Below, piece after piece: positions 1-64,000 of a stretch of DNA of 64,000 bases. Below the pieces are notes generated by a model. That model was not told the DNA's origin. It worked only from the letters and a program-made list of their open reading frames with translations, and made no database searches. Position 1 is the stretch's first letter; every line of letters starts with the position of its first letter. The DNA comes from Bacteroidales bacterium (lineage in GTDB: Bacteria > Bacteroidota > Bacteroidia > Bacteroidales > GCA-2748055): assembly GCA_029210585.1 (NCBI GenBank), contig JARGFP010000004.1, positions 14,244-78,243 of the forward strand. Reading direction: 5' to 3'. The translations under genes were made by a program, and so were the position numbers.

Positions 1-1367
1 AGGATGGTGGAGGTGAACCTGTCGCGGTAACCGCGGACCATGTCTGCATACGGGTTCGGGAAGCCGCCGTTTCCCTTGTTGCCAAAGAGGGTATGGTTCA
101 GGAACTGCGTGGATTCGTCCTTTTCAAAATACATGGGAAAATTGACCGGGTTTGCCTGCATCACGGAAGCATAGATGGAATTGGCATCGTCGACCGGACC
201 GTTGTAGCGGTCAAACAGCGAATAGAATTTCACGGCAACTTCGGTGGTCTTTGTGATGTTCATGTTCACATTGGCCCGCAGGTTGTAGCGGTTGATATCG
301 ATGTTGTTGTTGAAATTGTTGAGATCATCCACTTTCAGCAGTCCCTTTTCATTGTTATAGGATACCTCCAGGTAATACTGGGCGATCTCACCCCCGCCGG
401 AGATATTCATATTGGCCTTCCGGTTCATCACCGACTGGCGGAACAGCTCGTTGTACCAGTCGACATTCGGATAGACCGTCGGGTCGGCTCCTGTCCTGGT
501 TCCTTCAATCTTGTCCTTGGAATAATGCAGCAAGGCACCTGCATCACGGGTCCTCAGCGCCCTGTTATAAAGCTCCATGTAATCTACTCCATCGAGAAAT
601 TCATTGGTCATGGTGGGTGAGGAAACGGAGTTTTCCACCCGCACGGATACCTGGGCCTTGCCCACCCTTCCCTCTTTGGTGGTGACCAGGATGACACCGT
701 TGGCACCGCGGGCACCATACAGGGCGGTGGCCGTTGCATCTTTCATAATCGAGAAACTGGCAATGTTGTCAGGCTCGATCCGCGCCAGGTCATTGGCGGT
801 GACCTCCAGGCCGTCAATCAGGATCAGCGGATCGTTCTTGTAGCCAAAAGAGGTGACCCCGCGGACAAAGAACTCTGCATTGTCCTGTCCCGGTTCACCG
901 GAACGCTGGTAAGAAATAACCCCTGCCATTCGCCCAGCAAGGGCCGTGGTAAGATTGGTGGGTGGAAGCTTCAGTTCCGAGGGGTTGATGGTATTGATCG
1001 ACGCGATCACGCTTTCCTTTTTCTGCTTCTGGAATGCCACCACCTGCACCTCCTCGAGTTGCTCCTGGGCGGGTTGCAGGATCACGTTGATGGTCTGGCT
1101 GGACCCCACCACCCTGCGCTCGGTCTGGAACCCGATGAAGGAATAAACCAGGGTGTCGGCCGGCGAAAGGTTGGTGATCGCATATTTTCCGTCGATGGTC
1201 GTGATCGATCCCTTAGTTGCTCCTGGCGTCCTGATTGTCACTCCCGGCAAGGGAACCCCCTCCTGGTCGATCACCACCCCCGTGACAGTCAGCGACTGGG
1301 CCATCAGCAGCTGCATCGAGAATATCGCCCAGGTCATCATCAATAAATTCAGTGTATACTTCCTCAT
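1..1367 (-). CDS. SusC/RagA-family TonB-dependent outer-membrane transporter, 5' part only (gene continues beyond window start)
   Basis: My own minus-strand translation from the ATG at 1367-1365 reads MRKYTLNLLMMTWAIFSMQLLMAQSLTVTGVVIDQEGVPLPGVTIRTPGATKGSITTIDGKYAI (signal peptide plus CarboxypepD_reg-like domain). It continues with a plug-like region, NAEFFVRGVTSFGYKNDPLILIDGLEVTANDLARIEPDNIASFSIMKDATATALYGARGANGVILVTTKEG. The frame stays open to position 1. It is absent from the ORF track because it runs off the window. Confidence 0.9.
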   Translation of the reverse strand, partial: MRKYTLNLLMMTWAIFSMQLLMAQSLTVTGVVIDQEGVPLPGVTIRTPGATKGSITTIDGKYAITNLSPADTLVYSFIGFQTERRVVGSSQTINVILQPAQEQLEEVQVVAFQKQKKESVIASINTINPSELKLPPTNLTTALAGRMAGVISYQRSGEPGQDNAEFFVRGVTSFGYKNDPLILIDGLEVTANDLARIEPDNIASFSIMKDATATALYGARGANGVILVTTKEGRVGKAQVSVRVENSVSSPTMTNEFLDGVDYMELYNRALRTRDAGALLHYSKDKIEGTRTGADPTVYPNVDWYNELFRQSVMNRKANMNISGGGEIAQYYLEVSYNNEKGLLKVDDLNNFNNNIDINRYNLRANVNMNITKTTEVAVKFYSLFDRYNGPVDDANSIYASVMQANPVNFPMYFEKDESTQFLNHTLFGNKGNGGFPNPYADMVRGYRDRFTSTI

Positions 1368-1393
1368 AGTTTTCGTTTATCAGTAGTTTGAAG

Positions 1394-1503
1394 TTTTTCA
1401 GTTCTTATCGTTTTTCAGTCGTTACAGTTGATCGGTTACTATTGCTTTTCAGTTGTAATCTCTCTCAGTTGTAATCGTTTTTCGGTCGTTACAGTTGTCG
1501 GTT
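1394..1503. repeat. Cluster of short direct repeats in the spacer between the GH5 gene and the SusC start
   Basis: Two near-identical ~30-bp copies: atcgtttttcagtcgttacagttgatcggtt (1407-1437) and atcgtttttcggtcgttacagttgtcggtt (1474-1503). tcagttgtaatc occurs twice (1449-1460, 1465-1476). CAGTTG occurs 4 times within 73 bp (1425, 1450, 1466, 1492). Confidence 0.8.
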
Positions 1504-1576
1504 GCTATCGATATTCTGTTGGTGTCTTTTTAGTAGATCTGCTGCAATCATTTTTAGAGTACCATTTGCTATACCT

Positions 1577-4279
1577 TTAATTGATCAGAAGTCGATGACT
1601 CGTCTGTCTGCTCCGGTCATGGACCACCAGGAAATACACGCCGGCAGGATAACTGCTGGTATCGATCCGGCAGCTCCCCATGCGTGTCACCGTACTCCAC
1701 AGTTCCCGGCCGCCATGGTCGAAAAGCCGCACCGTTCCCTGTACATTCTTAGCATTTTGCAGATCGATCTGCACGAATGCATCCGCCGGGTTGGGGTATA
1801 TTCCTGGAGCGGGCCGGACAGTCAGCTGTTCTGTATTGCTGACCAGGCTGAATTCCATCCAGTTCAGGTTGAACTCCCCGGAAAGGGATTTGATCCTGAA
1901 ACGGTATTTCCCCCTGGGAAGCCGGATGGAAGTGGGCTGGGTCTGCCAGTCCTGCCATCCCCCGGTCTGCATGAGGGTGACCGTTTTCCCTTCTTCGAAA
2001 CTGCCCCCGTGGTCATGTGCGATGTTCACCGTGGCATTGCCGTTTTGCAGGGCCACCCGGTTATCCAGCTGGTACAGTCCCGACCGGGGCACATGGATGA
2101 CATATTCCAGGTAATCACCCTGACTGGCGTATCCTGTATTCTGTCCGCCTCCTTCGTCAAGGCATGTTTCAAGCTCCATACCCGCGTTGGCATAGAAATC
2201 TTCTGCCTCTATTTTACCGGGAACCTCAGCATATGATGCCGCATTGTTGACTACTTTCATTTTATTGAATACAGTCAGGGGGACTGCGTCGTGCCTGATT
2301 CCATCGCCGGACCAGGAAACAGTGACCTGGTCTCCCGGTGCGATCAGTGCTGCTGTTTCGAGCGTAATGACCCTTCCACCGGGATTGAACGAAACCCCAG
2401 TAAGTGAAACCGCCGAATTATCAATATATAGTGCGAAATCATCCACCGATGCTTCTGTGGTTGTTGCTTCCCTGTTCAGGTGCAGGCTTACCGTGTTGTA
2501 GATCTCAGAGGTTGCTGAATAAATTGCCTCAAAGGGTGCCGCTGAGGGGTTCCTGAAATTAGTGAACCGCAGGTAGCTGAAGTTCACTCCTCCCTGTGGA
2601 AACCTGACCTTCAGGCGGATATCACCGGCGGGAAGGAGGAGGTCCTCCACATTTGTTGTTCGCCAGCTGTCCCACCCCCCGGTCGGAGGAAGGTAGATCT
2701 CATCGCTGATGACATGCCCGTTGGCCTCGAGCTGCATAACCCCCCCCGAAGCACCGGAGGATGCCCTGACCTGCAAATCTGTCAGCCGTTCACTGTTGTT
2801 CCGGATAAGATACACCAGCCATTCGCCGTCCTCGATCCAGCCCACATTGTACCCATTGTTGGTGTCCGAATCACTGCAGCGCTGGATATCCACCCCATCG
2901 TTCCTGTATTGTCCGCCAATATTCCATTGTGTATATTCATCCGTGCTGCCGTGGTAATTGGCTGTGTCATTGTCAAAGTAAACATACCAGTTCCTTCCCA
3001 GCGCATAGTCGGTGGCAAAGATGTGGTCGGTGACTGAAAATTCCCTGTAGGCCCGGAGTTCGGTGGTATGCGGCTGGCGGATCATGGCATCGATCACATC
3101 CCACTGGATCACGCAGTTTTCGAACCGGTGGTTTTCTGCAAACTGCATCACCGCAGCAAACGCTTCATCTGCTGAAGGTTTCGTGGCATTTCCGCGCCAT
3201 GAATCAATGAGCCTGGTGTAGCCCGGGTTGACTTTTACGCGTAATATATTATTGAGTCCGGGCTTTTTCACCGGCCACCATGACCAGCCGATCTGTTCCT
3301 GTTCAAGTAATGAGATCAGGTTGGTAAACCAGGTATTGCTGTTTTCTCCACTTTCACCCATCCAGAGCGGCACATTATACTGGTCACGGATCCACGTGGC
3401 ATAACCGAGCGACCCCGGCCCGTTGAAGGTCCAGTATTTATGGAAACTGTACACCAGGTTGTCGTCCCACGGGGGCAGGAGCCCTGAGAAATCATTGGCA
3501 AACCAGTTGCCCTCAATATAAATGATATGGTTCTGGTCCACCTGCCTGATGGTGTCGGTAATGCGTTCATAGAGCGCCTTCATCTGGCTGTTGTTTCCTT
3601 CCGGGAAGGTCCAGTTGGTCTCGTTGATGAGGTCATACCCGCCGACCCATGGTTCATCGTGGTAGCGTTCTGCAATCTTGCGCCACAGGGCGACCAGCTT
3701 GGTCTTGTTGGCCTCACTCTCCCATAGCGACGGTTTGGCAGGGTCGTAATCGGAAATATCTGCATTGGCACCCTGTCCGCCCGGCGCACCATGCATGTCG
3801 AATATGACGTACATCTCATTCTCGCTGCACCATTTCACCAGCGAATCGGTGAGGTTGAACCCGGTCTCAAGCCAGGTCTGCTCACCTGCCACAGGCTCCT
3901 CTTCGATGGGAAGGGTGAACCACTTGTAATGGAGTGCGGGACGTACTGCGTTGAATCCCCATGCAGCCATAGAATCCACATCCTGTTTTGTAAAATGATT
4001 TTCGAGCCAGGCATCATAGAATTCGGCCGTGCGTGCTTCGCCAATGGACTGTTCCAGCTTTTTCCTGAATTCGTGCTGGGTGCCGGCCACGCCCGCGGTC
4101 TGCATCATGTACCCTTCCTGGATCATCCAGTTGCCGGTACCGATGCCCCGGATGATAAACGGTTCCCCGTTGCCATCCACGATCAGTTTTCCTTCGGCGT
4201 GCAGGTATCCCTGTGCCGAAACTATGCTGAACGAAGCGGCAGTCAGCAGAATCCAAATTGTCAGTATCTTTCTCAGCAT
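1577..4279 (-). CDS. Secreted GH5-type (clan GH-A) glycoside hydrolase with two CBM6-like modules and a T9SS C-terminal sorting domain
   Basis: 900-aa ORF with signal peptide MLRKILTIWILLTAASFSIVSAQG. GH5-like acid/base motif YDLINETNW and nucleophile motif PLWMGESGE. Two CBM6-like modules: GEWLVYLI...TGGWDSWR and IEAEDFYANAG...GDYLEYVI...TGGWQDWQ. Por-type tail starting GIYPNPADAFVQIDL. Confidence 0.88.
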   Translation of the reverse strand: MLRKILTIWILLTAASFSIVSAQGYLHAEGKLIVDGNGEPFIIRGIGTGNWMIQEGYMMQTAGVAGTQHEFRKKLEQSIGEARTAEFYDAWLENHFTKQDVDSMAAWGFNAVRPALHYKWFTLPIEEEPVAGEQTWLETGFNLTDSLVKWCSENEMYVIFDMHGAPGGQGANADISDYDPAKPSLWESEANKTKLVALWRKIAERYHDEPWVGGYDLINETNWTFPEGNNSQMKALYERITDTIRQVDQNHIIYIEGNWFANDFSGLLPPWDDNLVYSFHKYWTFNGPGSLGYATWIRDQYNVPLWMGESGENSNTWFTNLISLLEQEQIGWSWWPVKKPGLNNILRVKVNPGYTRLIDSWRGNATKPSADEAFAAVMQFAENHRFENCVIQWDVIDAMIRQPHTTELRAYREFSVTDHIFATDYALGRNWYVYFDNDTANYHGSTDEYTQWNIGGQYRNDGVDIQRCSDSDTNNGYNVGWIEDGEWLVYLIRNNSERLTDLQVRASSGASGGVMQLEANGHVISDEIYLPPTGGWDSWRTTNVEDLLLPAGDIRLKVRFPQGGVNFSYLRFTNFRNPSAAPFEAIYSATSEIYNTVSLHLNREATTTEASVDDFALYIDNSAVSLTGVSFNPGGRVITLETAALIAPGDQVTVSWSGDGIRHDAVPLTVFNKMKVVNNAASYAEVPGKIEAEDFYANAGMELETCLDEGGGQNTGYASQGDYLEYVIHVPRSGLYQLDNRVALQNGNATVNIAHDHGGSFEEGKTVTLMQTGGWQDWQTQPTSIRLPRGKYRFRIKSLSGEFNLNWMEFSLVSNTEQLTVRPAPGIYPNPADAFVQIDLQNAKNVQGTVRLFDHGGRELWSTVTRMGSCRIDTSSYPAGVYFLVVHDRSRQTSHRLLIN
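1580..1804 (-). other. T9SS (Por) C-terminal sorting domain of the GH5 protein
   Basis: The last 75 aa are GIYPNPADAFVQIDLQNAKNVQGTVRLFDHGGRELWSTVTRMGSCRIDTSSYPAGVYFLVVHDRSRQTSHRLLIN. This has the typical YPNP start and GxYFl pattern of type-A CTDs. Confidence 0.8.
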
Positions 4280-4330
4280 ATCCTTCCGGCTTGAAAAGTA
4301 GGGTTCATATCAGTGCACGCATACATCATT

Positions 4331-5812
4331 TCAATCCTGGTTCAAAACGGTAGTTGAAATGGAGTGGGCCGGCAGGGAGAGCGGGACCCCTGTATGGTCG
4401 TGCCAAATCCTGAATTCCATGTCGCGGTCGGTCATATTCATTGTCACCACGGCAATGGAGCTGTCGGGATTGATGAATGCCGTTGACAGGATGTCATCGT
4501 TATTGGAAGAACAGATGATCCTTCGTGCGCCCTGACGGATGAACTTTGAGAAGTGTCCCATATAATAATAGGAATTCATATAGTGCACCTCCCCGGTCTG
4601 TGTGTTCCCGATCACCGGCGCGTAACAGAAATTGGCCACGTGGTTCGGACCGCCTGTTTCATCCAGCAGGATGTTCCAGTCGATCCACCCCACGGCCGTA
4701 TTGTTCAGGTCATGGATCAGCGACTCACCGTACCGCTCACCCCACTGCCATTCATCCAGTTTTTCATAATCGAACGGGAAGACACATCCTTCCGTGAACA
4801 GCAGTTTCTTGTCGGGATATGCATCATTCACATGCCTGAGGTTCTCGAAATGATCCCCGCTGTACCAGTGGAAACCGGTTCCCCAGACATATTTCGATGC
4901 ATCCGGATCGTCATATACCGTGCTTGCACGCTGGTACATCACACCACGGTTATGGTCGTAAACGATCAGCTTGTGATCTGCATACGGGCTGGCCTCAAGT
5001 GCCGGTCCCAGGTGGTTTTTTACAAAATCACGCTCCTCTTCGGCCGTGTACAGACACGATTCCCAGGTCTGTGTGGCCATGGGCTCATTCTGAACAGTGA
5101 GTCCCCAGAAGTCAATGCCCTGCTTCTCATATTCCCGGAAAAATTTCACGTAGTAATTCGCCCAGGATACGTAATATTCAGGCTTCAGCTTTCCGCCCTG
5201 CAGCATGTTGTTGTTGGTCTTCATCCATGCCGGCGGACTCCATGGGGAAGCGAGGAGCTTCAGTCCGGAAGGAGCAACAGCCATTGCCTCTTTGATCAGG
5301 GGTATCCTGAATTTCATGTCGGGTTCTATGGAAAAATGGGCCAGTTCCCTGTCACCCGCCACCTCTGAATAGGCATAACTGGCACTGGAGAAATCACAGC
5401 TGTTGATGTGTGTCCTGCAAAGGGTATATCCAATGCCGCTGACAGGATCAAAGTAGGCCCGCAGGATCTCTTCCTGCTTCGCTTCAGGCAGTTTATAGAA
5501 TGTTTCGGCACTTGCATCCGTGATCGCCCCTCCGAATCCTTCTATTTCCTGGAACTGTTTGTTGGGATCAATGATGATGGTTGGATAGTGCTCATCGGGC
5601 TGGTCATATTCCTCCAGGCGCACATTGCCGATCTCCGTCAGGCGATGGTCCGTATTCCTTGCAGTAAGGAATTGCCGTGCACTGGCGACCTGGTAGTTGA
5701 GATCCAGGTCAGTTGTTTCCGTTGTCTTTTTGCTTTCCGTTGTCTTGCATTGCGTCGCCAGTACCAGCATGGTCACGACGAGCAATGACATTCCTACCAT
5801 TTTCCTGCCCAT
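4331..5812 (-). CDS. GH30-family glycoside hydrolase (glucosylceramidase / beta-1,6-glucanase type), probable lipoprotein
   Basis: GH30 hallmarks are EIEGFGGAITDASAETF, SPWSPPAWMKTN, GLTVQNEP (acid/base) and LLFTEGC (nucleophile). I chose the start at Met19 of the tracked ORF because it gives the lipoprotein-like signal MGRKMVGMSLLVVTMLVLATQC. The tracked start at 5866 is an alternative. Confidence 0.88.
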   Translation of the reverse strand: MGRKMVGMSLLVVTMLVLATQCKTTESKKTTETTDLDLNYQVASARQFLTARNTDHRLTEIGNVRLEEYDQPDEHYPTIIIDPNKQFQEIEGFGGAITDASAETFYKLPEAKQEEILRAYFDPVSGIGYTLCRTHINSCDFSSASYAYSEVAGDRELAHFSIEPDMKFRIPLIKEAMAVAPSGLKLLASPWSPPAWMKTNNNMLQGGKLKPEYYVSWANYYVKFFREYEKQGIDFWGLTVQNEPMATQTWESCLYTAEEERDFVKNHLGPALEASPYADHKLIVYDHNRGVMYQRASTVYDDPDASKYVWGTGFHWYSGDHFENLRHVNDAYPDKKLLFTEGCVFPFDYEKLDEWQWGERYGESLIHDLNNTAVGWIDWNILLDETGGPNHVANFCYAPVIGNTQTGEVHYMNSYYYMGHFSKFIRQGARRIICSSNNDDILSTAFINPDSSIAVVTMNMTDRDMEFRIWHDHTGVPLSLPAHSISTTVLNQD

Positions 5813-5875
5813 AGTTGTAGTCGTAAGTTGATGGACAAATATATCGCCGGCAGTTACCCTCATCAAGAAAAAGCG

Positions 5876-5927
5876 GCTCTCAAAAATCCGTTCCAGTGGA
5901 AAACCGACCTCTCAAAACCTCTCAAAA
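5876..5927. repeat. Three copies of CTCTCAAAA (minus-strand TTTTGAGAG) upstream of the GH30 gene
   Basis: gctctcaaaaa at 5876-5886, and an exact 10-bp tandem pair cctctcaaaa/cctctcaaaa at 5908-5917 and 5918-5927. Confidence 0.75.
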
Positions 5928-6050
5928 GGGAGCGGGAGCGGAACCGATACGGACTTAAAATACTTATTAACTGAGTGTTAAGGATTATTCCAGGAAGTGG
6001 TTGAAAGGGAAAATTATTTTATTTCAGCTCCTTTTTATGGCCCTTTTTAT

Positions 6051-6278
6051 GGTTGCCGGAAGGGTGGTTACAGTGAAGAAAGGTATTCCCTCAGTGAACT
6101 GATGGCTTCCAGGCCCGGCATTTTTCGGTTGCCGGAAGGGTGATTACAGAGAAGAAAGGTATTCCCGCAATGAACTGATGGCTTCCAGGCCCGGCATTTT
6201 TCGGTTGCCGGAAGGGTGATTACAGAGATGAAAGGTATTCCCGCAATGAACTGCTGGCTTCCAGTCCGAGTTTTTTGC
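6051..6278. repeat. 76-bp tandem repeat, three units, spanning the stop codon of regulator 1
   Basis: Units are at 6051-6126, 6127-6202 and 6203-6278. Unit 3 holds the true 3' end of the 6220-9195 gene (LGLEASSSLREYLSSL*). Units 1 and 2 differ from each other at only 4 of 76 positions. Identity to unit 3 decays over the last ~14 nt. Confidence 0.93.
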
Positions 6279-9195
6279 GCAGCCGGTGGCGGTCGTTCTC
6301 GATTGCCCTGACGGTCTTATGCATGTATTCAGATATCTCCTTGTTGGAAAGGCTCATGCGCACATAGGCAGCGATCTTAACCTCGGAAAGGGTCAGATCG
6401 GAATGTTTCTCCCGCAGTTTGCTGATAAAATTATTGTAGGTTATATCCAGCTGTGGTTCAATGTGTTTCCAATCCTTATCAGAGGAAATTTCGGAATCAA
6501 TCTCATCAATGATTCCCTCCAGTCCGCTCTTCACTGATTCCCTGGCTTTCAGCGACAGTCCCGTTAACCTGTTCTTCAGATCCAGCAGGTTGCGGTTGCG
6601 GTTGAGCCTGAAGAATGTCAGCTTTTTCAGTTCGCTTTCGAGGTTTTCCTTTTCAAGCTGCATGATGCGTTTTTCCTGCTGCGCCTGTTGTTGCAGAAAT
6701 GAATTCTTATATGCCTGCAGACGGGTGGTATAGATGTAGAATATGACCAGTGCCACTGCAAGGGCCGACAGTGAGACAAACCACCAGGTGGCCCAGAAGG
6801 GCGGAAGCACGGTGATCATCAGCTCCCTGGTATTGAAACCCCATTTGCCATCATTGTTGGAGGCTCTTACCCTGAATGTGTAATCGCCTGGTTTCAGGTT
6901 GGAATAGGTCGCGATCCGCCTGTCAGAAGAAGTTTCGACCCAGTCCTCCTCAAACCCCTCCAGTATGTACATGAATTTACACTTCTCCGGGTGAACGAAA
7001 TTAAGCGCAGCAAATTCGATACTGAATAGTTTATCGTTATGTTTAAGTTCGATTCGGTCAGTATAGGTGATCAGGTGGTCAAGGACCACCCTGCCGTTCA
7101 CCATTTCCCCGACCATTACCCGGTCATTCATGATCTCAAATTCAGTAAGCACAACCCGTGGTATGTTCTGGTTGAATACCATTTCAGCAGGTTCGATCAC
7201 GTCAAGACCGTTGATGGAGCCGGCCAGAATCCTGCCGTCGCTGTGTTCCAGGATCGCATCCGAATTGAATTCATTTGCTGCAAGTCCGTCAGATTCAAAG
7301 TAATTCAGAATGACACCCGTTGCGGGATTATACATGGCCAGGCCGTTGCCAGTGGTGATCCAGATGATTCCACGGTCATCTTCCTGGATGCCCTGGATGA
7401 TATTGTCCGGCAATCCGTCTTCAACAGACAGCTGCCTGATGTCACCACTTCTCTTGTCGAAGATGAACACACCCTGTCCTTCTGTGCCAATCCATACCTG
7501 TCCTTTCCGGTCCTGGAAGAGCGACCTGACCATGCTGGATTGCAGGATACTGTCATTTCCGCCCAGCATTGGTTCCGTCATAGCTCCAGTCTGCCTGTCA
7601 AGAATGTTCACCCCGTTTCCTTCGGTTCCGAACCAGATATCTCCATCTGCATCTTCCAGGATCACCATGATATTCGGATGGTTGACCCGGTTTCTTTCGG
7701 AAGAACCCATCCCCAGGTTCAGAAATGTGCCTTCCACCGGATCGTACAAGTCGAGACCATTCCCGAGCAATCCCAGCCAGATATTGCCCCTGCTATCCCG
7801 ATAAATGTCCCATATACTCGACGAGTGCACAGATCCGGGACCTGCTCCCTGTTCAATAATTTGAAAGTTCCCGGAGACCGGATCAAAAATATTGAATCCT
7901 GCAGCATAGGTGCCTACTAGTATATTTCCCCGGCCGTCCTCCTCGATACTGGTGATCACATCCGAGGAAACGGATTGGTCATCCAGTGGATCATGGCGGT
8001 AGACCAGCGGTGATCCTGACTGGGGGAAACTATACAATCCGTCACCATCGGTACCGGCCCATATTGCATCCCGGGAATCCTGGAACAGCGACAGCACTGA
8101 TTTTCCCAGCAACAGGTCAAGGTCGGAAGGACGGTACAGGGTCCGCTCAAAATTATTGGAAAGCGGATCAATATGCACGACGCCTTTATCGAAAAAACCG
8201 ATCCATATATGGTTCTGCATGTCCTGGTAGATGGCATACACCTGGTCGCCAGGCAGCGAGCCCATCGGGCCGGGAGAGGTAGACAGGTATGAAAATTCCC
8301 CTGATACAGGATCGAGGATATTAATTCCATTCCCATCCGTTGATATCCAGATCATCCCCTCCTGGTCGACGAGCATATCCCCGTTGAGGATGTTGGTATT
8401 CAGTCCGGAGTTTTCCTTTGTGAATAATGCAGAGATACCGGATTGGGGGTCATACCTGCACAAACCATGCTGATTTGCGCTGATCCAGATCATGCCCTGC
8501 CGGTCTTCGACGATTCGTTTCCTGTATTCGATCATGAGCTCCGGTGAGCGCTCATAATATATATCTGTAAACCGTCCCGTTTCCGGATCAAAGCTTTGAA
8601 TGGCCTGGTTCCAGGTGGCCACATAGTATACACCGTTGCTGGCCTGGATGATATCCGAAACCTGGTTGGAGTTCAGCGAGGAGGGGTTTTGGGGGTCTTC
8701 CTGGTAGACCAAGAAATCATTACTTCCAGGTCTGTATTTTGCAAGACCATTGTCGGTACACAACCAGACGGATCCGTCACTGGTGACCGCTATCCTGTTG
8801 ACCCTCATGCCAGGGTCAGGCAGGTGGCTGAACTGCTCAAAGGTGCCCGTTTTGCGGTTGAGCCTGTTGATCCCGCTCTGGAAAGTCCCTACCCAGAGGT
8901 ACCCGTCCCTGTCTTCATTGATACTCAGGATCCTGTTCCCCGAGATCGATCCGGGAGCTATGGAATGCCTGAAATTCACGATTTCGAACCCATCGTAACG
9001 GCTCAGTCCGTTGCGCGTTCCGAACCAGATGAATCCGTCTGAATCCTGGAAGATACATTCTACCTGGTTATGCCCCAGCCCATCTTCCCTGCTGATCCCC
9101 TCGTGGTCAGGCAGGGCACTGTTTATCTGCGCCGGCAACGGGCTGACAACCAGTAGCAGGGACAAAATAACAAATGTAAATTGGTTCGGCTTCAT
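6220..9195 (-). CDS. Membrane-tethered periplasmic beta-propeller/Y_Y_Y sensor fused to a cytoplasmic LuxR/GerE-type HTH (regulator 1; no kinase or receiver)
   Basis: 991-aa ORF with signal/anchor MKPNQFTFVILSLLLVVSPLPAQ. Many Reg_prop-like repeats (DGFIWFGTRNGLSRYD, DGYLWVGTFQSGINRLN, GMIWISTDGNGINILD). Y_Y_Y-like module FMYILEGFEEDWVE...YTFRVRASNNDGKW. Single TM WWFVSLSALAVALVIFYIY (~6730-6795), then a coiled-coil. C-terminal HTH LTLSEVKIAAYVRMSLSNKEISEYMHKTVRAIENDRHRLRKKLGL. Confidence 0.88.
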   Translation of the reverse strand: MKPNQFTFVILSLLLVVSPLPAQINSALPDHEGISREDGLGHNQVECIFQDSDGFIWFGTRNGLSRYDGFEIVNFRHSIAPGSISGNRILSINEDRDGYLWVGTFQSGINRLNRKTGTFEQFSHLPDPGMRVNRIAVTSDGSVWLCTDNGLAKYRPGSNDFLVYQEDPQNPSSLNSNQVSDIIQASNGVYYVATWNQAIQSFDPETGRFTDIYYERSPELMIEYRKRIVEDRQGMIWISANQHGLCRYDPQSGISALFTKENSGLNTNILNGDMLVDQEGMIWISTDGNGINILDPVSGEFSYLSTSPGPMGSLPGDQVYAIYQDMQNHIWIGFFDKGVVHIDPLSNNFERTLYRPSDLDLLLGKSVLSLFQDSRDAIWAGTDGDGLYSFPQSGSPLVYRHDPLDDQSVSSDVITSIEEDGRGNILVGTYAAGFNIFDPVSGNFQIIEQGAGPGSVHSSSIWDIYRDSRGNIWLGLLGNGLDLYDPVEGTFLNLGMGSSERNRVNHPNIMVILEDADGDIWFGTEGNGVNILDRQTGAMTEPMLGGNDSILQSSMVRSLFQDRKGQVWIGTEGQGVFIFDKRSGDIRQLSVEDGLPDNIIQGIQEDDRGIIWITTGNGLAMYNPATGVILNYFESDGLAANEFNSDAILEHSDGRILAGSINGLDVIEPAEMVFNQNIPRVVLTEFEIMNDRVMVGEMVNGRVVLDHLITYTDRIELKHNDKLFSIEFAALNFVHPEKCKFMYILEGFEEDWVETSSDRRIATYSNLKPGDYTFRVRASNNDGKWGFNTRELMITVLPPFWATWWFVSLSALAVALVIFYIYTTRLQAYKNSFLQQQAQQEKRIMQLEKENLESELKKLTFFRLNRNRNLLDLKNRLTGLSLKARESVKSGLEGIIDEIDSEISSDKDWKHIEPQLDITYNNFISKLREKHSDLTLSEVKIAAYVRMSLSNKEISEYMHKTVRAIENDRHRLRKKLGLEASSSLREYLSSL

Positions 9196-9447
9196 TGGAT
9201 CAACTCCCGATGGTTTCCAAATATAACGTTTTTGATTTAATCGTTATTCTGTTCCTGCAGGACAATCCCTGTCATATAACATCCGGCAGGCAGTTGTCAT
9301 AATGTTACTGAAGCGTCCGGTTCCGGGAGCAGGTATCATGGACAGGGATATCTGCACAGGGAATGTGAACAAATTCCAGGGACTGGTTGATATGAACCTG
9401 GCTGGAGTGTACTATTGAATGAATATACCACAAATACCGGGGGCCGG

Positions 9448-11940
9448 TTAGCGAATGAACACTTTTTCACGGACCGGCTCAGCCTGGCGGGCCGGGGAGG
9501 TCTGTGCATCCGATGCCTCCAGTGTCAGGATATAAATTCCCGGCTGTAAAGTGGTGTGCACCATGTTGAATCCTGACTGCGCGAGGGTGTGGACCTCCAC
9601 CAGTATACCGGCCGTGTTGTAGATGCGCATTTGGTCAGGTAATGCGCCAGTGTCGTTGGTGCGGACCATAATGCTTTTCCCGGCGGAATAAATCTCCACC
9701 TCAAAAGGATCATCATATTCCGGAGCACCTGCATCCACGGTAACCTCTTCGGTTACCAAGGGTCTGAAGCCATTCAGGATCCGGTCATCGATCTGTACCG
9801 TGAATTCTGAACCCCCAAACGAGGAAGCCGGACTTACCCAGAGTGCCAGGGTCGCTGTGGATGCGCTCTCGTGGTAGACTGTATCAATAAAAAGGAGGGG
9901 ATTATTGGTAGTAAGGTTGAAATATTTTTCGCGCAGACTGTGGTTGGTGAAGTACTCATCGGCAAGATCAAGCTGGTAGAGCAACAGGTCGCCCGACCTG
10001 CCCTGCGGGGAGATGGTCACAGACGGCTCCAGGACATTCCCGTTAAAATTATTATCCAGCCATACCAGCCTGGCAAAGAGCCAGTTGCTGAAGTAGGTCA
10101 CTTCATCTTCATACGTGTTCCCCTGCCAGTTGTAGTTGGGCCAGACATAGTTCCCGAGGATGGGCCAGCGGTCGAAATTCCGCTGCTGCGCCGCATCAAT
10201 GTAACCGGTCAGGGAATCGATCTGTGCCTGTATGTTTGTATTGCTGAAGGCATTTTCGCGCATGTATCTCCAGCGCGTTGTGGCCAGGTCGTTAAACCAC
10301 GGATCATCGTTCAGCCGTGCCCACCAGAACATCATGCTCCAGTCAAAGGGCTGGAGGTCATCGTACAACCAGCCTGAAGTGATCAGTCCCTCCTGCCAGT
10401 AATCCACGTTTCCGTATCCCAGGTTGAAATCCCAGATCGGACCGGCAAAGATCTCTCCCCCCTTGCTCTCCTTCTTCTTATAAAAATAATTGCTGTACCG
10501 GTATTTGTCGACCTCCTTGGAGATTTCGCTCATCAACATGAAATCCACGAATGAACCGGTGTTCAGATACCGGTTGTACCCGATATCCGGATCATCGAAA
10601 TAACCGGAGATCAACACTTCTTCCGCCTCAACGATGTATTCCTTCAGGTATGCACGCTGGGTGGCGGTGAGTTCATCTCCCGCGGGATCATAATACTGGT
10701 AGATGATATCCATCGCATTGGGATACGCGGGGTCGGGCCTCGACTGGAATCCGTCGATCCCCTTCGTGTAATCCCAATCGATCTTATCTACCTTGAAAAT
10801 ATAACCCCCGGTGAGCTCATCGCCTGAATTTTCGGTGGGTTCCAGCCGGGCGATGTTCACACGGTTGTCGTCCCGCTTGATCTGCTCCATGAGGATGTAG
10901 ATGCCGTGGTACGTCTCATTGAGAAACAATTCCACGTAGGCAATTCGTGAACAATAGGGATCCAGTTCACTGCCCAGCTCGAATGTAACCGCGTTCCTCA
11001 GGAGCGATTTGTCACTGTATGGCGCATAGAGGATCCAGTCATTCTCCGCCGGCATGCCAAGCAGGGAAACATTCAGATTTTCCCCCAGGGAATCCTGCGT
11101 CTCCAGCCGGAATGACTTTTTCGGGAACATCTGGGAAGATTGTCCGCGTACCTCAATCGTGATACGGCCGTCGTATTCATTGAATGGATCATCGATCCTG
11201 TTTACTTGTCCGGGACCATTGTTGATGACACCCATATGCGCTTCAACACGCGGGTCATCGGGTATATTGTTGCCATTTGTGTTGATCATAACAATGGGCA
11301 GCCGACTGGGTCCAATTTCAACCGGTGCATTAAACCACGCCGGTGTTGCTGAAAAATACTGCTGACCACCCTGTACCTCCCCCTGCAAATAGATCAGGGA
11401 ACTCAGATCGGAGGATCCGATGCCGTTATTCAGGATATGAACCGCGAGCACATTTTCCCCTGCGGTCAAAAGCGAAGTGTCACAAAAGTAACGCTGGTAA
11501 TCACCCCCGGAATATACCTGCGCTTCACGGTCTGTTGTCAGTGTGCTGTTGTAGGCCGGGTCATTCTCCGTAACATTGAACGACCGTGCAAACTCGGTCC
11601 CGTTCAGGTAGGCCACGAACGCATCGTCATAATCGATATCCAGTACAAGCCGGATCAAGAGTGTATCGGAAGGCAGCGTGAAAACACCCCGCAGGCAGAG
11701 TGAATTGACAGGATCAATTACCGTCGCATCGTCGCCGTCGGAATAACCGATACCGCCAACTCCTTCCTGCCATCCCGAATCATCGAACTCCACCTCTCTC
11801 CACCCCGAAGGCAGTGGGCTTGTGGCTGGCAGGTAACGCCATACATCCCCGGCAAGGATCACAGATTCCCAGTGCGATTGCCCCCGGGCAATACTGAATG
11901 TGCCGATGATCAATAATATAATGGTCCAGTTCCTCATCAT
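9448..11940 (-). CDS. Secreted CotH-family protein with T9SS C-terminal sorting domain
   Basis: 830-aa ORF with signal peptide MMRNWTIILLIIGTFSIARGQ. CotH-like core: RLPIVMINTNG, ITIEVRGQSSQMFPKKSFRLET, YVELFLNETYHGIYILMEQIKRD, GGYIFKVDK, NFDRWPILG. Por-type tail containing MRIYNTAGILVEVHTL...GIYILTLEASD. Confidence 0.82.
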   Translation of the reverse strand: MMRNWTIILLIIGTFSIARGQSHWESVILAGDVWRYLPATSPLPSGWREVEFDDSGWQEGVGGIGYSDGDDATVIDPVNSLCLRGVFTLPSDTLLIRLVLDIDYDDAFVAYLNGTEFARSFNVTENDPAYNSTLTTDREAQVYSGGDYQRYFCDTSLLTAGENVLAVHILNNGIGSSDLSSLIYLQGEVQGGQQYFSATPAWFNAPVEIGPSRLPIVMINTNGNNIPDDPRVEAHMGVINNGPGQVNRIDDPFNEYDGRITIEVRGQSSQMFPKKSFRLETQDSLGENLNVSLLGMPAENDWILYAPYSDKSLLRNAVTFELGSELDPYCSRIAYVELFLNETYHGIYILMEQIKRDDNRVNIARLEPTENSGDELTGGYIFKVDKIDWDYTKGIDGFQSRPDPAYPNAMDIIYQYYDPAGDELTATQRAYLKEYIVEAEEVLISGYFDDPDIGYNRYLNTGSFVDFMLMSEISKEVDKYRYSNYFYKKKESKGGEIFAGPIWDFNLGYGNVDYWQEGLITSGWLYDDLQPFDWSMMFWWARLNDDPWFNDLATTRWRYMRENAFSNTNIQAQIDSLTGYIDAAQQRNFDRWPILGNYVWPNYNWQGNTYEDEVTYFSNWLFARLVWLDNNFNGNVLEPSVTISPQGRSGDLLLYQLDLADEYFTNHSLREKYFNLTTNNPLLFIDTVYHESASTATLALWVSPASSFGGSEFTVQIDDRILNGFRPLVTEEVTVDAGAPEYDDPFEVEIYSAGKSIMVRTNDTGALPDQMRIYNTAGILVEVHTLAQSGFNMVHTTLQPGIYILTLEASDAQTSPARQAEPVREKVFIR
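9451..9702 (-). other. T9SS C-terminal sorting domain of the CotH-family protein
   Basis: C-terminal ~84 aa, FEVEIYSAGKSIMVRTND...MRIYNTAGILVEVHTLAQSGFNMVHTTLQPGIYILTLEA. It has the beta-sandwich CTD pattern, with a longer tail than usual. Confidence 0.6.
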
Positions 11941-12208
11941 TTCTGCTTCAGGATATGCTAATTCCAGCGTGACTCAATGCCATTTACCCTTGCAGGCTGA
12001 ATATGACACGCTCTCCTCCGATCTTAATCCGCCTGCAAATTAAAAAAAAGTGGGTGATTGACACATACAAAAAATACAATTCAGGGTTCTTTACCACCGA
12101 TTTCTCAAACGTGGACTAACCCCGCGGTAATACCTCAACTTTTTTACAACATAAATGCTAGCTTGGTACACCAAAAATGCTATTTTTACAAGTTAAAGCC
12201 CTGGAGCA

Positions 12209-12230
12209 TTGTTCTGTTGCAACAGAACAA
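12209..12230. promoter_or_regulatory. Perfect 22-bp palindrome TTGTTCTGTTGCAACAGAACAA, candidate operator upstream of regulator 2
   Basis: Read directly: 11 nt plus its exact reverse complement with no spacer. Its 3' end is 66 nt upstream of the ATG at 12296. No U-tract follows on either strand, so it is not terminator-like. Confidence 0.6.
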
Positions 12231-12295
12231 AACACAACATTATATGAACGTTCAACCCAACAACCGGCTTTACAATGATCGATTGAAGATTAACT

Positions 12296-15196
12296 ATGGA
12301 TATTTTCCTCCATCATAATAAATGCCTGAAATCGTTTTTCTCCAGGTACACCGTATTCCTTCTGATGGTTATCGTCCCCGCCAATATGCGTGCCGACGAC
12401 CTGAACGATCTCACAACACCGGTAATTCTCAATTACAGCCGATCGGACTACAATGGAGCAACGCAAAACTGGGCAATCACACAGGGGCTGAATAACATTA
12501 TGTGGTTCGGAAACAACGGACGTGCCATCTGGTTTGACGGAGATGAGTGGGGGCAGGTGCACATCCCCAATAATTCAATCGTCAGAAGTCTGCAAACCAC
12601 CACTACCGGCAGGATATTTGCCGGTTCCTTTGCTGAATTCGGAGAGATTACCATGAATGAAAGTGGAGCGTTTGTGTATGATTCATGGATCGGCAATGTC
12701 CCTGAGAAATTCAGGGATTTCAATGACATCTGGCGCATTCATGAACTGAACAATGTGGTCTACTTCCAGTCATTTGAGCGTATATTGAAATTCCGTCAGG
12801 GTGAATTTATCGGCACCATTGAGCCTGAAGGCAAGTTCAGATTTTCGTTTGTAAGCAACGGAAGACTGTTTATTGAAGAGGCAGGAGTTGGCCTGAAGGT
12901 CCTCCTTAACAATGAGCTTACGCTGATAGAGAAGGGTGATTTCTTTGCAGAGAAAGAGGTTTGGTTTGTAGGCTATTCAGGACCGAGGCTCATGGTGGCA
13001 ACACAGAAAGAGGGTGTTTATATTTTCGAAAATGGCAAATGGAACAGCTGGGATACACCGGTCAATCAACTCCTGCTTAAGAATTCGCTTTTCTCAGCAA
13101 TCCAGCTAAAAGAGGGAGGCTGCCTTTTTGGCACAACGCAGAATGGCCTGATTATCTCAGATGAGAACGGTAACATCAAGAAGCTGATCAACAGCAAGAA
13201 AGGGTTGCAGAATAACACGGTCCTGTCACTCTATGTTGATTCTGAGAATAATTACTGGCTGGGACTGGATCATGGAATTGATTACCTGAAAATCAATTTC
13301 CCCATCTCGCGTCTTTTCAGGGAGGAGGGGTTAGGCACGGGCTATGCCTCGATCCACCATAAAGGCACATACTTTTTCGGAACCAACCAGGGCATCTATT
13401 CCTGGTCCGAAGATGAAGGGGAGTTTGTACTGCTTGAAAATACCGGGGGACAGGTTTGGTCCTTTGAGATCCTGGAGGACAGGTTGCTTTGCTGTCACAA
13501 CAATGGCATCTATGAAGTATTTAAAGACAGGGCAGAACATCTTTTCGACCTGAATGGCGCCTGGAAAATTATGCCGGTCCCTGATCAGGAAGGTGTATAT
13601 ATTGCCGGAGGATACAGCGGGCTTTACAGGATAACCCTGGGAAATTCACCGGAACTGACCGCATTGACCGGATTTGGAGAATCCTGCAGGGTATTTGAAT
13701 TTGATGAGCAGGGAGACCTTTGGATGAGTCATGGATATAAGGGAGTATATAAACTCAGACTTACCAGTGATTATACTGCTGTGGACCAAATCATGTCCTT
13801 TGGCAGCAATCAGGGACTTCCTTCGAACTTCGGCAATGGGGTATTTACATATAACAATGAGATTATCATTACTACCCAAAATGGTTTTTATACATACAAT
13901 GACATTATCGGATTAATGCAGCCCTACGAAAAGTGGAACGAGATGCTGCCCCTGGAACATCCGGTTTCAACTGTGAAGATTGACAGATGGAACAGGGTGA
14001 TGTTCTTCCATGCGGAGAAACTGATCTGGACCATCATCGAAAACGACTCTCTTGTATATATAGATTCCACCTCTTTCCTGCCATTGGAAAACCAGTTCTT
14101 TTATGCCTTTGAAAATATATACTTCCCGTCACAAAACGTGGCCATCATCGGAACCATCGACGGGTTTTCAGTATACAACAGGGACCTGCAGTATAGAGAG
14201 GAGGCCGGGATTCCCCTCTTCATTAAACGGATATATTACTATGAAGGAAGCAGCGGGAGCCTGAAACGTAATGAGATCAACCCCACTGAAACCGATATTA
14301 CTCTTCCGCTCAGTCAGAATATTCTTTACCTGGAATTATCAGTCCCGGTGTTTCAGAACAAGGAATACCTCCAGACCAGTTACATGATCAATGGTGGTGC
14401 TTACCAGAACGTAGACAACAATACAATTGTCCTTCAGAACCTGAAGAGCGGTCATTACCAGATCCGGATCCGGACAAGGGACCTTACAAATTCGAATCAG
14501 TCAGAAACAGCCGAACTTCATATCACCATCCTTCCTCCCTGGTACAAAAGGTGGTATGCCATTATTATGTATTTGATCTTCCTTGGTATCCTGTCCACAA
14601 TCGGTATCATACTCTACCGGAGAAACCTGAAGATTATCAGGAGAAAAGAGAAGATCAGTCAGACAAGAAAAATGAACCAGAAGCAACTGGAACTCCGAAG
14701 GCAGTCAGATGATACAGAGAAGGAACTGATCATGATGAGGAATGAGAAGCTAAGAAGCGAAATTCGCCTGAAAGCCGAAGAGATTGCCAACTCCACCATG
14801 GAGCTTGTCCTTAAGAATAAAATGCTGCTCGAAGTAAAGGATACACTCTCAAAGATCCAGAAGGAGAAAGATATCGAAATCCGTAACAGCAGTATCAAGA
14901 GTATGCTGCGAAATATCGACAGGGACCTCAATAACGAGGAAAACTGGAGGGTGTTTGAGAAAAACTTTGACGAAGTTCATGAGAATTTCCTCAACAGGCT
15001 GAAAGAGCGGCATCCGGTGCTTACCTCAAAAGATCTTCGCCTGTGCGCATACCTGAGGATGAATCTTAGCTCCAAGGAGATTGCCCCTTTGTTGAGGATC
15101 TCGCCCAGAAGCGTCGAGATCAGCAGGTACCGGCTGAGAAAAAAAATGGAACTCAGTCATACTACCAATCTTTCTGATTATATCCTGTTATTCTGA
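12296..15196 (+). CDS. Membrane-tethered propeller/Y_Y_Y sensor with LuxR-type HTH (regulator 2)
   Basis: 966-aa ORF with the same architecture as regulator 1. Periplasmic repeat region: NNTVLSLYVDSENNYWLGLDHGIDYLK. Y_Y_Y-like region: HYQIRIRTRD. TM WYAIIMYLIFLGILSTIGIILY (~14553-14620), then a coiled-coil. HTH LTSKDLRLCAYLRMNLSSKEIAPLLRISPRSVEISRYRLRKKMEL. Confidence 0.87.
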   Translation: MDIFLHHNKCLKSFFSRYTVFLLMVIVPANMRADDLNDLTTPVILNYSRSDYNGATQNWAITQGLNNIMWFGNNGRAIWFDGDEWGQVHIPNNSIVRSLQTTTTGRIFAGSFAEFGEITMNESGAFVYDSWIGNVPEKFRDFNDIWRIHELNNVVYFQSFERILKFRQGEFIGTIEPEGKFRFSFVSNGRLFIEEAGVGLKVLLNNELTLIEKGDFFAEKEVWFVGYSGPRLMVATQKEGVYIFENGKWNSWDTPVNQLLLKNSLFSAIQLKEGGCLFGTTQNGLIISDENGNIKKLINSKKGLQNNTVLSLYVDSENNYWLGLDHGIDYLKINFPISRLFREEGLGTGYASIHHKGTYFFGTNQGIYSWSEDEGEFVLLENTGGQVWSFEILEDRLLCCHNNGIYEVFKDRAEHLFDLNGAWKIMPVPDQEGVYIAGGYSGLYRITLGNSPELTALTGFGESCRVFEFDEQGDLWMSHGYKGVYKLRLTSDYTAVDQIMSFGSNQGLPSNFGNGVFTYNNEIIITTQNGFYTYNDIIGLMQPYEKWNEMLPLEHPVSTVKIDRWNRVMFFHAEKLIWTIIENDSLVYIDSTSFLPLENQFFYAFENIYFPSQNVAIIGTIDGFSVYNRDLQYREEAGIPLFIKRIYYYEGSSGSLKRNEINPTETDITLPLSQNILYLELSVPVFQNKEYLQTSYMINGGAYQNVDNNTIVLQNLKSGHYQIRIRTRDLTNSNQSETAELHITILPPWYKRWYAIIMYLIFLGILSTIGIILYRRNLKIIRRKEKISQTRKMNQKQLELRRQSDDTEKELIMMRNEKLRSEIRLKAEEIANSTMELVLKNKMLLEVKDTLSKIQKEKDIEIRNSSIKSMLRNIDRDLNNEENWRVFEKNFDEVHENFLNRLKERHPVLTSKDLRLCAYLRMNLSSKEIAPLLRISPRSVEISRYRLRKKMELSHTTNLSDYILLF

Positions 15197-15501
15197 TTTC
15201 ATCTGGTTGTTGCGTCTGTTGTATGCCTGCTTCCTGAATGTGTAATAAAACTTCATTGTATATCAACCTGTTGAATCTGCTCTTGTATAGTTTTTGTTAA
15301 GGTACGATTCAATGCCCGTTGAGTATAAGATGTATAACGATATTAGGTGTAGTTCTCAAATTTCATCATATTGTAATTTAAATTTGGTACTTAAGCAATT
15401 CAATACCTGGAACCAATAGGGACAAGTTATCCCGGTGACCGGACCCGGGATTGAATTGTTTATTTAAACTGCCATGATTATTAACTTAAAAAAAACAAAT
15501 T

Positions 15502-17238
15502 ATGAAAAAAGGACTACTCAGTTTGCTGTTGATGACAGCATTTGGACTCTTCACGATGGGTCAGGTGACCTTTAGTGATTATGAGACGGTTAGCCTGGAC
15601 GGATTTCTCGGTTTTGGCGGAGCAACTTTCTCAACTGAAATGAACCCCAATGTGACAGGTATCAACACAAGTGACAATGTGGGAAAGGTTGTAACCGGAA
15701 ATGAACCATGGTCGGGTATCTACTCAGGAAGCTTAGGCGGAACCTTTGATTTTACCACGAACTCCGCATTTACTATGAAAGTCTATTCCGAAAATGCGGG
15801 AGATGTGCTGTTTAAATGTGAAATTGGTGCCCAAAATACCACCAATACAGAGATTATGGCCACCTATACAGATGTAGGAAACTGGCAGGAGCTCACCTTT
15901 GACTTCTCAGGCGGTGCATCGGACACATATGACCAGATCGTGCTCTTCTTTGACATGAATGTCGCAGATGAGGGAGAAGAGTGGTATTTCGATGACATCG
16001 CAGGACCGGACTTCACAGCAGGAGCTGATGTGGATGTTACTTTCCAGATCACGGATCTTGACAATGCAGCTACTACTGTTGAAGTTGAAGTATCCAACGA
16101 CCCGGGAATCATGATCGCGCTCACCAACGACGGAGCCGGTGTATGGACAGCAACTCAAACACTTCCGGGAAATACCTTCATGGATAAGTATACCTGGACA
16201 CTCTACGTGGATGGTACTGCCGTTGCAGACGTAACTGAGAAAAGCCTGGGTGTTGCAGCCGGAGCAGGTACAGCAACTGTTACCCATACATTTGGTGGCG
16301 GTCTGACAGATGAAGCACTTGCTACCTATGTGGGCCTTGATTTTCCACTTATAGATGGTGAGATCGATTTCATCTGGGACGATGCAACAGAATACCCCAT
16401 CTCCCTTCCATTCGGAGCAGAAACATTTACTGATGCAGCTGATTGCAACGGTTATTACAAAGTCGGATGGGACGAAACCGGACTCTATATCCTGGTCGAA
16501 GTGAACGACGATTACCTCTATCCTGCAGGTGACTTTGGTCAACCATGGGAAAAAGATAAAATCGAGGTATACCTCGATATGAATGTGGGTGACCTAAAAG
16601 ATGGAACAGGACCTGGTGCAACAGGAAATGCCGGAACAAACGGTCATTATCAGCTTGCTCCAGCATTCCTGGCAGACTATACAGATGGACCAGGATGGTT
16701 TACCGGAGAGAGAGGATATACCGCCACCACAGATGTAGAGGGTGAAGCATACACTGCAATTACAGAATTCTTTATTCCCTGGGATAACATTCTCGACAGG
16801 AATGCCAATGTAATTTTACCCGATGAGACCATTACACTCGGAATTGGCGTGACCATTGCCGACAATGATGGAGTTGACGGGGGTAACGCCAGGAACCGCC
16901 TTGTTTGGGTGAATGCATCCGATCCTGAAAGCTGGAGCAACATGGATGGTTGCGGAACAATGATGCTTGAAAAGAGTACTGTTGCAGTTGAGAAGTTCGA
17001 GAGTGCACAATTCAGTGTCTACCCGAACCCTGCAAGCGACATTCTCTATATCAGGAATGCAGTAGATGCAAGGACAGTTTCAGTTCACAACATCCTGGGT
17101 GCCAGAGTAATGAATATTTCAGTTGACGGAGGTGAAAGCTTCTCGATCAATACTTCTGAACTTGAAAGAGGTATTTACATGATCAGCGTAAAGACTGAAA
17201 ATGGTTCAGCAGGTCACACTAAATTTGTTGTTGAATAA
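15502..17238 (+). CDS. Secreted carbohydrate-binding protein (N-terminal CBM-like beta-sandwich plus CBM9/DOMON-like module) with T9SS sorting domain; no catalytic motif seen
   Basis: 578-aa ORF with signal peptide MKKGLLSLLLMTAFGLFTMGQ. CBM9-like stretch: DGEIDFIWDDATEYPI...YYKVGWDETGLYILVEVNDDYLY...WEKDKIEVYLDMN...NRLVWVNASD. Por-type tail at the C-terminus. Confidence 0.75.
   Translation: MKKGLLSLLLMTAFGLFTMGQVTFSDYETVSLDGFLGFGGATFSTEMNPNVTGINTSDNVGKVVTGNEPWSGIYSGSLGGTFDFTTNSAFTMKVYSENAGDVLFKCEIGAQNTTNTEIMATYTDVGNWQELTFDFSGGASDTYDQIVLFFDMNVADEGEEWYFDDIAGPDFTAGADVDVTFQITDLDNAATTVEVEVSNDPGIMIALTNDGAGVWTATQTLPGNTFMDKYTWTLYVDGTAVADVTEKSLGVAAGAGTATVTHTFGGGLTDEALATYVGLDFPLIDGEIDFIWDDATEYPISLPFGAETFTDAADCNGYYKVGWDETGLYILVEVNDDYLYPAGDFGQPWEKDKIEVYLDMNVGDLKDGTGPGATGNAGTNGHYQLAPAFLADYTDGPGWFTGERGYTATTDVEGEAYTAITEFFIPWDNILDRNANVILPDETITLGIGVTIADNDGVDGGNARNRLVWVNASDPESWSNMDGCGTMMLEKSTVAVEKFESAQFSVYPNPASDILYIRNAVDARTVSVHNILGARVMNISVDGGESFSINTSELERGIYMISVKTENGSAGHTKFVVE
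17011..17235 (+). other. T9SS C-terminal sorting domain
   Basis: The last 75 aa are FSVYPNPASDILYIRNAVDARTVSVHNILGARVMNISVDGGESFSINTSELERGIYMISVKTENGSAGHTKFVVE. Confidence 0.85.
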
Positions 17239-17247
17239 TCATACCCT

Positions 17248-17287
17248 AAAAAAAAGATGCCGGCATCAGGCCGGCATCTTTTTTTTT
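17248..17287. terminator. Bidirectional rho-independent terminator between convergent genes
   Basis: A8 run (17248-17255), 9-bp GC-rich stem GATGCCGGC / GCCGGCATC with a 5-nt loop (17256-17278), then a T9 run (17279-17287). It lies between the stops at 17238 (+) and 17304 (-). Confidence 0.9.
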
Positions 17288-17303
17288 CTACTAACTACTG
17301 GTA

Positions 17304-18812
17304 TTATTCTGTGCCGATTTTTGTAAGCGGCAGGTACCAGTTCACCGGATCCAGCAACTTATTCCGGATTGCATCTGCGGTAGCGGGATCTTCGAACTTT
17401 GAGGCTACTTTATCAGCAAGGTATTCAGGTTCTCCCCTTCGGGTGGCTATCCGTACGAGGTCAAACCATCTTTTGCCTTCAAATGCGAGTTCCATTGCTC
17501 TTTCCTGGATGATGAGATCCTCGATATAGAGCATCGGGTTGGCCGTATCGGAGGGAGGGATGACTTTGTTCTCGAGATATGCACGTCCCCTCACACCACG
17601 GTTGGGTGACCATTTCACAAAATTTGATGGTCTTTCGCCTCCCAGTGATGCAATTCCATCATTCAGCAGAACCATCGCCAGGTCATGCTCACCGGTCCTG
17701 TTCAAAGCTTCTGCGAGTAGCATATGCACATCGGCCGCCCTGTAAAGTATGATATCTGCACTGTGCGGGATCCCGCCGTCAATGGAGTATTTATTGATAT
17801 AAGGAGATCCTGCATTCGTTGTATCTATCGAAACACCCATACCACGTGTTTCATCACTGGGATCTCCATTCTGTTGCACCTGGGCGGCAAATGAATCGAT
17901 CAGTACGGTCGCAGGTTTTACCATATAGTCATAGTCGGGATGCATCCACTCTTCCAGGGTGTTTTTCTGACCGTCAACAAATGAGTAAGGCACTGCCGTA
18001 AAAACGGTACCGAACTGGTCCGTTGAATTCAGAAAAATATCTCTCCATGCCTCCTGCTGGTATGCATCATCCACCATAAATACACGCCTGTAAGCTGGCC
18101 CGTCACAGGCGAATTTCAGGTATTTCACAGCGTTATCATAATCTTCCTTCTCCAGGTACAATTCACCCAGCAGTACATAATGATCGACTGTAAAACGCAC
18201 AATATCTTTAGGGTCATCATACACGAGCAACTCCTGGATCAATTTATCGATGATCTCTTCCTTTGAAAGGTATTCTGGGGTGTCACTCGGATCAAATTCC
18301 TCAATGTCGGGCGAAATAAGTCCGACTTCACCATTCAGCTTTGCCAGCATAAAATAGGCCCAGCTCCTCAACGTAACCAGGGCTCCTTCAAAGGTGTAAA
18401 GGCTAAGTGAATCGAAATCCCTGTCAAGTTCCAGTATCTGCGGAAGATTCGGCAGTACCTCGTTTACATTGATGATAAGCTTGTAATAATTCGATGGATC
18501 GATGTATGGATTATCGGGTGACAATTCATGCATACTGATATCAATCATATCCTTATCGGCTCTATCAGTTACGTTCATCTGATCTGATCTGAGTCCGTCC
18601 ACAAGAACCTGATTTTCTGCGATTTCCTGGAGATACACGAAACATCCTGCATATGAAAGAAGGGCATCCAGTTCAGACCTGTAATGGTCCTCGGGAACGA
18701 TCCTTCCTCCAATGGGTGTTTCAAAAATATCCTCGCTGCAGGAAATAAGAAATCCTGAGAATAATAAGGATAAAACGGTTAGCCATGTTACTGATCTCTT
18801 CGTATTCATCAT
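17304..18812 (-). CDS. SusD/RagB-family outer-membrane lipoprotein (module 2)
   Basis: 502-aa ORF with lipoprotein signal LLFSGFLISCSED. C-terminal SusD hallmark ELAFEGKRWFDLVRIATR. It sits immediately downstream of a SusC gene. Confidence 0.9.
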   Translation of the reverse strand: MMNTKRSVTWLTVLSLLFSGFLISCSEDIFETPIGGRIVPEDHYRSELDALLSYAGCFVYLQEIAENQVLVDGLRSDQMNVTDRADKDMIDISMHELSPDNPYIDPSNYYKLIINVNEVLPNLPQILELDRDFDSLSLYTFEGALVTLRSWAYFMLAKLNGEVGLISPDIEEFDPSDTPEYLSKEEIIDKLIQELLVYDDPKDIVRFTVDHYVLLGELYLEKEDYDNAVKYLKFACDGPAYRRVFMVDDAYQQEAWRDIFLNSTDQFGTVFTAVPYSFVDGQKNTLEEWMHPDYDYMVKPATVLIDSFAAQVQQNGDPSDETRGMGVSIDTTNAGSPYINKYSIDGGIPHSADIILYRAADVHMLLAEALNRTGEHDLAMVLLNDGIASLGGERPSNFVKWSPNRGVRGRAYLENKVIPPSDTANPMLYIEDLIIQERAMELAFEGKRWFDLVRIATRRGEPEYLADKVASKFEDPATADAIRNKLLDPVNWYLPLTKIGTE

Positions 18813-18821
18813 GCAGATAGT

Positions 18822-21800
18822 TTATAAGCTTAATTGTACTCCAATAATTACTGAGCGGGCATGCGGCAGTCTGCCATAGTCGATGCCCAGGAAATAAGGA
18901 TCATTCAGGAACATGGTCTCCGGGTCGTAACCTGAATAATTGGTAAATGTGACCAGGTTAGTACCGGTAAGGAAGACAACTGCCCCCTTATTCAGGCCCA
19001 AAAAGCGGTCTGCCTGATAACTTACCCTGAATTCCCTGAATCGCAGATAGGAGCCATCCTCGATCCAGCGATCAGAAAATACATTGTTTCCGGAGGGGTC
19101 CCCGATGGCAGCTCTTGGCAGATCAGCATCTGCAGCTCCCTCGGTCCAGCGATCAAGCACATCAGTACTCTGGTTGGCATAATTGTCCATGGAGACCATC
19201 TGGTGACGTACATAATTATATATGTCATTCCCCAGGCTGTATGTAAACAGCGCGTTGAATTCAAATTTCCCGACATTCAGGGTAGCACCAAATGATCCGA
19301 ACAGATCAGGATTTGGATCGCCAATGATCTGTTTGTCTGCATCATTGATCATGTTATTTTCGTCCACATCATCAAAAATGACATCTCCTCCCTTCATTGG
19401 GCGTCCGTTGGGTCCTGTGACGCCAGCCGCATCTGCATCAGAAGCATAGATTCCAAGTGTTTTGTAGCCATAAAATGCGTTTACCGGAGATCCCTCTGCA
19501 ACAACATATTCTGCTCCGAAAATCTCCCTGGTGAGGAATTCAGTATCCGGACTGATAAAATTCAGGGATGTGATCTTGCTCTCCTGTTTTGTCACAGATG
19601 CTTGCAGTTCGAGACTGGACTGGCCTATAAAAAAGCGTGCATCACCGCCAAATTCGAGTCCTGTAACCGACAGCGCTCCACCGTTGTCGTAATAGTTCGT
19701 AAATCCAAAATTATACGGGAGCTGCTGGTTAATGATCAGGTTATTCACACTGGAGATATAGTAGTCGACATGGAAATTCACCGCTCTTTTTGCCACTGAG
19801 ATATCCAGACCTGTATTGATTGTGGCTTTCTTTTCCACTTCCATATCTTCATTCGGTATGTAGTCAAGTACAGCAACACCAATATTATTATACCTTCTTC
19901 CTGTATATGTAAATTTTGACTGGTTATAGATATTGCTGTACATATTCCCTGTCACCGAATAAGAGGCCCTTAATTTCAGATCATTCAGCCAGGATGAGTT
20001 CTTCAGGAAATCTTCTGAACTCAGTCGCCATGCCCCGAACACCGAGGGATAAAAGTTGTACCTGTTCTGCTGATTAAAGGCAGAAGAACCATCATATGAG
20101 ATCGATGCTCTCAGGTAGTACTTATCCCTGACCTGGTATGCAAAATTCCCAAATAAGGAGACCCATTTCAATTCTCCCAGTTCACCATCACTGATCTTTA
20201 AATATTCATATTCTGCACCCTGTCCAAGACTGGTGAAATCATCCGAAGGGGTATTGAGGTCGATCCCGATTGTATTCTTATAGGAATTTGAGAGCAAGCG
20301 GGCCCCTGCCTGCAGGTTCAGTATATGGCCGGCAGCCATGTTTTTAGTATAGCTCAACGTGGTATGATTCTGCACTGAGCGGAATTCTGTTACCATGTCC
20401 TGCGGACTGTTTCTTGCAGAGTCGATCTGCACAACGCCGACATCGGGTATAAATACATTTACCCTGTCATTATTCACACTGGTCCCGACAACGTTGGAAA
20501 TTTTCAATTCGGGTGTAATTTCGACATCAAGCTTTACCGAGGTCAGCAACTGGAAGCTCCTTTGATAATCTTCGTTGTCATTCGAGATCAGCGCAACCGG
20601 ATTCGTCATGTTGAAAGTACCCACATCGTCGATCGGGTAAAGTTCTGCGCCCATTTCGCTCCTTTCATTCGGATACATCAGGGGTGGTTTCAGTAAAGCT
20701 GAAGTTACAGGATTGTGCTGCACGGTCGGACCACTGTTTGTCATATAGGCATCGGTCAGTGATATTTTAGTATGTGGTGTGATGGTGATCCTGTTCGTGA
20801 TATTGATCTGTCCGTTAAGCCGCAGGTTATACCTTGAGTACCTGTAGTTTTCAAGTGTACCGCCATGCCTCAGGAAGCCTGAGGATATATTGTATGTTGC
20901 GATATCATCTCCACCTTTGAGGAACAGGTAGTACTTCTGCAGGGATGCGGGCCGGAAGATCTCTCCCTGCCAATCGGTATTATTGTTGTATCTGTAGTAC
21001 TCCCTGGAGGATTTGTCACCATTCAACCATGGATACATCTGGTTGATCTGGGTATTGTCATACCCCTCGGACATCAGCAGATCAGAAAAATAGGATTTGT
21101 ACTGATCAGCATTCATCACATCAAGATGATTGGGTGCAAGTGCGATTCCACCATAAGCTTTCAAAAGAATGGATGCACTGGTTTCTTCTTTCTGTTCTGT
21201 ATTTACTGACAGGAAACCGTTCGACCCGACACTTCCAAGTTGCCCTTCTCCGGCTTTAATCACCGAGATATCGACTATATCATTGATATCGACTACATCC
21301 ATCGGGTTTAACAAGTGTCCCTCAAGTATATAATTGTTGGGGTAGTTCACCTCATGCATCATTCCGTCAACAAAAACGACCGGAACATTCCTTGCAAATA
21401 TCGAAGTGATTCCCCTGAGATTCATCCATGAACTGTGTCCGGGCATCCCGGAATGACCGATGATATGCAGACCCGGCACCTTTCCGCTCAGTGTCTGGTC
21501 CCATGAGGAAGCCGCAGAGTTTTCAATTTCAGACCTGGTCACTATTGACACGTTGTTGGTCGCATCCCTGAGCAGACCAGTACCGAAGGGAGAAATATAG
21601 ATCTCATCACTTGAGACATCACCCCTTCGGGTAAGATAGAAATTGATCTCCGTTCTGCCATGACTATAGGCTTCAAGTGTGTGATACCCGGGAAGATTGA
21701 CAAGGATCTTCTCGTTGTCCGATGGCAGTTCCAGTGTAAATGACCCGGATTCACCTGCGGCAGCAGATTCACCTGTAGATACAACGGAGACTACGGCTTG

Positions 21801-21944
21801 CTGAAGAGGTTCACCTGACCCGGATTGAAGTACCTTACCTGTTAAGATGACCCCCTGGTCCTGGGCCATGAGCCCCGAAATTCCCGGGGACAAAGCCAGG
21901 AATGCGATCAGCGTGTTCCGGACAGCTCTTTTTAAATTCATCAT
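18822..21944 (-). CDS. SusC/RagA-family TonB-dependent transporter (module 2)
   Basis: 1040-aa ORF with signal peptide ending LMAQ. CarboxypepD_reg-like segment ILTGKVLQSGSGEPLQQAVVSVV. Plug-like segment NLRGITSIFARNVPVVFVDG. Long beta-barrel region. A 9-bp gap separates it from the downstream SusD gene. Confidence 0.9.
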   Translation of the reverse strand: MMNLKRAVRNTLIAFLALSPGISGLMAQDQGVILTGKVLQSGSGEPLQQAVVSVVSTGESAAAGESGSFTLELPSDNEKILVNLPGYHTLEAYSHGRTEINFYLTRRGDVSSDEIYISPFGTGLLRDATNNVSIVTRSEIENSAASSWDQTLSGKVPGLHIIGHSGMPGHSSWMNLRGITSIFARNVPVVFVDGMMHEVNYPNNYILEGHLLNPMDVVDINDIVDISVIKAGEGQLGSVGSNGFLSVNTEQKEETSASILLKAYGGIALAPNHLDVMNADQYKSYFSDLLMSEGYDNTQINQMYPWLNGDKSSREYYRYNNNTDWQGEIFRPASLQKYYLFLKGGDDIATYNISSGFLRHGGTLENYRYSRYNLRLNGQINITNRITITPHTKISLTDAYMTNSGPTVQHNPVTSALLKPPLMYPNERSEMGAELYPIDDVGTFNMTNPVALISNDNEDYQRSFQLLTSVKLDVEITPELKISNVVGTSVNNDRVNVFIPDVGVVQIDSARNSPQDMVTEFRSVQNHTTLSYTKNMAAGHILNLQAGARLLSNSYKNTIGIDLNTPSDDFTSLGQGAEYEYLKISDGELGELKWVSLFGNFAYQVRDKYYLRASISYDGSSAFNQQNRYNFYPSVFGAWRLSSEDFLKNSSWLNDLKLRASYSVTGNMYSNIYNQSKFTYTGRRYNNIGVAVLDYIPNEDMEVEKKATINTGLDISVAKRAVNFHVDYYISSVNNLIINQQLPYNFGFTNYYDNGGALSVTGLEFGGDARFFIGQSSLELQASVTKQESKITSLNFISPDTEFLTREIFGAEYVVAEGSPVNAFYGYKTLGIYASDADAAGVTGPNGRPMKGGDVIFDDVDENNMINDADKQIIGDPNPDLFGSFGATLNVGKFEFNALFTYSLGNDIYNYVRHQMVSMDNYANQSTDVLDRWTEGAADADLPRAAIGDPSGNNVFSDRWIEDGSYLRFREFRVSYQADRFLGLNKGAVVFLTGTNLVTFTNYSGYDPETMFLNDPYFLGIDYGRLPHARSVIIGVQLSL

Positions 21945-22026
21945 GAAGTCAGTATTTAGTCGTTATTTTTTTCAAATATTTTGTCTGAGATATATTACAA
22001 CTCCAATGACCATCTCAGGGATTCAC

Positions 22027-23529
22027 CTAAACTTTGGGCGTAAATCTTACATAATCCCAGAATAGACCACCGGGCCTGACACTGACCAGGCGTATGGTAT
22101 GCCGCTCCGTTTCAGTGAAACTGACATCACCGAATTTAAGCGGACTTCCGCCCCAGGTTCCGTCCTCAAGATCTACGTTTCCAATTCGCTCGCCATCGAC
22201 GTAGACAGCCATTTCGGGGAAGCCGCTTCCCATGAAAAAGAAGCCTGACAATTCATAGTCGCCCTTCGGGACTTTCTTTGTGGTGATCTCTATCTCGAAA
22301 TGACCATTCATGTTCAGGCAGTCATCATCCATCAGGTTATGCGACGGTTTCAGGTAATACAACATGAACTCTCCTTCCCACTTGATAAATTCGAATGTGT
22401 TTTCACCATCATAGAACCGCTGATAGTAGTTCAGGTAATAAGGCCCCTGCTGAAGGTCAAAAAAGTCTGTAGTCTGGAAGATGATCGTCTGAGGATCTGG
22501 TGGTTTATTCTCCAGCAGCGTATTCACAGTATGGATGGCGCCGTTCTTGGCTGGAATATTGGACAGGTCATAATAGAATCCTGTAAAACTCGAATCTGTG
22601 GGATTGATCCTGTAATCGTCATCCACCTTGATATTCAGATTATTGTCAAATGTAATCAGGTAATAAATATCATTGGGTGCCAGGTCGTTAAAGTAATAGG
22701 TCTCATTCAGACAATGGTAGACCATATATTTGTACAGACCATTTTCAAGGGCAGTAAGATCTTCACTGTCGCTGTAACGGTCGATCAGGTCGTCTATGGA
22801 ATTTATGCCATGTCTCTGGTAAAGGGTATCCGGTACTGCCAGGAGTGTATAACGTGTACGCGCAGTTGCGGAGCCATACGGAAATTCGATGATATTGAGC
22901 GTGTCTGATAAACCGGTCACTTCCAGTCCATCCAGGAAGATCGAATATCCCGGATAGGTTGCCAGTTCTTCCACAACACTTCCCGTTACTGGTTCCAGGA
23001 CATGATCGATATGATGCACATACCCGTTGGAAGTTGGTATATCCCTTTTGATGATGATCGCTGTCTTGTTGATCAATATCTCGATCCCTGAGAATTCAGA
23101 CGCCACATAATCGCCCAGCCCATTCTTATAAAGCAATGCACCCTGCCCGATACTCCCGGCTGTGATCTGACCCTGGAACAGGTGATTGTATACCAGGTCT
23201 TCGAGCATCTCTTTGTCGATCTCTGTATATGATGAGACCTTTTTTGACTCGTAATATGCCCGCATGGCTTCGTCGGTGGGAAGCAGCAGTGTAAAAGGTC
23301 CCCTGACCCTCAGCAGGTTTTCGATGCCCGTATATTCAAGCAGGTTGCCAAACTCGCTGAATTGTTCAGGATTATTGTACACATAATCGGTGATCACCAT
23401 CTCTGTGGATTTAAGTTCCCACTCAATAACATCATCACCACATTGCACCATGAAGGTCATGATGGCCAATAAAACACCAAGCCTAAATGGGATGCTGTAC
23501 CACTGTTTCCTGTATCCTGTTGTTTCCAT
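22027..23529 (-). CDS. Fasciclin (FAS1) domain lipoprotein with an extra C-terminal beta-rich domain (module 2)
   Basis: 500-aa ORF with lipoprotein-like signal LAIMTFMVQCGDD. Two FAS1 units: FTLLLPTDEAMRAYY...VYNHLFQG...NGYVHHIDHVLEP and YTLLAVPDTLYQ...MVYHCLNE...NGAIHTVNTLLE. The C-terminal ~130 aa (GDYELSGFFFMG...LFWDYVRFTP) do not look like FAS1. Confidence 0.82.
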   Translation of the reverse strand: METTGYRKQWYSIPFRLGVLLAIMTFMVQCGDDVIEWELKSTEMVITDYVYNNPEQFSEFGNLLEYTGIENLLRVRGPFTLLLPTDEAMRAYYESKKVSSYTEIDKEMLEDLVYNHLFQGQITAGSIGQGALLYKNGLGDYVASEFSGIEILINKTAIIIKRDIPTSNGYVHHIDHVLEPVTGSVVEELATYPGYSIFLDGLEVTGLSDTLNIIEFPYGSATARTRYTLLAVPDTLYQRHGINSIDDLIDRYSDSEDLTALENGLYKYMVYHCLNETYYFNDLAPNDIYYLITFDNNLNIKVDDDYRINPTDSSFTGFYYDLSNIPAKNGAIHTVNTLLENKPPDPQTIIFQTTDFFDLQQGPYYLNYYQRFYDGENTFEFIKWEGEFMLYYLKPSHNLMDDDCLNMNGHFEIEITTKKVPKGDYELSGFFFMGSGFPEMAVYVDGERIGNVDLEDGTWGGSPLKFGDVSFTETERHTIRLVSVRPGGLFWDYVRFTPKV

Positions 23530-23555
23530 AACTTAATTCACTTAATCGTTAAATA

Positions 23556-25022
23556 TCACCTGTCGTAGAATGGATTCTGTTCCAGGTTCCTGTTGTACTG
23601 TATCTCATCCTGGTGAATCGGGAGGTAGTAGCTCATGGTATCAATCACCTTGGTCCTCATGATCGCCAGTTCCTGCGCATCAGAAGCCTTCCCAAGCAGG
23701 ATGTCAACAAGCCGCTGTTTGTCTTCAAAGCCATCTTTCTTCGCAAACCTCAAAACGTCGAACCACCTTTTGCCCTCACCGGCAAATTCGCGACCCCGTT
23801 CGGCAAGCAAAACATTTCTGAAATCATCAAGTGAGAAGGTCGGAATGTGGGTCACCCCTGCCCTTTCAGCAACGGTTGTGACAAGGTTGTTTGCATTCTC
23901 AAGATCACCCAGTTCAGCCAGTGCTTCAGCCTTCATCAGCAGGATGTCGGCATACCTGTAATAGATAAAATTCGCATCACGCTCATTATCCGTTCTCACC
24001 CTGAAACCCGCACCGGTCTCGTCGGTCCCCCGGTATTTCCAGATCGGCCCTCTTTTACGTAAGAACCTGATATCAGCAGTTACATTGTAAGCGATTTTTT
24101 CTATTGCTACATTGATCTGACTGAGCAGGCTGTAGTACATCGGGTTTTCCTGTCCCTCGAGATCGTCATCGTACTGGATTTCGAAGAGGCTTTCCGACAT
24201 GGAGTTGCCAGGATAATAGAGGTCGAACCAGTCTGTATTTGGTTCCAGCGAGAAGATCCCGGTATTGATCACTGAATCGCAATAGGTAACACATTCAGTA
24301 TATCTTTCCTGCCAGAGCAGTACATCAGCCAGCAGGGCCTGGATCGCGTATTTATTTGCTCTTCCCTTGTAATCGACCAGGTCACCCCTGAATTGGTCGG
24401 TAAATGCCAGCGCGCTTGCCCGCTTCAGATCATCGACCACCTGGTTCAGGACAACATTCTCCGGACTCTTTGGAATGTAAAAGCCAACCGTATCTGAGAT
24501 CGTTGGCTCAAGAACGAGCGGAACATCCTTCCAGATTCGCACCAGGTAGAAATAACTCAGTGACCTGAGGAAGAGCATTTCAGCTTCAATTCCCTCCAGT
24601 TCCCTGTTGGATATAGACTTGTCCACCTCCTGCATGAGAGGCGCATAGTACATGACTGTATTGGCCAGGTTGATGGTATTGTAGTAAGCTCCCCATCTGA
24701 CCACCCAGTTGGTTGATGATATATTGTTGTTACCGATCCTGCTGTAATCACTGAATTCGCCTCCGGCAACAGAAATGAAATCGGCTCTGACTTCTCCGAG
24801 CAGGAAGGATTTGATGGTGGTTTCCCGCATGGCATTATAGGTAGCTGCCATCACTGCCATCACATCATCACTGGTTTTCCAGAATTCCTGCTTGATCAGT
24901 TCACTTTCTGGTTCAATATTCAGCCAGTCATTACATCCGGTATGACCAATGATCATGATGGTTAGCAATACCGGTATTACGATCCTGAATTTTTTTGATA
25001 TTCTTTTCATAACGATTTGCAT
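23556..25022 (-). CDS. SusD/RagB-family outer-membrane lipoprotein (module 1)
   Basis: 488-aa ORF with lipoprotein signal LTIMIIGHTGCNDW. SusD hallmark REFAGEGKRWFDVLRFAKK. The start may be the internal MKRISKK. Confidence 0.9.
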   Translation of the reverse strand: MQIVMKRISKKFRIVIPVLLTIMIIGHTGCNDWLNIEPESELIKQEFWKTSDDVMAVMAATYNAMRETTIKSFLLGEVRADFISVAGGEFSDYSRIGNNNISSTNWVVRWGAYYNTINLANTVMYYAPLMQEVDKSISNRELEGIEAEMLFLRSLSYFYLVRIWKDVPLVLEPTISDTVGFYIPKSPENVVLNQVVDDLKRASALAFTDQFRGDLVDYKGRANKYAIQALLADVLLWQERYTECVTYCDSVINTGIFSLEPNTDWFDLYYPGNSMSESLFEIQYDDDLEGQENPMYYSLLSQINVAIEKIAYNVTADIRFLRKRGPIWKYRGTDETGAGFRVRTDNERDANFIYYRYADILLMKAEALAELGDLENANNLVTTVAERAGVTHIPTFSLDDFRNVLLAERGREFAGEGKRWFDVLRFAKKDGFEDKQRLVDILLGKASDAQELAIMRTKVIDTMSYYLPIHQDEIQYNRNLEQNPFYDR

Positions 25023-25036
25023 TATCCTTTGGCTGT

Positions 25037-28000
25037 TTAGAATGTGATGCTAAGTCCCAGGGTGTAACGAATACTCGGTGGTGTCCTGCTGTAGTCCTTC
25101 GGCAGCGAGTCGGGCCTTGAAGGAAGCGGTACTTCAGGGTCCTGCCCCGAGTAACTGGTCCACGTATACACGTTGTAGCCTGTAAGGTAAACCCGCATCT
25201 GCGAAAGATTCAGATTCCTTGAGATACTTTTCGGAAAGGTGTAGGAGACGGATGCTGACTTGAACCTGACATAGGATCCATCTTCAACGAACCGGCTTGA
25301 GCCGAGCCAGTTGAAACCTTCATTGTGCAGTGCCCGGGGCATGTTTGTTGAATCACCTGATGTACGCCATCTCCAGTTGGTTGCCTTGCTCTGGTTATCA
25401 TAGGTATACATGTTCTCCGTGTCCATTCTTGTCTGGTTGATCACTTCCTGGCCGACCCTGAAATAGAGGTGGAAGTTCACCACCAGGCCCTTGTACGAAA
25501 ATCTGGGTCCGAATCCTCCCATAAAATCGGGGTTGGTGTCTCCAAGGTAGAACAGATCGAGCTCATCAATTTTTCCATCAAAATTCCGATCCAGGTATTG
25601 GGCATCACCAGCTTCGAAAATATAGGATGAGGACCCACCCATGATCATCTGCATCGGTTCCGTCTGTCCAAGTTCATACATGATCTCTCCATCGGCATTC
25701 CGTACATAGGTAGCCTCTTCATTAGCGTATACACCCTGGAAATTATATCCGAAGAAACCTCCAATCGGGCTTCCGGGAACGATGGCGATCTTGTAATTTC
25801 CGTTGTCCAGCATGTTCCCGTATTCCGTACTAAAGTTTTCCGGCAATTGCAGGACTACGTTCTGGTTACGTGAGATGTTGAAATTGAAACTGAATTTGAA
25901 ATTCTCACCGTCCACTACCCGGTAATCCACCATGGCCTCTATCCCCTTGTTCTGTAATTTGCCGTCATTGGTATTGTAGCTGCTGAAACCTGTGCTGCTC
26001 GGGATGCCGGTATTCCTCAGGAAGAGATTGTGGGTGGTCTTGTCATATACATCAAATTCGACATTCAGCCTGTTGTTAAGCCCGTAAAATGAGAATCCCA
26101 GGTTCAGCTGTTCGATGTTCTCCCACCGAAGCCCGGTAAGTTCCATATTGTTGGGCCTCACACCTGCCATTTCCAGGTAGGAATACTGCACCCCTGCCCC
26201 ATACGTGTTGAAGTAGAGGTAGTTGTCTGTGGGAGCGTTGCCGGAGATCCCCCAACTGCCCCGTATTCTGAAATCGTTGATAAAGAACGCATTTTCCAGG
26301 AAGGACTCCTCGGAGATTCGCCATGCGGCAGTAACGGCAGGAAAGATCCCCCAACGCACTTGACTGCTGTATTTAGAATTCCCTTCAAGTTTAGCTCCGA
26401 CAGAGAAGATATACTTGTCCTGGAATTTGTAATAGGCATTCATAAAAGCACCGACAGAGCGGTACCTGGATGGCCAGGCCCACATTCCCCTGTTATTCTT
26501 ATCACCAACAATGGTATAATCATACTCCGAAAAGGCGTTGCTTGTCTCCACATGGAACCCACGTGTGGCCGACATCTCAGCATCAAGTTGCGTAAGTATC
26601 TTCAGGTCATGCGTCTCATTGACAATAGGTGTATAAATAAATTTCGAGATTGCGTAGATCGAAGATTTGTTGGTGAATTCATTGGTTGCGAGCCTGGTGA
26701 TGTTGTCGTAAAAATTATACCCTATCGCCTTGAAAGGAAGGAATTTTTCCATTTTTGAATCGAAGACATCCAGGGTAATGGTTGAATTCATTCTCAGTTT
26801 TTCGGTAATCCTGTAGTCCAGGTTGAACCCGGCCCGAAGGTTGTCCCTGTATCGCTTATGTCTTCCAAGATTCGCAAAAGCCACCGGGTTGACCATCTGC
26901 CGTGCAGTTCCCTGGAGCGTGTTCAACGGGGTGAAGTATTCATCATATACATTGTTGCTGGTGTCCCTTACATAGATGGACAGGTTTGGCATCTTCCGGT
27001 AAGCCATGGCCCGCAGACTCTTGTTTCCCGAATATTCTCCATCCTCGAAATCATAATTGGCATCCTGGTCGTAGCGTGTATACAGGATATCACTGGAGAA
27101 TTTCAGCTTCGAGGAGATCGTATAGTCAAATGCTGTTCCTATATTTAGTCTTTTCAACCTGGTACCAATTGTTGTACCTCCCTCATCCTGGTAACCGACA
27201 GAGAGTTTATAACCAGATTTTTCACCTCCGCCGCGCACCGAGAAGTGATGCTGCTGGGTAAATGCTTTCCTTGTAATTGCCTCTACCCAGTTAGTGTTCT
27301 GGGCATAGTTCCAGTACTCCTCCCAATCCTTGTCATAAGCAATCTCCCTGGAAGCCGGATCTGACTGGAAGAAGTTATTTCTCTCATCAAGATTATAATG
27401 TGATTCTGCAATCAGCCTGGCGTAACCTCCCCCGTCAAGCATCGGAATCGGGGCTGGCTCGTGGGCCCGGGTCAGTTTCGAAGTATATTCAAAGATCGGC
27501 TTCGAGCGGGTACCCCTTTTGGTTTTGATCATCAGGACACCATTGGAGGCCTTCGATCCCCAAATGGCTGTCGCTCCGGCATCCTTCAACACTTCGATCG
27601 ATTCAATGTCTTCCGGGGCCACATCTATCAGGTTACCGAATTTCTCCACATCAGCACTTCCAAAATCAAATCCCTCATCGATCTGGGTGTCGTAGGGTAT
27701 TCCATTGATCACGATGAGCGGACTGTTCCTGGCATTCAGTGTTGCTGTACCCCTGATCCGTATATTCAGACCTGCACCCGGGTCGCCGGAAACTGCTGAG
27801 ATATCGACATTACCGAGTCGTCCCTGGAGCATCTCCTCAACTGTGGTGGTCATACTGGAGTTCAGCCCTTCGAACTCGATCCTGGCCACCGATGTGGCAC
27901 GGTCCCTGATGGACTGGACTCCGTCGTTTCCCATCTTTTGACCGACCACAGTCACTTCATCCAGTTCCAACGAAGACTCACCCAGTTCAAGATCGATCCT

Positions 28001-28309
28001 TGTCCGGTTATTCACATCCACGATCTTCTTCTCAAAACCAAGCATTGAGTACTGGATACTTGCATTTCCTGAACTGACGCTGATCACATAGTTGCCGTTC
28101 AAATCGGTAATGGTCCCATTCAGGAATCTGCCATTCTTGTCGATCTCCACAATATTCACCCCCATGAGTGGTTCGTCATAGTCCGCGTCCATCACTGTTC
28201 CACTGACCACGAAATTTTGCGCGGAAAGATTTGCAGCTATGCCCAGGATAATGACCGCTAGCCAGAGTTTTGGTAGTAATTTGTTCATAGTCTGATGTTT
28301 GAAAAACAA
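25037..28309 (-). CDS. SusC/RagA-family TonB-dependent transporter (module 1)
   Basis: 1090-aa ORF with signal ending ANLSAQ. CarboxypepD_reg-like FVVSGTVMDADYDEPLMGVNIVE. Plug-like LNIRIRGTATLNARNSPLIVINGIPY...GSKASNGVLMIKTKRG. C-terminal aromatic residue in ...LGLSITF. Confidence 0.9.
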   Translation of the reverse strand: MFFKHQTMNKLLPKLWLAVIILGIAANLSAQNFVVSGTVMDADYDEPLMGVNIVEIDKNGRFLNGTITDLNGNYVISVSSGNASIQYSMLGFEKKIVDVNNRTRIDLELGESSLELDEVTVVGQKMGNDGVQSIRDRATSVARIEFEGLNSSMTTTVEEMLQGRLGNVDISAVSGDPGAGLNIRIRGTATLNARNSPLIVINGIPYDTQIDEGFDFGSADVEKFGNLIDVAPEDIESIEVLKDAGATAIWGSKASNGVLMIKTKRGTRSKPIFEYTSKLTRAHEPAPIPMLDGGGYARLIAESHYNLDERNNFFQSDPASREIAYDKDWEEYWNYAQNTNWVEAITRKAFTQQHHFSVRGGGEKSGYKLSVGYQDEGGTTIGTRLKRLNIGTAFDYTISSKLKFSSDILYTRYDQDANYDFEDGEYSGNKSLRAMAYRKMPNLSIYVRDTSNNVYDEYFTPLNTLQGTARQMVNPVAFANLGRHKRYRDNLRAGFNLDYRITEKLRMNSTITLDVFDSKMEKFLPFKAIGYNFYDNITRLATNEFTNKSSIYAISKFIYTPIVNETHDLKILTQLDAEMSATRGFHVETSNAFSEYDYTIVGDKNNRGMWAWPSRYRSVGAFMNAYYKFQDKYIFSVGAKLEGNSKYSSQVRWGIFPAVTAAWRISEESFLENAFFINDFRIRGSWGISGNAPTDNYLYFNTYGAGVQYSYLEMAGVRPNNMELTGLRWENIEQLNLGFSFYGLNNRLNVEFDVYDKTTHNLFLRNTGIPSSTGFSSYNTNDGKLQNKGIEAMVDYRVVDGENFKFSFNFNISRNQNVVLQLPENFSTEYGNMLDNGNYKIAIVPGSPIGGFFGYNFQGVYANEEATYVRNADGEIMYELGQTEPMQMIMGGSSSYIFEAGDAQYLDRNFDGKIDELDLFYLGDTNPDFMGGFGPRFSYKGLVVNFHLYFRVGQEVINQTRMDTENMYTYDNQSKATNWRWRTSGDSTNMPRALHNEGFNWLGSSRFVEDGSYVRFKSASVSYTFPKSISRNLNLSQMRVYLTGYNVYTWTSYSGQDPEVPLPSRPDSLPKDYSRTPPSIRYTLGLSITF

Positions 28310-28334
28310 TGCAAGTTAAACCTTAATATCACAT

Positions 28335-30491
28335 CTATTTAGCTGGTTCAGAAAGTAATACAGAGTTGATTTTGTGAAGGGAACCTCTTTCTATGAGCCG
28401 GTTCGCGTCAGTGTGCTCCACGGTCACATCCTGTCCGGTCATATCCGTGACGGTGAGACTGTGGATCGCATTGGATATATCAACAGATTCATAAAATATG
28501 TCGGATCCGATAATGGCGTCTTTCCGGTGGGTAGGAAGTGTTCCTGAAAATTCGCCATCATCGAAAACTGTTGTACCCCTTACAAAGTGGTAATAGACAA
28601 ATTCTTTTAATTCATCCGCATCAGTGGGAAGCAGACCGGCAATTACTGCATCTGCAAGTGCCTGGTTGGTGGGTGCAAATACGGTCCACTGGTTCAACTG
28701 GTTCATGAAATTAATCCTTGGAAATCTCACTCCAGGAATCTCATAATCGGCCTGGATACTGTCGATCAGGTTCAGCGTATCCAGCATCGTCCCGAAGTCA
28801 GAAAGCTCCGGATCATTCAGGATATATTCGGCAGTATTATAGGGAGCCTTGATAGAATTGTCGATATAGAAGAGGTTTCCGTTCCTGTTGCTGGGCACCT
28901 TTTCCACCACAAGGCTTACATCACCTTCAACCTGGTTTCCACCTCCAATGATTTCACCGTTATTATAATATATATAATTATCGGATGCCATCCGGATGAA
29001 ACCCTCACCCAGGAAATCCTCATAATTCCCGGCATGGATGTAGTCCTCAACAAAATCCTGTATGTCCAGTACTTCCATCTCGTTCCAGACACCGTCCGAA
29101 CCCATGATCTCAATGATGATATCTCCATCCACTTCATTATGCCTGATGCCATATTCCAGGAGCTCTGCATTGCTGGGAGCAAAAAGGGTCATTGTGATAT
29201 CAGGACGGGTAAGGCTATTCAGGACACCTGATTCTTCAAGTGCGTAAAGGAATGTTGTATACTCACGCTGGTAGAAGATATCTCCGGGGACACAGGTAAA
29301 GGCATTGGGCTCCATCAAGCTGTTCATGAAATAGATCACCCCGTTTCCACATCCTCGTGCTCCGCCAATGTCGGCATTCACATCAATCGTGATCTCATCA
29401 CCGTAATAATTCAGAAAGCGATCTTCAATTTTAGAAGGAAGACTCAGGTAGGTATTCAGGTGAGACTGGAGCAGGTAAACCAGGAATAACTGCGGTACAC
29501 TGTCAAGGGATGAATATGACTGGAGTACCGTATTGTCGAGAAAGTCCTGCAGGACATTGTCATACGGGATGAATGCAGTAAAGGAATACAGCATTTTTGC
29601 TTCTGCCGAAGAGGACTCAGGACCCCACTCATCAGCGAAGTCACTGATCTGACTGTAGCTCTTCCTGTACCTCCGCTCATTGTCCTCATTAAAACCGGGA
29701 TTCACGTAAGTGGCAAATCTCTGGGCGATGTCATAGAATACCCCAAACTGATCCTGGTTGTCTTTGAGATATGTTTCAATGGTCTCCACCGGTTCAACCA
29801 CCCTGTCTAGATAATAGATAAATCCGCTCGATGTACGCACTTCCGCCTCGGTTACCATGGCATCGTGCCACTGCATTCCGCTCCAGGAGCTGTTCGGATA
29901 CATAAAAAGGTAATCAGAACCCTTGGGATCACCAAAATAATCCTCAAAAAACTCGGTTGTAAACAGGGGGATCATCGTGGTGCGTCGGTACAGCAACAAC
30001 TCCTCGTCCTTGAATTCAGGATTATACCTGACCGTCTCCTTATATTCCAAAGGAACAGCATAGGTCTCCTTCCTGTGGAACAATGTCCCGTACTCACCTT
30101 TAGGATCCTGCAGCTCTCCCCAGGCATACTCATACATCAATTGTTCACGTGACCTGGGGTTGATCAGGATGTGCTGACCGAAAAGCTCTTCTGCAGCATC
30201 TGTTGACAGCGCATCCACACTGCTGACGCCAATCTTATCGAAATAAGCTTCGAATGAACTGTCACTGGGCACAAACAAGGTGAAAAGCTGATTTTCAATC
30301 GACACCCTGTATTCAGCCTTATCCATCAGGGCAAGGAAAATATCGTAGTTTCCCTCACCCTCAAGGGTCTCAATATTGGAACCTCCCAGCCATGGTGGGT
30401 CCTCATATCTTTCGTGAGGATCAGAACATTGTCTGGTGTACGTTGTCAATACCAGCAACAGTACGCTGCTAAACAGTGAAATTCTTCTCAT
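28335..30491 (-). CDS. Multi-FAS1 (fasciclin) domain lipoprotein (module 1)
   Basis: 718-aa ORF with signal/lipobox-like VLTTYTRQCSD. FAS1 H1/H2-type motifs repeat: FTLFVPSDSSFEAYF...SGFIYYLDRVVEP, then MTLFAPSNAELLEY, then WTVFAPTNQALADAV...FVYYHFVRG...GSLHKINSVLL. Confidence 0.82.
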   Translation of the reverse strand: MRRISLFSSVLLLVLTTYTRQCSDPHERYEDPPWLGGSNIETLEGEGNYDIFLALMDKAEYRVSIENQLFTLFVPSDSSFEAYFDKIGVSSVDALSTDAAEELFGQHILINPRSREQLMYEYAWGELQDPKGEYGTLFHRKETYAVPLEYKETVRYNPEFKDEELLLYRRTTMIPLFTTEFFEDYFGDPKGSDYLFMYPNSSWSGMQWHDAMVTEAEVRTSSGFIYYLDRVVEPVETIETYLKDNQDQFGVFYDIAQRFATYVNPGFNEDNERRYRKSYSQISDFADEWGPESSSAEAKMLYSFTAFIPYDNVLQDFLDNTVLQSYSSLDSVPQLFLVYLLQSHLNTYLSLPSKIEDRFLNYYGDEITIDVNADIGGARGCGNGVIYFMNSLMEPNAFTCVPGDIFYQREYTTFLYALEESGVLNSLTRPDITMTLFAPSNAELLEYGIRHNEVDGDIIIEIMGSDGVWNEMEVLDIQDFVEDYIHAGNYEDFLGEGFIRMASDNYIYYNNGEIIGGGNQVEGDVSLVVEKVPSNRNGNLFYIDNSIKAPYNTAEYILNDPELSDFGTMLDTLNLIDSIQADYEIPGVRFPRINFMNQLNQWTVFAPTNQALADAVIAGLLPTDADELKEFVYYHFVRGTTVFDDGEFSGTLPTHRKDAIIGSDIFYESVDISNAIHSLTVTDMTGQDVTVEHTDANRLIERGSLHKINSVLLSEPAK

Positions 30492-30845
30492 TTTAGTTCA
30501 GTAGTTTGATTAAATCCACAAAAGGAACCTCACCGTTCTCCCTCCAGCCTGGAGTTCCTATGCTCCATGTCTGATTTTACCTCCTGCTCTATCTTACTGC
30601 TGATCAATAAGTTCCGGAATGAAACGGAAGATCCCGATTGTAAACATATTGCAATATGAATATTTCAGTGCATATACACCAATTAATTATCACATCTTAT
30701 ACTTAACACGACCGATTTGAAACCTCAACAAAAACCATACAGAATTCAATTACACTCTGGAATACATCAATTGAAATTAGAAAATGCAAATACTTGCTGA
30801 TTCAATTGAATTTCATATATTTCGAAATACATAATTTTATATTAT

Positions 30846-33767
30846 ATGACATCAGGAAATACCATCCGGTTCATCATTACATACATCATATTGGGTTTGT
30901 TGCATGCAACCGAACTTACTTCACAAATCAAGTCAATTGGTCAGCCGGATGTTCATAATTTCACTACTGAACAGACCCATGCCGGGGCGCAAACATGGGA
31001 TATTTTAGAGGATGACAAGGGCAATGTATATTTTGGCAATGAAAAAGGGATCATCAGGTTCGATGGTGAGGAGTGGCGGTTGATCCCGTTAGATAACAAT
31101 TCTGAGGTCCATTCGATTACACAAGGATCTGATGGAAGGATCTATGTAGGCGGGTATACTGAAATTGGGATGATCATGGAAGATTCTTTGGGTAAGCCGA
31201 TCTATAAAAACCTGAACCATCTGATCCCGGAAGATTACAGGAATTTTGCGACGGTATGGGAGATTCACCAGACCCGATATGGCATTATCTTCCAGAGCTA
31301 TGAATATATATTTATACTGCAGGATGGGGCAATGCGCGTGATCGAACCCCAAACCAGCTTCGGGTTCTCTTACTATGTAAACAATAATTTTTACATCGTT
31401 GAGAAAGAGCGTGGCCTGAAGAAGCTGGAAAATGGAGCACTGCATATCGTTTCCGATGCACCTGTATTTACAGAAGATGAGATCATGCTCATCCTGCCGT
31501 ACAGTTCCGATGACCTCATCATCGGTTCATTTTCCAATGGATTGTTTGTCCTCTCCGGATCAAAATTGCAGAAATGGAATGTAGAGATGAATAAAAATGC
31601 GGTCAGCCATAATTTATACAATGGATCTGTCAACAACGACCACTATATTTTCGGCACCGTAAAGAACGGACTCTATATCACTGATATAAATGGCAACATC
31701 ATACAGCATCTCAACAGGTTGAAGGTGTTGCAAAACAACACCGTTCTCTCTCACCTCACAGATTCACGTGGAAATTTATGGGTGGGCCTGGACAATGGGA
31801 TCGATTATCTAAAGACCAGTTTGCCCATCTCATTTATCCACCATAACTTCAATATCGAAACGGCCTATACCTCGATCATTTTCAACGGGAAGTTATATGT
31901 AGGCACCAACCAGGGACTGCTCACCAAGCCATTCGGCCAGCTTTCCAATCCCAATGATATTGAATTCGACATGGTAGAAAATACTGAAGGTCAGGTCTGG
32001 TATCTTGCCGTGATGGACGATCAGTTGTTGTGTGCCCATAATTATGGGGCATTCAGGATTGAAGGTGAAAAGGCAGTGAAGATCTCAAATTCGGATGGAG
32101 TCTGGAATTTTTTCAGGATGAACGGGGTGGACGACCGACTGTTCAGCAGCAACTACGATGGGTTCATTACTTATGAGAAGGACCGTGAGGGGCACTGGCA
32201 ACAGACCGGTACGATAGATTTAGATAAATCCCTCAGAAAGATAGTGTGTGATAGTGAGAATAACATTTGGGTAAGCCACGACTATGAAGGTTTGTACAAG
32301 GTGAGGTTAAATGCAGACTTTTCGGATACTTTATCTATGGAGCAGTTCCTTGACACAGCCGGACTTGGTGGTGATTTACCTTACAATATCCATATGCTTG
32401 ATGGCCAGTTCTTTGTTTCAACCACCAATGGAAACTATGTATATGATTCTGACATGAATACATTTGTACCGTCGGGAGAGTTAAACAGTTTTTTCGCCGG
32501 CCTGGGCAAGATCTCTTTTCTGCATGTCGACCATCGTGGAAACAGGTGGTATACCTCAGATGAAGGTGCTGGATTTTACCGGTTACTGGAAGATGGCACC
32601 TACCGGAAGATTTCCACCCCTTTTGCAATGCTCTCCAATTTCCTGAAAAACAATTATGAACACATATATGTACATGACTATGAAAATGTCTTTATCGGAT
32701 CGGTAAAGGGACTGATCCATTATGACCCCACTGTAAACAAAAATTTTCAATTCAAATCCATTGCACACATCAAAACCGTCAGTATCTCATCCAGAAGCCG
32801 CGATTCTGTCCTGACCTACCAGGGCAATAAAGATATGGAGACAGAAGAAGCATTCGAAAACTATCAACTTGCATACGAATGGAATAACCTTGCATTTACA
32901 TATAATTGTCCGGACCCCGAAAATTCTGACAATATTACCTACAGCTGCAGGCTGATTGGTTTCAGTGATGAATGGTCGGACTGGAATACATCGAACAGGA
33001 AAGAATACAACAATCTGAAGGACGGCGAATACATATTCGAAGTGAGAGCAAATAATATCTACAACAGCATCAGTGCAACTGACCGCTTCGCATTTTCCAT
33101 CCTGACCCCTTTCTACAGGTCCACCACAGCGTATATCCTTTACACCGTGCTGATGCTTATCATGCTGCTGACCGGGATACTGTACCTCAGGAGAAGGTTC
33201 GAATACATCAGATCCTCAGAAAAAGAGAAATACACAGTCGCATTTCAGAAGAAAGAAGAAATATTAAAAGAGGAACAATTGCGGGCGGAACGCGAAATTG
33301 AAAGACTACGGATCGATAAACTGGAATCCAGCATGAAGCATAAGAACAAGGAACTGGCAAATTCAACCTACCACATCATCCGGAAAAACAAATTCCTCAA
33401 CGCCCTCAAACAGGAACTATCTAACCTCACCAAAGCTGCAAAAAGCGAATTCGTCGAGCAGGAATTAAAAAAGATCAGTCGCAAGATCGACAGGGATATC
33501 AACAATGAAAAGAACTGGGAGGTTTTCGACCGTTACTTCGATGAGGTACACCAGGAGTTTCTCAACAGGGTGAAAGAAAAACACCCGGATATCTCACCAA
33601 AGGAGCTGCGACTGAGTGCCTACCTGAGAATGAACATCTCTACCAAGGAGATCGCTCCGTTGATGAACATATCCATCCGTGGGGTCGAGATCAGCCGTTA
33701 CCGTTTACGGAAAAAGCTGCATCTCGACCGTGATGACAATCTTACACAGTACTTAATGGATATATAG
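30846..33767 (+). CDS. Membrane-tethered propeller/Y_Y_Y sensor with LuxR-type HTH (regulator 3; close paralog of regulator 2)
   Basis: 973-aa ORF. NNTVLSHLTDSRGNLWVGLDNGIDYLK matches the equivalent stretch in regulator 2. Y_Y_Y-like YSCRLIGFSDEWSDW...YIFEVRANN. TM AYILYTVLMLIMLLTGILYL (~33130-33190), then a coiled-coil. HTH ISPKELRLSAYLRMNISTKEIAPLMNISIRGVEISRYRLRKKLHL. Confidence 0.87.
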   Translation: MTSGNTIRFIITYIILGLLHATELTSQIKSIGQPDVHNFTTEQTHAGAQTWDILEDDKGNVYFGNEKGIIRFDGEEWRLIPLDNNSEVHSITQGSDGRIYVGGYTEIGMIMEDSLGKPIYKNLNHLIPEDYRNFATVWEIHQTRYGIIFQSYEYIFILQDGAMRVIEPQTSFGFSYYVNNNFYIVEKERGLKKLENGALHIVSDAPVFTEDEIMLILPYSSDDLIIGSFSNGLFVLSGSKLQKWNVEMNKNAVSHNLYNGSVNNDHYIFGTVKNGLYITDINGNIIQHLNRLKVLQNNTVLSHLTDSRGNLWVGLDNGIDYLKTSLPISFIHHNFNIETAYTSIIFNGKLYVGTNQGLLTKPFGQLSNPNDIEFDMVENTEGQVWYLAVMDDQLLCAHNYGAFRIEGEKAVKISNSDGVWNFFRMNGVDDRLFSSNYDGFITYEKDREGHWQQTGTIDLDKSLRKIVCDSENNIWVSHDYEGLYKVRLNADFSDTLSMEQFLDTAGLGGDLPYNIHMLDGQFFVSTTNGNYVYDSDMNTFVPSGELNSFFAGLGKISFLHVDHRGNRWYTSDEGAGFYRLLEDGTYRKISTPFAMLSNFLKNNYEHIYVHDYENVFIGSVKGLIHYDPTVNKNFQFKSIAHIKTVSISSRSRDSVLTYQGNKDMETEEAFENYQLAYEWNNLAFTYNCPDPENSDNITYSCRLIGFSDEWSDWNTSNRKEYNNLKDGEYIFEVRANNIYNSISATDRFAFSILTPFYRSTTAYILYTVLMLIMLLTGILYLRRRFEYIRSSEKEKYTVAFQKKEEILKEEQLRAEREIERLRIDKLESSMKHKNKELANSTYHIIRKNKFLNALKQELSNLTKAAKSEFVEQELKKISRKIDRDINNEKNWEVFDRYFDEVHQEFLNRVKEKHPDISPKELRLSAYLRMNISTKEIAPLMNISIRGVEISRYRLRKKLHLDRDDNLTQYLMDI

Positions 33768-33848
33768 AAGCTGGTAACCTATTTCTGATCAGGTCATTAT
33801 CCGATCGAAGAACCTGTCAATTTTATTACATATAGTTTGTCCATAAAA

Positions 33849-33894
33849 TGTCCGATATCAAAACCTGCCCAAGGGTAAGCTTTGATATCGGACA
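33849..33894 (-). terminator. Perfect 14-bp-stem hairpin between convergent genes, probable terminator for the minus-strand SusD
   Basis: TGTCCGATATCAAA (33849-33862) pairs with TTTGATATCGGACA (33881-33894) across an 18-nt loop. On the minus strand the hairpin is followed by TTTTATGG. There is no T-tract on the plus strand. Confidence 0.6.
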
Positions 33895-33934
33895 ATACTA
33901 TAACCATTGTACTTTACTGACAGACTAAATAATT

Positions 33935-35491
33935 TTAATATCCATCGTTTTGTATCAATGTACCTGCTGATAGATCAATCTCTGTCTGTGGAATTGGGAG
34001 AAAACCTTTGGTGGCAGGATCGAAATTAACATCAAAGATATCCTGATCACCAATATAATTTGGTCCTCTCACCGAATTTGTCAACTCCTGCCCTGCAAAG
34101 CTAAGTCCGCGCCTGAGCAGATCGAAGTACCTGAGCCCCTCCAGTGACAGCTCTAATCTGCGTTCAGCATAAATATTATCTAATGTTGCCGGAACGCTGG
34201 GCAAATCAACCCTTGTTCTTACACGGTCAAGATAGGCCTGTGCATTCGGACTCCCAAGCTCAGCCGCCATAAGCAGCACATCAGAGAACCGGATCACACG
34301 ATGATTGATGGTTCTGTTCAGCTCAAACTGTCCGGCAGACCCCCAGTGTTCGGCATCAGAGGTGTATTTGTTGGAAAAATGACCGGTATGCTGATATCCT
34401 ACCGTTAATTTGCCATCCAGATCTGCTTCGGATACAACCGTATATTCAAGCCTGGGATCACCTGACAGGTCATCAACAAGTTTTTGGCTGACAGGTGCGA
34501 AACTCCAGCCCCTGTTCCAATTATCCGAACCGGTAACCCTTGGACCGTTCATTTGGGCAGAGAGGTTTCCATTGCCCCCCCGGACGTACTCCCAATCCCA
34601 CCAGGGAGGTGTGTCTCCATAGGAAATCTCAAAGACAGATTCTACGCCAAATTCACCGGACAGGCTGAAATTTTCTCCATAATCCTCAAACAGGTCATGT
34701 CCGCTGTTTGTGATCACATCTTCAAGTTCATTCAGTACATAGGTCTGGTCGACCGCGGTTCCACTGGCATCCAACTCTCCATTATAGACACCATTATAAA
34801 ACAGATACACCCTTGCAAGTAATGCCTTGGCCGCCCATTTGGTGACCCTGCCTGCCTCGGCAGAAACAACCTCTCCGGGTAAATCAGCAGCAGCCTCAAC
34901 CAGGTCGAGTGCAATTTGATTGTATACCTCTTCCGGTGTGTTTTGCTCCTGTTGATATTCTGAAGGACCTTTGATGGTAGATGTCAGCAACGGAATATTT
35001 TCAAAAAACCGAACCTGCTCAAAATAAAAGTAGGCACGCATGAATTTGGCCTCTGCAATGGTCCTGGTTTTAAAATCATCCGGTGCATCAATCTCTTCAA
35101 TTTTTTCAAGGAAAAGATTGGCTCTGTAGATACCAATGTAATTCTTGATCCAGAATGAATGAACAATCAGGTTGGTTGCCGGAATATTAAAAGTGTTCAG
35201 CTCATCTTCATTAAAACCGTCATTCGCATCTGAACCACCCGCGTAGGCGTCATCAGAGAGAATATCAGACATTGTAACAAAAGGTGCCCATGAAATGCCT
35301 GGTGAGGACTGATAGGTTAAAACATCATACACTGCAACAATCGCTTGCATTGCATCATCTTCGGTCTGATAAAAGTTAGACGATACTTCCTGATCCAGAG
35401 GTTTAAGATCCAAAAAATCCTCACAACCTGTGGCGAGCAGTGTAAGTAATATAATCGTAATACTGGTGATATACTTCTTCATGATCTTCAT
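33935..35491 (-). CDS. SusD/RagB-family outer-membrane lipoprotein (beta-glucan locus)
   Basis: 518-aa ORF with lipoprotein signal ILLTLLATGCEDF. SusD-type C-terminal region ERRLELSLEGLRYFDLLRRG. It sits directly downstream of a SusC gene. Confidence 0.9.
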   Translation of the reverse strand: MKIMKKYITSITIILLTLLATGCEDFLDLKPLDQEVSSNFYQTEDDAMQAIVAVYDVLTYQSSPGISWAPFVTMSDILSDDAYAGGSDANDGFNEDELNTFNIPATNLIVHSFWIKNYIGIYRANLFLEKIEEIDAPDDFKTRTIAEAKFMRAYFYFEQVRFFENIPLLTSTIKGPSEYQQEQNTPEEVYNQIALDLVEAAADLPGEVVSAEAGRVTKWAAKALLARVYLFYNGVYNGELDASGTAVDQTYVLNELEDVITNSGHDLFEDYGENFSLSGEFGVESVFEISYGDTPPWWDWEYVRGGNGNLSAQMNGPRVTGSDNWNRGWSFAPVSQKLVDDLSGDPRLEYTVVSEADLDGKLTVGYQHTGHFSNKYTSDAEHWGSAGQFELNRTINHRVIRFSDVLLMAAELGSPNAQAYLDRVRTRVDLPSVPATLDNIYAERRLELSLEGLRYFDLLRRGLSFAGQELTNSVRGPNYIGDQDIFDVNFDPATKGFLPIPQTEIDLSAGTLIQNDGY

Positions 35492-35499
35492 ATTTGTAA

Positions 35500-38400
35500 T
35501 TAAAATGTCATGGTTGTTCCCAGGCGAATGGTCCTGGCCTGTGGATAGACACCCCTGTCGATTCCGATATCAAAAGAACTCATCGCTCCGATTTCCGGAT
35601 CGGCTCCCGTATATTTCGTAAATGTAAAGAGGTTTTCAACTGATACATAAACACGTAAGTTTTGTGACTTGAGACGCTTCAGGATATTGTCATTCAATGT
35701 ATACCCCAGCTGAAGGTTCTTTATCCGTATAAAGGAACCATCCTCTATATACAGGTCTGAAACCCTGTAGTTCTTATTGATATCCTCCCACGTATACCTG
35801 GGGATTGAATTGGAAGTACCCTCTCCGGTCCATCGATCCAGCATCTGTGTTGTGCGGTTGGTAAACTGGAGATCCTGCCTTTGCGTACCATTGAAAATAT
35901 CATTTCCGTAAGTCCCCACAACGAGCAACGACAAATCGAACTGCCTGTATTCCAGTGAAGCATTCATGCCAAATGTAAAATCAGGTGTTGGATTCCCAAT
36001 CATTGTCCTGTCTTTCTCATCAAACACGCCGTCTTTGTTTACATCAACGAAGCGTACATCACCCGGCTGGGCATTTGATTGTAGCACTTCTCCCGTGTTT
36101 CCGATATGCTGAAAGACTTCAGTCTCGTTTTGAAAGATACCATCGGTCTGATATCCATAGAAATAAGCAATCGGCAAGCCAATCTCTGTTCGTGTAACCA
36201 TTCCGGCCACGGCCCATGTGGCACCTGGCAGGACACCATCCTGGTTACCGATATTTGTCATTTCATTCTGGTTATATGCACCGTTTACACCCACAGAATA
36301 GCGAAGTCCGTTGACAACATGGCGCCAGTTGACAGACATTTCAACTCCCCGGTTCCTTACACTTCCCACATTGGCAACAGGAGGATCATTTCCCACATGT
36401 GCGGGAATGGGAATTCTTTCAAGCAGCCCATCGGTGGTTTTGATGTAATAATCAACAGTGGCCACCAACCGGCTGTTAAATCCACGAATGTCCATGGCGA
36501 TATCCAACTGTTCAGACTCTTCCCAGTGGATATCGGCATTCTCGATATATCCGGGTGAGGATCCAACCTTTCTTCCGCTCCCGAATATGTAACCCCTGCT
36601 CTGATCCATGACCGAGATAAACTGGTAATTTCCGATCTCCTGGTTTCCGTTAATTCCATAGGATGTTCTGAGTTTTAAGAAGTTGATCGGTCCCAGGTCG
36701 GGCATAAAATCCTCGTCACTGAGCACCCAGGCAAAACCCACTGAGGGAAATATCCCATATCTCATGTTGGAACCGAATTTCGAAGAGCCGTCTCTCCTTA
36801 AAATACCTGTAAAAGAGTATTTATCCCTGAAATCATAGGTGATACGACCGAAGGCTGAAAGCAAAGAAGCGTGTGATGCTCCGCCCCTTGCTGTCCATAC
36901 AGTATCAGTAGCCATGTTGAGATACACATGGTCCGGGTCGGTAATGGGCACTTGAGCATTGAAACCTGACAAATCTTCATAATTTTCTTTTCTTGCAGTC
37001 ATACCTGCCAGGACAGTAAAATTATGGTCGCCTGCCTGCTTGGTATAGGATACCGTGTTTTCCCATTGCCAGGTAAAATATCGTTGTATCTCTTTGGTAA
37101 CAGAAGTTTTCTCAACATTGAGCTGTGCTCCGTTTAGATAGAAAAGCGGACGGTAGGAATCATTGAGCACATAGGCGAGATCAATCCCCACGCTGGATTT
37201 AAAACTTAATCCCTCAATGAGATCTACCTGGGCAAATGCACTTCCGACGAGTTTATCAACCCGTGTTTCTCCTGTTTGTATTTCCATCAATGCCAGTGGG
37301 TTCACGATCTCAGCCCCCACATAGTTGGAGATACCATAAACCCTGCCCTGGTCGTCTGTAACAACAGGTTCATCAGAATAGGGAGAGTTTTCAAGGACAT
37401 CGGGGTCTGTCTCATATACAGGGGTCAACGGATCCAGGTTCAATGCACTGCTGTATGCACTGTTAAATGATCCGTTGCTTGAGATTCCTCTCCTTTTAAT
37501 ATGGGAATATGCCAGGTTGCTTCCATAACTGAAAAAATCATTTACCTGGGTCCTTGTATTCAGGCGGCCTGTCAATCGCTCAAACTTTGACTTGTCTCCG
37601 CCGATGATCCCTTCCTGGGAAAAATAGGAGATCGATGATGCATAGCTGGTATTGTCTTTCCCTCCTGTAACAGAAAGTTCATGGTTGGTCATGGGCACAT
37701 TCTCATGGAAAAGATAATCCTGCCAATTGGTATTATACGCTGCGATTTCATTTAAATCAAAAGGCTCGGTCCTTTCTGCATTTCGTGCACCTTCGTTCAT
37801 CAATTCACGGTATTGATCAGCATTCAGCATGTCGATCTTATTTGCAACATTCTGTACACCATAATATCCTGAATAGGTAACGTTCATCACTCCCTGGGTC
37901 CCTGATTTAGTGGTGATCAGCACAACACCATTGGCTGCCCTTGCCCCGTAAATCGCGGCCGACGCAGCATCTTTCAGTACATCAATAGACTCAATGTCCC
38001 CCGGGTTCAGATAATCGATGCCCCCGACAGCCATCCCGTCGACAATATAAAGTGGTTCGGCATTCCCTGTGGTTCCAGCCCCCCTGATACGCACGGTGGG
38101 TGCTTCACCAGGCTGACCTGAAAGATTGGTCACCTGCACACCTGCAGTACGTCCCTGCATGGCCTGATCCACCCTGAGTGTCGGAGTGGAATTGATTTCC
38201 TCACCACTGACCGATGAAATTGCTCCTGTGACAACCTTCTTCTTCTGGGAACCGTATCCGATGACTACAACTTCATCCAGTTCTTCCAGCTTTAATTCGA
38301 GATTCACCTCTATGAATACCTGGTTTTCAACCGGGACAATTTGTTCCTGGTAGCCAACACTGGAGACCACAAGAATCGCATCAGGGGATGAAACCGTGAG

Positions 38401-38604
38401 GCTGAACTCCCCGGACACCCCTGTAATGGTACCATTTAAAGTGCCCTGTTCCAGGACCGAAGCTCCAATGATCTCTTCGCCTGATTCTGCATCTTTCACA
38501 ACACCTTCCAGCGTATGTTCCTGGGCAAAAAGAGAGCCGGAAAACGTTATAAAGACTAATATAGGCAATAGTCTTAAGAAGGAATATACTTTCATTATTT
38601 TCAA
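35500..38604 (-). CDS. SusC/RagA-family TonB-dependent transporter (beta-glucan locus)
   Basis: 1034-aa ORF with signal ending SLFAQ. CarboxypepD_reg-like LEGVVKDAESGEEIIGASVLE. Plug-like VRIRGAGTTGNAEPLYIVDGMAV...GARAANGVVLITTKSG. Ends ...RLGTTMTF. Confidence 0.92.
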   Translation of the reverse strand: MKIMKVYSFLRLLPILVFITFSGSLFAQEHTLEGVVKDAESGEEIIGASVLEQGTLNGTITGVSGEFSLTVSSPDAILVVSSVGYQEQIVPVENQVFIEVNLELKLEELDEVVVIGYGSQKKKVVTGAISSVSGEEINSTPTLRVDQAMQGRTAGVQVTNLSGQPGEAPTVRIRGAGTTGNAEPLYIVDGMAVGGIDYLNPGDIESIDVLKDAASAAIYGARAANGVVLITTKSGTQGVMNVTYSGYYGVQNVANKIDMLNADQYRELMNEGARNAERTEPFDLNEIAAYNTNWQDYLFHENVPMTNHELSVTGGKDNTSYASSISYFSQEGIIGGDKSKFERLTGRLNTRTQVNDFFSYGSNLAYSHIKRRGISSNGSFNSAYSSALNLDPLTPVYETDPDVLENSPYSDEPVVTDDQGRVYGISNYVGAEIVNPLALMEIQTGETRVDKLVGSAFAQVDLIEGLSFKSSVGIDLAYVLNDSYRPLFYLNGAQLNVEKTSVTKEIQRYFTWQWENTVSYTKQAGDHNFTVLAGMTARKENYEDLSGFNAQVPITDPDHVYLNMATDTVWTARGGASHASLLSAFGRITYDFRDKYSFTGILRRDGSSKFGSNMRYGIFPSVGFAWVLSDEDFMPDLGPINFLKLRTSYGINGNQEIGNYQFISVMDQSRGYIFGSGRKVGSSPGYIENADIHWEESEQLDIAMDIRGFNSRLVATVDYYIKTTDGLLERIPIPAHVGNDPPVANVGSVRNRGVEMSVNWRHVVNGLRYSVGVNGAYNQNEMTNIGNQDGVLPGATWAVAGMVTRTEIGLPIAYFYGYQTDGIFQNETEVFQHIGNTGEVLQSNAQPGDVRFVDVNKDGVFDEKDRTMIGNPTPDFTFGMNASLEYRQFDLSLLVVGTYGNDIFNGTQRQDLQFTNRTTQMLDRWTGEGTSNSIPRYTWEDINKNYRVSDLYIEDGSFIRIKNLQLGYTLNDNILKRLKSQNLRVYVSVENLFTFTKYTGADPEIGAMSSFDIGIDRGVYPQARTIRLGTTMTF

Positions 38605-38669
38605 ATTTTAATCGTTAATTCATCACTAAAAGGTATTGTCGAATACATGCGTAGAGGTTGAGTCAAGCG

Positions 38670-38713
38670 CTGTTGCTATTGGAATACACGTCTGTTGTTA
38701 TTGGAATACACGA
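38670..38713. repeat. 22-bp tandem duplication spanning the GH16 stop codon
   Basis: ctgttgctattggaatacacgt (38670-38691) and ctgttgttattggaatacacga (38692-38713). The second copy carries the true gene end (...VFQ, TAA). The first copy carries TAG at the equivalent position. Confidence 0.85.
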
Positions 38714-39810
38714 ATATAATCGACCTTCATTTGCTGCGGAAAAACTGTGGTTCCATCAGGACTTCCGGGCCAGATGCCACCCACAGCCACATTAAAAATT
38801 AGAAAAAATTTCTTGTGAAACTCCGCCATGTGGGATGGAGTAATATCAATTTCATGAAATTGAGTATCGTTTACAAACCATTGAATAGCGTCCTGGTCCC
38901 AGATCATCGAGAAAACATGATATTCATCGGCAAAAACACCCTGATCCAATGTGTAGGATCCCCCGGTGTACACATGCCCGCTGTTGTCCCAATGCAATGT
39001 TCCGTGGACCTGATCATCCGTGTCGGCTCCGCCGATCATCTCCATGATGTCGATCTCTCCGCATGATGGCCAGCCAACCGAAGTAATGTTGTTACCGAGC
39101 ATCCAAAGGGCCGGCCAGATTCCTTGTCCACTGGGAAGTAGGGCACGTATGTCAATCCTGCCATACTGGAAGGACTGCTTTCCCTCTGTTTTCATTCTGG
39201 CTGAAGTGTAACTGCTGCCCTGGTAACTCTCCTTCCGGGCCTCAATTACCAAAACACCATCGTCAAGCCATGCATTTTCCTTTCGATAATATTCCAGTTC
39301 ATTGTTGCCCCATCCACAATTCGGACATCCGGTTCCTATTTCAAAGACCCAGTTAGCAGGGTCAATCTCACTTCCGTCAAACTCATCGTTCCAAACCAGT
39401 TCATATCCTTCATAAGTCAGGGGAGAAATATATCCATCCTCGATAGAAACATCGTTGCACATGCACGTGTTAATAACAACCTGCCTGACCTCCTTTATAT
39501 ACCTTCCGGAAGTACCATAAGCGCGAACCTCAACCTGGAAATAACCGGCATCTGAAAAGGTGTATTCAAACAGGCCTGATGTATTTACATCTTCGGGTTC
39601 TTCCGCAGCACCAATAAATAAACTGTACTCAACTGCATTTTCAGCCTGGGCCTCAATGATCACCAATACGGGATTCTCTTCAGATTGGGTAATTTCAACA
39701 ACAAGGTTGGAAGGATCATCCGTATTTACAGGCAGCGTTGAGTCACAACTTTGCATCATTACCATTGTCAGCAATGATGCAATCAATCCTATTTGAAAAA
39801 ATGGTCTCAT
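38698..39810 (-). CDS. GH16 endo-beta-1,3-glucanase (laminarinase-type) lipoprotein with N-terminal Ig/PKD-like module
   Basis: 370-aa ORF with lipoprotein signal LLTMVMMQSCDS. GH16 catalytic motif in PSCGEIDIMEMIGG (ExDxxE), plus WPALWMLG. Confidence 0.9.
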   Translation of the reverse strand: MRPFFQIGLIASLLTMVMMQSCDSTLPVNTDDPSNLVVEITQSEENPVLVIIEAQAENAVEYSLFIGAAEEPEDVNTSGLFEYTFSDAGYFQVEVRAYGTSGRYIKEVRQVVINTCMCNDVSIEDGYISPLTYEGYELVWNDEFDGSEIDPANWVFEIGTGCPNCGWGNNELEYYRKENAWLDDGVLVIEARKESYQGSSYTSARMKTEGKQSFQYGRIDIRALLPSGQGIWPALWMLGNNITSVGWPSCGEIDIMEMIGGADTDDQVHGTLHWDNSGHVYTGGSYTLDQGVFADEYHVFSMIWDQDAIQWFVNDTQFHEIDITPSHMAEFHKKFFLIFNVAVGGIWPGSPDGTTVFPQQMKVDYIRVFQ

Positions 39811-39813
39811 TAT

Positions 39814-39857
39814 AAAAAAAAATATGAGTCATGGCATTTGATTGCCATGGCTCATAT
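39814..39857 (-). terminator. Intrinsic terminator/attenuator between the PKD-lipoprotein gene and the GH16 gene
   Basis: The minus strand reads ATATGAGCCATGGCA-ATCAAA-TGCCATGACTCATAT. This is a 15-bp stem with one G-U pair and a 6-nt loop, followed by a T9 run (plus-strand A run at 39814-39822). It ends 4 nt before the GH16 ATG at 39810. Confidence 0.82.
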
Positions 39858-39867
39858 TAATTAAAGA

Positions 39868-41367
39868 TTATTCAAATTTGAAATTACGGATATAGAAGGT
39901 ACCCGGAGCATTGTGTCCGCCCCCTCCGATTGAAATCGCAAAGAAGTCAAGATCAGTACGCTCATAAGGAGTATAGGTTCCAGCTCCTGAAGTTGGAGTA
40001 TCCAGCGGGAAGGTCCATGTTTGCCACTGGTCTTCCACGACATTTGCAACATCAACATCATATTGAATATGACCTGTCCACCACTGTTCTGTCTGGCTGC
40101 CTTCTCCGATAATGATCGCAATGCCCTTCGTTAAATCACCAGAGAAATCATTTGAACTTGGTACATATACCTCAAGAGATACCGTTGTAAAATTGTCAAA
40201 CTGAATATCATTCTCCATCATAAACTGAAGTTCCTGGTAGGTACCCGTTCTCTCATACTTTCCAACTTTTGCTGCACCAGCGTCAGTAGGATCATCAACG
40301 CCCATGGTGAATGTCATACTATTGGCAGCAGGTCCTGTTCCGGGGTATACTCCTGCAGTATCAAGCAGCACGAAGTCAGTATTTGATGCAAAAGTATTGT
40401 ACATCTCTGTCGGCGTCAGATCCGGAAGATCTTCACCAAACGCTGCTTTATTTGTAACCACATCTGGCTCAAGTGAAGGATCTGAATAGCTGGCATATTT
40501 AATCGTCCAAAATCCGGCTTCTCCCCAGTCAAATGTAACAGTCATCAGATCATATCCGGTCTCTTCAGTGATTTCTACATTGAACGTAACTGTAGAAACA
40601 GGAACAACGGATTCTCCATCAGTCCCGAGTTTGGGAATCCCGATCCATGCACCGTCACCATTCAGTGTAACAGTACCTGCTGAAGGAACATAGGTAAATG
40701 AATGGGTTCCGGAAAGCCATGCGCTTACATCAGCACCGTCCTTATTGATCATGTTTGCAGCAGTGGCGTCGAAACAAACTTCGTAATTTTCTGTGTCATT
40801 AAACACACCGTATTCTCCCCAGAAACTACCATTGTCATTGAATTCATAGGTACCATCTAAATAGAAGGTGAATTCCTGGTAATACAAACAGGGACGGGAA
40901 CCATCATTGGTTAATCCTTCCCACCAACCTCCGGGATTAGTGGCATCAGGTCCCAAAGACATAGAAACACCTTCTCTGTATAACTTCCAGGTTTTGGAAA
41001 CCTCACCGGTTAATAGTTTAAGGGCCTCATTGGGATCAACAACCTCAATTGATTCCTGGAAGGTGGCGCTTACATCATCAGCATTTGTAGCTGTAAGGAC
41101 AACTGTGTAGTTGCCGGTTGCAGTGTAAGCATGTGTAGGATTCTCTTCAGCGGAAGTCTCGCCATCGCCAAAATCCCAGCTGTAAGAATCAGCATTTTGT
41201 GAATAATTGGTGAAAATCACTTCCAGAAAGTCAGCATCGCTAATCTCATATTGAAAACTAGCTACTGGATCCAGAACAGGAACTTCTTCTTTACAAGAGC
41301 TTAAAAGAATGAGAGGTACTGCTATAAAAAGAGCAATGATCCTCTTGAAAAATTTGTTTGTTTTCAT
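39868..41367 (-). CDS. PKD-domain surface lipoprotein (probable surface glycan-binding protein)
   Basis: 499-aa ORF with lipoprotein signal VPLILLSSCKEE. PKD repeat FTNYSQNADSYSWDFGDGETSAEENPTHAYTATGNYTVVLTATN. The rest is beta-rich with no catalytic motif. PKD proteins of this kind accompany SusC/D and GH16 in published marine laminarin PULs. Confidence 0.8.
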   Translation of the reverse strand: MKTNKFFKRIIALFIAVPLILLSSCKEEVPVLDPVASFQYEISDADFLEVIFTNYSQNADSYSWDFGDGETSAEENPTHAYTATGNYTVVLTATNADDVSATFQESIEVVDPNEALKLLTGEVSKTWKLYREGVSMSLGPDATNPGGWWEGLTNDGSRPCLYYQEFTFYLDGTYEFNDNGSFWGEYGVFNDTENYEVCFDATAANMINKDGADVSAWLSGTHSFTYVPSAGTVTLNGDGAWIGIPKLGTDGESVVPVSTVTFNVEITEETGYDLMTVTFDWGEAGFWTIKYASYSDPSLEPDVVTNKAAFGEDLPDLTPTEMYNTFASNTDFVLLDTAGVYPGTGPAANSMTFTMGVDDPTDAGAAKVGKYERTGTYQELQFMMENDIQFDNFTTVSLEVYVPSSNDFSGDLTKGIAIIIGEGSQTEQWWTGHIQYDVDVANVVEDQWQTWTFPLDTPTSGAGTYTPYERTDLDFFAISIGGGGHNAPGTFYIRNFKFE

Positions 41368-42039
41368 AATAGTTTTCTGTTAATAAGTAATTATTTCAAA
41401 TTAATTATGTCAAAATAAACCATAACTTCATATAAAAACGAATTTTCTGACACATCAAGGACTCAACTAAAGTGAATATGCATTACACTATTAATACATC
41501 ATGAATAATTCTTACTCCCTGTTTTACTGTCATTTAAAACATATTTATTACTTAAATTGCAGTTTCACATGAAAATTATATCTATTTCTGCAACATGAAT
41601 AACTTCATAAAATGAATACGTAAAAATAACGCTGATGAAACATTGGAATATAAAATAGTAACTATTCAAAATCTTCAAGACCGCAGAAAAATTCTGCTTC
41701 TGAAAACAAAAGCTACAAACGATTCGAATGAAATAAGCTAATTGTACTATCCCGCCTGATAAACCATCTTGTAAAAAAATTGAAAATCGATACTTAATCA
41801 CCACACCGTCAAGTAAACGATACTTTGCTTAGGTCAAACGTCTCCCTGATGTGTTGCATTTACACCTCTATAGACCTCATTTCATGATTTTTAGTCTATT
41901 GTTTGATGTAATATTGTTGTAATAAGGATTATTTAATGTTGAGTTAGAGTTGAGGATAAAAATGCAGTAATATAGATAAGTATCACATAAATTGCTCCCA
42001 AAACTAACCCAATTAAACACACGACCCAATCACCATTTC

Positions 42040-43614
42040 ATGAAAAACTCAAAACTTTATGCAGTTCTTATATCCCTGATCGTTGCGCTGGGGGGATTTC
42101 TGCTTGGATTTGACAGTGCAGTGATATCAGGTGCAACACCTTTTTATAAGAATACTTTCGGACTGGATACCGGGTCATGGATCATCGGTTTTTCAGTAGG
42201 ATCGATCATCCTTGGGGCAATCCTGGGTAATATTATTGCCGGGCCACTGGCCGACAAGTTTGGCCGAAACAAAATGCTGATACTTACATCGATCCTTTTC
42301 GCCTACTGTGCCCTGGGAACTGCATTAACACACAGCATTGTGTTTTTTATTTCGGCACGGATCGTCGGGGGACTGGGGGTTGGAATAGCCATCCTGGTAG
42401 CTCCCATGTATATTGCCGAAATAGCACCTAAAAAACTGCGTGGAACCCTGGTTACATTCAACCAGCTGAATATCGTAGTCGGTATATCCGTGGCCTACTT
42501 CTCAAATTACCTGATCCAGCAGCAAATCACAGATCCCGATCTCAACTGGCGCTGGATGCTTGGCGTTGGGGTTATACCTGCTGTTTTATATTTCCTTCTT
42601 CTGTTTTTCGTACCCAGGAGTCCGCGCTGGCTGATGCAGAGAGGATTGGATCAGGAGGCACTGAAGGTCCTGACCAGGGTAAACGGAGAAGAAAATGCCA
42701 AAACTGTCTTCGATGAAATTCGCATAAGTCTTGAAAATGACAGCAAAACAGAAGCGGCAAGATTCAAGGATGTTTTTTCACGCCGGATGAAACTGGTAAT
42801 GATCATCGGCCTGGGGATTGCATTCTTTCAGCAGATCACAGGCATAAACGCGATCTTCTATTACGCCCCGATGATCTTTGAAATGGCAGGCGGAGGTAAA
42901 GACGCAGCGTTCCTGCAGGCGATCATCCTGGGGCTGACCAACGTTGTAATGACGGTTGTGGCGATGTTCCTGATTGACAGGCTGGGTCGAAAACCGTTGC
43001 TGATTATTGGAGCAATCGGTATTACAGTTTCTCTCACCATTGTTGGCACATCTTTTATATCTTCCACCTATACCCTCACCGAAACCTCTTTTGCTCAGCT
43101 TGAAGAAGAGCTGGTTGAATCAAAAGGGCTGACAGAAACAGCTTCACTGCTCGCATCACTGGAGTCAATCAAAGGGGTACAATATTCTAAAGAGACACTC
43201 TTCTTCCATGATGTGAAGATGCTGGTTGGAAATGATAACTATAACCTGCACAAAGAGCAGATCCTTAAAAACAGCATAACAATCCGCTCCGCCTGGGTCC
43301 TGATTGGCCTGTTGATGTTTGTCGCATCATTCGCTATCTCCCTGGGACCGGTAATGTGGACACTGTTGTCCGAAATATTCCCCAATAAACTCAGGGGGCG
43401 AGCCATCTCTATCGTGGGATTCTGGAACTCAATTGTCAGCTTCACCGTTGCTACCGTGTTTCCCATGGAACTGGAGCACCTCGGATCAAGCTTCACCTAT
43501 TACATATTTGCCTTCTTCGGGTTCCTGACACTGCTCTTTGTTATAAAATTCATTCCGGAAACGAAAGGAAAATCTCTTGAAGAACTTGAAAAAACCCTTG
43601 TGGGTAATATTTAA
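42040..43614 (+). CDS. MFS sugar-porter family transporter with a ~77-aa insertion between TM9 and TM10
   Basis: Sugar-porter signatures are GFLLGFDSAVISGA, GRNKMLILTS, PMYIAEIAPKKLRGTL, PRSPRWLMQRG and PETKGKSLEELE. I placed the start at the first ATG (MKNSKLY). The tracked ORF begins 16 codons earlier at a TTG. Confidence 0.88.
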   Translation: MKNSKLYAVLISLIVALGGFLLGFDSAVISGATPFYKNTFGLDTGSWIIGFSVGSIILGAILGNIIAGPLADKFGRNKMLILTSILFAYCALGTALTHSIVFFISARIVGGLGVGIAILVAPMYIAEIAPKKLRGTLVTFNQLNIVVGISVAYFSNYLIQQQITDPDLNWRWMLGVGVIPAVLYFLLLFFVPRSPRWLMQRGLDQEALKVLTRVNGEENAKTVFDEIRISLENDSKTEAARFKDVFSRRMKLVMIIGLGIAFFQQITGINAIFYYAPMIFEMAGGGKDAAFLQAIILGLTNVVMTVVAMFLIDRLGRKPLLIIGAIGITVSLTIVGTSFISSTYTLTETSFAQLEEELVESKGLTETASLLASLESIKGVQYSKETLFFHDVKMLVGNDNYNLHKEQILKNSITIRSAWVLIGLLMFVASFAISLGPVMWTLLSEIFPNKLRGRAISIVGFWNSIVSFTVATVFPMELEHLGSSFTYYIFAFFGFLTLLFVIKFIPETKGKSLEELEKTLVGNI

Positions 43615-43624
43615 TGCTGTTGAT

Positions 43625-44920
43625 ATGAAAAAATTTGTTCTGTCTGCATTGTTCGTGATACTTTTCCTGGGAACAGCCTGCAATAATGTAAATGAGAAAT
43701 CCCCGAAGGAAGAAAAACCTTCCAGTGTTGAGCTGAGGAATGCTGACGGTAGCTACAGACTTTTCGTGAATGACGAACCGTTTTTTGTGGAAGGTGCCGG
43801 TTTGAACAATGGTGACATTGCATTGCTTGCCGAACATGGGGCCAATTCCATCAGGGCGTGGAGTGGTTCAGAGGAGGTGCTGGACGAGGCCCGCGAGAAT
43901 GGACTCATGGTGATGATGGGATTGTCTGTTGCCAAAGAACGGCATGGATTTGACTACAACGATGAGAAAGCTGTAAAGGAGCAATTCGAAAAAATCAAGC
44001 TACGGGTGCTTTCCATGAAAGATCACCCGGCTTTACTGGGTTGGGGTATAGGCAACGAACTGAACCTGAGCTATACCAATTTAAAGGTGTGGGATGCGGT
44101 AGAAGAGATCGCTGCATTCATCCATGAGGTGGACGGAAAACATCCGGTAACTACTATGCTTGCCGGTATCGGGAAGAGAGAGGTTGATTATATCAGGGAG
44201 CACTGCCCAAACATTGATTTCATTTCCATACAACTTTACGGGGCGATCGAAAGACTGCCTGAATTGATCCGGAAAGCAGGTTATACGGGCCCATATCTGA
44301 TCACTGAGTGGGGAACTACCGGACACTGGGAAGTTCCTGTCACGGCATGGAATGCGCCTATCGAGAACACCTCCACTGAAAAAGCACGGGATTTTAAACA
44401 TCGGTATGAAAGTATCATCCTTGCTGACAGTACAGCCTGCATGGGATCCTATGTCTTTCTTTGGGGCCAGAAACAGGAACGTACGCCTACCTGGTACGGT
44501 TTGTTTACTGAAGATGGAAGGGTAACCGAGACGGTAGATGTCATGCACTATCTCTGGAAAGAAACATGGCCGGAAAATCGCGCTCCAAAAATCATGGATG
44601 CTACACTCGATAATAAAACCCGGTATGATAATATTACGCTCATGCCGGGAGAAACATACGATGTTTCCTATGATTTCATAGATCCGGATGGAGATTCGGT
44701 GGAAGTAAGAATGGAGCTCCTCAAGGAAAGTACCGACCTGAAAGAGGGAGGCGATCGTGAAGCACGTCCGGAATCCCTTGATATGACAGTTTCCGGCCTT
44801 ACCGATAGCGGTGCTTCTATTGTGAGTCCAGATGAACCGGGCCCCTATAGGCTGTTTATATATGGTACCGACGGTCACAACCACGCTGCAACAGTCAATA
44901 TTCCTTTCCTGATACAATAA
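43625..44920 (+). CDS. Clan GH-A (beta/alpha)8 glycoside hydrolase lipoprotein with C-terminal Ig-like domain; family unassigned (GH2-TIM/GH158-like)
   Basis: Start is at MKKFVLSALFVILFLGTACNN (lipoprotein signal). GH-A pattern: HPALLGWGIGNELN (acid/base NE) and PYLITEWGTTG (candidate nucleophile). The C-terminal ~110 aa are beta-rich (DVSYDFIDPDGDSVEVRMELL...PYRLFIYGTDGHNHAATV). Confidence 0.72.
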   Translation: MKKFVLSALFVILFLGTACNNVNEKSPKEEKPSSVELRNADGSYRLFVNDEPFFVEGAGLNNGDIALLAEHGANSIRAWSGSEEVLDEARENGLMVMMGLSVAKERHGFDYNDEKAVKEQFEKIKLRVLSMKDHPALLGWGIGNELNLSYTNLKVWDAVEEIAAFIHEVDGKHPVTTMLAGIGKREVDYIREHCPNIDFISIQLYGAIERLPELIRKAGYTGPYLITEWGTTGHWEVPVTAWNAPIENTSTEKARDFKHRYESIILADSTACMGSYVFLWGQKQERTPTWYGLFTEDGRVTETVDVMHYLWKETWPENRAPKIMDATLDNKTRYDNITLMPGETYDVSYDFIDPDGDSVEVRMELLKESTDLKEGGDREARPESLDMTVSGLTDSGASIVSPDEPGPYRLFIYGTDGHNHAATVNIPFLIQ

Positions 44921-45042
44921 CAGGAGATATTTTCAGAAATGGAATACACAGATATGGATACCAGCGACACCCCACCTGAGATTGATGTTACCAAAAATGA
45001 AACGATCAAGTATACAAAACACTTTTTATAAAATAGACATTT

Positions 45043-48000
45043 ATGGCAAAGAGGACGATAAAATCAGGAGATAACCAACTCCTTTCAGAGCATTTACAAG
45101 TAGATGGGAGCTTTGTGGAAATTGAAAGCGAAAAGTTCTACAAGATCAGCAATTATCACCAAATGGCTGATTTTTTTATGAGCATCGTCAGCGATTCCGA
45201 TCATTTTATGTTCATCTCCAGCAACGGATCCCTTACGGCCGGAAGAAAGAATAAAAACAATGCCCTGTTCCCTTATTATACAGATGATAAAATCCATGAT
45301 TACAGAGACAGGACCGGCAGTAAAACATATTTCCTTGTCACGCGTGACAACGACACGTTCCTGTGGGAACCCTTTACCAGGGAATCAGCACACACCTATC
45401 CGCTTGAACGGAATATCTACAAAAGTGTATATGGAAATAAACTGATCTTCGAGGAAATCAATACCCGTCTTGGACTGGGTTTTCGCTATGGATGGTACAA
45501 CAGCGACAAATACGGATTCATTAAAAAATCATGGGTCCGGAACCTTGAAGACCAGCCGGTGTGTGTCGAGGTACTGGACGGATTCAAAAATATTCTGCCC
45601 TCCGGAGCAGATTATGCTTTTCAGAATGAATACAGCAACCTCCTCGATGCCTATAAAAAAAATGAGCTGGTTCCCGCAACCACACTTGCCGTTTATTCGC
45701 TGAGTTCCATACCGGTTGACAGGCCTGAACCCAGCGAAGCGCTGAAAGCCACAACGGTCTGGTCCGCAGGCTCCACCGAAGGGGCAACAATACTCCTGTC
45801 GGATCGCCAGGTACAACAGTTCATTACCGGCGAAGGGGTTCACCCTGAAACAGATATACGCGCCTCCCGTGGTGCCTATTTTATCCACAATACGATCAAA
45901 CTTCCATCAAAAGGAGAGGAAACCTGGTTTTTCGCTGCCGAAGTGAACCAGGACAGCAAAGATGTTGCCAACCTGCTGCTTGCATTAAAAAACAATGCGA
46001 ATATCGGTGATGATGTAAACAAAGACATCCGGCAAGGAACTGAGAAACTGAAACAGATCATTGGAACGACGGATGGTTTCCAGGTGAGCAACGAAGAACT
46101 GAGTGCAGCACGTCATATGTCAAATGCACTGTATAATGTAATGCGGGGCGGTGTATTCCTGAATGGATACCAGGTAGACACGAATGACTTTATCAAATAT
46201 TTGTACCAGACCAGCACCGCGTTATCCAAGAAATACAATGCATGGTTATCCAACTTACCAAGATCCATCCAATACAGCGAGCTTGTGGAGCTTGTCCGGC
46301 AAAAGGATGACAATGACCTGCTCAGGATTGCCAGAGAATATTTTCCCCTGACGTTCAGCAGGAGACATGGTGATCCGAGCCGGCCATGGAACAATTTCTC
46401 CATCGAAAACAAGCATCCTGACGGATCACTCAAGCTTCACTATGAAGGCAACTGGAGAGATATCTTTCAAAACTGGGAAGCACTGAGTCTTTCCTTCCCG
46501 GAATACCTTGAAGGGATGATCGGTAAATTTGTAAATGCCTCCACTGCTGATGGTTACAATCCATATCGCATTACCAGGGAAGGCATTGACTGGGAAGTGC
46601 AGGACCCCGACGACCCGTGGGCATTTATCGGCTACTGGGGAGACCATCAGATCATCTACCTGCAGAAATTCCTCGAACACACAGAGGCGTTTTTTCCCGG
46701 CAGGATCAATGAATTTCTTACAAGTGATGCGTTTGTATATGCGCATGTGCCTTATGAAATCAAGACATACGAGGAGATCGTCAGCGATCCCAAAGACACC
46801 ATCGGATTTAACCATGCACTGCATGAAAAACTAAACAAACGTGCAAAGGAGCAGGGCGCCGACGGCAAGCTGCTCAGGAACCGGGAGGGCGCAATTGTAC
46901 ATGCCAATTTTTCAGAAAAGATCCTTGTGACCCTCCTCGCCAAATTAAGCAATTTTATCCCTGAAGCCGGCATCTGGCTGAATACGCAACGGCCTGAATG
47001 GAACGATGCCAACAACGCCCTCGTTGGCAACGGCACTTCCATGGTCACCCTGTACTACATCAGAAGATTTCTTGCTTTCTGGGGAAATCTCCTGGATACA
47101 TCAGTCCAGGATGAACTTTCTGTCGCAGAAGAGATTGCAACTCATTTCCAGGAAACCTTTGAAGCTTTCAAGGCATACGAAAATAAACTCGGGGGAACAT
47201 TTACAGATGAGGAAAGGTTCAGGCTCACAACATTGCTTGGGATGTCGGGGAGTACCTACAGGCAGACCATCTACGCAGGCAGTTTCAGTGGCAGGAAAAC
47301 ATCATTGCCTGTTTCAGAGCTGACTGAATTTATCTCCCTGGCCCTTCGTTTTGTCGACCATTCAATCCACAGGAACAAAAGGAATGACAACCTCTACCAC
47401 GCATACAACCTGGTTTCATTTAAAGATGAAAAGATTGCCATCAGGCATCTTTATGAAATGCTTGAAGGTCAGGTGGCCGTCCTGAGCGCGGGAATACTGA
47501 CTCCCAAAGAAAGCCTTACACTGATGGATGCCCTGAAGGCGAGCAGCCTGTTCAGGGAAGATCAATACAGCTACATTCTCTACCCTGACAGGGAACTCGC
47601 ACGATTTACGGAAAAAAATAATATTCCTGCAGGGAAATTCGCGGAGTCTGCTTTGCTGCAAAAATGTATTCAGCGAAACCAAACAGACATTATCGTTGAG
47701 GACGACCAGGGGAACCTGCATTTCAATGCCGCGTTCAGAAATGGCGCCATGCTTTCAGAAGCCCTGGAACACCTTGACAAATCAAAATACGGGGATCTTT
47801 TTGCCCGGGAAAAACAGCTTGTCCTGGATATTTATGAAGAGATGTTCGATCACCAGTCCTTTACCGGTAGATCGGGCACTTTCTACGGCTATGAAGGACT
47901 TGGAAGCATTTACTGGCACATGGTGTCCAAATTACTGCTTGCCGTGCAGGAATGCTTCTTTGACGCGGTCAGGAAGCAGGCTTCAACATCCGTTACCAGC

Positions 48001-48513
48001 AAAATGGCGGAACATTATTACGAGATCAAGGCAGGCATCGGTCTCTACAAAAAACCGGACCTGTATGGTGCATTCCCAACGGATGCCTATTCCCACACGC
48101 CGGGAAATGCCGGGGTGAAACAACCGGGACTCACGGGCCAGGTCAAGGAAGATGTGATCTCAAGATTCGGAGAACTGGGACTGACCATTGAACAGGGACA
48201 GATCGTTTTCAATACCAGCCTGTTGAACAGAAATGAACTGCTGCGTGAAGAACAATCATTCCAATACCTGAACCTGGAAGGTGCATTCGAAACAGTTTCA
48301 CTCGGAAAAAATCAATTGGGATTCACCTATTGCCAGGTACCCGTGGTATACAATTCAGCAGAAGAAGAATATGTTGTGGTGCATACTGCGGATAACGGAA
48401 CGCAAAGATTTGAAGGAAAGATGATCCCGGGGCAAATCTCCAAAGCCATATTCGACAGGAATGCATCCATCTCCCGTATCGATTTTTTTTCCCCGGCACT
48501 GAAAATATCTTAA
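45043..48513 (+). CDS. Large cytoplasmic protein, putative GH94/GH149/GH161-type glycoside (beta-1,3-glucan) phosphorylase
   Basis: 1156-aa ORF with no signal peptide and no evident TM segment. Motifs NWRDIFQNWE (aa 470-479) and RPEWNDANNAL (EWND = aa 652-655, nt 46996-47007) resemble, from memory, the RD..Q and catalytic DWND regions of GH94-type phosphorylases. It is embedded between sugar importers and beta-1,3-glucanases. Confidence 0.55.
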   Translation: MAKRTIKSGDNQLLSEHLQVDGSFVEIESEKFYKISNYHQMADFFMSIVSDSDHFMFISSNGSLTAGRKNKNNALFPYYTDDKIHDYRDRTGSKTYFLVTRDNDTFLWEPFTRESAHTYPLERNIYKSVYGNKLIFEEINTRLGLGFRYGWYNSDKYGFIKKSWVRNLEDQPVCVEVLDGFKNILPSGADYAFQNEYSNLLDAYKKNELVPATTLAVYSLSSIPVDRPEPSEALKATTVWSAGSTEGATILLSDRQVQQFITGEGVHPETDIRASRGAYFIHNTIKLPSKGEETWFFAAEVNQDSKDVANLLLALKNNANIGDDVNKDIRQGTEKLKQIIGTTDGFQVSNEELSAARHMSNALYNVMRGGVFLNGYQVDTNDFIKYLYQTSTALSKKYNAWLSNLPRSIQYSELVELVRQKDDNDLLRIAREYFPLTFSRRHGDPSRPWNNFSIENKHPDGSLKLHYEGNWRDIFQNWEALSLSFPEYLEGMIGKFVNASTADGYNPYRITREGIDWEVQDPDDPWAFIGYWGDHQIIYLQKFLEHTEAFFPGRINEFLTSDAFVYAHVPYEIKTYEEIVSDPKDTIGFNHALHEKLNKRAKEQGADGKLLRNREGAIVHANFSEKILVTLLAKLSNFIPEAGIWLNTQRPEWNDANNALVGNGTSMVTLYYIRRFLAFWGNLLDTSVQDELSVAEEIATHFQETFEAFKAYENKLGGTFTDEERFRLTTLLGMSGSTYRQTIYAGSFSGRKTSLPVSELTEFISLALRFVDHSIHRNKRNDNLYHAYNLVSFKDEKIAIRHLYEMLEGQVAVLSAGILTPKESLTLMDALKASSLFREDQYSYILYPDRELARFTEKNNIPAGKFAESALLQKCIQRNQTDIIVEDDQGNLHFNAAFRNGAMLSEALEHLDKSKYGDLFAREKQLVLDIYEEMFDHQSFTGRSGTFYGYEGLGSIYWHMVSKLLLAVQECFFDAVRKQASTSVTSKMAEHYYEIKAGIGLYKKPDLYGAFPTDAYSHTPGNAGVKQPGLTGQVKEDVISRFGELGLTIEQGQIVFNTSLLNRNELLREEQSFQYLNLEGAFETVSLGKNQLGFTYCQVPVVYNSAEEEYVVVHTADNGTQRFEGKMIPGQISKAIFDRNASISRIDFFSPALKIS

Positions 48514-48553
48514 CCCTCTCAACCACTATGGCTACAAACTAAACAACGCAAAC

Positions 48554-50032
48554 ATGGCAAAATACGTTACAGCAAAAGAGGATATTGTACCATTTGGACA
48601 GAAACTGGCCTTCGGCTCCGGTCACCTGGCCAACCAGCTGTTTCCCGCGGCACTTGGGGTGTTTATGGTAGTATTGGTACTCGCACTGAAAATGGATCCT
48701 TTCCTTGCAGGCGTCCTGGCGGCAGTGCCAAGGCTGCTGGATGCCCTTACCGATCCCATTATGGGATACATATCCGATAATACACGTTCGAAATGGGGAA
48801 GGAGAAAACCCTATATTTTTATTGGCAGCCTGATCACAGGTTTTGCATTTATGATCATGTGGCAGCTAAATCCGGAAAACTCCCAGTCCTATAATTTTTT
48901 CTATTTCCTGACACTCTCCATTGTTTTTTATATCGGCTATACCATTTTTGCCACGCCCCTGATTGGCCTGGGCTATGAGATGACCCCCGACTATAACGAG
49001 CGAACAAGGCTGATGGCAGTTTCACAATGGCTCGGACAGGTAGCCTGGATGATCGCTCCCTGGTTCTGGGTGATCATCTACAACGAATCTATTTATGATA
49101 CACCGCCACAGGGCGCCAGGAATCTGGCCATATGGGTGGGTGCGCTCTGTATGGTGCTGGGGATGATGCCCGCCTTTTTCAACAAGGAACTGGTGCTTCC
49201 GGCGCTCGCGAAAGATGCGAAAATAAACATGAAAAACCTGGCATCCAATACCAAACAATTTCTTGCCGGAATTGCACAAACCCTTAAATGCAGACCCTTT
49301 CTCCGCCTGTGTGGAGCCACTTTTTTGGTGTTCAATGGATTTCAGACCATAGCCCAGTTTGCATTTTATATCATCATATTTTACCTGTTCAGTGGAGACA
49401 CCAATGCGGCCGGTAACTGGCCGGCATGGTTCGGAACCGTCAGTGCCCTTGCAACAGCGTTCCTGGTGATCCCCGTCATCACCTTCATATCTGCGCGTAT
49501 TGGCAAGCGCAACGCCTTCATCATTGCCACCCTCATCTCCATGGTGGGGTACGGGCTCAAATGGTGGGGATTCAATCCCGCAAACCCATACCTGATGTTC
49601 ATGCCAATCCCCTTGTTATCATTTGGAATCGGGGGCCTGTTTACGCTGATGATGTCGATGACAGCTGATGTATGTGACCTGGATGAACTGAATACCGGAG
49701 AACGCCGCGAGGGCACATTCGGAGCCGTATACTGGTGGATGGTCAAACTGGGCACTGCAGTTGCATTGCTTACCAGCGGGGCTGTGCTGAACCTGGTCGG
49801 CTTCGACGTGGATGCGACGGTTCAGACCATGGAAACGATGACGAAGCTGCGCCTGGCCGACATCCTGATACCTGTGCTTTTCGGTATCCTGGCCATCATC
49901 ATCATGTGGAACTACCCCATCACCGAGGCGAAATCCCATGAAATAAGAGAAATCCTGATCAGCAGGAGGGGCAAGGTGGTACACGAGGAAGATCTTAAGG
50001 AGGAAGAACTTGAATTGGCGAAGGCAAAATAA
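48554..50032 (+). CDS. GPH-family (MelB/glycoside-pentoside-hexuronide) cation symporter 1
   Basis: 492-aa polytopic ORF. N-terminal GPH signature DALTDPIMGYISDNTRSKWGRRKPYI. Confidence 0.87.
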   Translation: MAKYVTAKEDIVPFGQKLAFGSGHLANQLFPAALGVFMVVLVLALKMDPFLAGVLAAVPRLLDALTDPIMGYISDNTRSKWGRRKPYIFIGSLITGFAFMIMWQLNPENSQSYNFFYFLTLSIVFYIGYTIFATPLIGLGYEMTPDYNERTRLMAVSQWLGQVAWMIAPWFWVIIYNESIYDTPPQGARNLAIWVGALCMVLGMMPAFFNKELVLPALAKDAKINMKNLASNTKQFLAGIAQTLKCRPFLRLCGATFLVFNGFQTIAQFAFYIIIFYLFSGDTNAAGNWPAWFGTVSALATAFLVIPVITFISARIGKRNAFIIATLISMVGYGLKWWGFNPANPYLMFMPIPLLSFGIGGLFTLMMSMTADVCDLDELNTGERREGTFGAVYWWMVKLGTAVALLTSGAVLNLVGFDVDATVQTMETMTKLRLADILIPVLFGILAIIIMWNYPITEAKSHEIREILISRRGKVVHEEDLKEEELELAKAK

Positions 50033-50074
50033 TCGTGATACTCAATTTGACTGAGACACAAAAGTACATCAGAT

Positions 50075-51331
50075 ATGAAACGGAACATATTTCAACCGGC
50101 AATAATGCTGCTCCTTTTGTTGATACTGGGAGCATGTAACAGGGAAATAAATGAACCGATGCATGCGGATGAACTGCTTGGAAATCCGGCTTACCCTGCC
50201 ATCTCCTATGGAGGTTACAGGGAAGTCACAAGAGACATCGTGCCCTCGGTTGAGGAGCTCAGTGAAGATTTGCGTATCCTTCATGCAATGGGGATAAGGA
50301 TTCTCAGGACATACAATACCCAGCAATTCCCGCATGCCGAACGCCTCCTGGAGGCCATCCGGAAATTGAAGGAAAACGATCCCCGGTTCGAGATGTACGT
50401 CATGCTGGGTGCCTGGATTGATTGTAAAGATGCCCGGACAGAAGCTCCCGATCATTCCAGGGAAGATGTCGGGGCAAATACTGCTGAAATCAATGCCGCC
50501 GTCAGGCTGGCCAATACCTACCCCGATATTGTTAAAGTGGTTGCTGTCGGCAACGAGGCCATGGTGCACTGGCAAGCCGGCTATTTTGTGGAACCCGGAA
50601 TCATCCTTAAATGGGTGGAGTACCTGCAGCATCTTAAGAAGGAAGGGGAACTTCCTTCCAGCCTGTGGATCACCAGCTCGGACAACTTTGCATCCTGGGG
50701 AGGAGGTGACAGCAGCTATCACAAGCCGGAACTGGAAAAACTGATCCGTGCCGTGGACTATATCTCCATGCATACCTACCCGTTCCACGATACACATTAT
50801 AACCCTGAATTCTGGCTCGTCCCCGCCGATGAACAGGACCTTCCGGAACTGGAACAGGTGCATCGGGCCATGCAAAGGGCGTTGGATTATGCGAAGATGC
50901 AATATCATGCAGTAAAAGAATATGTTGCAGGATTAGGAATTGGGAAAGAAATCCACATCGGTGAAACCGGCTGGGCCACAATGGACAATTACCTTTACGG
51001 AGAGGATGGATCCAAAGCTGCGGATGAATACAAGCAGAAACTTTACCATGATTCCATCAGGGCATGGACAGAACGGGAAAACATCACATGCTTCTTTTTC
51101 CAGGCCTTCGATGAACCCTGGAAAGACAGTAAAAACCCGGTAGGATCTGAAAATCATTTTGGATTATTTACCGTGGATGGAGTGGCTAAATTGGTCTTAT
51201 GGGACCAGGTGGATGCGGGTGTTTTTGAAGGCTTGACGCGGGGAGGAAATCCTATTCGGAAAAGTTATGAAGGAGACCTGGAAGAACTCATGGAAGGTGT
51301 ACTTCCCCCTGATCCCAGCAACATAGAATGA
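50075..51331 (+). CDS. GH17 beta-1,3-glucan hydrolase/transglycosylase, lipoprotein
   Basis: 418-aa ORF with lipoprotein signal LLLLILGACNRE. GH17 motifs VVAVGNEAMV (acid/base) and IHIGETGWAT (nucleophile). Confidence 0.88.
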   Translation: MKRNIFQPAIMLLLLLILGACNREINEPMHADELLGNPAYPAISYGGYREVTRDIVPSVEELSEDLRILHAMGIRILRTYNTQQFPHAERLLEAIRKLKENDPRFEMYVMLGAWIDCKDARTEAPDHSREDVGANTAEINAAVRLANTYPDIVKVVAVGNEAMVHWQAGYFVEPGIILKWVEYLQHLKKEGELPSSLWITSSDNFASWGGGDSSYHKPELEKLIRAVDYISMHTYPFHDTHYNPEFWLVPADEQDLPELEQVHRAMQRALDYAKMQYHAVKEYVAGLGIGKEIHIGETGWATMDNYLYGEDGSKAADEYKQKLYHDSIRAWTERENITCFFFQAFDEPWKDSKNPVGSENHFGLFTVDGVAKLVLWDQVDAGVFEGLTRGGNPIRKSYEGDLEELMEGVLPPDPSNIE

Positions 51332-51426
51332 TGCGAGTAAGGTTTTTATTCATATTGACCTGATGTATATTAGTGATTGAAGGGCAAGCCTGACGATCGA
51401 AAGTATTCAGCAATAACATCCGAAAA

Positions 51427-52782
51427 ATGGAAGCAAAATCGACTAAATTATCCTTCAGGGAAAAGATTGGCTACGGTCTCGGCGATACAGCCTCCCATTT
51501 CGTATGGGACATGGTTGGATTCTGGATTCTTATCTTTTATACCGATACATACGGGATCTCTGCTGCCGCTGCAGGAACCATTATGCTGATCGCAAGGGTC
51601 TGGGATATGGTCAGCGATCCGGTCATGGGGATTATTGCTGACAAGACCAACACGCGGTGGGGTAAATTCAGACCCTATCTGCTCTGGATGGCATTTCCTT
51701 ACAGCGTCCTTGCGGTACTTGCATTTACAACACCCGATTTCGGCGATACAGGCAAGGTGATCTATGCCGCTGCCACCTATTTGTTACTGATGACCGTATT
51801 TACAGCCATCAATCTTCCCTATTCATCACTGGGGGCTGTAATGACATCCGATTCCTATGAAAGGGCGGGACTGAACTCATACCGTTTCGTTTTTGCTTTT
51901 GCCGGACAATTAATTGTATCAGGTACTGCCCTCTCACTGGCCCTTTTCCTGGGAAAAGGAGACCAGGCAAAGGGATACCAGTATACCCTGATCCTGTTTG
52001 CAGTGATCAGTTTCATCCTCTTTATGATCACGTTCAGAACGACCCGTGAACGTGTGGCGCCGCCCAAAGAACAAACTGCGGACCTGCGGCAGGACCTGAA
52101 GAACCTGCTGAAAAACCGTCCCTGGATGATCCTCTTTTTTGTGGGGATCATATCATTCGTGATGTTTGCCCTGCAAAATCTTTCAGTGGCCTATTATTTC
52201 AAGTACTACATTGGAAATGAATCACAGGTGCAGTTGTTTAATGTTATCGGAACCATCGCCCTGATCATTACCATTCCTTTTTCTAAACCACTTGCAAAAC
52301 GATTTGGCAAAAAGACCGTGTTCCTGACCAGTTCCCTCCTTTCAGGAATTTTCTTTATCCTTTTGTATATTCCTGGTTCTGAAAATATTGGAATGATATT
52401 TACATTCAATATCATAGCCAAGATGGCCTATGCCCCTGCTGTTCCCCTCCTCTGGACCATGCTCGGGGATACGGCAGATTATTCAGAATGGAAAGATGGT
52501 CGGCGTGCCACCGGACTGGTATTCTCTGCCGCTACATTTGCACAGAAAGCCGGATGGGGAATTGGCGGCGCACTTGCAGGCTGGCTGCTGGCATTGTTTC
52601 ACTTTGAAGCCAACGTGGTACAAACGGAAACTGCACTGACCGGGATCAAGTTAATGATCTCAGTATTCCCCGGAATTCTCTATATGTCGTGCGCAATTTT
52701 ACTCATCTTTTATAAGATCGATCAATCTACCTGCGTTCAAATGCAACAGGAACTTGATCAACGCAGGGCCGAATCTGAATAA
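51427..52782 (+). CDS. GPH-family cation symporter 2
   Basis: 451-aa polytopic ORF. GPH signature DMVSDPVMGIIADKTNTRWGKFRPYLLW. Confidence 0.87.
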   Translation: MEAKSTKLSFREKIGYGLGDTASHFVWDMVGFWILIFYTDTYGISAAAAGTIMLIARVWDMVSDPVMGIIADKTNTRWGKFRPYLLWMAFPYSVLAVLAFTTPDFGDTGKVIYAAATYLLLMTVFTAINLPYSSLGAVMTSDSYERAGLNSYRFVFAFAGQLIVSGTALSLALFLGKGDQAKGYQYTLILFAVISFILFMITFRTTRERVAPPKEQTADLRQDLKNLLKNRPWMILFFVGIISFVMFALQNLSVAYYFKYYIGNESQVQLFNVIGTIALIITIPFSKPLAKRFGKKTVFLTSSLLSGIFFILLYIPGSENIGMIFTFNIIAKMAYAPAVPLLWTMLGDTADYSEWKDGRRATGLVFSAATFAQKAGWGIGGALAGWLLALFHFEANVVQTETALTGIKLMISVFPGILYMSCAILLIFYKIDQSTCVQMQQELDQRRAESE

Positions 52783-52801
52783 CACGCAAAAAAGCAGCAA
52801 T

Positions 52802-53812
52802 ATGAAGAAGTTTGTCGGGATCGCTATCATTGCAGCATTGGGTTTGATTAACCAGACCTGCACGAGCCACTCAGAGGAAATAAACGTGACTGTTTCCGGC
52901 CGGCAACTGCTTTTGAATGGAAAAGATTATGAAATCAAAGGGATCTGCTACCACCCTGTGCCTCGGGGAAAGGAGACCAGGAGTTTCGACCGTCTGGAAG
53001 GGGACCTGGAACTGATGCAGGAGGCCGGTATCAATACGATCAGGCTCTATGCCCCTGTTCCTGAAAGGGAAATACTCGAACAGGTGCACCAGGCAGGTCT
53101 GAAGATCATCATGGGATTTGGCTACAACCAGGGAGGTACATTTGATATGCTGTCAGGTACATTTATCGACTATGTGGGCCAATTTAAGGATCACCCCGCT
53201 ATTCTTATGTGGGAACTGGGAAATGAGTACAACTACCATCCGGAGTGGTTTGAAGACAATATTGACAACTGGTATACAGCGCTCAACAATGCTGCTGAAC
53301 AGATTCACAACCGTGATCCCAACCGGCCTGTATCCACGGCCCATGGTGAAATCCCTGACCCCACCATTCTTGAAGCATGTCCCGCCATCGACATATGGGG
53401 CATGAATGTGTATCGATGGGACGATCCGGAATCCATTTTTTCAGAGTGGGAAAAGATCTCCGGCAAACCGATGTATCTCTCGGAGGCCGGTGCAGACAGC
53501 TACATGACCGTTGCAGACAGGGGCTATGCCCAGGGGCCAAATGAAAAGGCCCAGGCAGATGCGACCGAAAAGATCCTGGAAGAGGTTTTTCGAAATCGTG
53601 AAGTCTGTTCAGGTGTGGCACTGTTTTCATTTCTGGATGGAATCTGGAAGGCAGGCCATCCCGACAGGCAGGATCCGGGGGGAATGGCGCCAAACAGTAC
53701 CGGGGTTCCCTACGATGGTACGCCCAACGAGGAGTATTGGGGAATATTGGACATCGACCGGAACAAAAAAGAAGCTTTTTATGTTGTAAAAGAGATATAT
53801 CATCCCAATTAA
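52802..53812 (+). CDS. Clan GH-A (beta/alpha)8 glycoside hydrolase, secreted; family unassigned
   Basis: Start is at MKKFVGIAIIAALGLINQTCTS. The tracked ORF start at 52754 would overlap the preceding transporter gene. GH-A pattern: GINTIRLY, HPAILMWELGNEYN (acid/base) and MYLSEAGAD (candidate nucleophile). Confidence 0.72.
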   Translation: MKKFVGIAIIAALGLINQTCTSHSEEINVTVSGRQLLLNGKDYEIKGICYHPVPRGKETRSFDRLEGDLELMQEAGINTIRLYAPVPEREILEQVHQAGLKIIMGFGYNQGGTFDMLSGTFIDYVGQFKDHPAILMWELGNEYNYHPEWFEDNIDNWYTALNNAAEQIHNRDPNRPVSTAHGEIPDPTILEACPAIDIWGMNVYRWDDPESIFSEWEKISGKPMYLSEAGADSYMTVADRGYAQGPNEKAQADATEKILEEVFRNREVCSGVALFSFLDGIWKAGHPDRQDPGGMAPNSTGVPYDGTPNEEYWGILDIDRNKKEAFYVVKEIYHPN

Positions 53813-53902
53813 CCACCCCTGTCTGGGATTACGTTAGATGTACTTGCAAGAAGCAGAGCGAGCGGGAGGCAAGCAAAGTAAATTTCATTTAAAACCATTG
53901 TT

Positions 53903-56900
53903 ATGGCCAGATTCCCTGTTCTTGCGCTAATTGTTTCGTTAGTTTTAATGTTTCCGGATCAGCCGCTGAAAGCACAATTTGTTACAGTGGGCAGCGGCAG
54001 TTATACCACAACATTCCCGGGTGTGGATGCTGCCAACAGGAATACCTATCCTTCCGGCACCCCCCAGGTAAGCGAAATTGCAGCCGGCAAGCCGGTACCC
54101 ACCAATGACTGGTGGTCGCTGCTGATAAAAAATGACCATGCCGGGAATTTGTTCAATTACCCAATGGCACTGAAAACCACCAATCCCGGACTGGTGGTCA
54201 GCTATATTCCCTGGGGAGTATACGACGACCAGGAACCCGTGATTGTCGGCGTAAGCGGACTGAATGCTTCCAAAGCCACAGTGGCCGACTATTCCGACTG
54301 GACAGTCACAATGGCGTGGAATGACGGAACCCGCCAGTTCCAGGCTACATCCGGAATCGCCATGCCTTTCCTCTATTTTGAAAAAGGCGGAAGCGATGTG
54401 GCCCAGGTAAAGGTCCAGCTGGGAACGGTAACTGTGAACGACGAGATGATCATCGTCGAAAATGCCCGGAACGGCGCTGATTTTGTGATATATGCCCCGG
54501 CAGGCAGTAGCTGGAACCAAGCAGGAAATACCTATACTTCTACTTTAAATGGCAAGAATTACTGGTCCATGGCCATGCTCCCGCAGTCAGCAACAAATAT
54601 TGCGGTAATAGCAGGAGAATATAAAAAATATGCTTATGTCTTTCCAACAAATACCACTACATCATGGACCTATGATGAAGCAAACGCGGTGATGCATACC
54701 GATTTCCTCGTGGAGACTGAAACGAAGGAGGGGACATCAACAAATATACTGCAGGGACTCCTTCCCCACCAGTGGGAGAACCTTGCTCCCGGCGCTCCAC
54801 AGCCAGTGGGCCACAGCTATAGTTCCGTGAGGGGAGAAATAAAAACGCTGGACGGAAACAGCTTCAGCGTCGAAAACAGGTTCAGGGGAATCCTTCCCAC
54901 CCTGCCCTACCTGGCCAATTACAGCGAAGGGTTCAGTCCTGCTGAACTGAACAGTAAAATCGGTCAGCTGGAAAATGACGGGCTGGCTACCTGGACCGAC
55001 TCCTATAACGAGGGACAGGTGATGAACAGGCTGATCCAGGCTGCCAGGATTGCAGATCTTACCGGGGATACCGAAGCCAGGGACAAGATCGTTGCCACCA
55101 TCAAAACGCGCCTGGAAGACTGGCTCACGGCCGAAGCTTCAGAAGTGGCCTTCCTGTTCTACTATAACAGTACCTGGACCACCCTCATCGGCTACCCTGC
55201 CGGTCATGGCCAGGATGGGAACATCAACGACCACCATTTTCACTGGGGATATTTCATCCATGCAGCTGCTTTCATGGAGCAGTTCGAACCCGGCTGGGCA
55301 GCACAGTGGGGCGAAATGGTGAATCTCCTGGTGCGGGATGCCGCGGCATCTGACCGCAACGACGACAAGTTCCCTTTTTTGAGGAATTTCAGTCCGTATG
55401 CCGGACACTGCTGGGCCAATGGCTTTGCCACCTTCCCGCAGGGCAACGACCAGGAATCAACCTCGGAAAGCATGCAGTTCAACTCCGCGCTGATCCACTG
55501 GGGATCGGTAACGGGCAACGACACGATCCGGGACCTGGGAATCTACCTCTATACAACCGAACAAACCGCGATAGAAGAATACTGGTTTGATATATATGAA
55601 CGCAATTTTTCTGCATCACAGCAGTACAGCCTGGTATCGAGGGTGTGGGGCAATTCCTATGACAATGGCACCTTCTGGACATCGGATATTGCTGCGTCCT
55701 ATGGGATCGAAATGTACCCCATCCACGGCGGCTCACTCTACCTGGGTCATCCTACCGCGTATGTTCAGAAGCTATGGACCGAGATTACCGCCAATACAGG
55801 CATTCTGAGCAATGAAGCAAATCCCAACCTGTGGCACGACGTGATGTGGAAATACCTGGCGTTCATTGATCCCCAGGCAGCCATCGACCTGTACGACAGC
55901 TACCCCGATCGTTCACTGAAATTCGGAATCTCGGATGCCCAGACCTATTACTGGCTGCATGCGATGAATGCGCTGGGGACTGTGAGAGCGGATCTCACGG
56001 CAGACTACCCGGTTGCAGCAGCATTTCTGAAAGACGGAACCACCACCTATGTGGCGCACAATTATTCAGGCCAGCCGATCACAGTTACTTTTTCCGATGG
56101 AACGACGCTGGAAGTACCCGCCCGTCAAATGGCCACCAGCAGGGATCTCGGCGTTTCCGGTCTCCTTACCTCTGATTTTCAACAGGCCTATCCGGGCGGA
56201 AGCGTGCGGCTGTCACTTGCAACTGAAGGTGAAACTCCCACCAGGGTAGCATTCTATGACGGTACAACCCTGGTTGGTACAGTGGATGCTCCCCCCTACA
56301 GCATCGAAGCCGGAGACCTGGCACCAGGCATCCATGGCATGTATGCAAGGATCTATATTGGTGAAGATTTCAATATCAGCAACCAGGTCTCCATCCAGGT
56401 GGGGGAGCAGTTACCATGGGCCGGATTACCAGCAGCACTGCCCGGCACGATTGAAGCAGGTCTGTATGACAAGTTCGAGGGTGGCACAGGACAGGGGATT
56501 TCCTATGTGGATCTGTCCACGGCAAATGAAGGTGGATTCAGACCGGGTGAATATGTGGATGCAGTTGCAGATCCCGCTGAGGGAGCAATAGTGGGCTGGA
56601 TCGCTGCAGGCGAATGGCTTGAATACATGGTGGATGTGGAAACTGCCGGCGTTTACGACCTGTCATTCAGGTATGCTTCGGGCAATGCAAATGGCGGCGG
56701 GCCGTTTCATTTTGAGATTGACGGAAGAAGAATTAGTCCGGATATTTCAGTGAATACAACAAATTATTGGGATTCCTGGTCGGTGCAAACTGCAGAAGGC
56801 ATCGAACTGGGTAAAGGGGTACAGGTGCTCCGGCTCGTCTTTACATCAGGAGAATTTAACCTGGGTCGCATGACATTCACCTACGCAGGGGCACTGGACA

Positions 56901-58312
56901 ATGCGCCCCCGTATGCAGATGCCGGAGCACCCGTGGTGGTTCTGGTGCCCGACAATACGGCGACGTTGGATGGATCATCGAGTTACGATCCTGAAGGTAC
57001 CGGTTTGTCGTTTCAGTGGGAACAGGTATATGGTCCAACGGTAATCGACTTTTCAGATCCGGCGATTGCCTCGCCCGCGATCTCCAACCTGGTGGAAGGG
57101 ATCTATAAATGCAGGCTCACCGTTAATGATGGCACCTACAGCACAACCAGTTCAGTACTGGTTATTGTCTCTTCTTCAGCCAACCTGACGCCTTTCGTGC
57201 TCATCACTGCACCTGCAAATAATGCATCCTTTTACGAAGGATCTTCTGTCACGATCACCGCTTCAGCAAATGACCTGGATGGTGAGATCGTGCTGGTGGA
57301 ATTTTTCGACGGTACAAATAAATTAGGGGAAGATGTCGCTGCACCCTACTCCATTGTATGGGACACTGCCAGCCCCGGAATACATGAAATCACAGCCAGG
57401 GCAACGGACGATGGTGGTGCATCCGCAATCTCCGCCCGGGTAAAGGTTGAAATCGTTCCTGCTCCCTCATGCAGCGGGGGGCCTGAAAACGGTGATTATA
57501 CTTATCTGTTCTCGGACGAGAAAAACAATCCGACGCTCACCTTTATTCCGGGCGGCGGGAATGCAGGAGATCCAACCTGTATCCTGTATTACGGAACCAG
57601 CCAACCGTTCCCGGGATATAATGTAACGCCAGGCGTACCATTCAGGCTGAATGCTGAAGAGGGAACCCGCATCCAGTTCTATTATACCTATTCTTTCAAT
57701 GGTACTGAAAAAAACACCATTGATGCAAAGCATTCCTATGTGATCGGCACTTGCCTGGCAGGACCGGAAGATGCTATCCTGTCAGTCTCTGCCGGCTCAT
57801 TCAGTATCGATGAAAACAGTGAAGCTGGAACCTTTGTCGGTCAGCCTGAGGTGATCTATACCGGTGCAAACCAACTGGCTTTTTCAATCGCAAGTGGGAA
57901 TGATTCCGGCGCTTTTCAGGTAGATGGCGACAACGGTGATATTGCCGTGGCGAACCCGGACGCATTGGATTTTGAAACCACGGAAAGCTTTGTGCTCGAC
58001 ATCATAGTAACGGATGGGACGCTGTCGGATCATGCCGCCATCACCATCCTGTTGAATGATGTTATCGAAACAGGATTCCAGGCCTCTTTTGTCCCGGAAA
58101 GCATTACTGTTTATCCGAATCCTTTCAGGGATCATCTGCACATTGCCTGGACAGATCTGGAGCGAGCCACTGTATCGGACCTGGCCGGTAGAAGGATGTT
58201 CAGCTCAGAAAACCATGAACTGCACCTGGGACATCTGAAGCCGGGAATATATATCCTGCAGCTCTCCGGGAAAAATAGCCAGGAATACCAGGTGAAGATT
58301 ATCAGGCGTTAA
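53903..58312 (+). CDS. GH81 endo-beta-1,3-glucanase fused to Ig-like, CBM6, PKD-like, cadherin-like modules and a T9SS sorting domain
   Basis: 1469-aa ORF with a signal peptide. GH81 signatures: NINDHHFHWGYFIHAAAF (nt 55226-55255), FSPYAGHCWANGF, and QESTSESMQ with Glu518/Glu522 four residues apart, as in characterised GH81 enzymes. CBM6-like IEAGLYDKFEGG...GEWLEYMVDV...YWDSWSV (~56410-56885). PKD-like LDGSSSYDPEGTGLSFQWEQVYGP. Cadherin-like FSIDENSEAGTFVG...FETTESFVLDIIVTDG. Por-type tail. Confidence 0.9.
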   Translation: MARFPVLALIVSLVLMFPDQPLKAQFVTVGSGSYTTTFPGVDAANRNTYPSGTPQVSEIAAGKPVPTNDWWSLLIKNDHAGNLFNYPMALKTTNPGLVVSYIPWGVYDDQEPVIVGVSGLNASKATVADYSDWTVTMAWNDGTRQFQATSGIAMPFLYFEKGGSDVAQVKVQLGTVTVNDEMIIVENARNGADFVIYAPAGSSWNQAGNTYTSTLNGKNYWSMAMLPQSATNIAVIAGEYKKYAYVFPTNTTTSWTYDEANAVMHTDFLVETETKEGTSTNILQGLLPHQWENLAPGAPQPVGHSYSSVRGEIKTLDGNSFSVENRFRGILPTLPYLANYSEGFSPAELNSKIGQLENDGLATWTDSYNEGQVMNRLIQAARIADLTGDTEARDKIVATIKTRLEDWLTAEASEVAFLFYYNSTWTTLIGYPAGHGQDGNINDHHFHWGYFIHAAAFMEQFEPGWAAQWGEMVNLLVRDAAASDRNDDKFPFLRNFSPYAGHCWANGFATFPQGNDQESTSESMQFNSALIHWGSVTGNDTIRDLGIYLYTTEQTAIEEYWFDIYERNFSASQQYSLVSRVWGNSYDNGTFWTSDIAASYGIEMYPIHGGSLYLGHPTAYVQKLWTEITANTGILSNEANPNLWHDVMWKYLAFIDPQAAIDLYDSYPDRSLKFGISDAQTYYWLHAMNALGTVRADLTADYPVAAAFLKDGTTTYVAHNYSGQPITVTFSDGTTLEVPARQMATSRDLGVSGLLTSDFQQAYPGGSVRLSLATEGETPTRVAFYDGTTLVGTVDAPPYSIEAGDLAPGIHGMYARIYIGEDFNISNQVSIQVGEQLPWAGLPAALPGTIEAGLYDKFEGGTGQGISYVDLSTANEGGFRPGEYVDAVADPAEGAIVGWIAAGEWLEYMVDVETAGVYDLSFRYASGNANGGGPFHFEIDGRRISPDISVNTTNYWDSWSVQTAEGIELGKGVQVLRLVFTSGEFNLGRMTFTYAGALDNAPPYADAGAPVVVLVPDNTATLDGSSSYDPEGTGLSFQWEQVYGPTVIDFSDPAIASPAISNLVEGIYKCRLTVNDGTYSTTSSVLVIVSSSANLTPFVLITAPANNASFYEGSSVTITASANDLDGEIVLVEFFDGTNKLGEDVAAPYSIVWDTASPGIHEITARATDDGGASAISARVKVEIVPAPSCSGGPENGDYTYLFSDEKNNPTLTFIPGGGNAGDPTCILYYGTSQPFPGYNVTPGVPFRLNAEEGTRIQFYYTYSFNGTEKNTIDAKHSYVIGTCLAGPEDAILSVSAGSFSIDENSEAGTFVGQPEVIYTGANQLAFSIASGNDSGAFQVDGDNGDIAVANPDALDFETTESFVLDIIVTDGTLSDHAAITILLNDVIETGFQASFVPESITVYPNPFRDHLHIAWTDLERATVSDLAGRRMFSSENHELHLGHLKPGIYILQLSGKNSQEYQVKIIRR
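58103..58309 (+). other. T9SS C-terminal sorting domain of the GH81 protein
   Basis: The last 69 aa are ITVYPNPFRDHLHIAWTDLERATVSDLAGRRMFSSENHELHLGHLKPGIYILQLSGKNSQEYQVKIIRR. Confidence 0.85.
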
Positions 58313-58367
58313 AAAACAGGTATGGATCATCAGGCAGTAGAAGCAGGTATGGATCATCAGTCGGTCT
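58289..58367 (+). repeat. Degenerate tandem echoes of the GH81 3' end, including the stop codon
   Basis: Three copies: caggtgaagattatcaggcgttaa (58289-58312, true end QVKIIRR*), caggtatggatcatcaggcagtag (58317-58340) and caggtatggatcatcagtcggtct (58344-58367). Copies 2 and 3 share 17 identical nt. Copy 1 matches copy 2 at 17 of 24 positions. Confidence 0.7.
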
Positions 58368-58520
58368 GTACATGAAGCAAAGTCATCGCCGGTTCCATCC
58401 GACTACTTTTCTGAGCGGTCAGGTCTGCCCATGCCCTGCGGTCAGTTACCCGGGAGTAAAAATATGCCGCCATTCTCCCAAATGATGCGTATCTTCGTAG
58501 CTTCACCCTTTCGCAACCTT

Positions 58521-60704
58521 ATGACCAGACCAACAATATACTTTGCGATCCTGCTGGGAATAATCTTTTCCCTGGCACTCCCGGAAGCATCGGGACAGGA
58601 TGCGGCCACGGCCTTTACATTCTCATCTCCACCGAAAATCGATGGACTGCTGAACGAGGAGTTCTGGAAGAAAGCGACACCGGTGACACAATTCTATCAG
58701 CGTGAACCCAGTCCGGGAGCTGCTGCCACCGTACGCACAGAAGCGATGTTTGGTTATGATGAAGGACACCTTTACGTCGCTTTCCGGTGTTTTTCGGAAC
58801 CCGATGAGATCACGGCCAAGGAGATGGCCAGGGATGTAAATCTTTCCAATGACGACCGGGTACAGGTGATCCTGGACACCTATATGGACCAACGGAATGC
58901 CTACTGGTTCCAGATCGGTCCGCGGGGTTCCATCGGAGACGCCATCATCAGCGAAAATGGTGCAGCTTTCAATAAAGCATGGGATGGACTCTGGACAGGA
59001 AAGGCACGGATTACGGACCAGGGATGGCTGGCGGAGATGGCATTTCCCTTCAAGACCCTGAACTTCGATCCGCAACAGACCAGCTGGGGATTGAAACTGA
59101 TCCGTTACCAGAAGTCGATCGAAGAGACGGTCTACTGGCCCGTCGCCAATATCAATACCCATAAATTTCAGGTATCAGATGCCGGTACACTGACCGGATT
59201 GGAGGGTATCAGCCAGGGGATTGGTCTTGACCTGGTGCCCTATGGACTGGGAGGCTTCGATTACAGCGAACAGGAAGCCGGGATCTCCGGGGTGCTGGAT
59301 GCAGGATTTGAAGCCTATTACAATATCACCTCCAGTCTGAAAGCCGCTGTTTCAGTGAATACCGATTTTGCCCAGACGGAGGTGGACCAGCAGGAGATCA
59401 ACCTTACGCGGTTCAGCCTATTTTATCCTGAAAAACGGGATTTTTTCCTGGACGGAGCCAATTACTTTAATTTCGGGATCAATGGTGACCGTGATAACCA
59501 GTGGAACACCCGGTTGATCCCTTTCTTCTCCAGGAGGATCGGGCTGGACCAGCAGGGCAAACCCATCCCGGTCCAGTATGGGGGCAAAGTAACCGGACAG
59601 TCAGGGAGATGGAATATCGGGGCCATGTACATGAAAGATCAGCGAAACGGCTGGAAGAATGGCCATTTTGCCGTCACCCGGCTGTCGCGTAATATCGGGG
59701 AACAGTCGCAGGCCGGTTTTATCTCCACCTATGGCAATGCCCTGTACGACACTTCGAATTTTGTGATCGGCTTCGATATAAAGCTGGCCACATCCACCTT
59801 CAGGGGAGATAAGAACATATCATTCAACATGTACGGTCTTAAATCCGTCACCGACAATATGATGAGCCGGTCCGGATCCCCCGACCGCGATCTTTCATTC
59901 GGGGCAGAACTGGTGTACCCGAACGACAATCTCTCCTTTCGGCTGGGACATATGCAGATCCAGGAAAACTTCATTGCCGGGATCGGCTTTGTCCCCCGCC
60001 CCGGAGTCCGGCAAACCTACGGGGATATTACACTGGGATACCGACCGGAGCGCTGGGGCATCTTACAGGCCCTTGCCGGTGGCGGGCTGGACCATATCAC
60101 CGATTTCAGCAATGTATTGCTTACGCGGGAATGGTACGTCATGCCGCTCCGTTTGAGGTTCATGTCGGGAGATGAACTTAAGTACAGGTTCACCTCCTCG
60201 TACGAATACCTGACAAATCCCTTCAACCTATACGTGGATCACACAGTGATTGCCGGAACCTATGACTTTTTCTGGCAAACTCTTTCCTTCCAGTCTGCGC
60301 AGAAGCGCAGGATCTGGGGATCGGCCGATTACCGGTTCGGACAATTTTTCGGCGGCACCCGGAATGAGATCAGGTTCAAGGTGGGCTACCAGGTGATGGT
60401 TCCCCTGTTCATTGCCGGAGAGATGATCAGGAATGACATTTCCCTGGAGGAGAGCGGTTTTGTAGCAAATATCTACCGGCTGAACCTGAACATCCTGTTC
60501 AGTCCTGACATTACCCTCTACAGCTTCCTGCAATACGACAGCCAGTCCAACAAGATGGGCTGGCAGTCACGCTTCCAGTGGATCCTGAAACCCGGTCGCG
60601 AAATCTTCCTGGTCTGGAACAGCATTGCCCGTGATCCGTTCGAACGTTACCAGCTCGAGGAAGCCGGCGCCAGGTTCAAGATAAAGTATACTGTGAGATT
60701 TTAG
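58521..60704 (+). CDS. CBM9-like/DUF5916-type protein, probable outer-membrane associated
   Basis: Start is placed at MTRPTIYFAILLGIIFSLALPEASGQD. CBM9-like N-terminus: PKIDGLLNEEFWKKATPVTQFYQREP...GHLYVAFRCF...QVILDTYMDQRNAYWFQIGPRG. A long beta-rich C-terminal region ends in an aromatic residue (...KIKYTVRF). Confidence 0.7.
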   Translation: MTRPTIYFAILLGIIFSLALPEASGQDAATAFTFSSPPKIDGLLNEEFWKKATPVTQFYQREPSPGAAATVRTEAMFGYDEGHLYVAFRCFSEPDEITAKEMARDVNLSNDDRVQVILDTYMDQRNAYWFQIGPRGSIGDAIISENGAAFNKAWDGLWTGKARITDQGWLAEMAFPFKTLNFDPQQTSWGLKLIRYQKSIEETVYWPVANINTHKFQVSDAGTLTGLEGISQGIGLDLVPYGLGGFDYSEQEAGISGVLDAGFEAYYNITSSLKAAVSVNTDFAQTEVDQQEINLTRFSLFYPEKRDFFLDGANYFNFGINGDRDNQWNTRLIPFFSRRIGLDQQGKPIPVQYGGKVTGQSGRWNIGAMYMKDQRNGWKNGHFAVTRLSRNIGEQSQAGFISTYGNALYDTSNFVIGFDIKLATSTFRGDKNISFNMYGLKSVTDNMMSRSGSPDRDLSFGAELVYPNDNLSFRLGHMQIQENFIAGIGFVPRPGVRQTYGDITLGYRPERWGILQALAGGGLDHITDFSNVLLTREWYVMPLRLRFMSGDELKYRFTSSYEYLTNPFNLYVDHTVIAGTYDFFWQTLSFQSAQKRRIWGSADYRFGQFFGGTRNEIRFKVGYQVMVPLFIAGEMIRNDISLEESGFVANIYRLNLNILFSPDITLYSFLQYDSQSNKMGWQSRFQWILKPGREIFLVWNSIARDPFERYQLEEAGARFKIKYTVRF

Positions 60705-60783
60705 GGTGAGACTCCGCTTTTCCCCCTCTCCACTTCTCCATCTCTCCTGATCTCTGATTTTCCGGTACTTATAGCCCAACACC

Positions 60784-63243
60784 CTACTCATTATGCAGGG
60801 CCATTGCCGGATCCATCCGCGCGCTTTTCAGTGCCGTCAGTGTGACCGTAATCAGTGCAATGACCATGGCCAGCAAGGCTGAGACTACAAAGATCACAGG
60901 CTGAAATCCTATATTGTACGGAAATCCATTCAGCCAGTCCCGGGTCATGTACCAGGCAAGCGGCCAGGCGATGAGGATCGACAGGATCAGTGAAACCATG
61001 ATTCCCCTGGCAACCATCCCAAGAATGCTCATTTCAGTGGCACCCATCACTTTCCGGATCCCGATCTCCCGCGTCCTTTTCTGGGTATTGTAGAGGGTCA
61101 TGCCAAACAGTCCCAGGCTGGCAATGAAGATCGACAGGATCGAAAAAATCAGGGTGATGATACCGGTACGCTTCTCCTCGGCATAGAAATTGTCATAGAA
61201 TTCGTCGAGGAAGATATACTGGAACGGCGCATCGCCGGTAAAATCCTTCCAGGTTTGCTCCATGTGTTCAAGCGCCAGGCGGTTGTGCTCCTCACCGGGT
61301 TTGGTCCTGATATTCAGGTAACCCACCCAGTTCCAGTCGCTCCGCTTAAGGTACACGATCATCGGGGCAATCTCTGACTTCACGGAGCTGTAATGTATGT
61401 CTTTCATAACACCGATAACCCGCAGATCAAGGAAATCTCCGTTCTCACCCTGTGGCCATTGGATATGGGTATTGAGCGGATCTTCGATCATGAACTTGCG
61501 CACGGCAGCCTCGTTGATCAGGCAGGCCGTTGAATCGCTCCCGAATTCATTCGACATGAACCTGCTGTCGGAGGTGGCAAGCTCCAGCCGGTATGTTTTG
61601 AGAAAATCGTAATCGGTCCAGAACGTATTGAACAGGAAAGTCTCGGTATCTTCCTTTTCCTTTATTTTGTAGCCGTTGTTATTGTTTGGGGATCCCAGGA
61701 ATGCGGTCGAATTGGATACTGCTTCAATACTGGAATGCTTTAACAACTCGGCCTTGAAAGTCTCCACCTTGTCGTTCCCCAAAGGCCACACCCGGTCCAT
61801 GATAATCATGTTTTCCTGGCTGAATCCCACATCTTTGTTCATCAGGTAACGGAACTGCCAGAATATAACGAGTGTTCCGGCTACGATCACCACAGAAATG
61901 GTGAACTGCAGGATAACGAGTGCAGACCGTAGTCTTCCTGTACCGTTGCTGGTCGTTGGGTTGCCCTTCAGTGCCTGGATCGGCTTAAAGGATGCCAGCA
62001 CAAATGCAGGGTAGATTCCGCTCAGGATCCCAAGCAGCACGGTGAGCAACAGGATCGCCGGGAACATGTACCAGCGGAACAGGTCTCCGACCCGCAATGT
62101 AAGGCCGGTTACCGTGTTGAATTGAGGAAGCAGTAATACAACGATAACAAGCGCTACAAGCATTGAAATAACACTCAGGAAAACACTCTCCGCCAGGAAC
62201 TGTCTGATCAGCGCCTTCCTGCCCGAACCGACCACTTTCCTCAGGCTGACCTCCTTGGCGCGGCTGATGGATCGTGCAGTGGAAAGGTTCATGAAATTGA
62301 TGGAGGCTACCACCAGGATAAAAAAGGCGATCACACCGAAAATATAGAGGTACATTTTGTTGCCGATGGGCCGGAAAATGTTGTCTGCCGGCAGGGAGAT
62401 CCCGGGATTCAGGTGGATGTCATACAGATGCTGCAGCTTCAGTCCGTACTTATTGCCACTGGCTTCAAACTCCTCGACGGTGATCCCCATGAACTGTGGC
62501 AGCAACGGGCGGATATGTTCCAGCAAAGATGCATTGATCTTGTCTTCGGCCACCTGCGGATCAGCCTGTTCGTCCAACACGTAGTAGGTGAACATATTGT
62601 TGTGGAAAAAATTGTTCTCCCTGCTGCTTTCCATGGTGCAGTAAGAGATAATAAAATCGTAGAAAAGGTGGGAATTTTTCGGTGCATTCTGAACGATCCC
62701 GGTCACCGTGTAGACATTGTCCTCTTCATTGAGATAAATAGCATCTCCCATGGCATCCCCTCCCTTGAAATACCGCGCAGCAGATTCCTCTGTCAGCAGG
62801 ATGCTGTTCGGTTCCACCAGGCAAGTCGCCGGATCACCCTCCAGCAGTGCAAAGGAAAACACATCAAAAAAGGTCGAATCGGCATAGAGGATGTGGTCTT
62901 CCAGGTGCTTCAGTGCGGGATCACTCCACAGGAGATCGTTGTGCCCGGCATCCAGCCTGCAGTATTTTACAATCTCAGGAACATCTTCGTAAAAGGTGGG
63001 TCCGAAGACCGGGCTGTTCCATGCGCCCCTGAGCTCTTCACCTGCAAACTTGCCATCCAGATACATTCGGTAAATCTGCTTTCCCTGTGTATGGAACCGG
63101 TCGTAATTGACCTCGTTGATGATGTACAGGATGATAAAAATGGAGCTGGCAAGCCCGATGGCCAGTCCAGAAATATTGACAAGGTTGAATGCTTTGTTCC
63201 TCCGAAGGTTGCGGACGGCGACATTTATAAAACTTCTAAACAT
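60784..63243 (-). CDS. FtsX/MacB-type ABC transporter permease (duplicated FtsX module); no ATPase gene in the window
   Basis: 819-aa ORF. N-terminal MFRSFINVAVRNLRRNKAFNLVNISGLAIGLASSIFIILYI is typical of Bacteroidota MacB-like permeases. Two 4-TM FtsX-like blocks are separated by large extracytoplasmic domains. Confidence 0.82.
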   Translation of the reverse strand: MFRSFINVAVRNLRRNKAFNLVNISGLAIGLASSIFIILYIINEVNYDRFHTQGKQIYRMYLDGKFAGEELRGAWNSPVFGPTFYEDVPEIVKYCRLDAGHNDLLWSDPALKHLEDHILYADSTFFDVFSFALLEGDPATCLVEPNSILLTEESAARYFKGGDAMGDAIYLNEEDNVYTVTGIVQNAPKNSHLFYDFIISYCTMESSRENNFFHNNMFTYYVLDEQADPQVAEDKINASLLEHIRPLLPQFMGITVEEFEASGNKYGLKLQHLYDIHLNPGISLPADNIFRPIGNKMYLYIFGVIAFFILVVASINFMNLSTARSISRAKEVSLRKVVGSGRKALIRQFLAESVFLSVISMLVALVIVVLLLPQFNTVTGLTLRVGDLFRWYMFPAILLLTVLLGILSGIYPAFVLASFKPIQALKGNPTTSNGTGRLRSALVILQFTISVVIVAGTLVIFWQFRYLMNKDVGFSQENMIIMDRVWPLGNDKVETFKAELLKHSSIEAVSNSTAFLGSPNNNNGYKIKEKEDTETFLFNTFWTDYDFLKTYRLELATSDSRFMSNEFGSDSTACLINEAAVRKFMIEDPLNTHIQWPQGENGDFLDLRVIGVMKDIHYSSVKSEIAPMIVYLKRSDWNWVGYLNIRTKPGEEHNRLALEHMEQTWKDFTGDAPFQYIFLDEFYDNFYAEEKRTGIITLIFSILSIFIASLGLFGMTLYNTQKRTREIGIRKVMGATEMSILGMVARGIMVSLILSILIAWPLAWYMTRDWLNGFPYNIGFQPVIFVVSALLAMVIALITVTLTALKSARMDPAMALHNE

Positions 63244-63478
63244 GGCTGGTTCTGTTTATTCGTACTGTTTATTCGTTATGCTGAGTCCGATAACATAGAT
63301 TATGCCACACACTTTATATCCCTGACTGTTTGGTACTTTAAAAGTTACATCGCATGGCAAATTAGTACGAATAAGCACATGGATCGTCCGATATCGTACA
63401 CTACAGCCCCCCCCTATTTGCACTTGTCTTAAAACTTCAAATTTATTACCTTGGTGCACAAACCAAATGCACCATGCC

Positions 63479-64000
63479 ATGACCAGCACTAAATTCACAC
63501 TCGATCGCAGGAACTTTCTCCGGATGTCGGCTGCAGCTGCCGCCGGGATGGCCATTGTCCCCTCCTGTACCTTCGGGATCGATAACATCCCGGCACCCAT
63601 GAAAAGGAAATTCGGAAAGACCGGTTTCGATGTAACAACACTGGGCCTGGGAGGACAGGCTTCCCTGCAGTGGACCGGAGAAGGAATCGATCCAGTGAAG
63701 ATCATTCTCAAGGCATTTGATCTGGGTATCAATTACTTCGATACCTCCAACCTGTACCAGGAAAGCCAGCTGCATTATGGGGAAGCGTTCAGACAGCTGA
63801 ACCTGGTTCCCGACAAACCCCTCTATAACAAGAAATTACGTAAATCCATCTTCGTAACCACCAAATCGCACATACGCTGGGGGAACAAGGGTTTTTCAGA
63901 ACGGGACGGAGTGCGCAACCGGACCCAGGGGGACCACGGGGAAGGCGTGATCGGGGACCTAAAAAGATCACTCTCTCAGCTGTTCGGCGACGGAAAGGGA
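63479..64000 (+). CDS. Aldo/keto reductase with twin-arginine (Tat) signal, 5' part only (runs off window end)
   Basis: My own translation reads MTSTKFTLDRRNFLRMSAAAAAGMAIVPS...KRKFGKTGFDVTTLGLGGQASLQW...ILKAFDLGINYFDTSNLYQESQLHYGEAF. The frame is open to position 64000 (174 codons). An in-frame ATG at 63467 is an alternative start. Confidence 0.78.
   Translation, partial: MTSTKFTLDRRNFLRMSAAAAAGMAIVPSCTFGIDNIPAPMKRKFGKTGFDVTTLGLGGQASLQWTGEGIDPVKIILKAFDLGINYFDTSNLYQESQLHYGEAFRQLNLVPDKPLYNKKLRKSIFVTTKSHIRWGNKGFSERDGVRNRTQGDHGEGVIGDLKRSLSQLFGDGKG

Follow-up and report, generated by a model that had tools for sequence, protein, structure and literature searches.

Introduction

The Xus clusters of Prevotella and Bacteroides are xylan PULs with two SusC/D pairs. 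Canonical Sus-like systems and utilisomes, whose surface glycan-binding proteins are of the SusE/F type, combine a SusC barrel and a SusD lid with extra surface lipoproteins alongside, and SusCD systems of the RagAB and BT2263-64 type, which are linked to peptide uptake, have accessory lipoproteins and lack a glycoside hydrolase in the operon. Two diverged SusC/D pairs lie side by side in PUL-XylL of Bacteroides ovatus (PMC4491172), and the chitin locus ChiUL of Flavobacterium johnsoniae comprises two separate SusC/D pairs, its key enzyme being secreted by the T9SS (PMC5127042). This depolymerase, the multi-domain ChiA, is released via the T9SS rather than anchored as a lipoprotein, and its substrate is an insoluble polymer (PMC5127042).

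In this study, we analysed a window of 64,000 nucleotides from a Bacteroidales bacterium (GenBank assembly GCA_029210585.1, contig JARGFP010000004.1, positions 14,244 to 78,243). It contains a six-gene cassette which shares two SusC/D pairs in one locus with ChiUL and the xylan PULs, the SusC barrel, SusD lid and extra lipoproteins with the canonical systems, and an operon free of glycoside hydrolases with the RagAB type. A published description of such a fasciclin-SusCD cassette was not found. In our best reading, the cassette is likely a PUL variant in which FAS1 (fasciclin) lipoproteins take the role of surface glycan-binding proteins and depolymerisation is performed by T9SS enzymes.

Organisation of the operon

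The cassette (17304-30491) consists of six co-directional, tightly spaced minus-strand genes in the order FAS1 (718 aa, FAS718)-SusC-SusD-FAS1 (500 aa, FAS500)-SusC-SusD, with intergenic gaps of 25, 14, 26, 82 and 9 bp. ORF coordinates, strand, lengths and domains were all confirmed as given in the initial annotation. A single strong terminator for all six genes was detected after SusD2 (17248..17278, minus strand; dG -25.4 kcal/mol; z -5.5 vs shuffles). This intrinsic terminator has a GC-rich stem of 9 bp (GAUGCCGGC/GCCGGCAUC) with an A-run before and eight U after it, which also pair with each other; it acts in both directions, ending the convergent CBM9 gene as well. Because of the short gaps (9-82 bp) and the single strong terminator, the six genes form one operon. 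The presumed cassette promoter is located in the divergent intergenic region 30492..30845 (354 bp). An Rfam search of this region gave no family match, and comparison with the upstream regions of orthologous cassettes gave no common motif, except for the closest relative (locus L010), in which the region upstream of the cassette resembles that of the window.

The two SusC/SusD pairs

SusC1 (25037..28309, minus strand) and SusC2 (18822..21944, minus strand) are SusC/RagA-type TonB-dependent transporters with 694 and 529 bits, respectively, for NCBIfam TIGR04056 (cut-off 368). The Pfam domains Plug and CarboxypepD_reg were found in both, and SusC1 also carries the SusC signature TIGR04057 and a Pfam TonB beta-barrel. 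The 1090-aa ORF reported for SusC1 exists, but translation probably starts at the ATG at 28288 and not at the TTG at 28309, since most SusC1 orthologs have the resulting length of 1083 aa. SusD1 (23556..25022, minus strand; N-terminus ...IGHTGC/NDW), the lid of SusC1, is a SusD-family lipoprotein with Pfam matches to SusD_RagB (113.5 bits) and SusD-like_3 (56 bits). SusD2 (17304..18812, minus strand; N-terminus ...FLISC/SEDIFE) is a divergent member of this family (SusD_RagB 58.8 bits), and its orthologs have the same position in 24/24 complete cassettes.

Pairwise identity was 25% for SusC1/SusC2 and 23% for SusD1/SusD2, and the members of each couple are no closer to each other than to the unrelated neighbouring SusC3/SusD3. 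By these sequence comparisons, the two modules are old, which agrees with the earlier view that they did not arise by recent duplication. Among PDB entries, the two SusC proteins both matched 8aa4 best (E 5e-94 and 7e-85), far above RagA; we take 8aa4 to be a Bacteroides glycan utilisome transporter.

The fasciclin lipoproteins

FAS718 (28335..30491, minus strand), encoded by the first cassette gene, is a lipoprotein with four FAS1 domains. Pfam detected Fasciclin in two stretches (84.5 bits), and Foldseek matched the AlphaFold2 (AF2) model (pLDDT 88.9) from end to end with periostin and TGFBIp, which also have four FAS1 domains (715-722 aligned columns, E 4e-23), with no significant fold besides FAS1. 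FAS500 (22027..23529, minus strand; Pfam Fasciclin 85.1 bits; AF2 model with pLDDT 86.6) is a lipoprotein in which two FAS1 domains (about 40-340) are followed by a CBM6/35-like beta-sandwich at the C-terminus (about 345-500). In Foldseek, its model matched the fasciclin I pair and TGFBIp (E 1e-15) as well as CBM6, CBM35, CBM36 and MiXBM (E 6e-6 to 7e-5, target TM-scores 0.61-0.69). To our knowledge, FAS1 domains are not among the known bacterial glycan binders, a point against our best explanation.

The lipid-anchor Cys22 of FAS718 is invariant in 43 homologs, and Cys30 of FAS500 is invariant in its homologs, most of which continue as C-[K/E]-E-D-P. At least two acidic residues at +1..+5 after the Cys are present in 30/42 FAS500 homologs; the acidic motif is weaker in FAS718 (22/43 homologs). 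The K/E-E-D-P of FAS500 fits S(D/E)3 and K-(D/E)2, the known export signals of Bacteroidetes lipoproteins (PMC6222051). We infer that both lipoproteins are surface-exposed, where they may bind glycan and associate physically with SusCD. The missing sequence match of the CBM-like domain to Pfam CBM families and the weaker FAS718 motif were counted against our best explanation.

Pfam, NCBIfam and PDB sequence searches revealed no catalytic domain in any of the six proteins, and structure comparison of FAS718 and FAS500, including the C-terminal extra domain, no catalytic fold, in line with the absence of recognisable catalytic motifs noted before. FAS718 and FAS500 are thus non-catalytic lipoproteins, and their suggested role as ligand-capture partners is plausible in view of the invariant Cys, their conserved positions, the CBM6/35-like domain and the acidic motif of FAS500.

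The lack of a CAZyme among the six genes in all lineages would also be explained if the cassette imported a non-glycan. Its cargo could then be peptide or protein, as for RagAB, or a hydrophobic compound like the carotenoid that the FAS1 protein AstaP binds. Peptide SusCD-type systems exist, RagA was among the PDB matches, and carotenoid-binding FAS1 structures (8c18, 22iy) were among the Foldseek matches of the FAS proteins. We nevertheless regard such a substrate as very improbable, as both SusC proteins match 8aa4 far better than RagA, FAS500 bears the CBM6/35-like domain, and the recurrent neighbours described below are carbohydrate-binding or carbohydrate-active, with neither peptidase nor lipid-metabolism genes recurring among 87 flanking proteins.

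Conservation across Bacteroidia

Conservation was analysed in 85 informative loci with a FAS500 homolog (41-85% identity). Conserved synteny in other Bacteroidota was found, as 62/85 loci contain a complete or partial cassette, 24 being complete and 38 consistent with it up to the contig end. They belong to Marinilabiliales, Prolixibacteraceae and other Bacteroidales, including the cultured Saccharicrinis sp. FJH62. Gene by gene, the best match in the window is the respective counterpart, at identities down to 42-60% and with differing flanks, and no lineage has a CAZyme inside the six-gene unit. A distant form with three FAS genes occurs in rumen Prevotella, and loci L048 and L075 have extra FAS500 paralogs after SusD2. 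The description as two FAS-SusC-SusD modules was accordingly correct in gene content and understated the conserved unit, which is the whole six-gene cassette, old and fixed. Likewise, a FAS1 gene preceding SusC in each module is one possible parse, but FAS500 also directly follows SusD1, where surface glycan-binding proteins are usually encoded.

As FAS1 is a classic adhesion fold and the nearest structures are periostin, TGFBIp and fasciclin I, the lipoproteins could instead be adhesins for particles, other cells or a host surface, merely co-transcribed with ordinary SusCD importers. Such a role has been suggested for further bacterial FAS1 proteins. In a flavobacterial symbiont, one was interpreted as an adhesion factor (PMC10199937), and solo FAS718 and FAS500 homologs without SusCD occur (L007 and 23 FAS500 loci). 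However, the order and tight spacing of the FAS genes beside the SusC/SusD pairs are kept across orders and argue for a common machine, FAS500 carries a CBM-like module, and TonB-dependent transporters or CBM9/T9SS proteins are the neighbours of several FAS500 paralogs that stand alone. Adhesion without ligand delivery is therefore rather unlikely in our view, and adhesion to an insoluble glycan would be compatible with ligand capture.

Genomic neighbourhood and substrate

The window is a beta-1,3-glucan super-locus with genes for GH16, GH17-like, GH30, GH81-T9SS and GH149 (beta-1,3-glucan phosphorylase) proteins. Beta-glucan CAZymes flank the cassette on both sides, so the label "no CAZyme" is valid for the six genes and not for the locus. 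Three further genes of the window recur beside cassettes elsewhere. The CBM9 protein (15502..17238, plus strand; CBM9_1 72 bits, Por_Secre_tail 52 bits) has a T9SS sorting domain and is devoid of catalytic domains. Homologs that share 35-42% over the CBM9 domain are cassette neighbours in L027, L044, L046, L057, L060, L093, L099 and L103, and full-length orthologs lie after a laminarin-type SusC3/D3 pair or ahead of GH16-CBM6-T9SS. The secreted CotH-family protein (9448..11940, minus strand; signal peptide; CotH 179 bits, weak Por_Secre_tail of 17 bits) has counterparts adjoining the cassettes of L043, L044, L045/46 and L108. The GH5-CBM35-CBM6 enzyme (1577..4279, minus strand; assigned by Pfam, with T9SS sorting domain) is a candidate outsourced depolymerase. 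Full-length orthologs (44-55%) lie beside the cassette in L010/L108, L037, L053, L057 and L088, L027 shows the same architecture, and the CBM6 of the window enzyme most resembles CBM6 modules that bind beta-glucan (1uxz, 5fui, 1w9s).

In a Pfam survey of 87 flanking proteins from 27 cassette loci, the T9SS sorting domain was the commonest domain (Por_Secre_tail 18/87), followed by CBM9_1 (10), CBM_6 (6), CBM_35_2 (6), GH5 (5; five to six GH5-CBM35-CBM6 enzymes) and CotH (3). This supports the earlier suggestion that degradation is outsourced to T9SS-secreted enzymes. Flanks vary by lineage, the recurrent T9SS-secreted types being the CBM9 protein, GH5-CBM35-CBM6, CotH and GH16-CBM6, all of which except GH16-CBM6 are present in the window; homology was confirmed over the functional domains. 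In Saccharicrinis sp. FJH62 the cassette is followed by CBM9/T9SS, GH3 and GH5-CBM6-CBM35-T9SS genes, and the 36.9-kb contig of the closest relative holds the cassette, GH16-CBM6-T9SS, GH5-T9SS, GH149, an MFS transporter, CBM9-T9SS, Regulator 2 and CotH. As the recurrent neighbours are beta-glucan genes (GH16-CBM6-T9SS, GH3, GH149 and the laminarin-linked CBM9 protein), the substrate is probably a beta-glucan, on the basis of gene association only; the statement that no substrate can be inferred was too pessimistic.

The link to T9SS/beta-glucan genes is frequent and not universal, since unrelated housekeeping genes are all that the 3-5 kb of visible flank contains in about nine of some 21 distinct complete cassettes. 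The cassette may import another glycan, such as an alpha-glucan, mannan, another cell-wall or exopolysaccharide glycan or glycoprotein glycans, its adjacency reflecting the clustering of carbohydrate loci in genomic islands. A GH87-like alpha-1,3-glucanase adjoins the cassette of L060, GH5+GH2 adjoin the distant form of L019, and in L078 a GH29 fucosidase is encoded about 6 kb away from a solo FAS500 pair. We consider another glycan unlikely, given that one set of three or four accessory families turns up repeatedly, in varying orientations and positions, across at least 12 lineages, that the CBM9 accessory is tied elsewhere to laminarin-type SusCD and GH16, and that GH16, GH3 and GH149 are beta-glucan enzymes. 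Adjacency within PUL islands without common function, together with the L060 and L019 neighbours, was counted against the best explanation. Also, the window already carries a canonical laminarin-type PUL (SusC3/D3-GH16-PKD), which speaks for another glycan, as two more importers of beta-glucan would call for an explanation.

On balance, we lean towards the cassette being a self-contained outer-membrane capture-and-import machine for, most likely, a beta-glucan. The FAS lipoproteins would act like surface glycan-binding proteins and keep polymer or sizeable pieces of it close to the SusCD lids. Depolymerisation would be carried out by T9SS-secreted enzymes and binding proteins encoded elsewhere, often nearby (GH5-CBM35-CBM6, GH16-CBM6, GH81-CBM6 and the CBM9 protein). 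The substrate would be beta-1,3-based, possibly insoluble or branched, and the two SusCD pairs may divide the labour by importing two different classes or sizes of released oligosaccharides.

Regulators

Regulator 3 (30846..33767, plus strand; Reg_prop, Y_Y_Y and LuxR-type C-terminus by Pfam/NCBIfam) is divergent from FAS718 and had been proposed as the obvious control candidate, a proposal without comparative support. It is a 32% paralog of Regulator 2 (12296..15196, plus strand; Pfam Reg_prop, Y_Y_Y and LuxR/GerE HTH), whose grouping with CotH and the CBM9 protein is conserved. The cassette contig of the closest relative has a Regulator 2 ortholog (74%) in the same CotH-Reg-CBM9 block and no Regulator 3 ortholog, and in the flanks covered elsewhere (about 3 kb upstream, 5 kb downstream), no Reg-like gene was present beside complete cassettes and no Regulator 3 ortholog beside any other cassette. 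The link of Regulator 3 to the cassette thus appears not to be conserved.

Comparison with known systems

In ChiUL, the enzymes (GH18, GH20) are encoded in the locus together with a two-component regulator and an inner-membrane transporter, and FAS1 proteins are absent, whereas the cassette has no enzyme, no regulator, two FAS1 lipoproteins and only loosely linked T9SS partners. The xylan PULs differ by GH10 and other xylanases, an HTCS regulator, Ig-like or inactive-GH10 surface glycan-binding proteins, the absence of fasciclin proteins and another gene order. Canonical Sus systems are resembled in that FAS500 directly follows susD1 and ends in a CBM-like sandwich. However, their surface glycan-binding proteins are strings of Ig-like or beta-sandwich domains, while the cassette scaffold is FAS1, an alpha/beta wedge fold; in addition, one FAS gene precedes susC and a surface glycoside hydrolase lipoprotein is absent. 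In contrast to the peptide-linked RagAB and BT2263-64 types, the neighbours and the CBM-like domain of the cassette point to glycans, and its SusC proteins are less similar to RagA than to 8aa4. FAS718 and FAS500 have the same fold as periostin, TGFBIp, fasciclin I and the bacterial single-FAS1 proteins MPT70 and Rhodobacter Fdp, and share the tandem arrangement of multi-FAS1 proteins with four domains and a pair, respectively. At 13-25% sequence identity to known FAS1 proteins, they differ from these as Gram-negative outer-membrane lipoproteins that are genetically coupled to TonB-dependent transporters and, in FAS500, fused to a CBM-like module.

Gene content and operon layout of the cassette

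The six minus-strand open reading frames proposed in the initial annotation at 17304–30491 were found exactly in place. They form a cassette with the order FAS718-SusC1-SusD1-FAS500-SusC2-SusD2, in which FAS718 and FAS500 are fasciclin (FAS1) lipoproteins of 718 and 500 aa and SusC/SusD are outer-membrane importer pairs. Pfam searches detected Fasciclin (PF02469) in the 718-aa protein with 84.5 bits and in the 500-aa protein with 85.1 bits (cut-off 22), SusD_RagB in the 488-aa protein (113.5 bits) and the 502-aa protein (58.8 bits), and CarboxypepD_reg and Plug in both proteins of about 1050 aa, with the TonB beta-barrel in the first of them (SusC1). Both proteins also matched the NCBIfam SusC/RagA profile TIGR04056 (694 and 529 bits vs. 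a cut-off of 368). Hence, adjacent susC-like and susD-like genes, by which a polysaccharide utilization locus (PUL) or Sus-like system is recognized, are present as two pairs. SusC1 and SusC2 share 25% identity and SusD1 and SusD2 23%, no more than either shares with the unrelated SusC3/SusD3, a separate laminarin-type pair next door. The two modules are therefore old and divergent, as had been noted from the sequence, and a recent duplication of one module is ruled out.

Intergenic gaps within the block are 25, 14, 26, 82, and 9 bp. The terminator 3′ of SusD2 (17248–17278), shared by the convergent gene of a CBM9 protein with a type IX secretion system (T9SS) sorting domain, is bidirectional and consists of a perfect GC-rich 9-bp hairpin between an A-run and a T-run; it was predicted as a single strong hairpin with eight U (ΔG −25.4 kcal/mol, z −5.5). 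A scan for consensus sigma-70 promoters and terminators, the scope of which excludes Bacteroidota-type promoters, gave counts equal to those of shuffles and missed this terminator. The TTG listed as start codon of SusC1 at 28309 adds 7 residues absent in most orthologs (1083 aa), so that ATG at 28288 (1083 aa) is probably the start codon.

Conservation of the gene order

The neighbourhood set comprised 90 loci with a FAS500 homolog at 41–85% identity. The complete series was present in 24 of these, with identical order and orientation and with each gene having its own counterpart in the window as best match. Another 38 loci were consistent with the cassette up to the contig end, 23 contained solo FAS500 paralogs, and 5 were uninformative. 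With 24 complete and 38 partial copies, the FAS1-SusC-SusD synteny, which the initial annotation had named as a check, is conserved in other Bacteroidota. Carriers include a cultured strain, Saccharicrinis sp. FJH62, and many lineages from sediment, groundwater, digesters and rumen. A distant form at 21–36% identity has a third FAS gene (FAS-SusC-SusD-FAS-FAS-SusC-SusD); it was found in one further Bacteroidales genome and in Prevotella from the rumen. Loci of this seven-gene form are L019 (2671–18038), L020 (2024–18882), L021 and L026, from a Bacteroidales metagenome-assembled genome (MAG) and several rumen Prevotella MAGs; in the Bacteroidales MAG it is followed by GH5 and GH2 genes and preceded by a gene for a T9SS/lamin-tail protein.

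The gene order can be read as (FAS-SusC-SusD) twice or as FAS718 followed by SusC1-SusD1-FAS500 and SusC2-SusD2. The second parse puts FAS500 where a surface glycan-binding protein (SGBP) is normally encoded. Further FAS500 paralogs 3′ of SusD2 in two loci (L048, L075) decide for neither parse.

FAS1 lipoproteins

Full-length homologs of FAS718 and FAS500 fall into 359 and 416 clusters, respectively, and come from Marinilabiliales, Prolixibacteraceae, Salinivirgaceae and other Bacteroidales MAGs. No exact match to FAS718 of the window is on record; the nearest protein (97% identical) is from the Bacteroidales MAG that is the closest relative of the window. Both proteins start with a signal peptide, the terminal Cys of which is invariant in all 42–43 homologs compared. 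In the FAS500 family this Cys is usually followed by K/E-E-D-P, with at least two acidic residues at positions +1 to +5 in 30 of 42 homologs, while the acidic motif is less clear in the FAS718 family (22 of 43). The motif of FAS500 is similar to two export signals of Bacteroidetes lipoproteins, S(D/E)3 and K-(D/E)2 (PMC6222051). With the invariant lipobox Cys and a conserved gene position beside susC/D, both proteins resemble SusE/F-like SGBPs as lipoproteins encoded next to the importers, and their surface exposure is predicted.

AlphaFold2 models were built on family alignments (pLDDT 86.6 for FAS500 and 88.9 for FAS718) and compared with the PDB using Foldseek. The full length of FAS718 aligned with periostin and TGFBIp, both four-FAS1 proteins (E 4e-23), and no fold other than FAS1 scored. 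In FAS500, a pair of FAS1 domains (E 1e-15) precedes a beta-sandwich located at about residues 345–500. Matches to the FAS1 fold were periostin, TGFBIp and fasciclin I (E 1e-15 to 4e-23), single FAS1 domains reaching target TM-scores of 0.82–0.86. The sandwich matched 2cdp and 2cdo (CBM6), 2w1w (CBM35), 7ay3 (CBM36) and 7ehg with E-values of 6e-6 to 7e-5 and target TM-scores of 0.61–0.69. In the model, the C-terminal domain of FAS500 therefore has the beta-jelly-roll fold of the CBM6/35/36 group, without sequence membership in these families, as Pfam CBM_6, CBM_35 and CBM_35_2 gave no match. When this domain alone was searched against 1.84 billion representatives, only 89 cluster representatives were obtained, nearly all of them C-termini of FAS proteins of about 500 aa; weak matches in long proteins lay in Big_7, Golvesin_C or CBM regions and are uninformative on the ligand.

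A catalytic domain in either FAS protein or in the additional C-terminal domain, which would have contradicted the proposed binding function, was absent in the Pfam and Foldseek searches; only FAS1 and CBM6/35-like folds were detected. The modelled C-terminal domain of FAS500 points towards carbohydrate binding, and this fold together with the lack of a catalytic one makes the FAS proteins putative non-catalytic binders of a cognate glycan. To our knowledge, no glycan-binding role of FAS1 has been demonstrated in bacteria. A rival explanation is that the FAS proteins are purely adhesive; an abundant flavobacterial FAS1 transcript, the sole relevant mention found, has been treated as an adhesion factor (PMC10199937).

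FAS homologs were also observed outside the cassette. In a complete Bacteroidales genome (CP070654.1; L007, 10001–12151), a FAS718 homolog with 46% identity stands alone, with a SIS-domain gene on one side, a gene for a tricorn-like protease on the other, and SusC/SusD absent nearby. Solo FAS500 paralogs at L052 (7600–12428), L074 (9914–14988) and L077 (4469–9454) lie beside a shorter TonB-dependent transporter (781–847 aa) that is not of the long SusC type, and beside a protein of about 297 aa with no family assigned. Judging by this recurrent adjacency, FAS500-type lipoproteins may have TonB-dependent transporters of other kinds as partners as well.

Beta-glucan setting and flanking genes

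The window is a beta-1,3-glucan super-locus, the members of which are GH30, GH5, a canonical SusC/SusD-GH16-PKD locus, GH149, a GH17-like protein, GH81-CBM6-T9SS and MFS transporters. The canonical SusD3-SusC3-GH16-PKD locus (33935–41367) is on the minus strand. A GH149 beta-1,3-glucan phosphorylase is encoded at 45043–48513 (NCBIfam, 1661 bits) and a 1469-aa GH81-CBM6-PKD-Big_7-cadherin protein with T9SS sorting domain at 53903–58312. Also found at 33935–58312 are genes for an MFS sugar transporter, two GH2_C-like TIM-barrel proteins, two MFS_2 transporters and the GH17-like protein. The best PDB match of the GH5-CBM35-CBM6 enzyme is an uncharacterised Geobacillus GH5 (GE32); the one paper on GE32 reports no activity. 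Attempts to deduce the substrate from the PDB matches of the importers were dropped as non-discriminating, since both SusC proteins matched the same SusC chain best (8aa4) and the SusD matches were generic.

None of the 24 complete copies contains a CAZyme inside the six-gene operon. CAZymes flank the cassette in the window and in about half of the lineages and are absent beside the remainder. Flanks vary by lineage and include, e.g., TCA-cycle genes, CrcB, transposases and phosphate transporters, which indicates that the cassette is transferred as one block and does not depend on a particular neighbour. For a flank census, 87 flanking proteins from 27 distinct cassette loci were searched with Pfam. 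The T9SS sorting domain was the commonest domain (18/87), followed by CBM9_1 (10), Big_2 (9), CBM_6 and CBM_35_2 (6 each), GH5 (5) and CotH (3). According to BLAST, the recurrent flank proteins are true homologs of window proteins over their functional domains: the CBM9 domain is 35–42% identical in eight cassette lineages, and GH5-CBM35-CBM6-T9SS is 44–55% identical over its full length in five. The top rank of the T9SS domain and the recurrence of GH5-T9SS and CBM9-T9SS favour the outsourcing of degradation to T9SS-secreted enzymes, which had initially been considered as an alternative.

In the window, CBM9-T9SS (15502–17238), CotH (9448–11940, minus strand) and GH5-CBM35-CBM6-T9SS (1577–4279) lie downstream of the cassette, and in Saccharicrinis it is followed by CBM9/T9SS, GH3 and GH5-CBM6-CBM35-T9SS. 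The 36.9-kb contig of the closest relative combines the cassette, in a different arrangement, with GH16-PKD-CBM6-T9SS, GH5-T9SS, a GH149 homolog, a TIM-barrel protein and an MFS sugar transporter, and also carries CBM9-T9SS (69% identical), an ortholog of the regulator Reg2 (74%) and CotH (63%). The last three form a block, CotH (−), Reg2 (+) and CBM9-T9SS (+) at 9448–17238 of the window, which is kept at L108 1916–9956 of this relative. The CotH product is a secreted, kinase-like protein; CotH-family genes were also seen beside cassettes in L043, L044 and L045/46. A 757-aa CBM9_1 and DUF5916 protein (58431–60704) has a 76% identical ortholog upstream of the cassette of the closest relative (L010, 2–1717), separated from FAS718 by one esterase gene; a second protein of CBM9 type is thereby linked to these genes. 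In other loci, the CBM9-T9SS protein has full-length orthologs encoded either after a laminarin-type SusC3/SusD3 pair or between SusD and a GH16-CBM6-T9SS gene.

Two observations speak against a beta-glucan as substrate and for another glycan: the short stretches of flank visible hold nothing but unrelated genes in about 9 of about 21 distinct complete cassettes, and one cassette lies beside an alpha-1,3-glucanase-like gene. The latter, on a marine metagenome contig (L060, 14787–17429), is located between the cassette and a CBM9-T9SS gene and encodes a GH87-like protein with CatAgl_D1/D2, Big_2, a ricin-type lectin and a T9SS sorting domain. Together with the beta-1,3- and beta-1,6-glucanases found elsewhere, it would fit fungal or microbial cell-wall glucans as target. 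Transport of a non-glycan ligand is a further rival. Assignment to the RagAB-type peptide importers was not supported, as no peptidase family recurs among the flank families of the 87-protein census; a glycan remains the putative transported substrate by gene association.

Regulation

Regulator 3 (Reg3; 30846–33767, plus strand), divergent from FAS718, had been regarded as the obvious control candidate. No Reg-like gene was found within about 3 kb upstream and 5 kb downstream of complete cassettes elsewhere, and no Reg3 ortholog occurs on the contig of the closest relative; the assignment is therefore possible yet unsupported. Its full-length paralog Reg2 (32% identical), part of the conserved CotH-Reg2-CBM9 block, has an ortholog about 20 kb from the cassette in the closest relative and is at least as good a candidate. 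The initial annotation holds in its observations and only partly in its interpretation, T9SS outsourcing being favoured and control by Reg3 unsupported.

Three large regulators in the window, at 6220–9195 (−), 12296–15196 (+) and 30846–33767 (+), contain Reg_prop beta-propeller repeats and Y_Y_Y, with a LuxR/GerE-type C-terminus in Reg2 and Reg3. As Pfam gave no histidine-kinase or receiver match in any of them, their architecture resembles an HTCS sensor domain linked straight to an HTH.

In the flank census, no family of regulators was recurrent beside the cassette: an NrtR/AraR-like Nudix regulator was located once (L044; family 3/87) and a LytTR two-component pair once (L014). The regions upstream of 23 FAS718 orthologs are AT-rich and share no motif beyond the closest relative. 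A scan of the entire window with Rfam families yielded zero matches and thus no known riboswitch or leader.

Proposed function and comparison with known systems

We propose that the two distinct SusCD importers are expressed together with FAS1 lipoproteins, which would take the surface glycan-binding role. The cassette itself encodes no enzyme; polymers would be broken down by CBM-rich enzymes and binding proteins that are secreted via the T9SS and encoded outside the cassette, in many cases close by. A beta-glucan is the probable substrate, perhaps in an insoluble or branched form left untouched by the canonical laminarin PUL next door. The general architecture, a PUL variant with FAS1 lipoproteins and T9SS outsourcing, is well supported and likely; for beta-glucan as substrate, suggested by gene association, the chances are nearly balanced. 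More tentatively, the cassette may represent an undescribed, widespread utilisome class of Bacteroidia, in which FAS1 lipoproteins instead of Ig-like SGBPs serve as capture arms of two cooperating SusCD systems and which, itself enzyme-free, is plugged into the T9SS-secreted CBM-bearing enzymes of the genome for portable import of insoluble beta-glucan or cell-wall fragments.

SusCD systems are the main uptake route of Bacteroidota for complex nutrients, and many predicted PULs lack enzymes and an assigned function. The cassette offers a concrete, conserved and experimentally tractable enzyme-free case of six genes, with an accessory lipoprotein of a new type (FAS1 repeats with or without a CBM-like module) and a recurrent genetic tie to T9SS-secreted CBM-rich proteins. 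Its fixed six-gene architecture, FAS1/CBM-like lipoproteins and recurrent T9SS partners commend it for experimental study. If the proposal is true, it would extend the utilisome concept to FAS1 scaffolds, and bacterial FAS1/fasciclin domains would gain their first defined molecular function, namely the capture of glycans. It would also support a modular division of labour, with depolymerases that are secreted and a portable cassette for importing insoluble beta-glucans, which would be relevant to how carbon is turned over in the rumen and in anoxic sediments.

The surprise is limited, since SusCD loci without enzymes and SusCD pairs in tandem are already known. A published FAS1-SusCD locus was not found in the open-access literature, and an earlier description elsewhere is possible. 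The cassette is genuine and conserved, and it represents a variant of a Sus-like system, apparently not described before, rather than a new kind of system. Its closest functional analogue is the chitin locus of F. johnsoniae, which has two SusC/D pairs and a T9SS-secreted key enzyme (PMC5127042); two SusC/D pairs are also present in PUL-XylL of B. ovatus (PMC4491172). Unlike the cassette, both loci include their own enzymes and regulators and are without FAS1 proteins.
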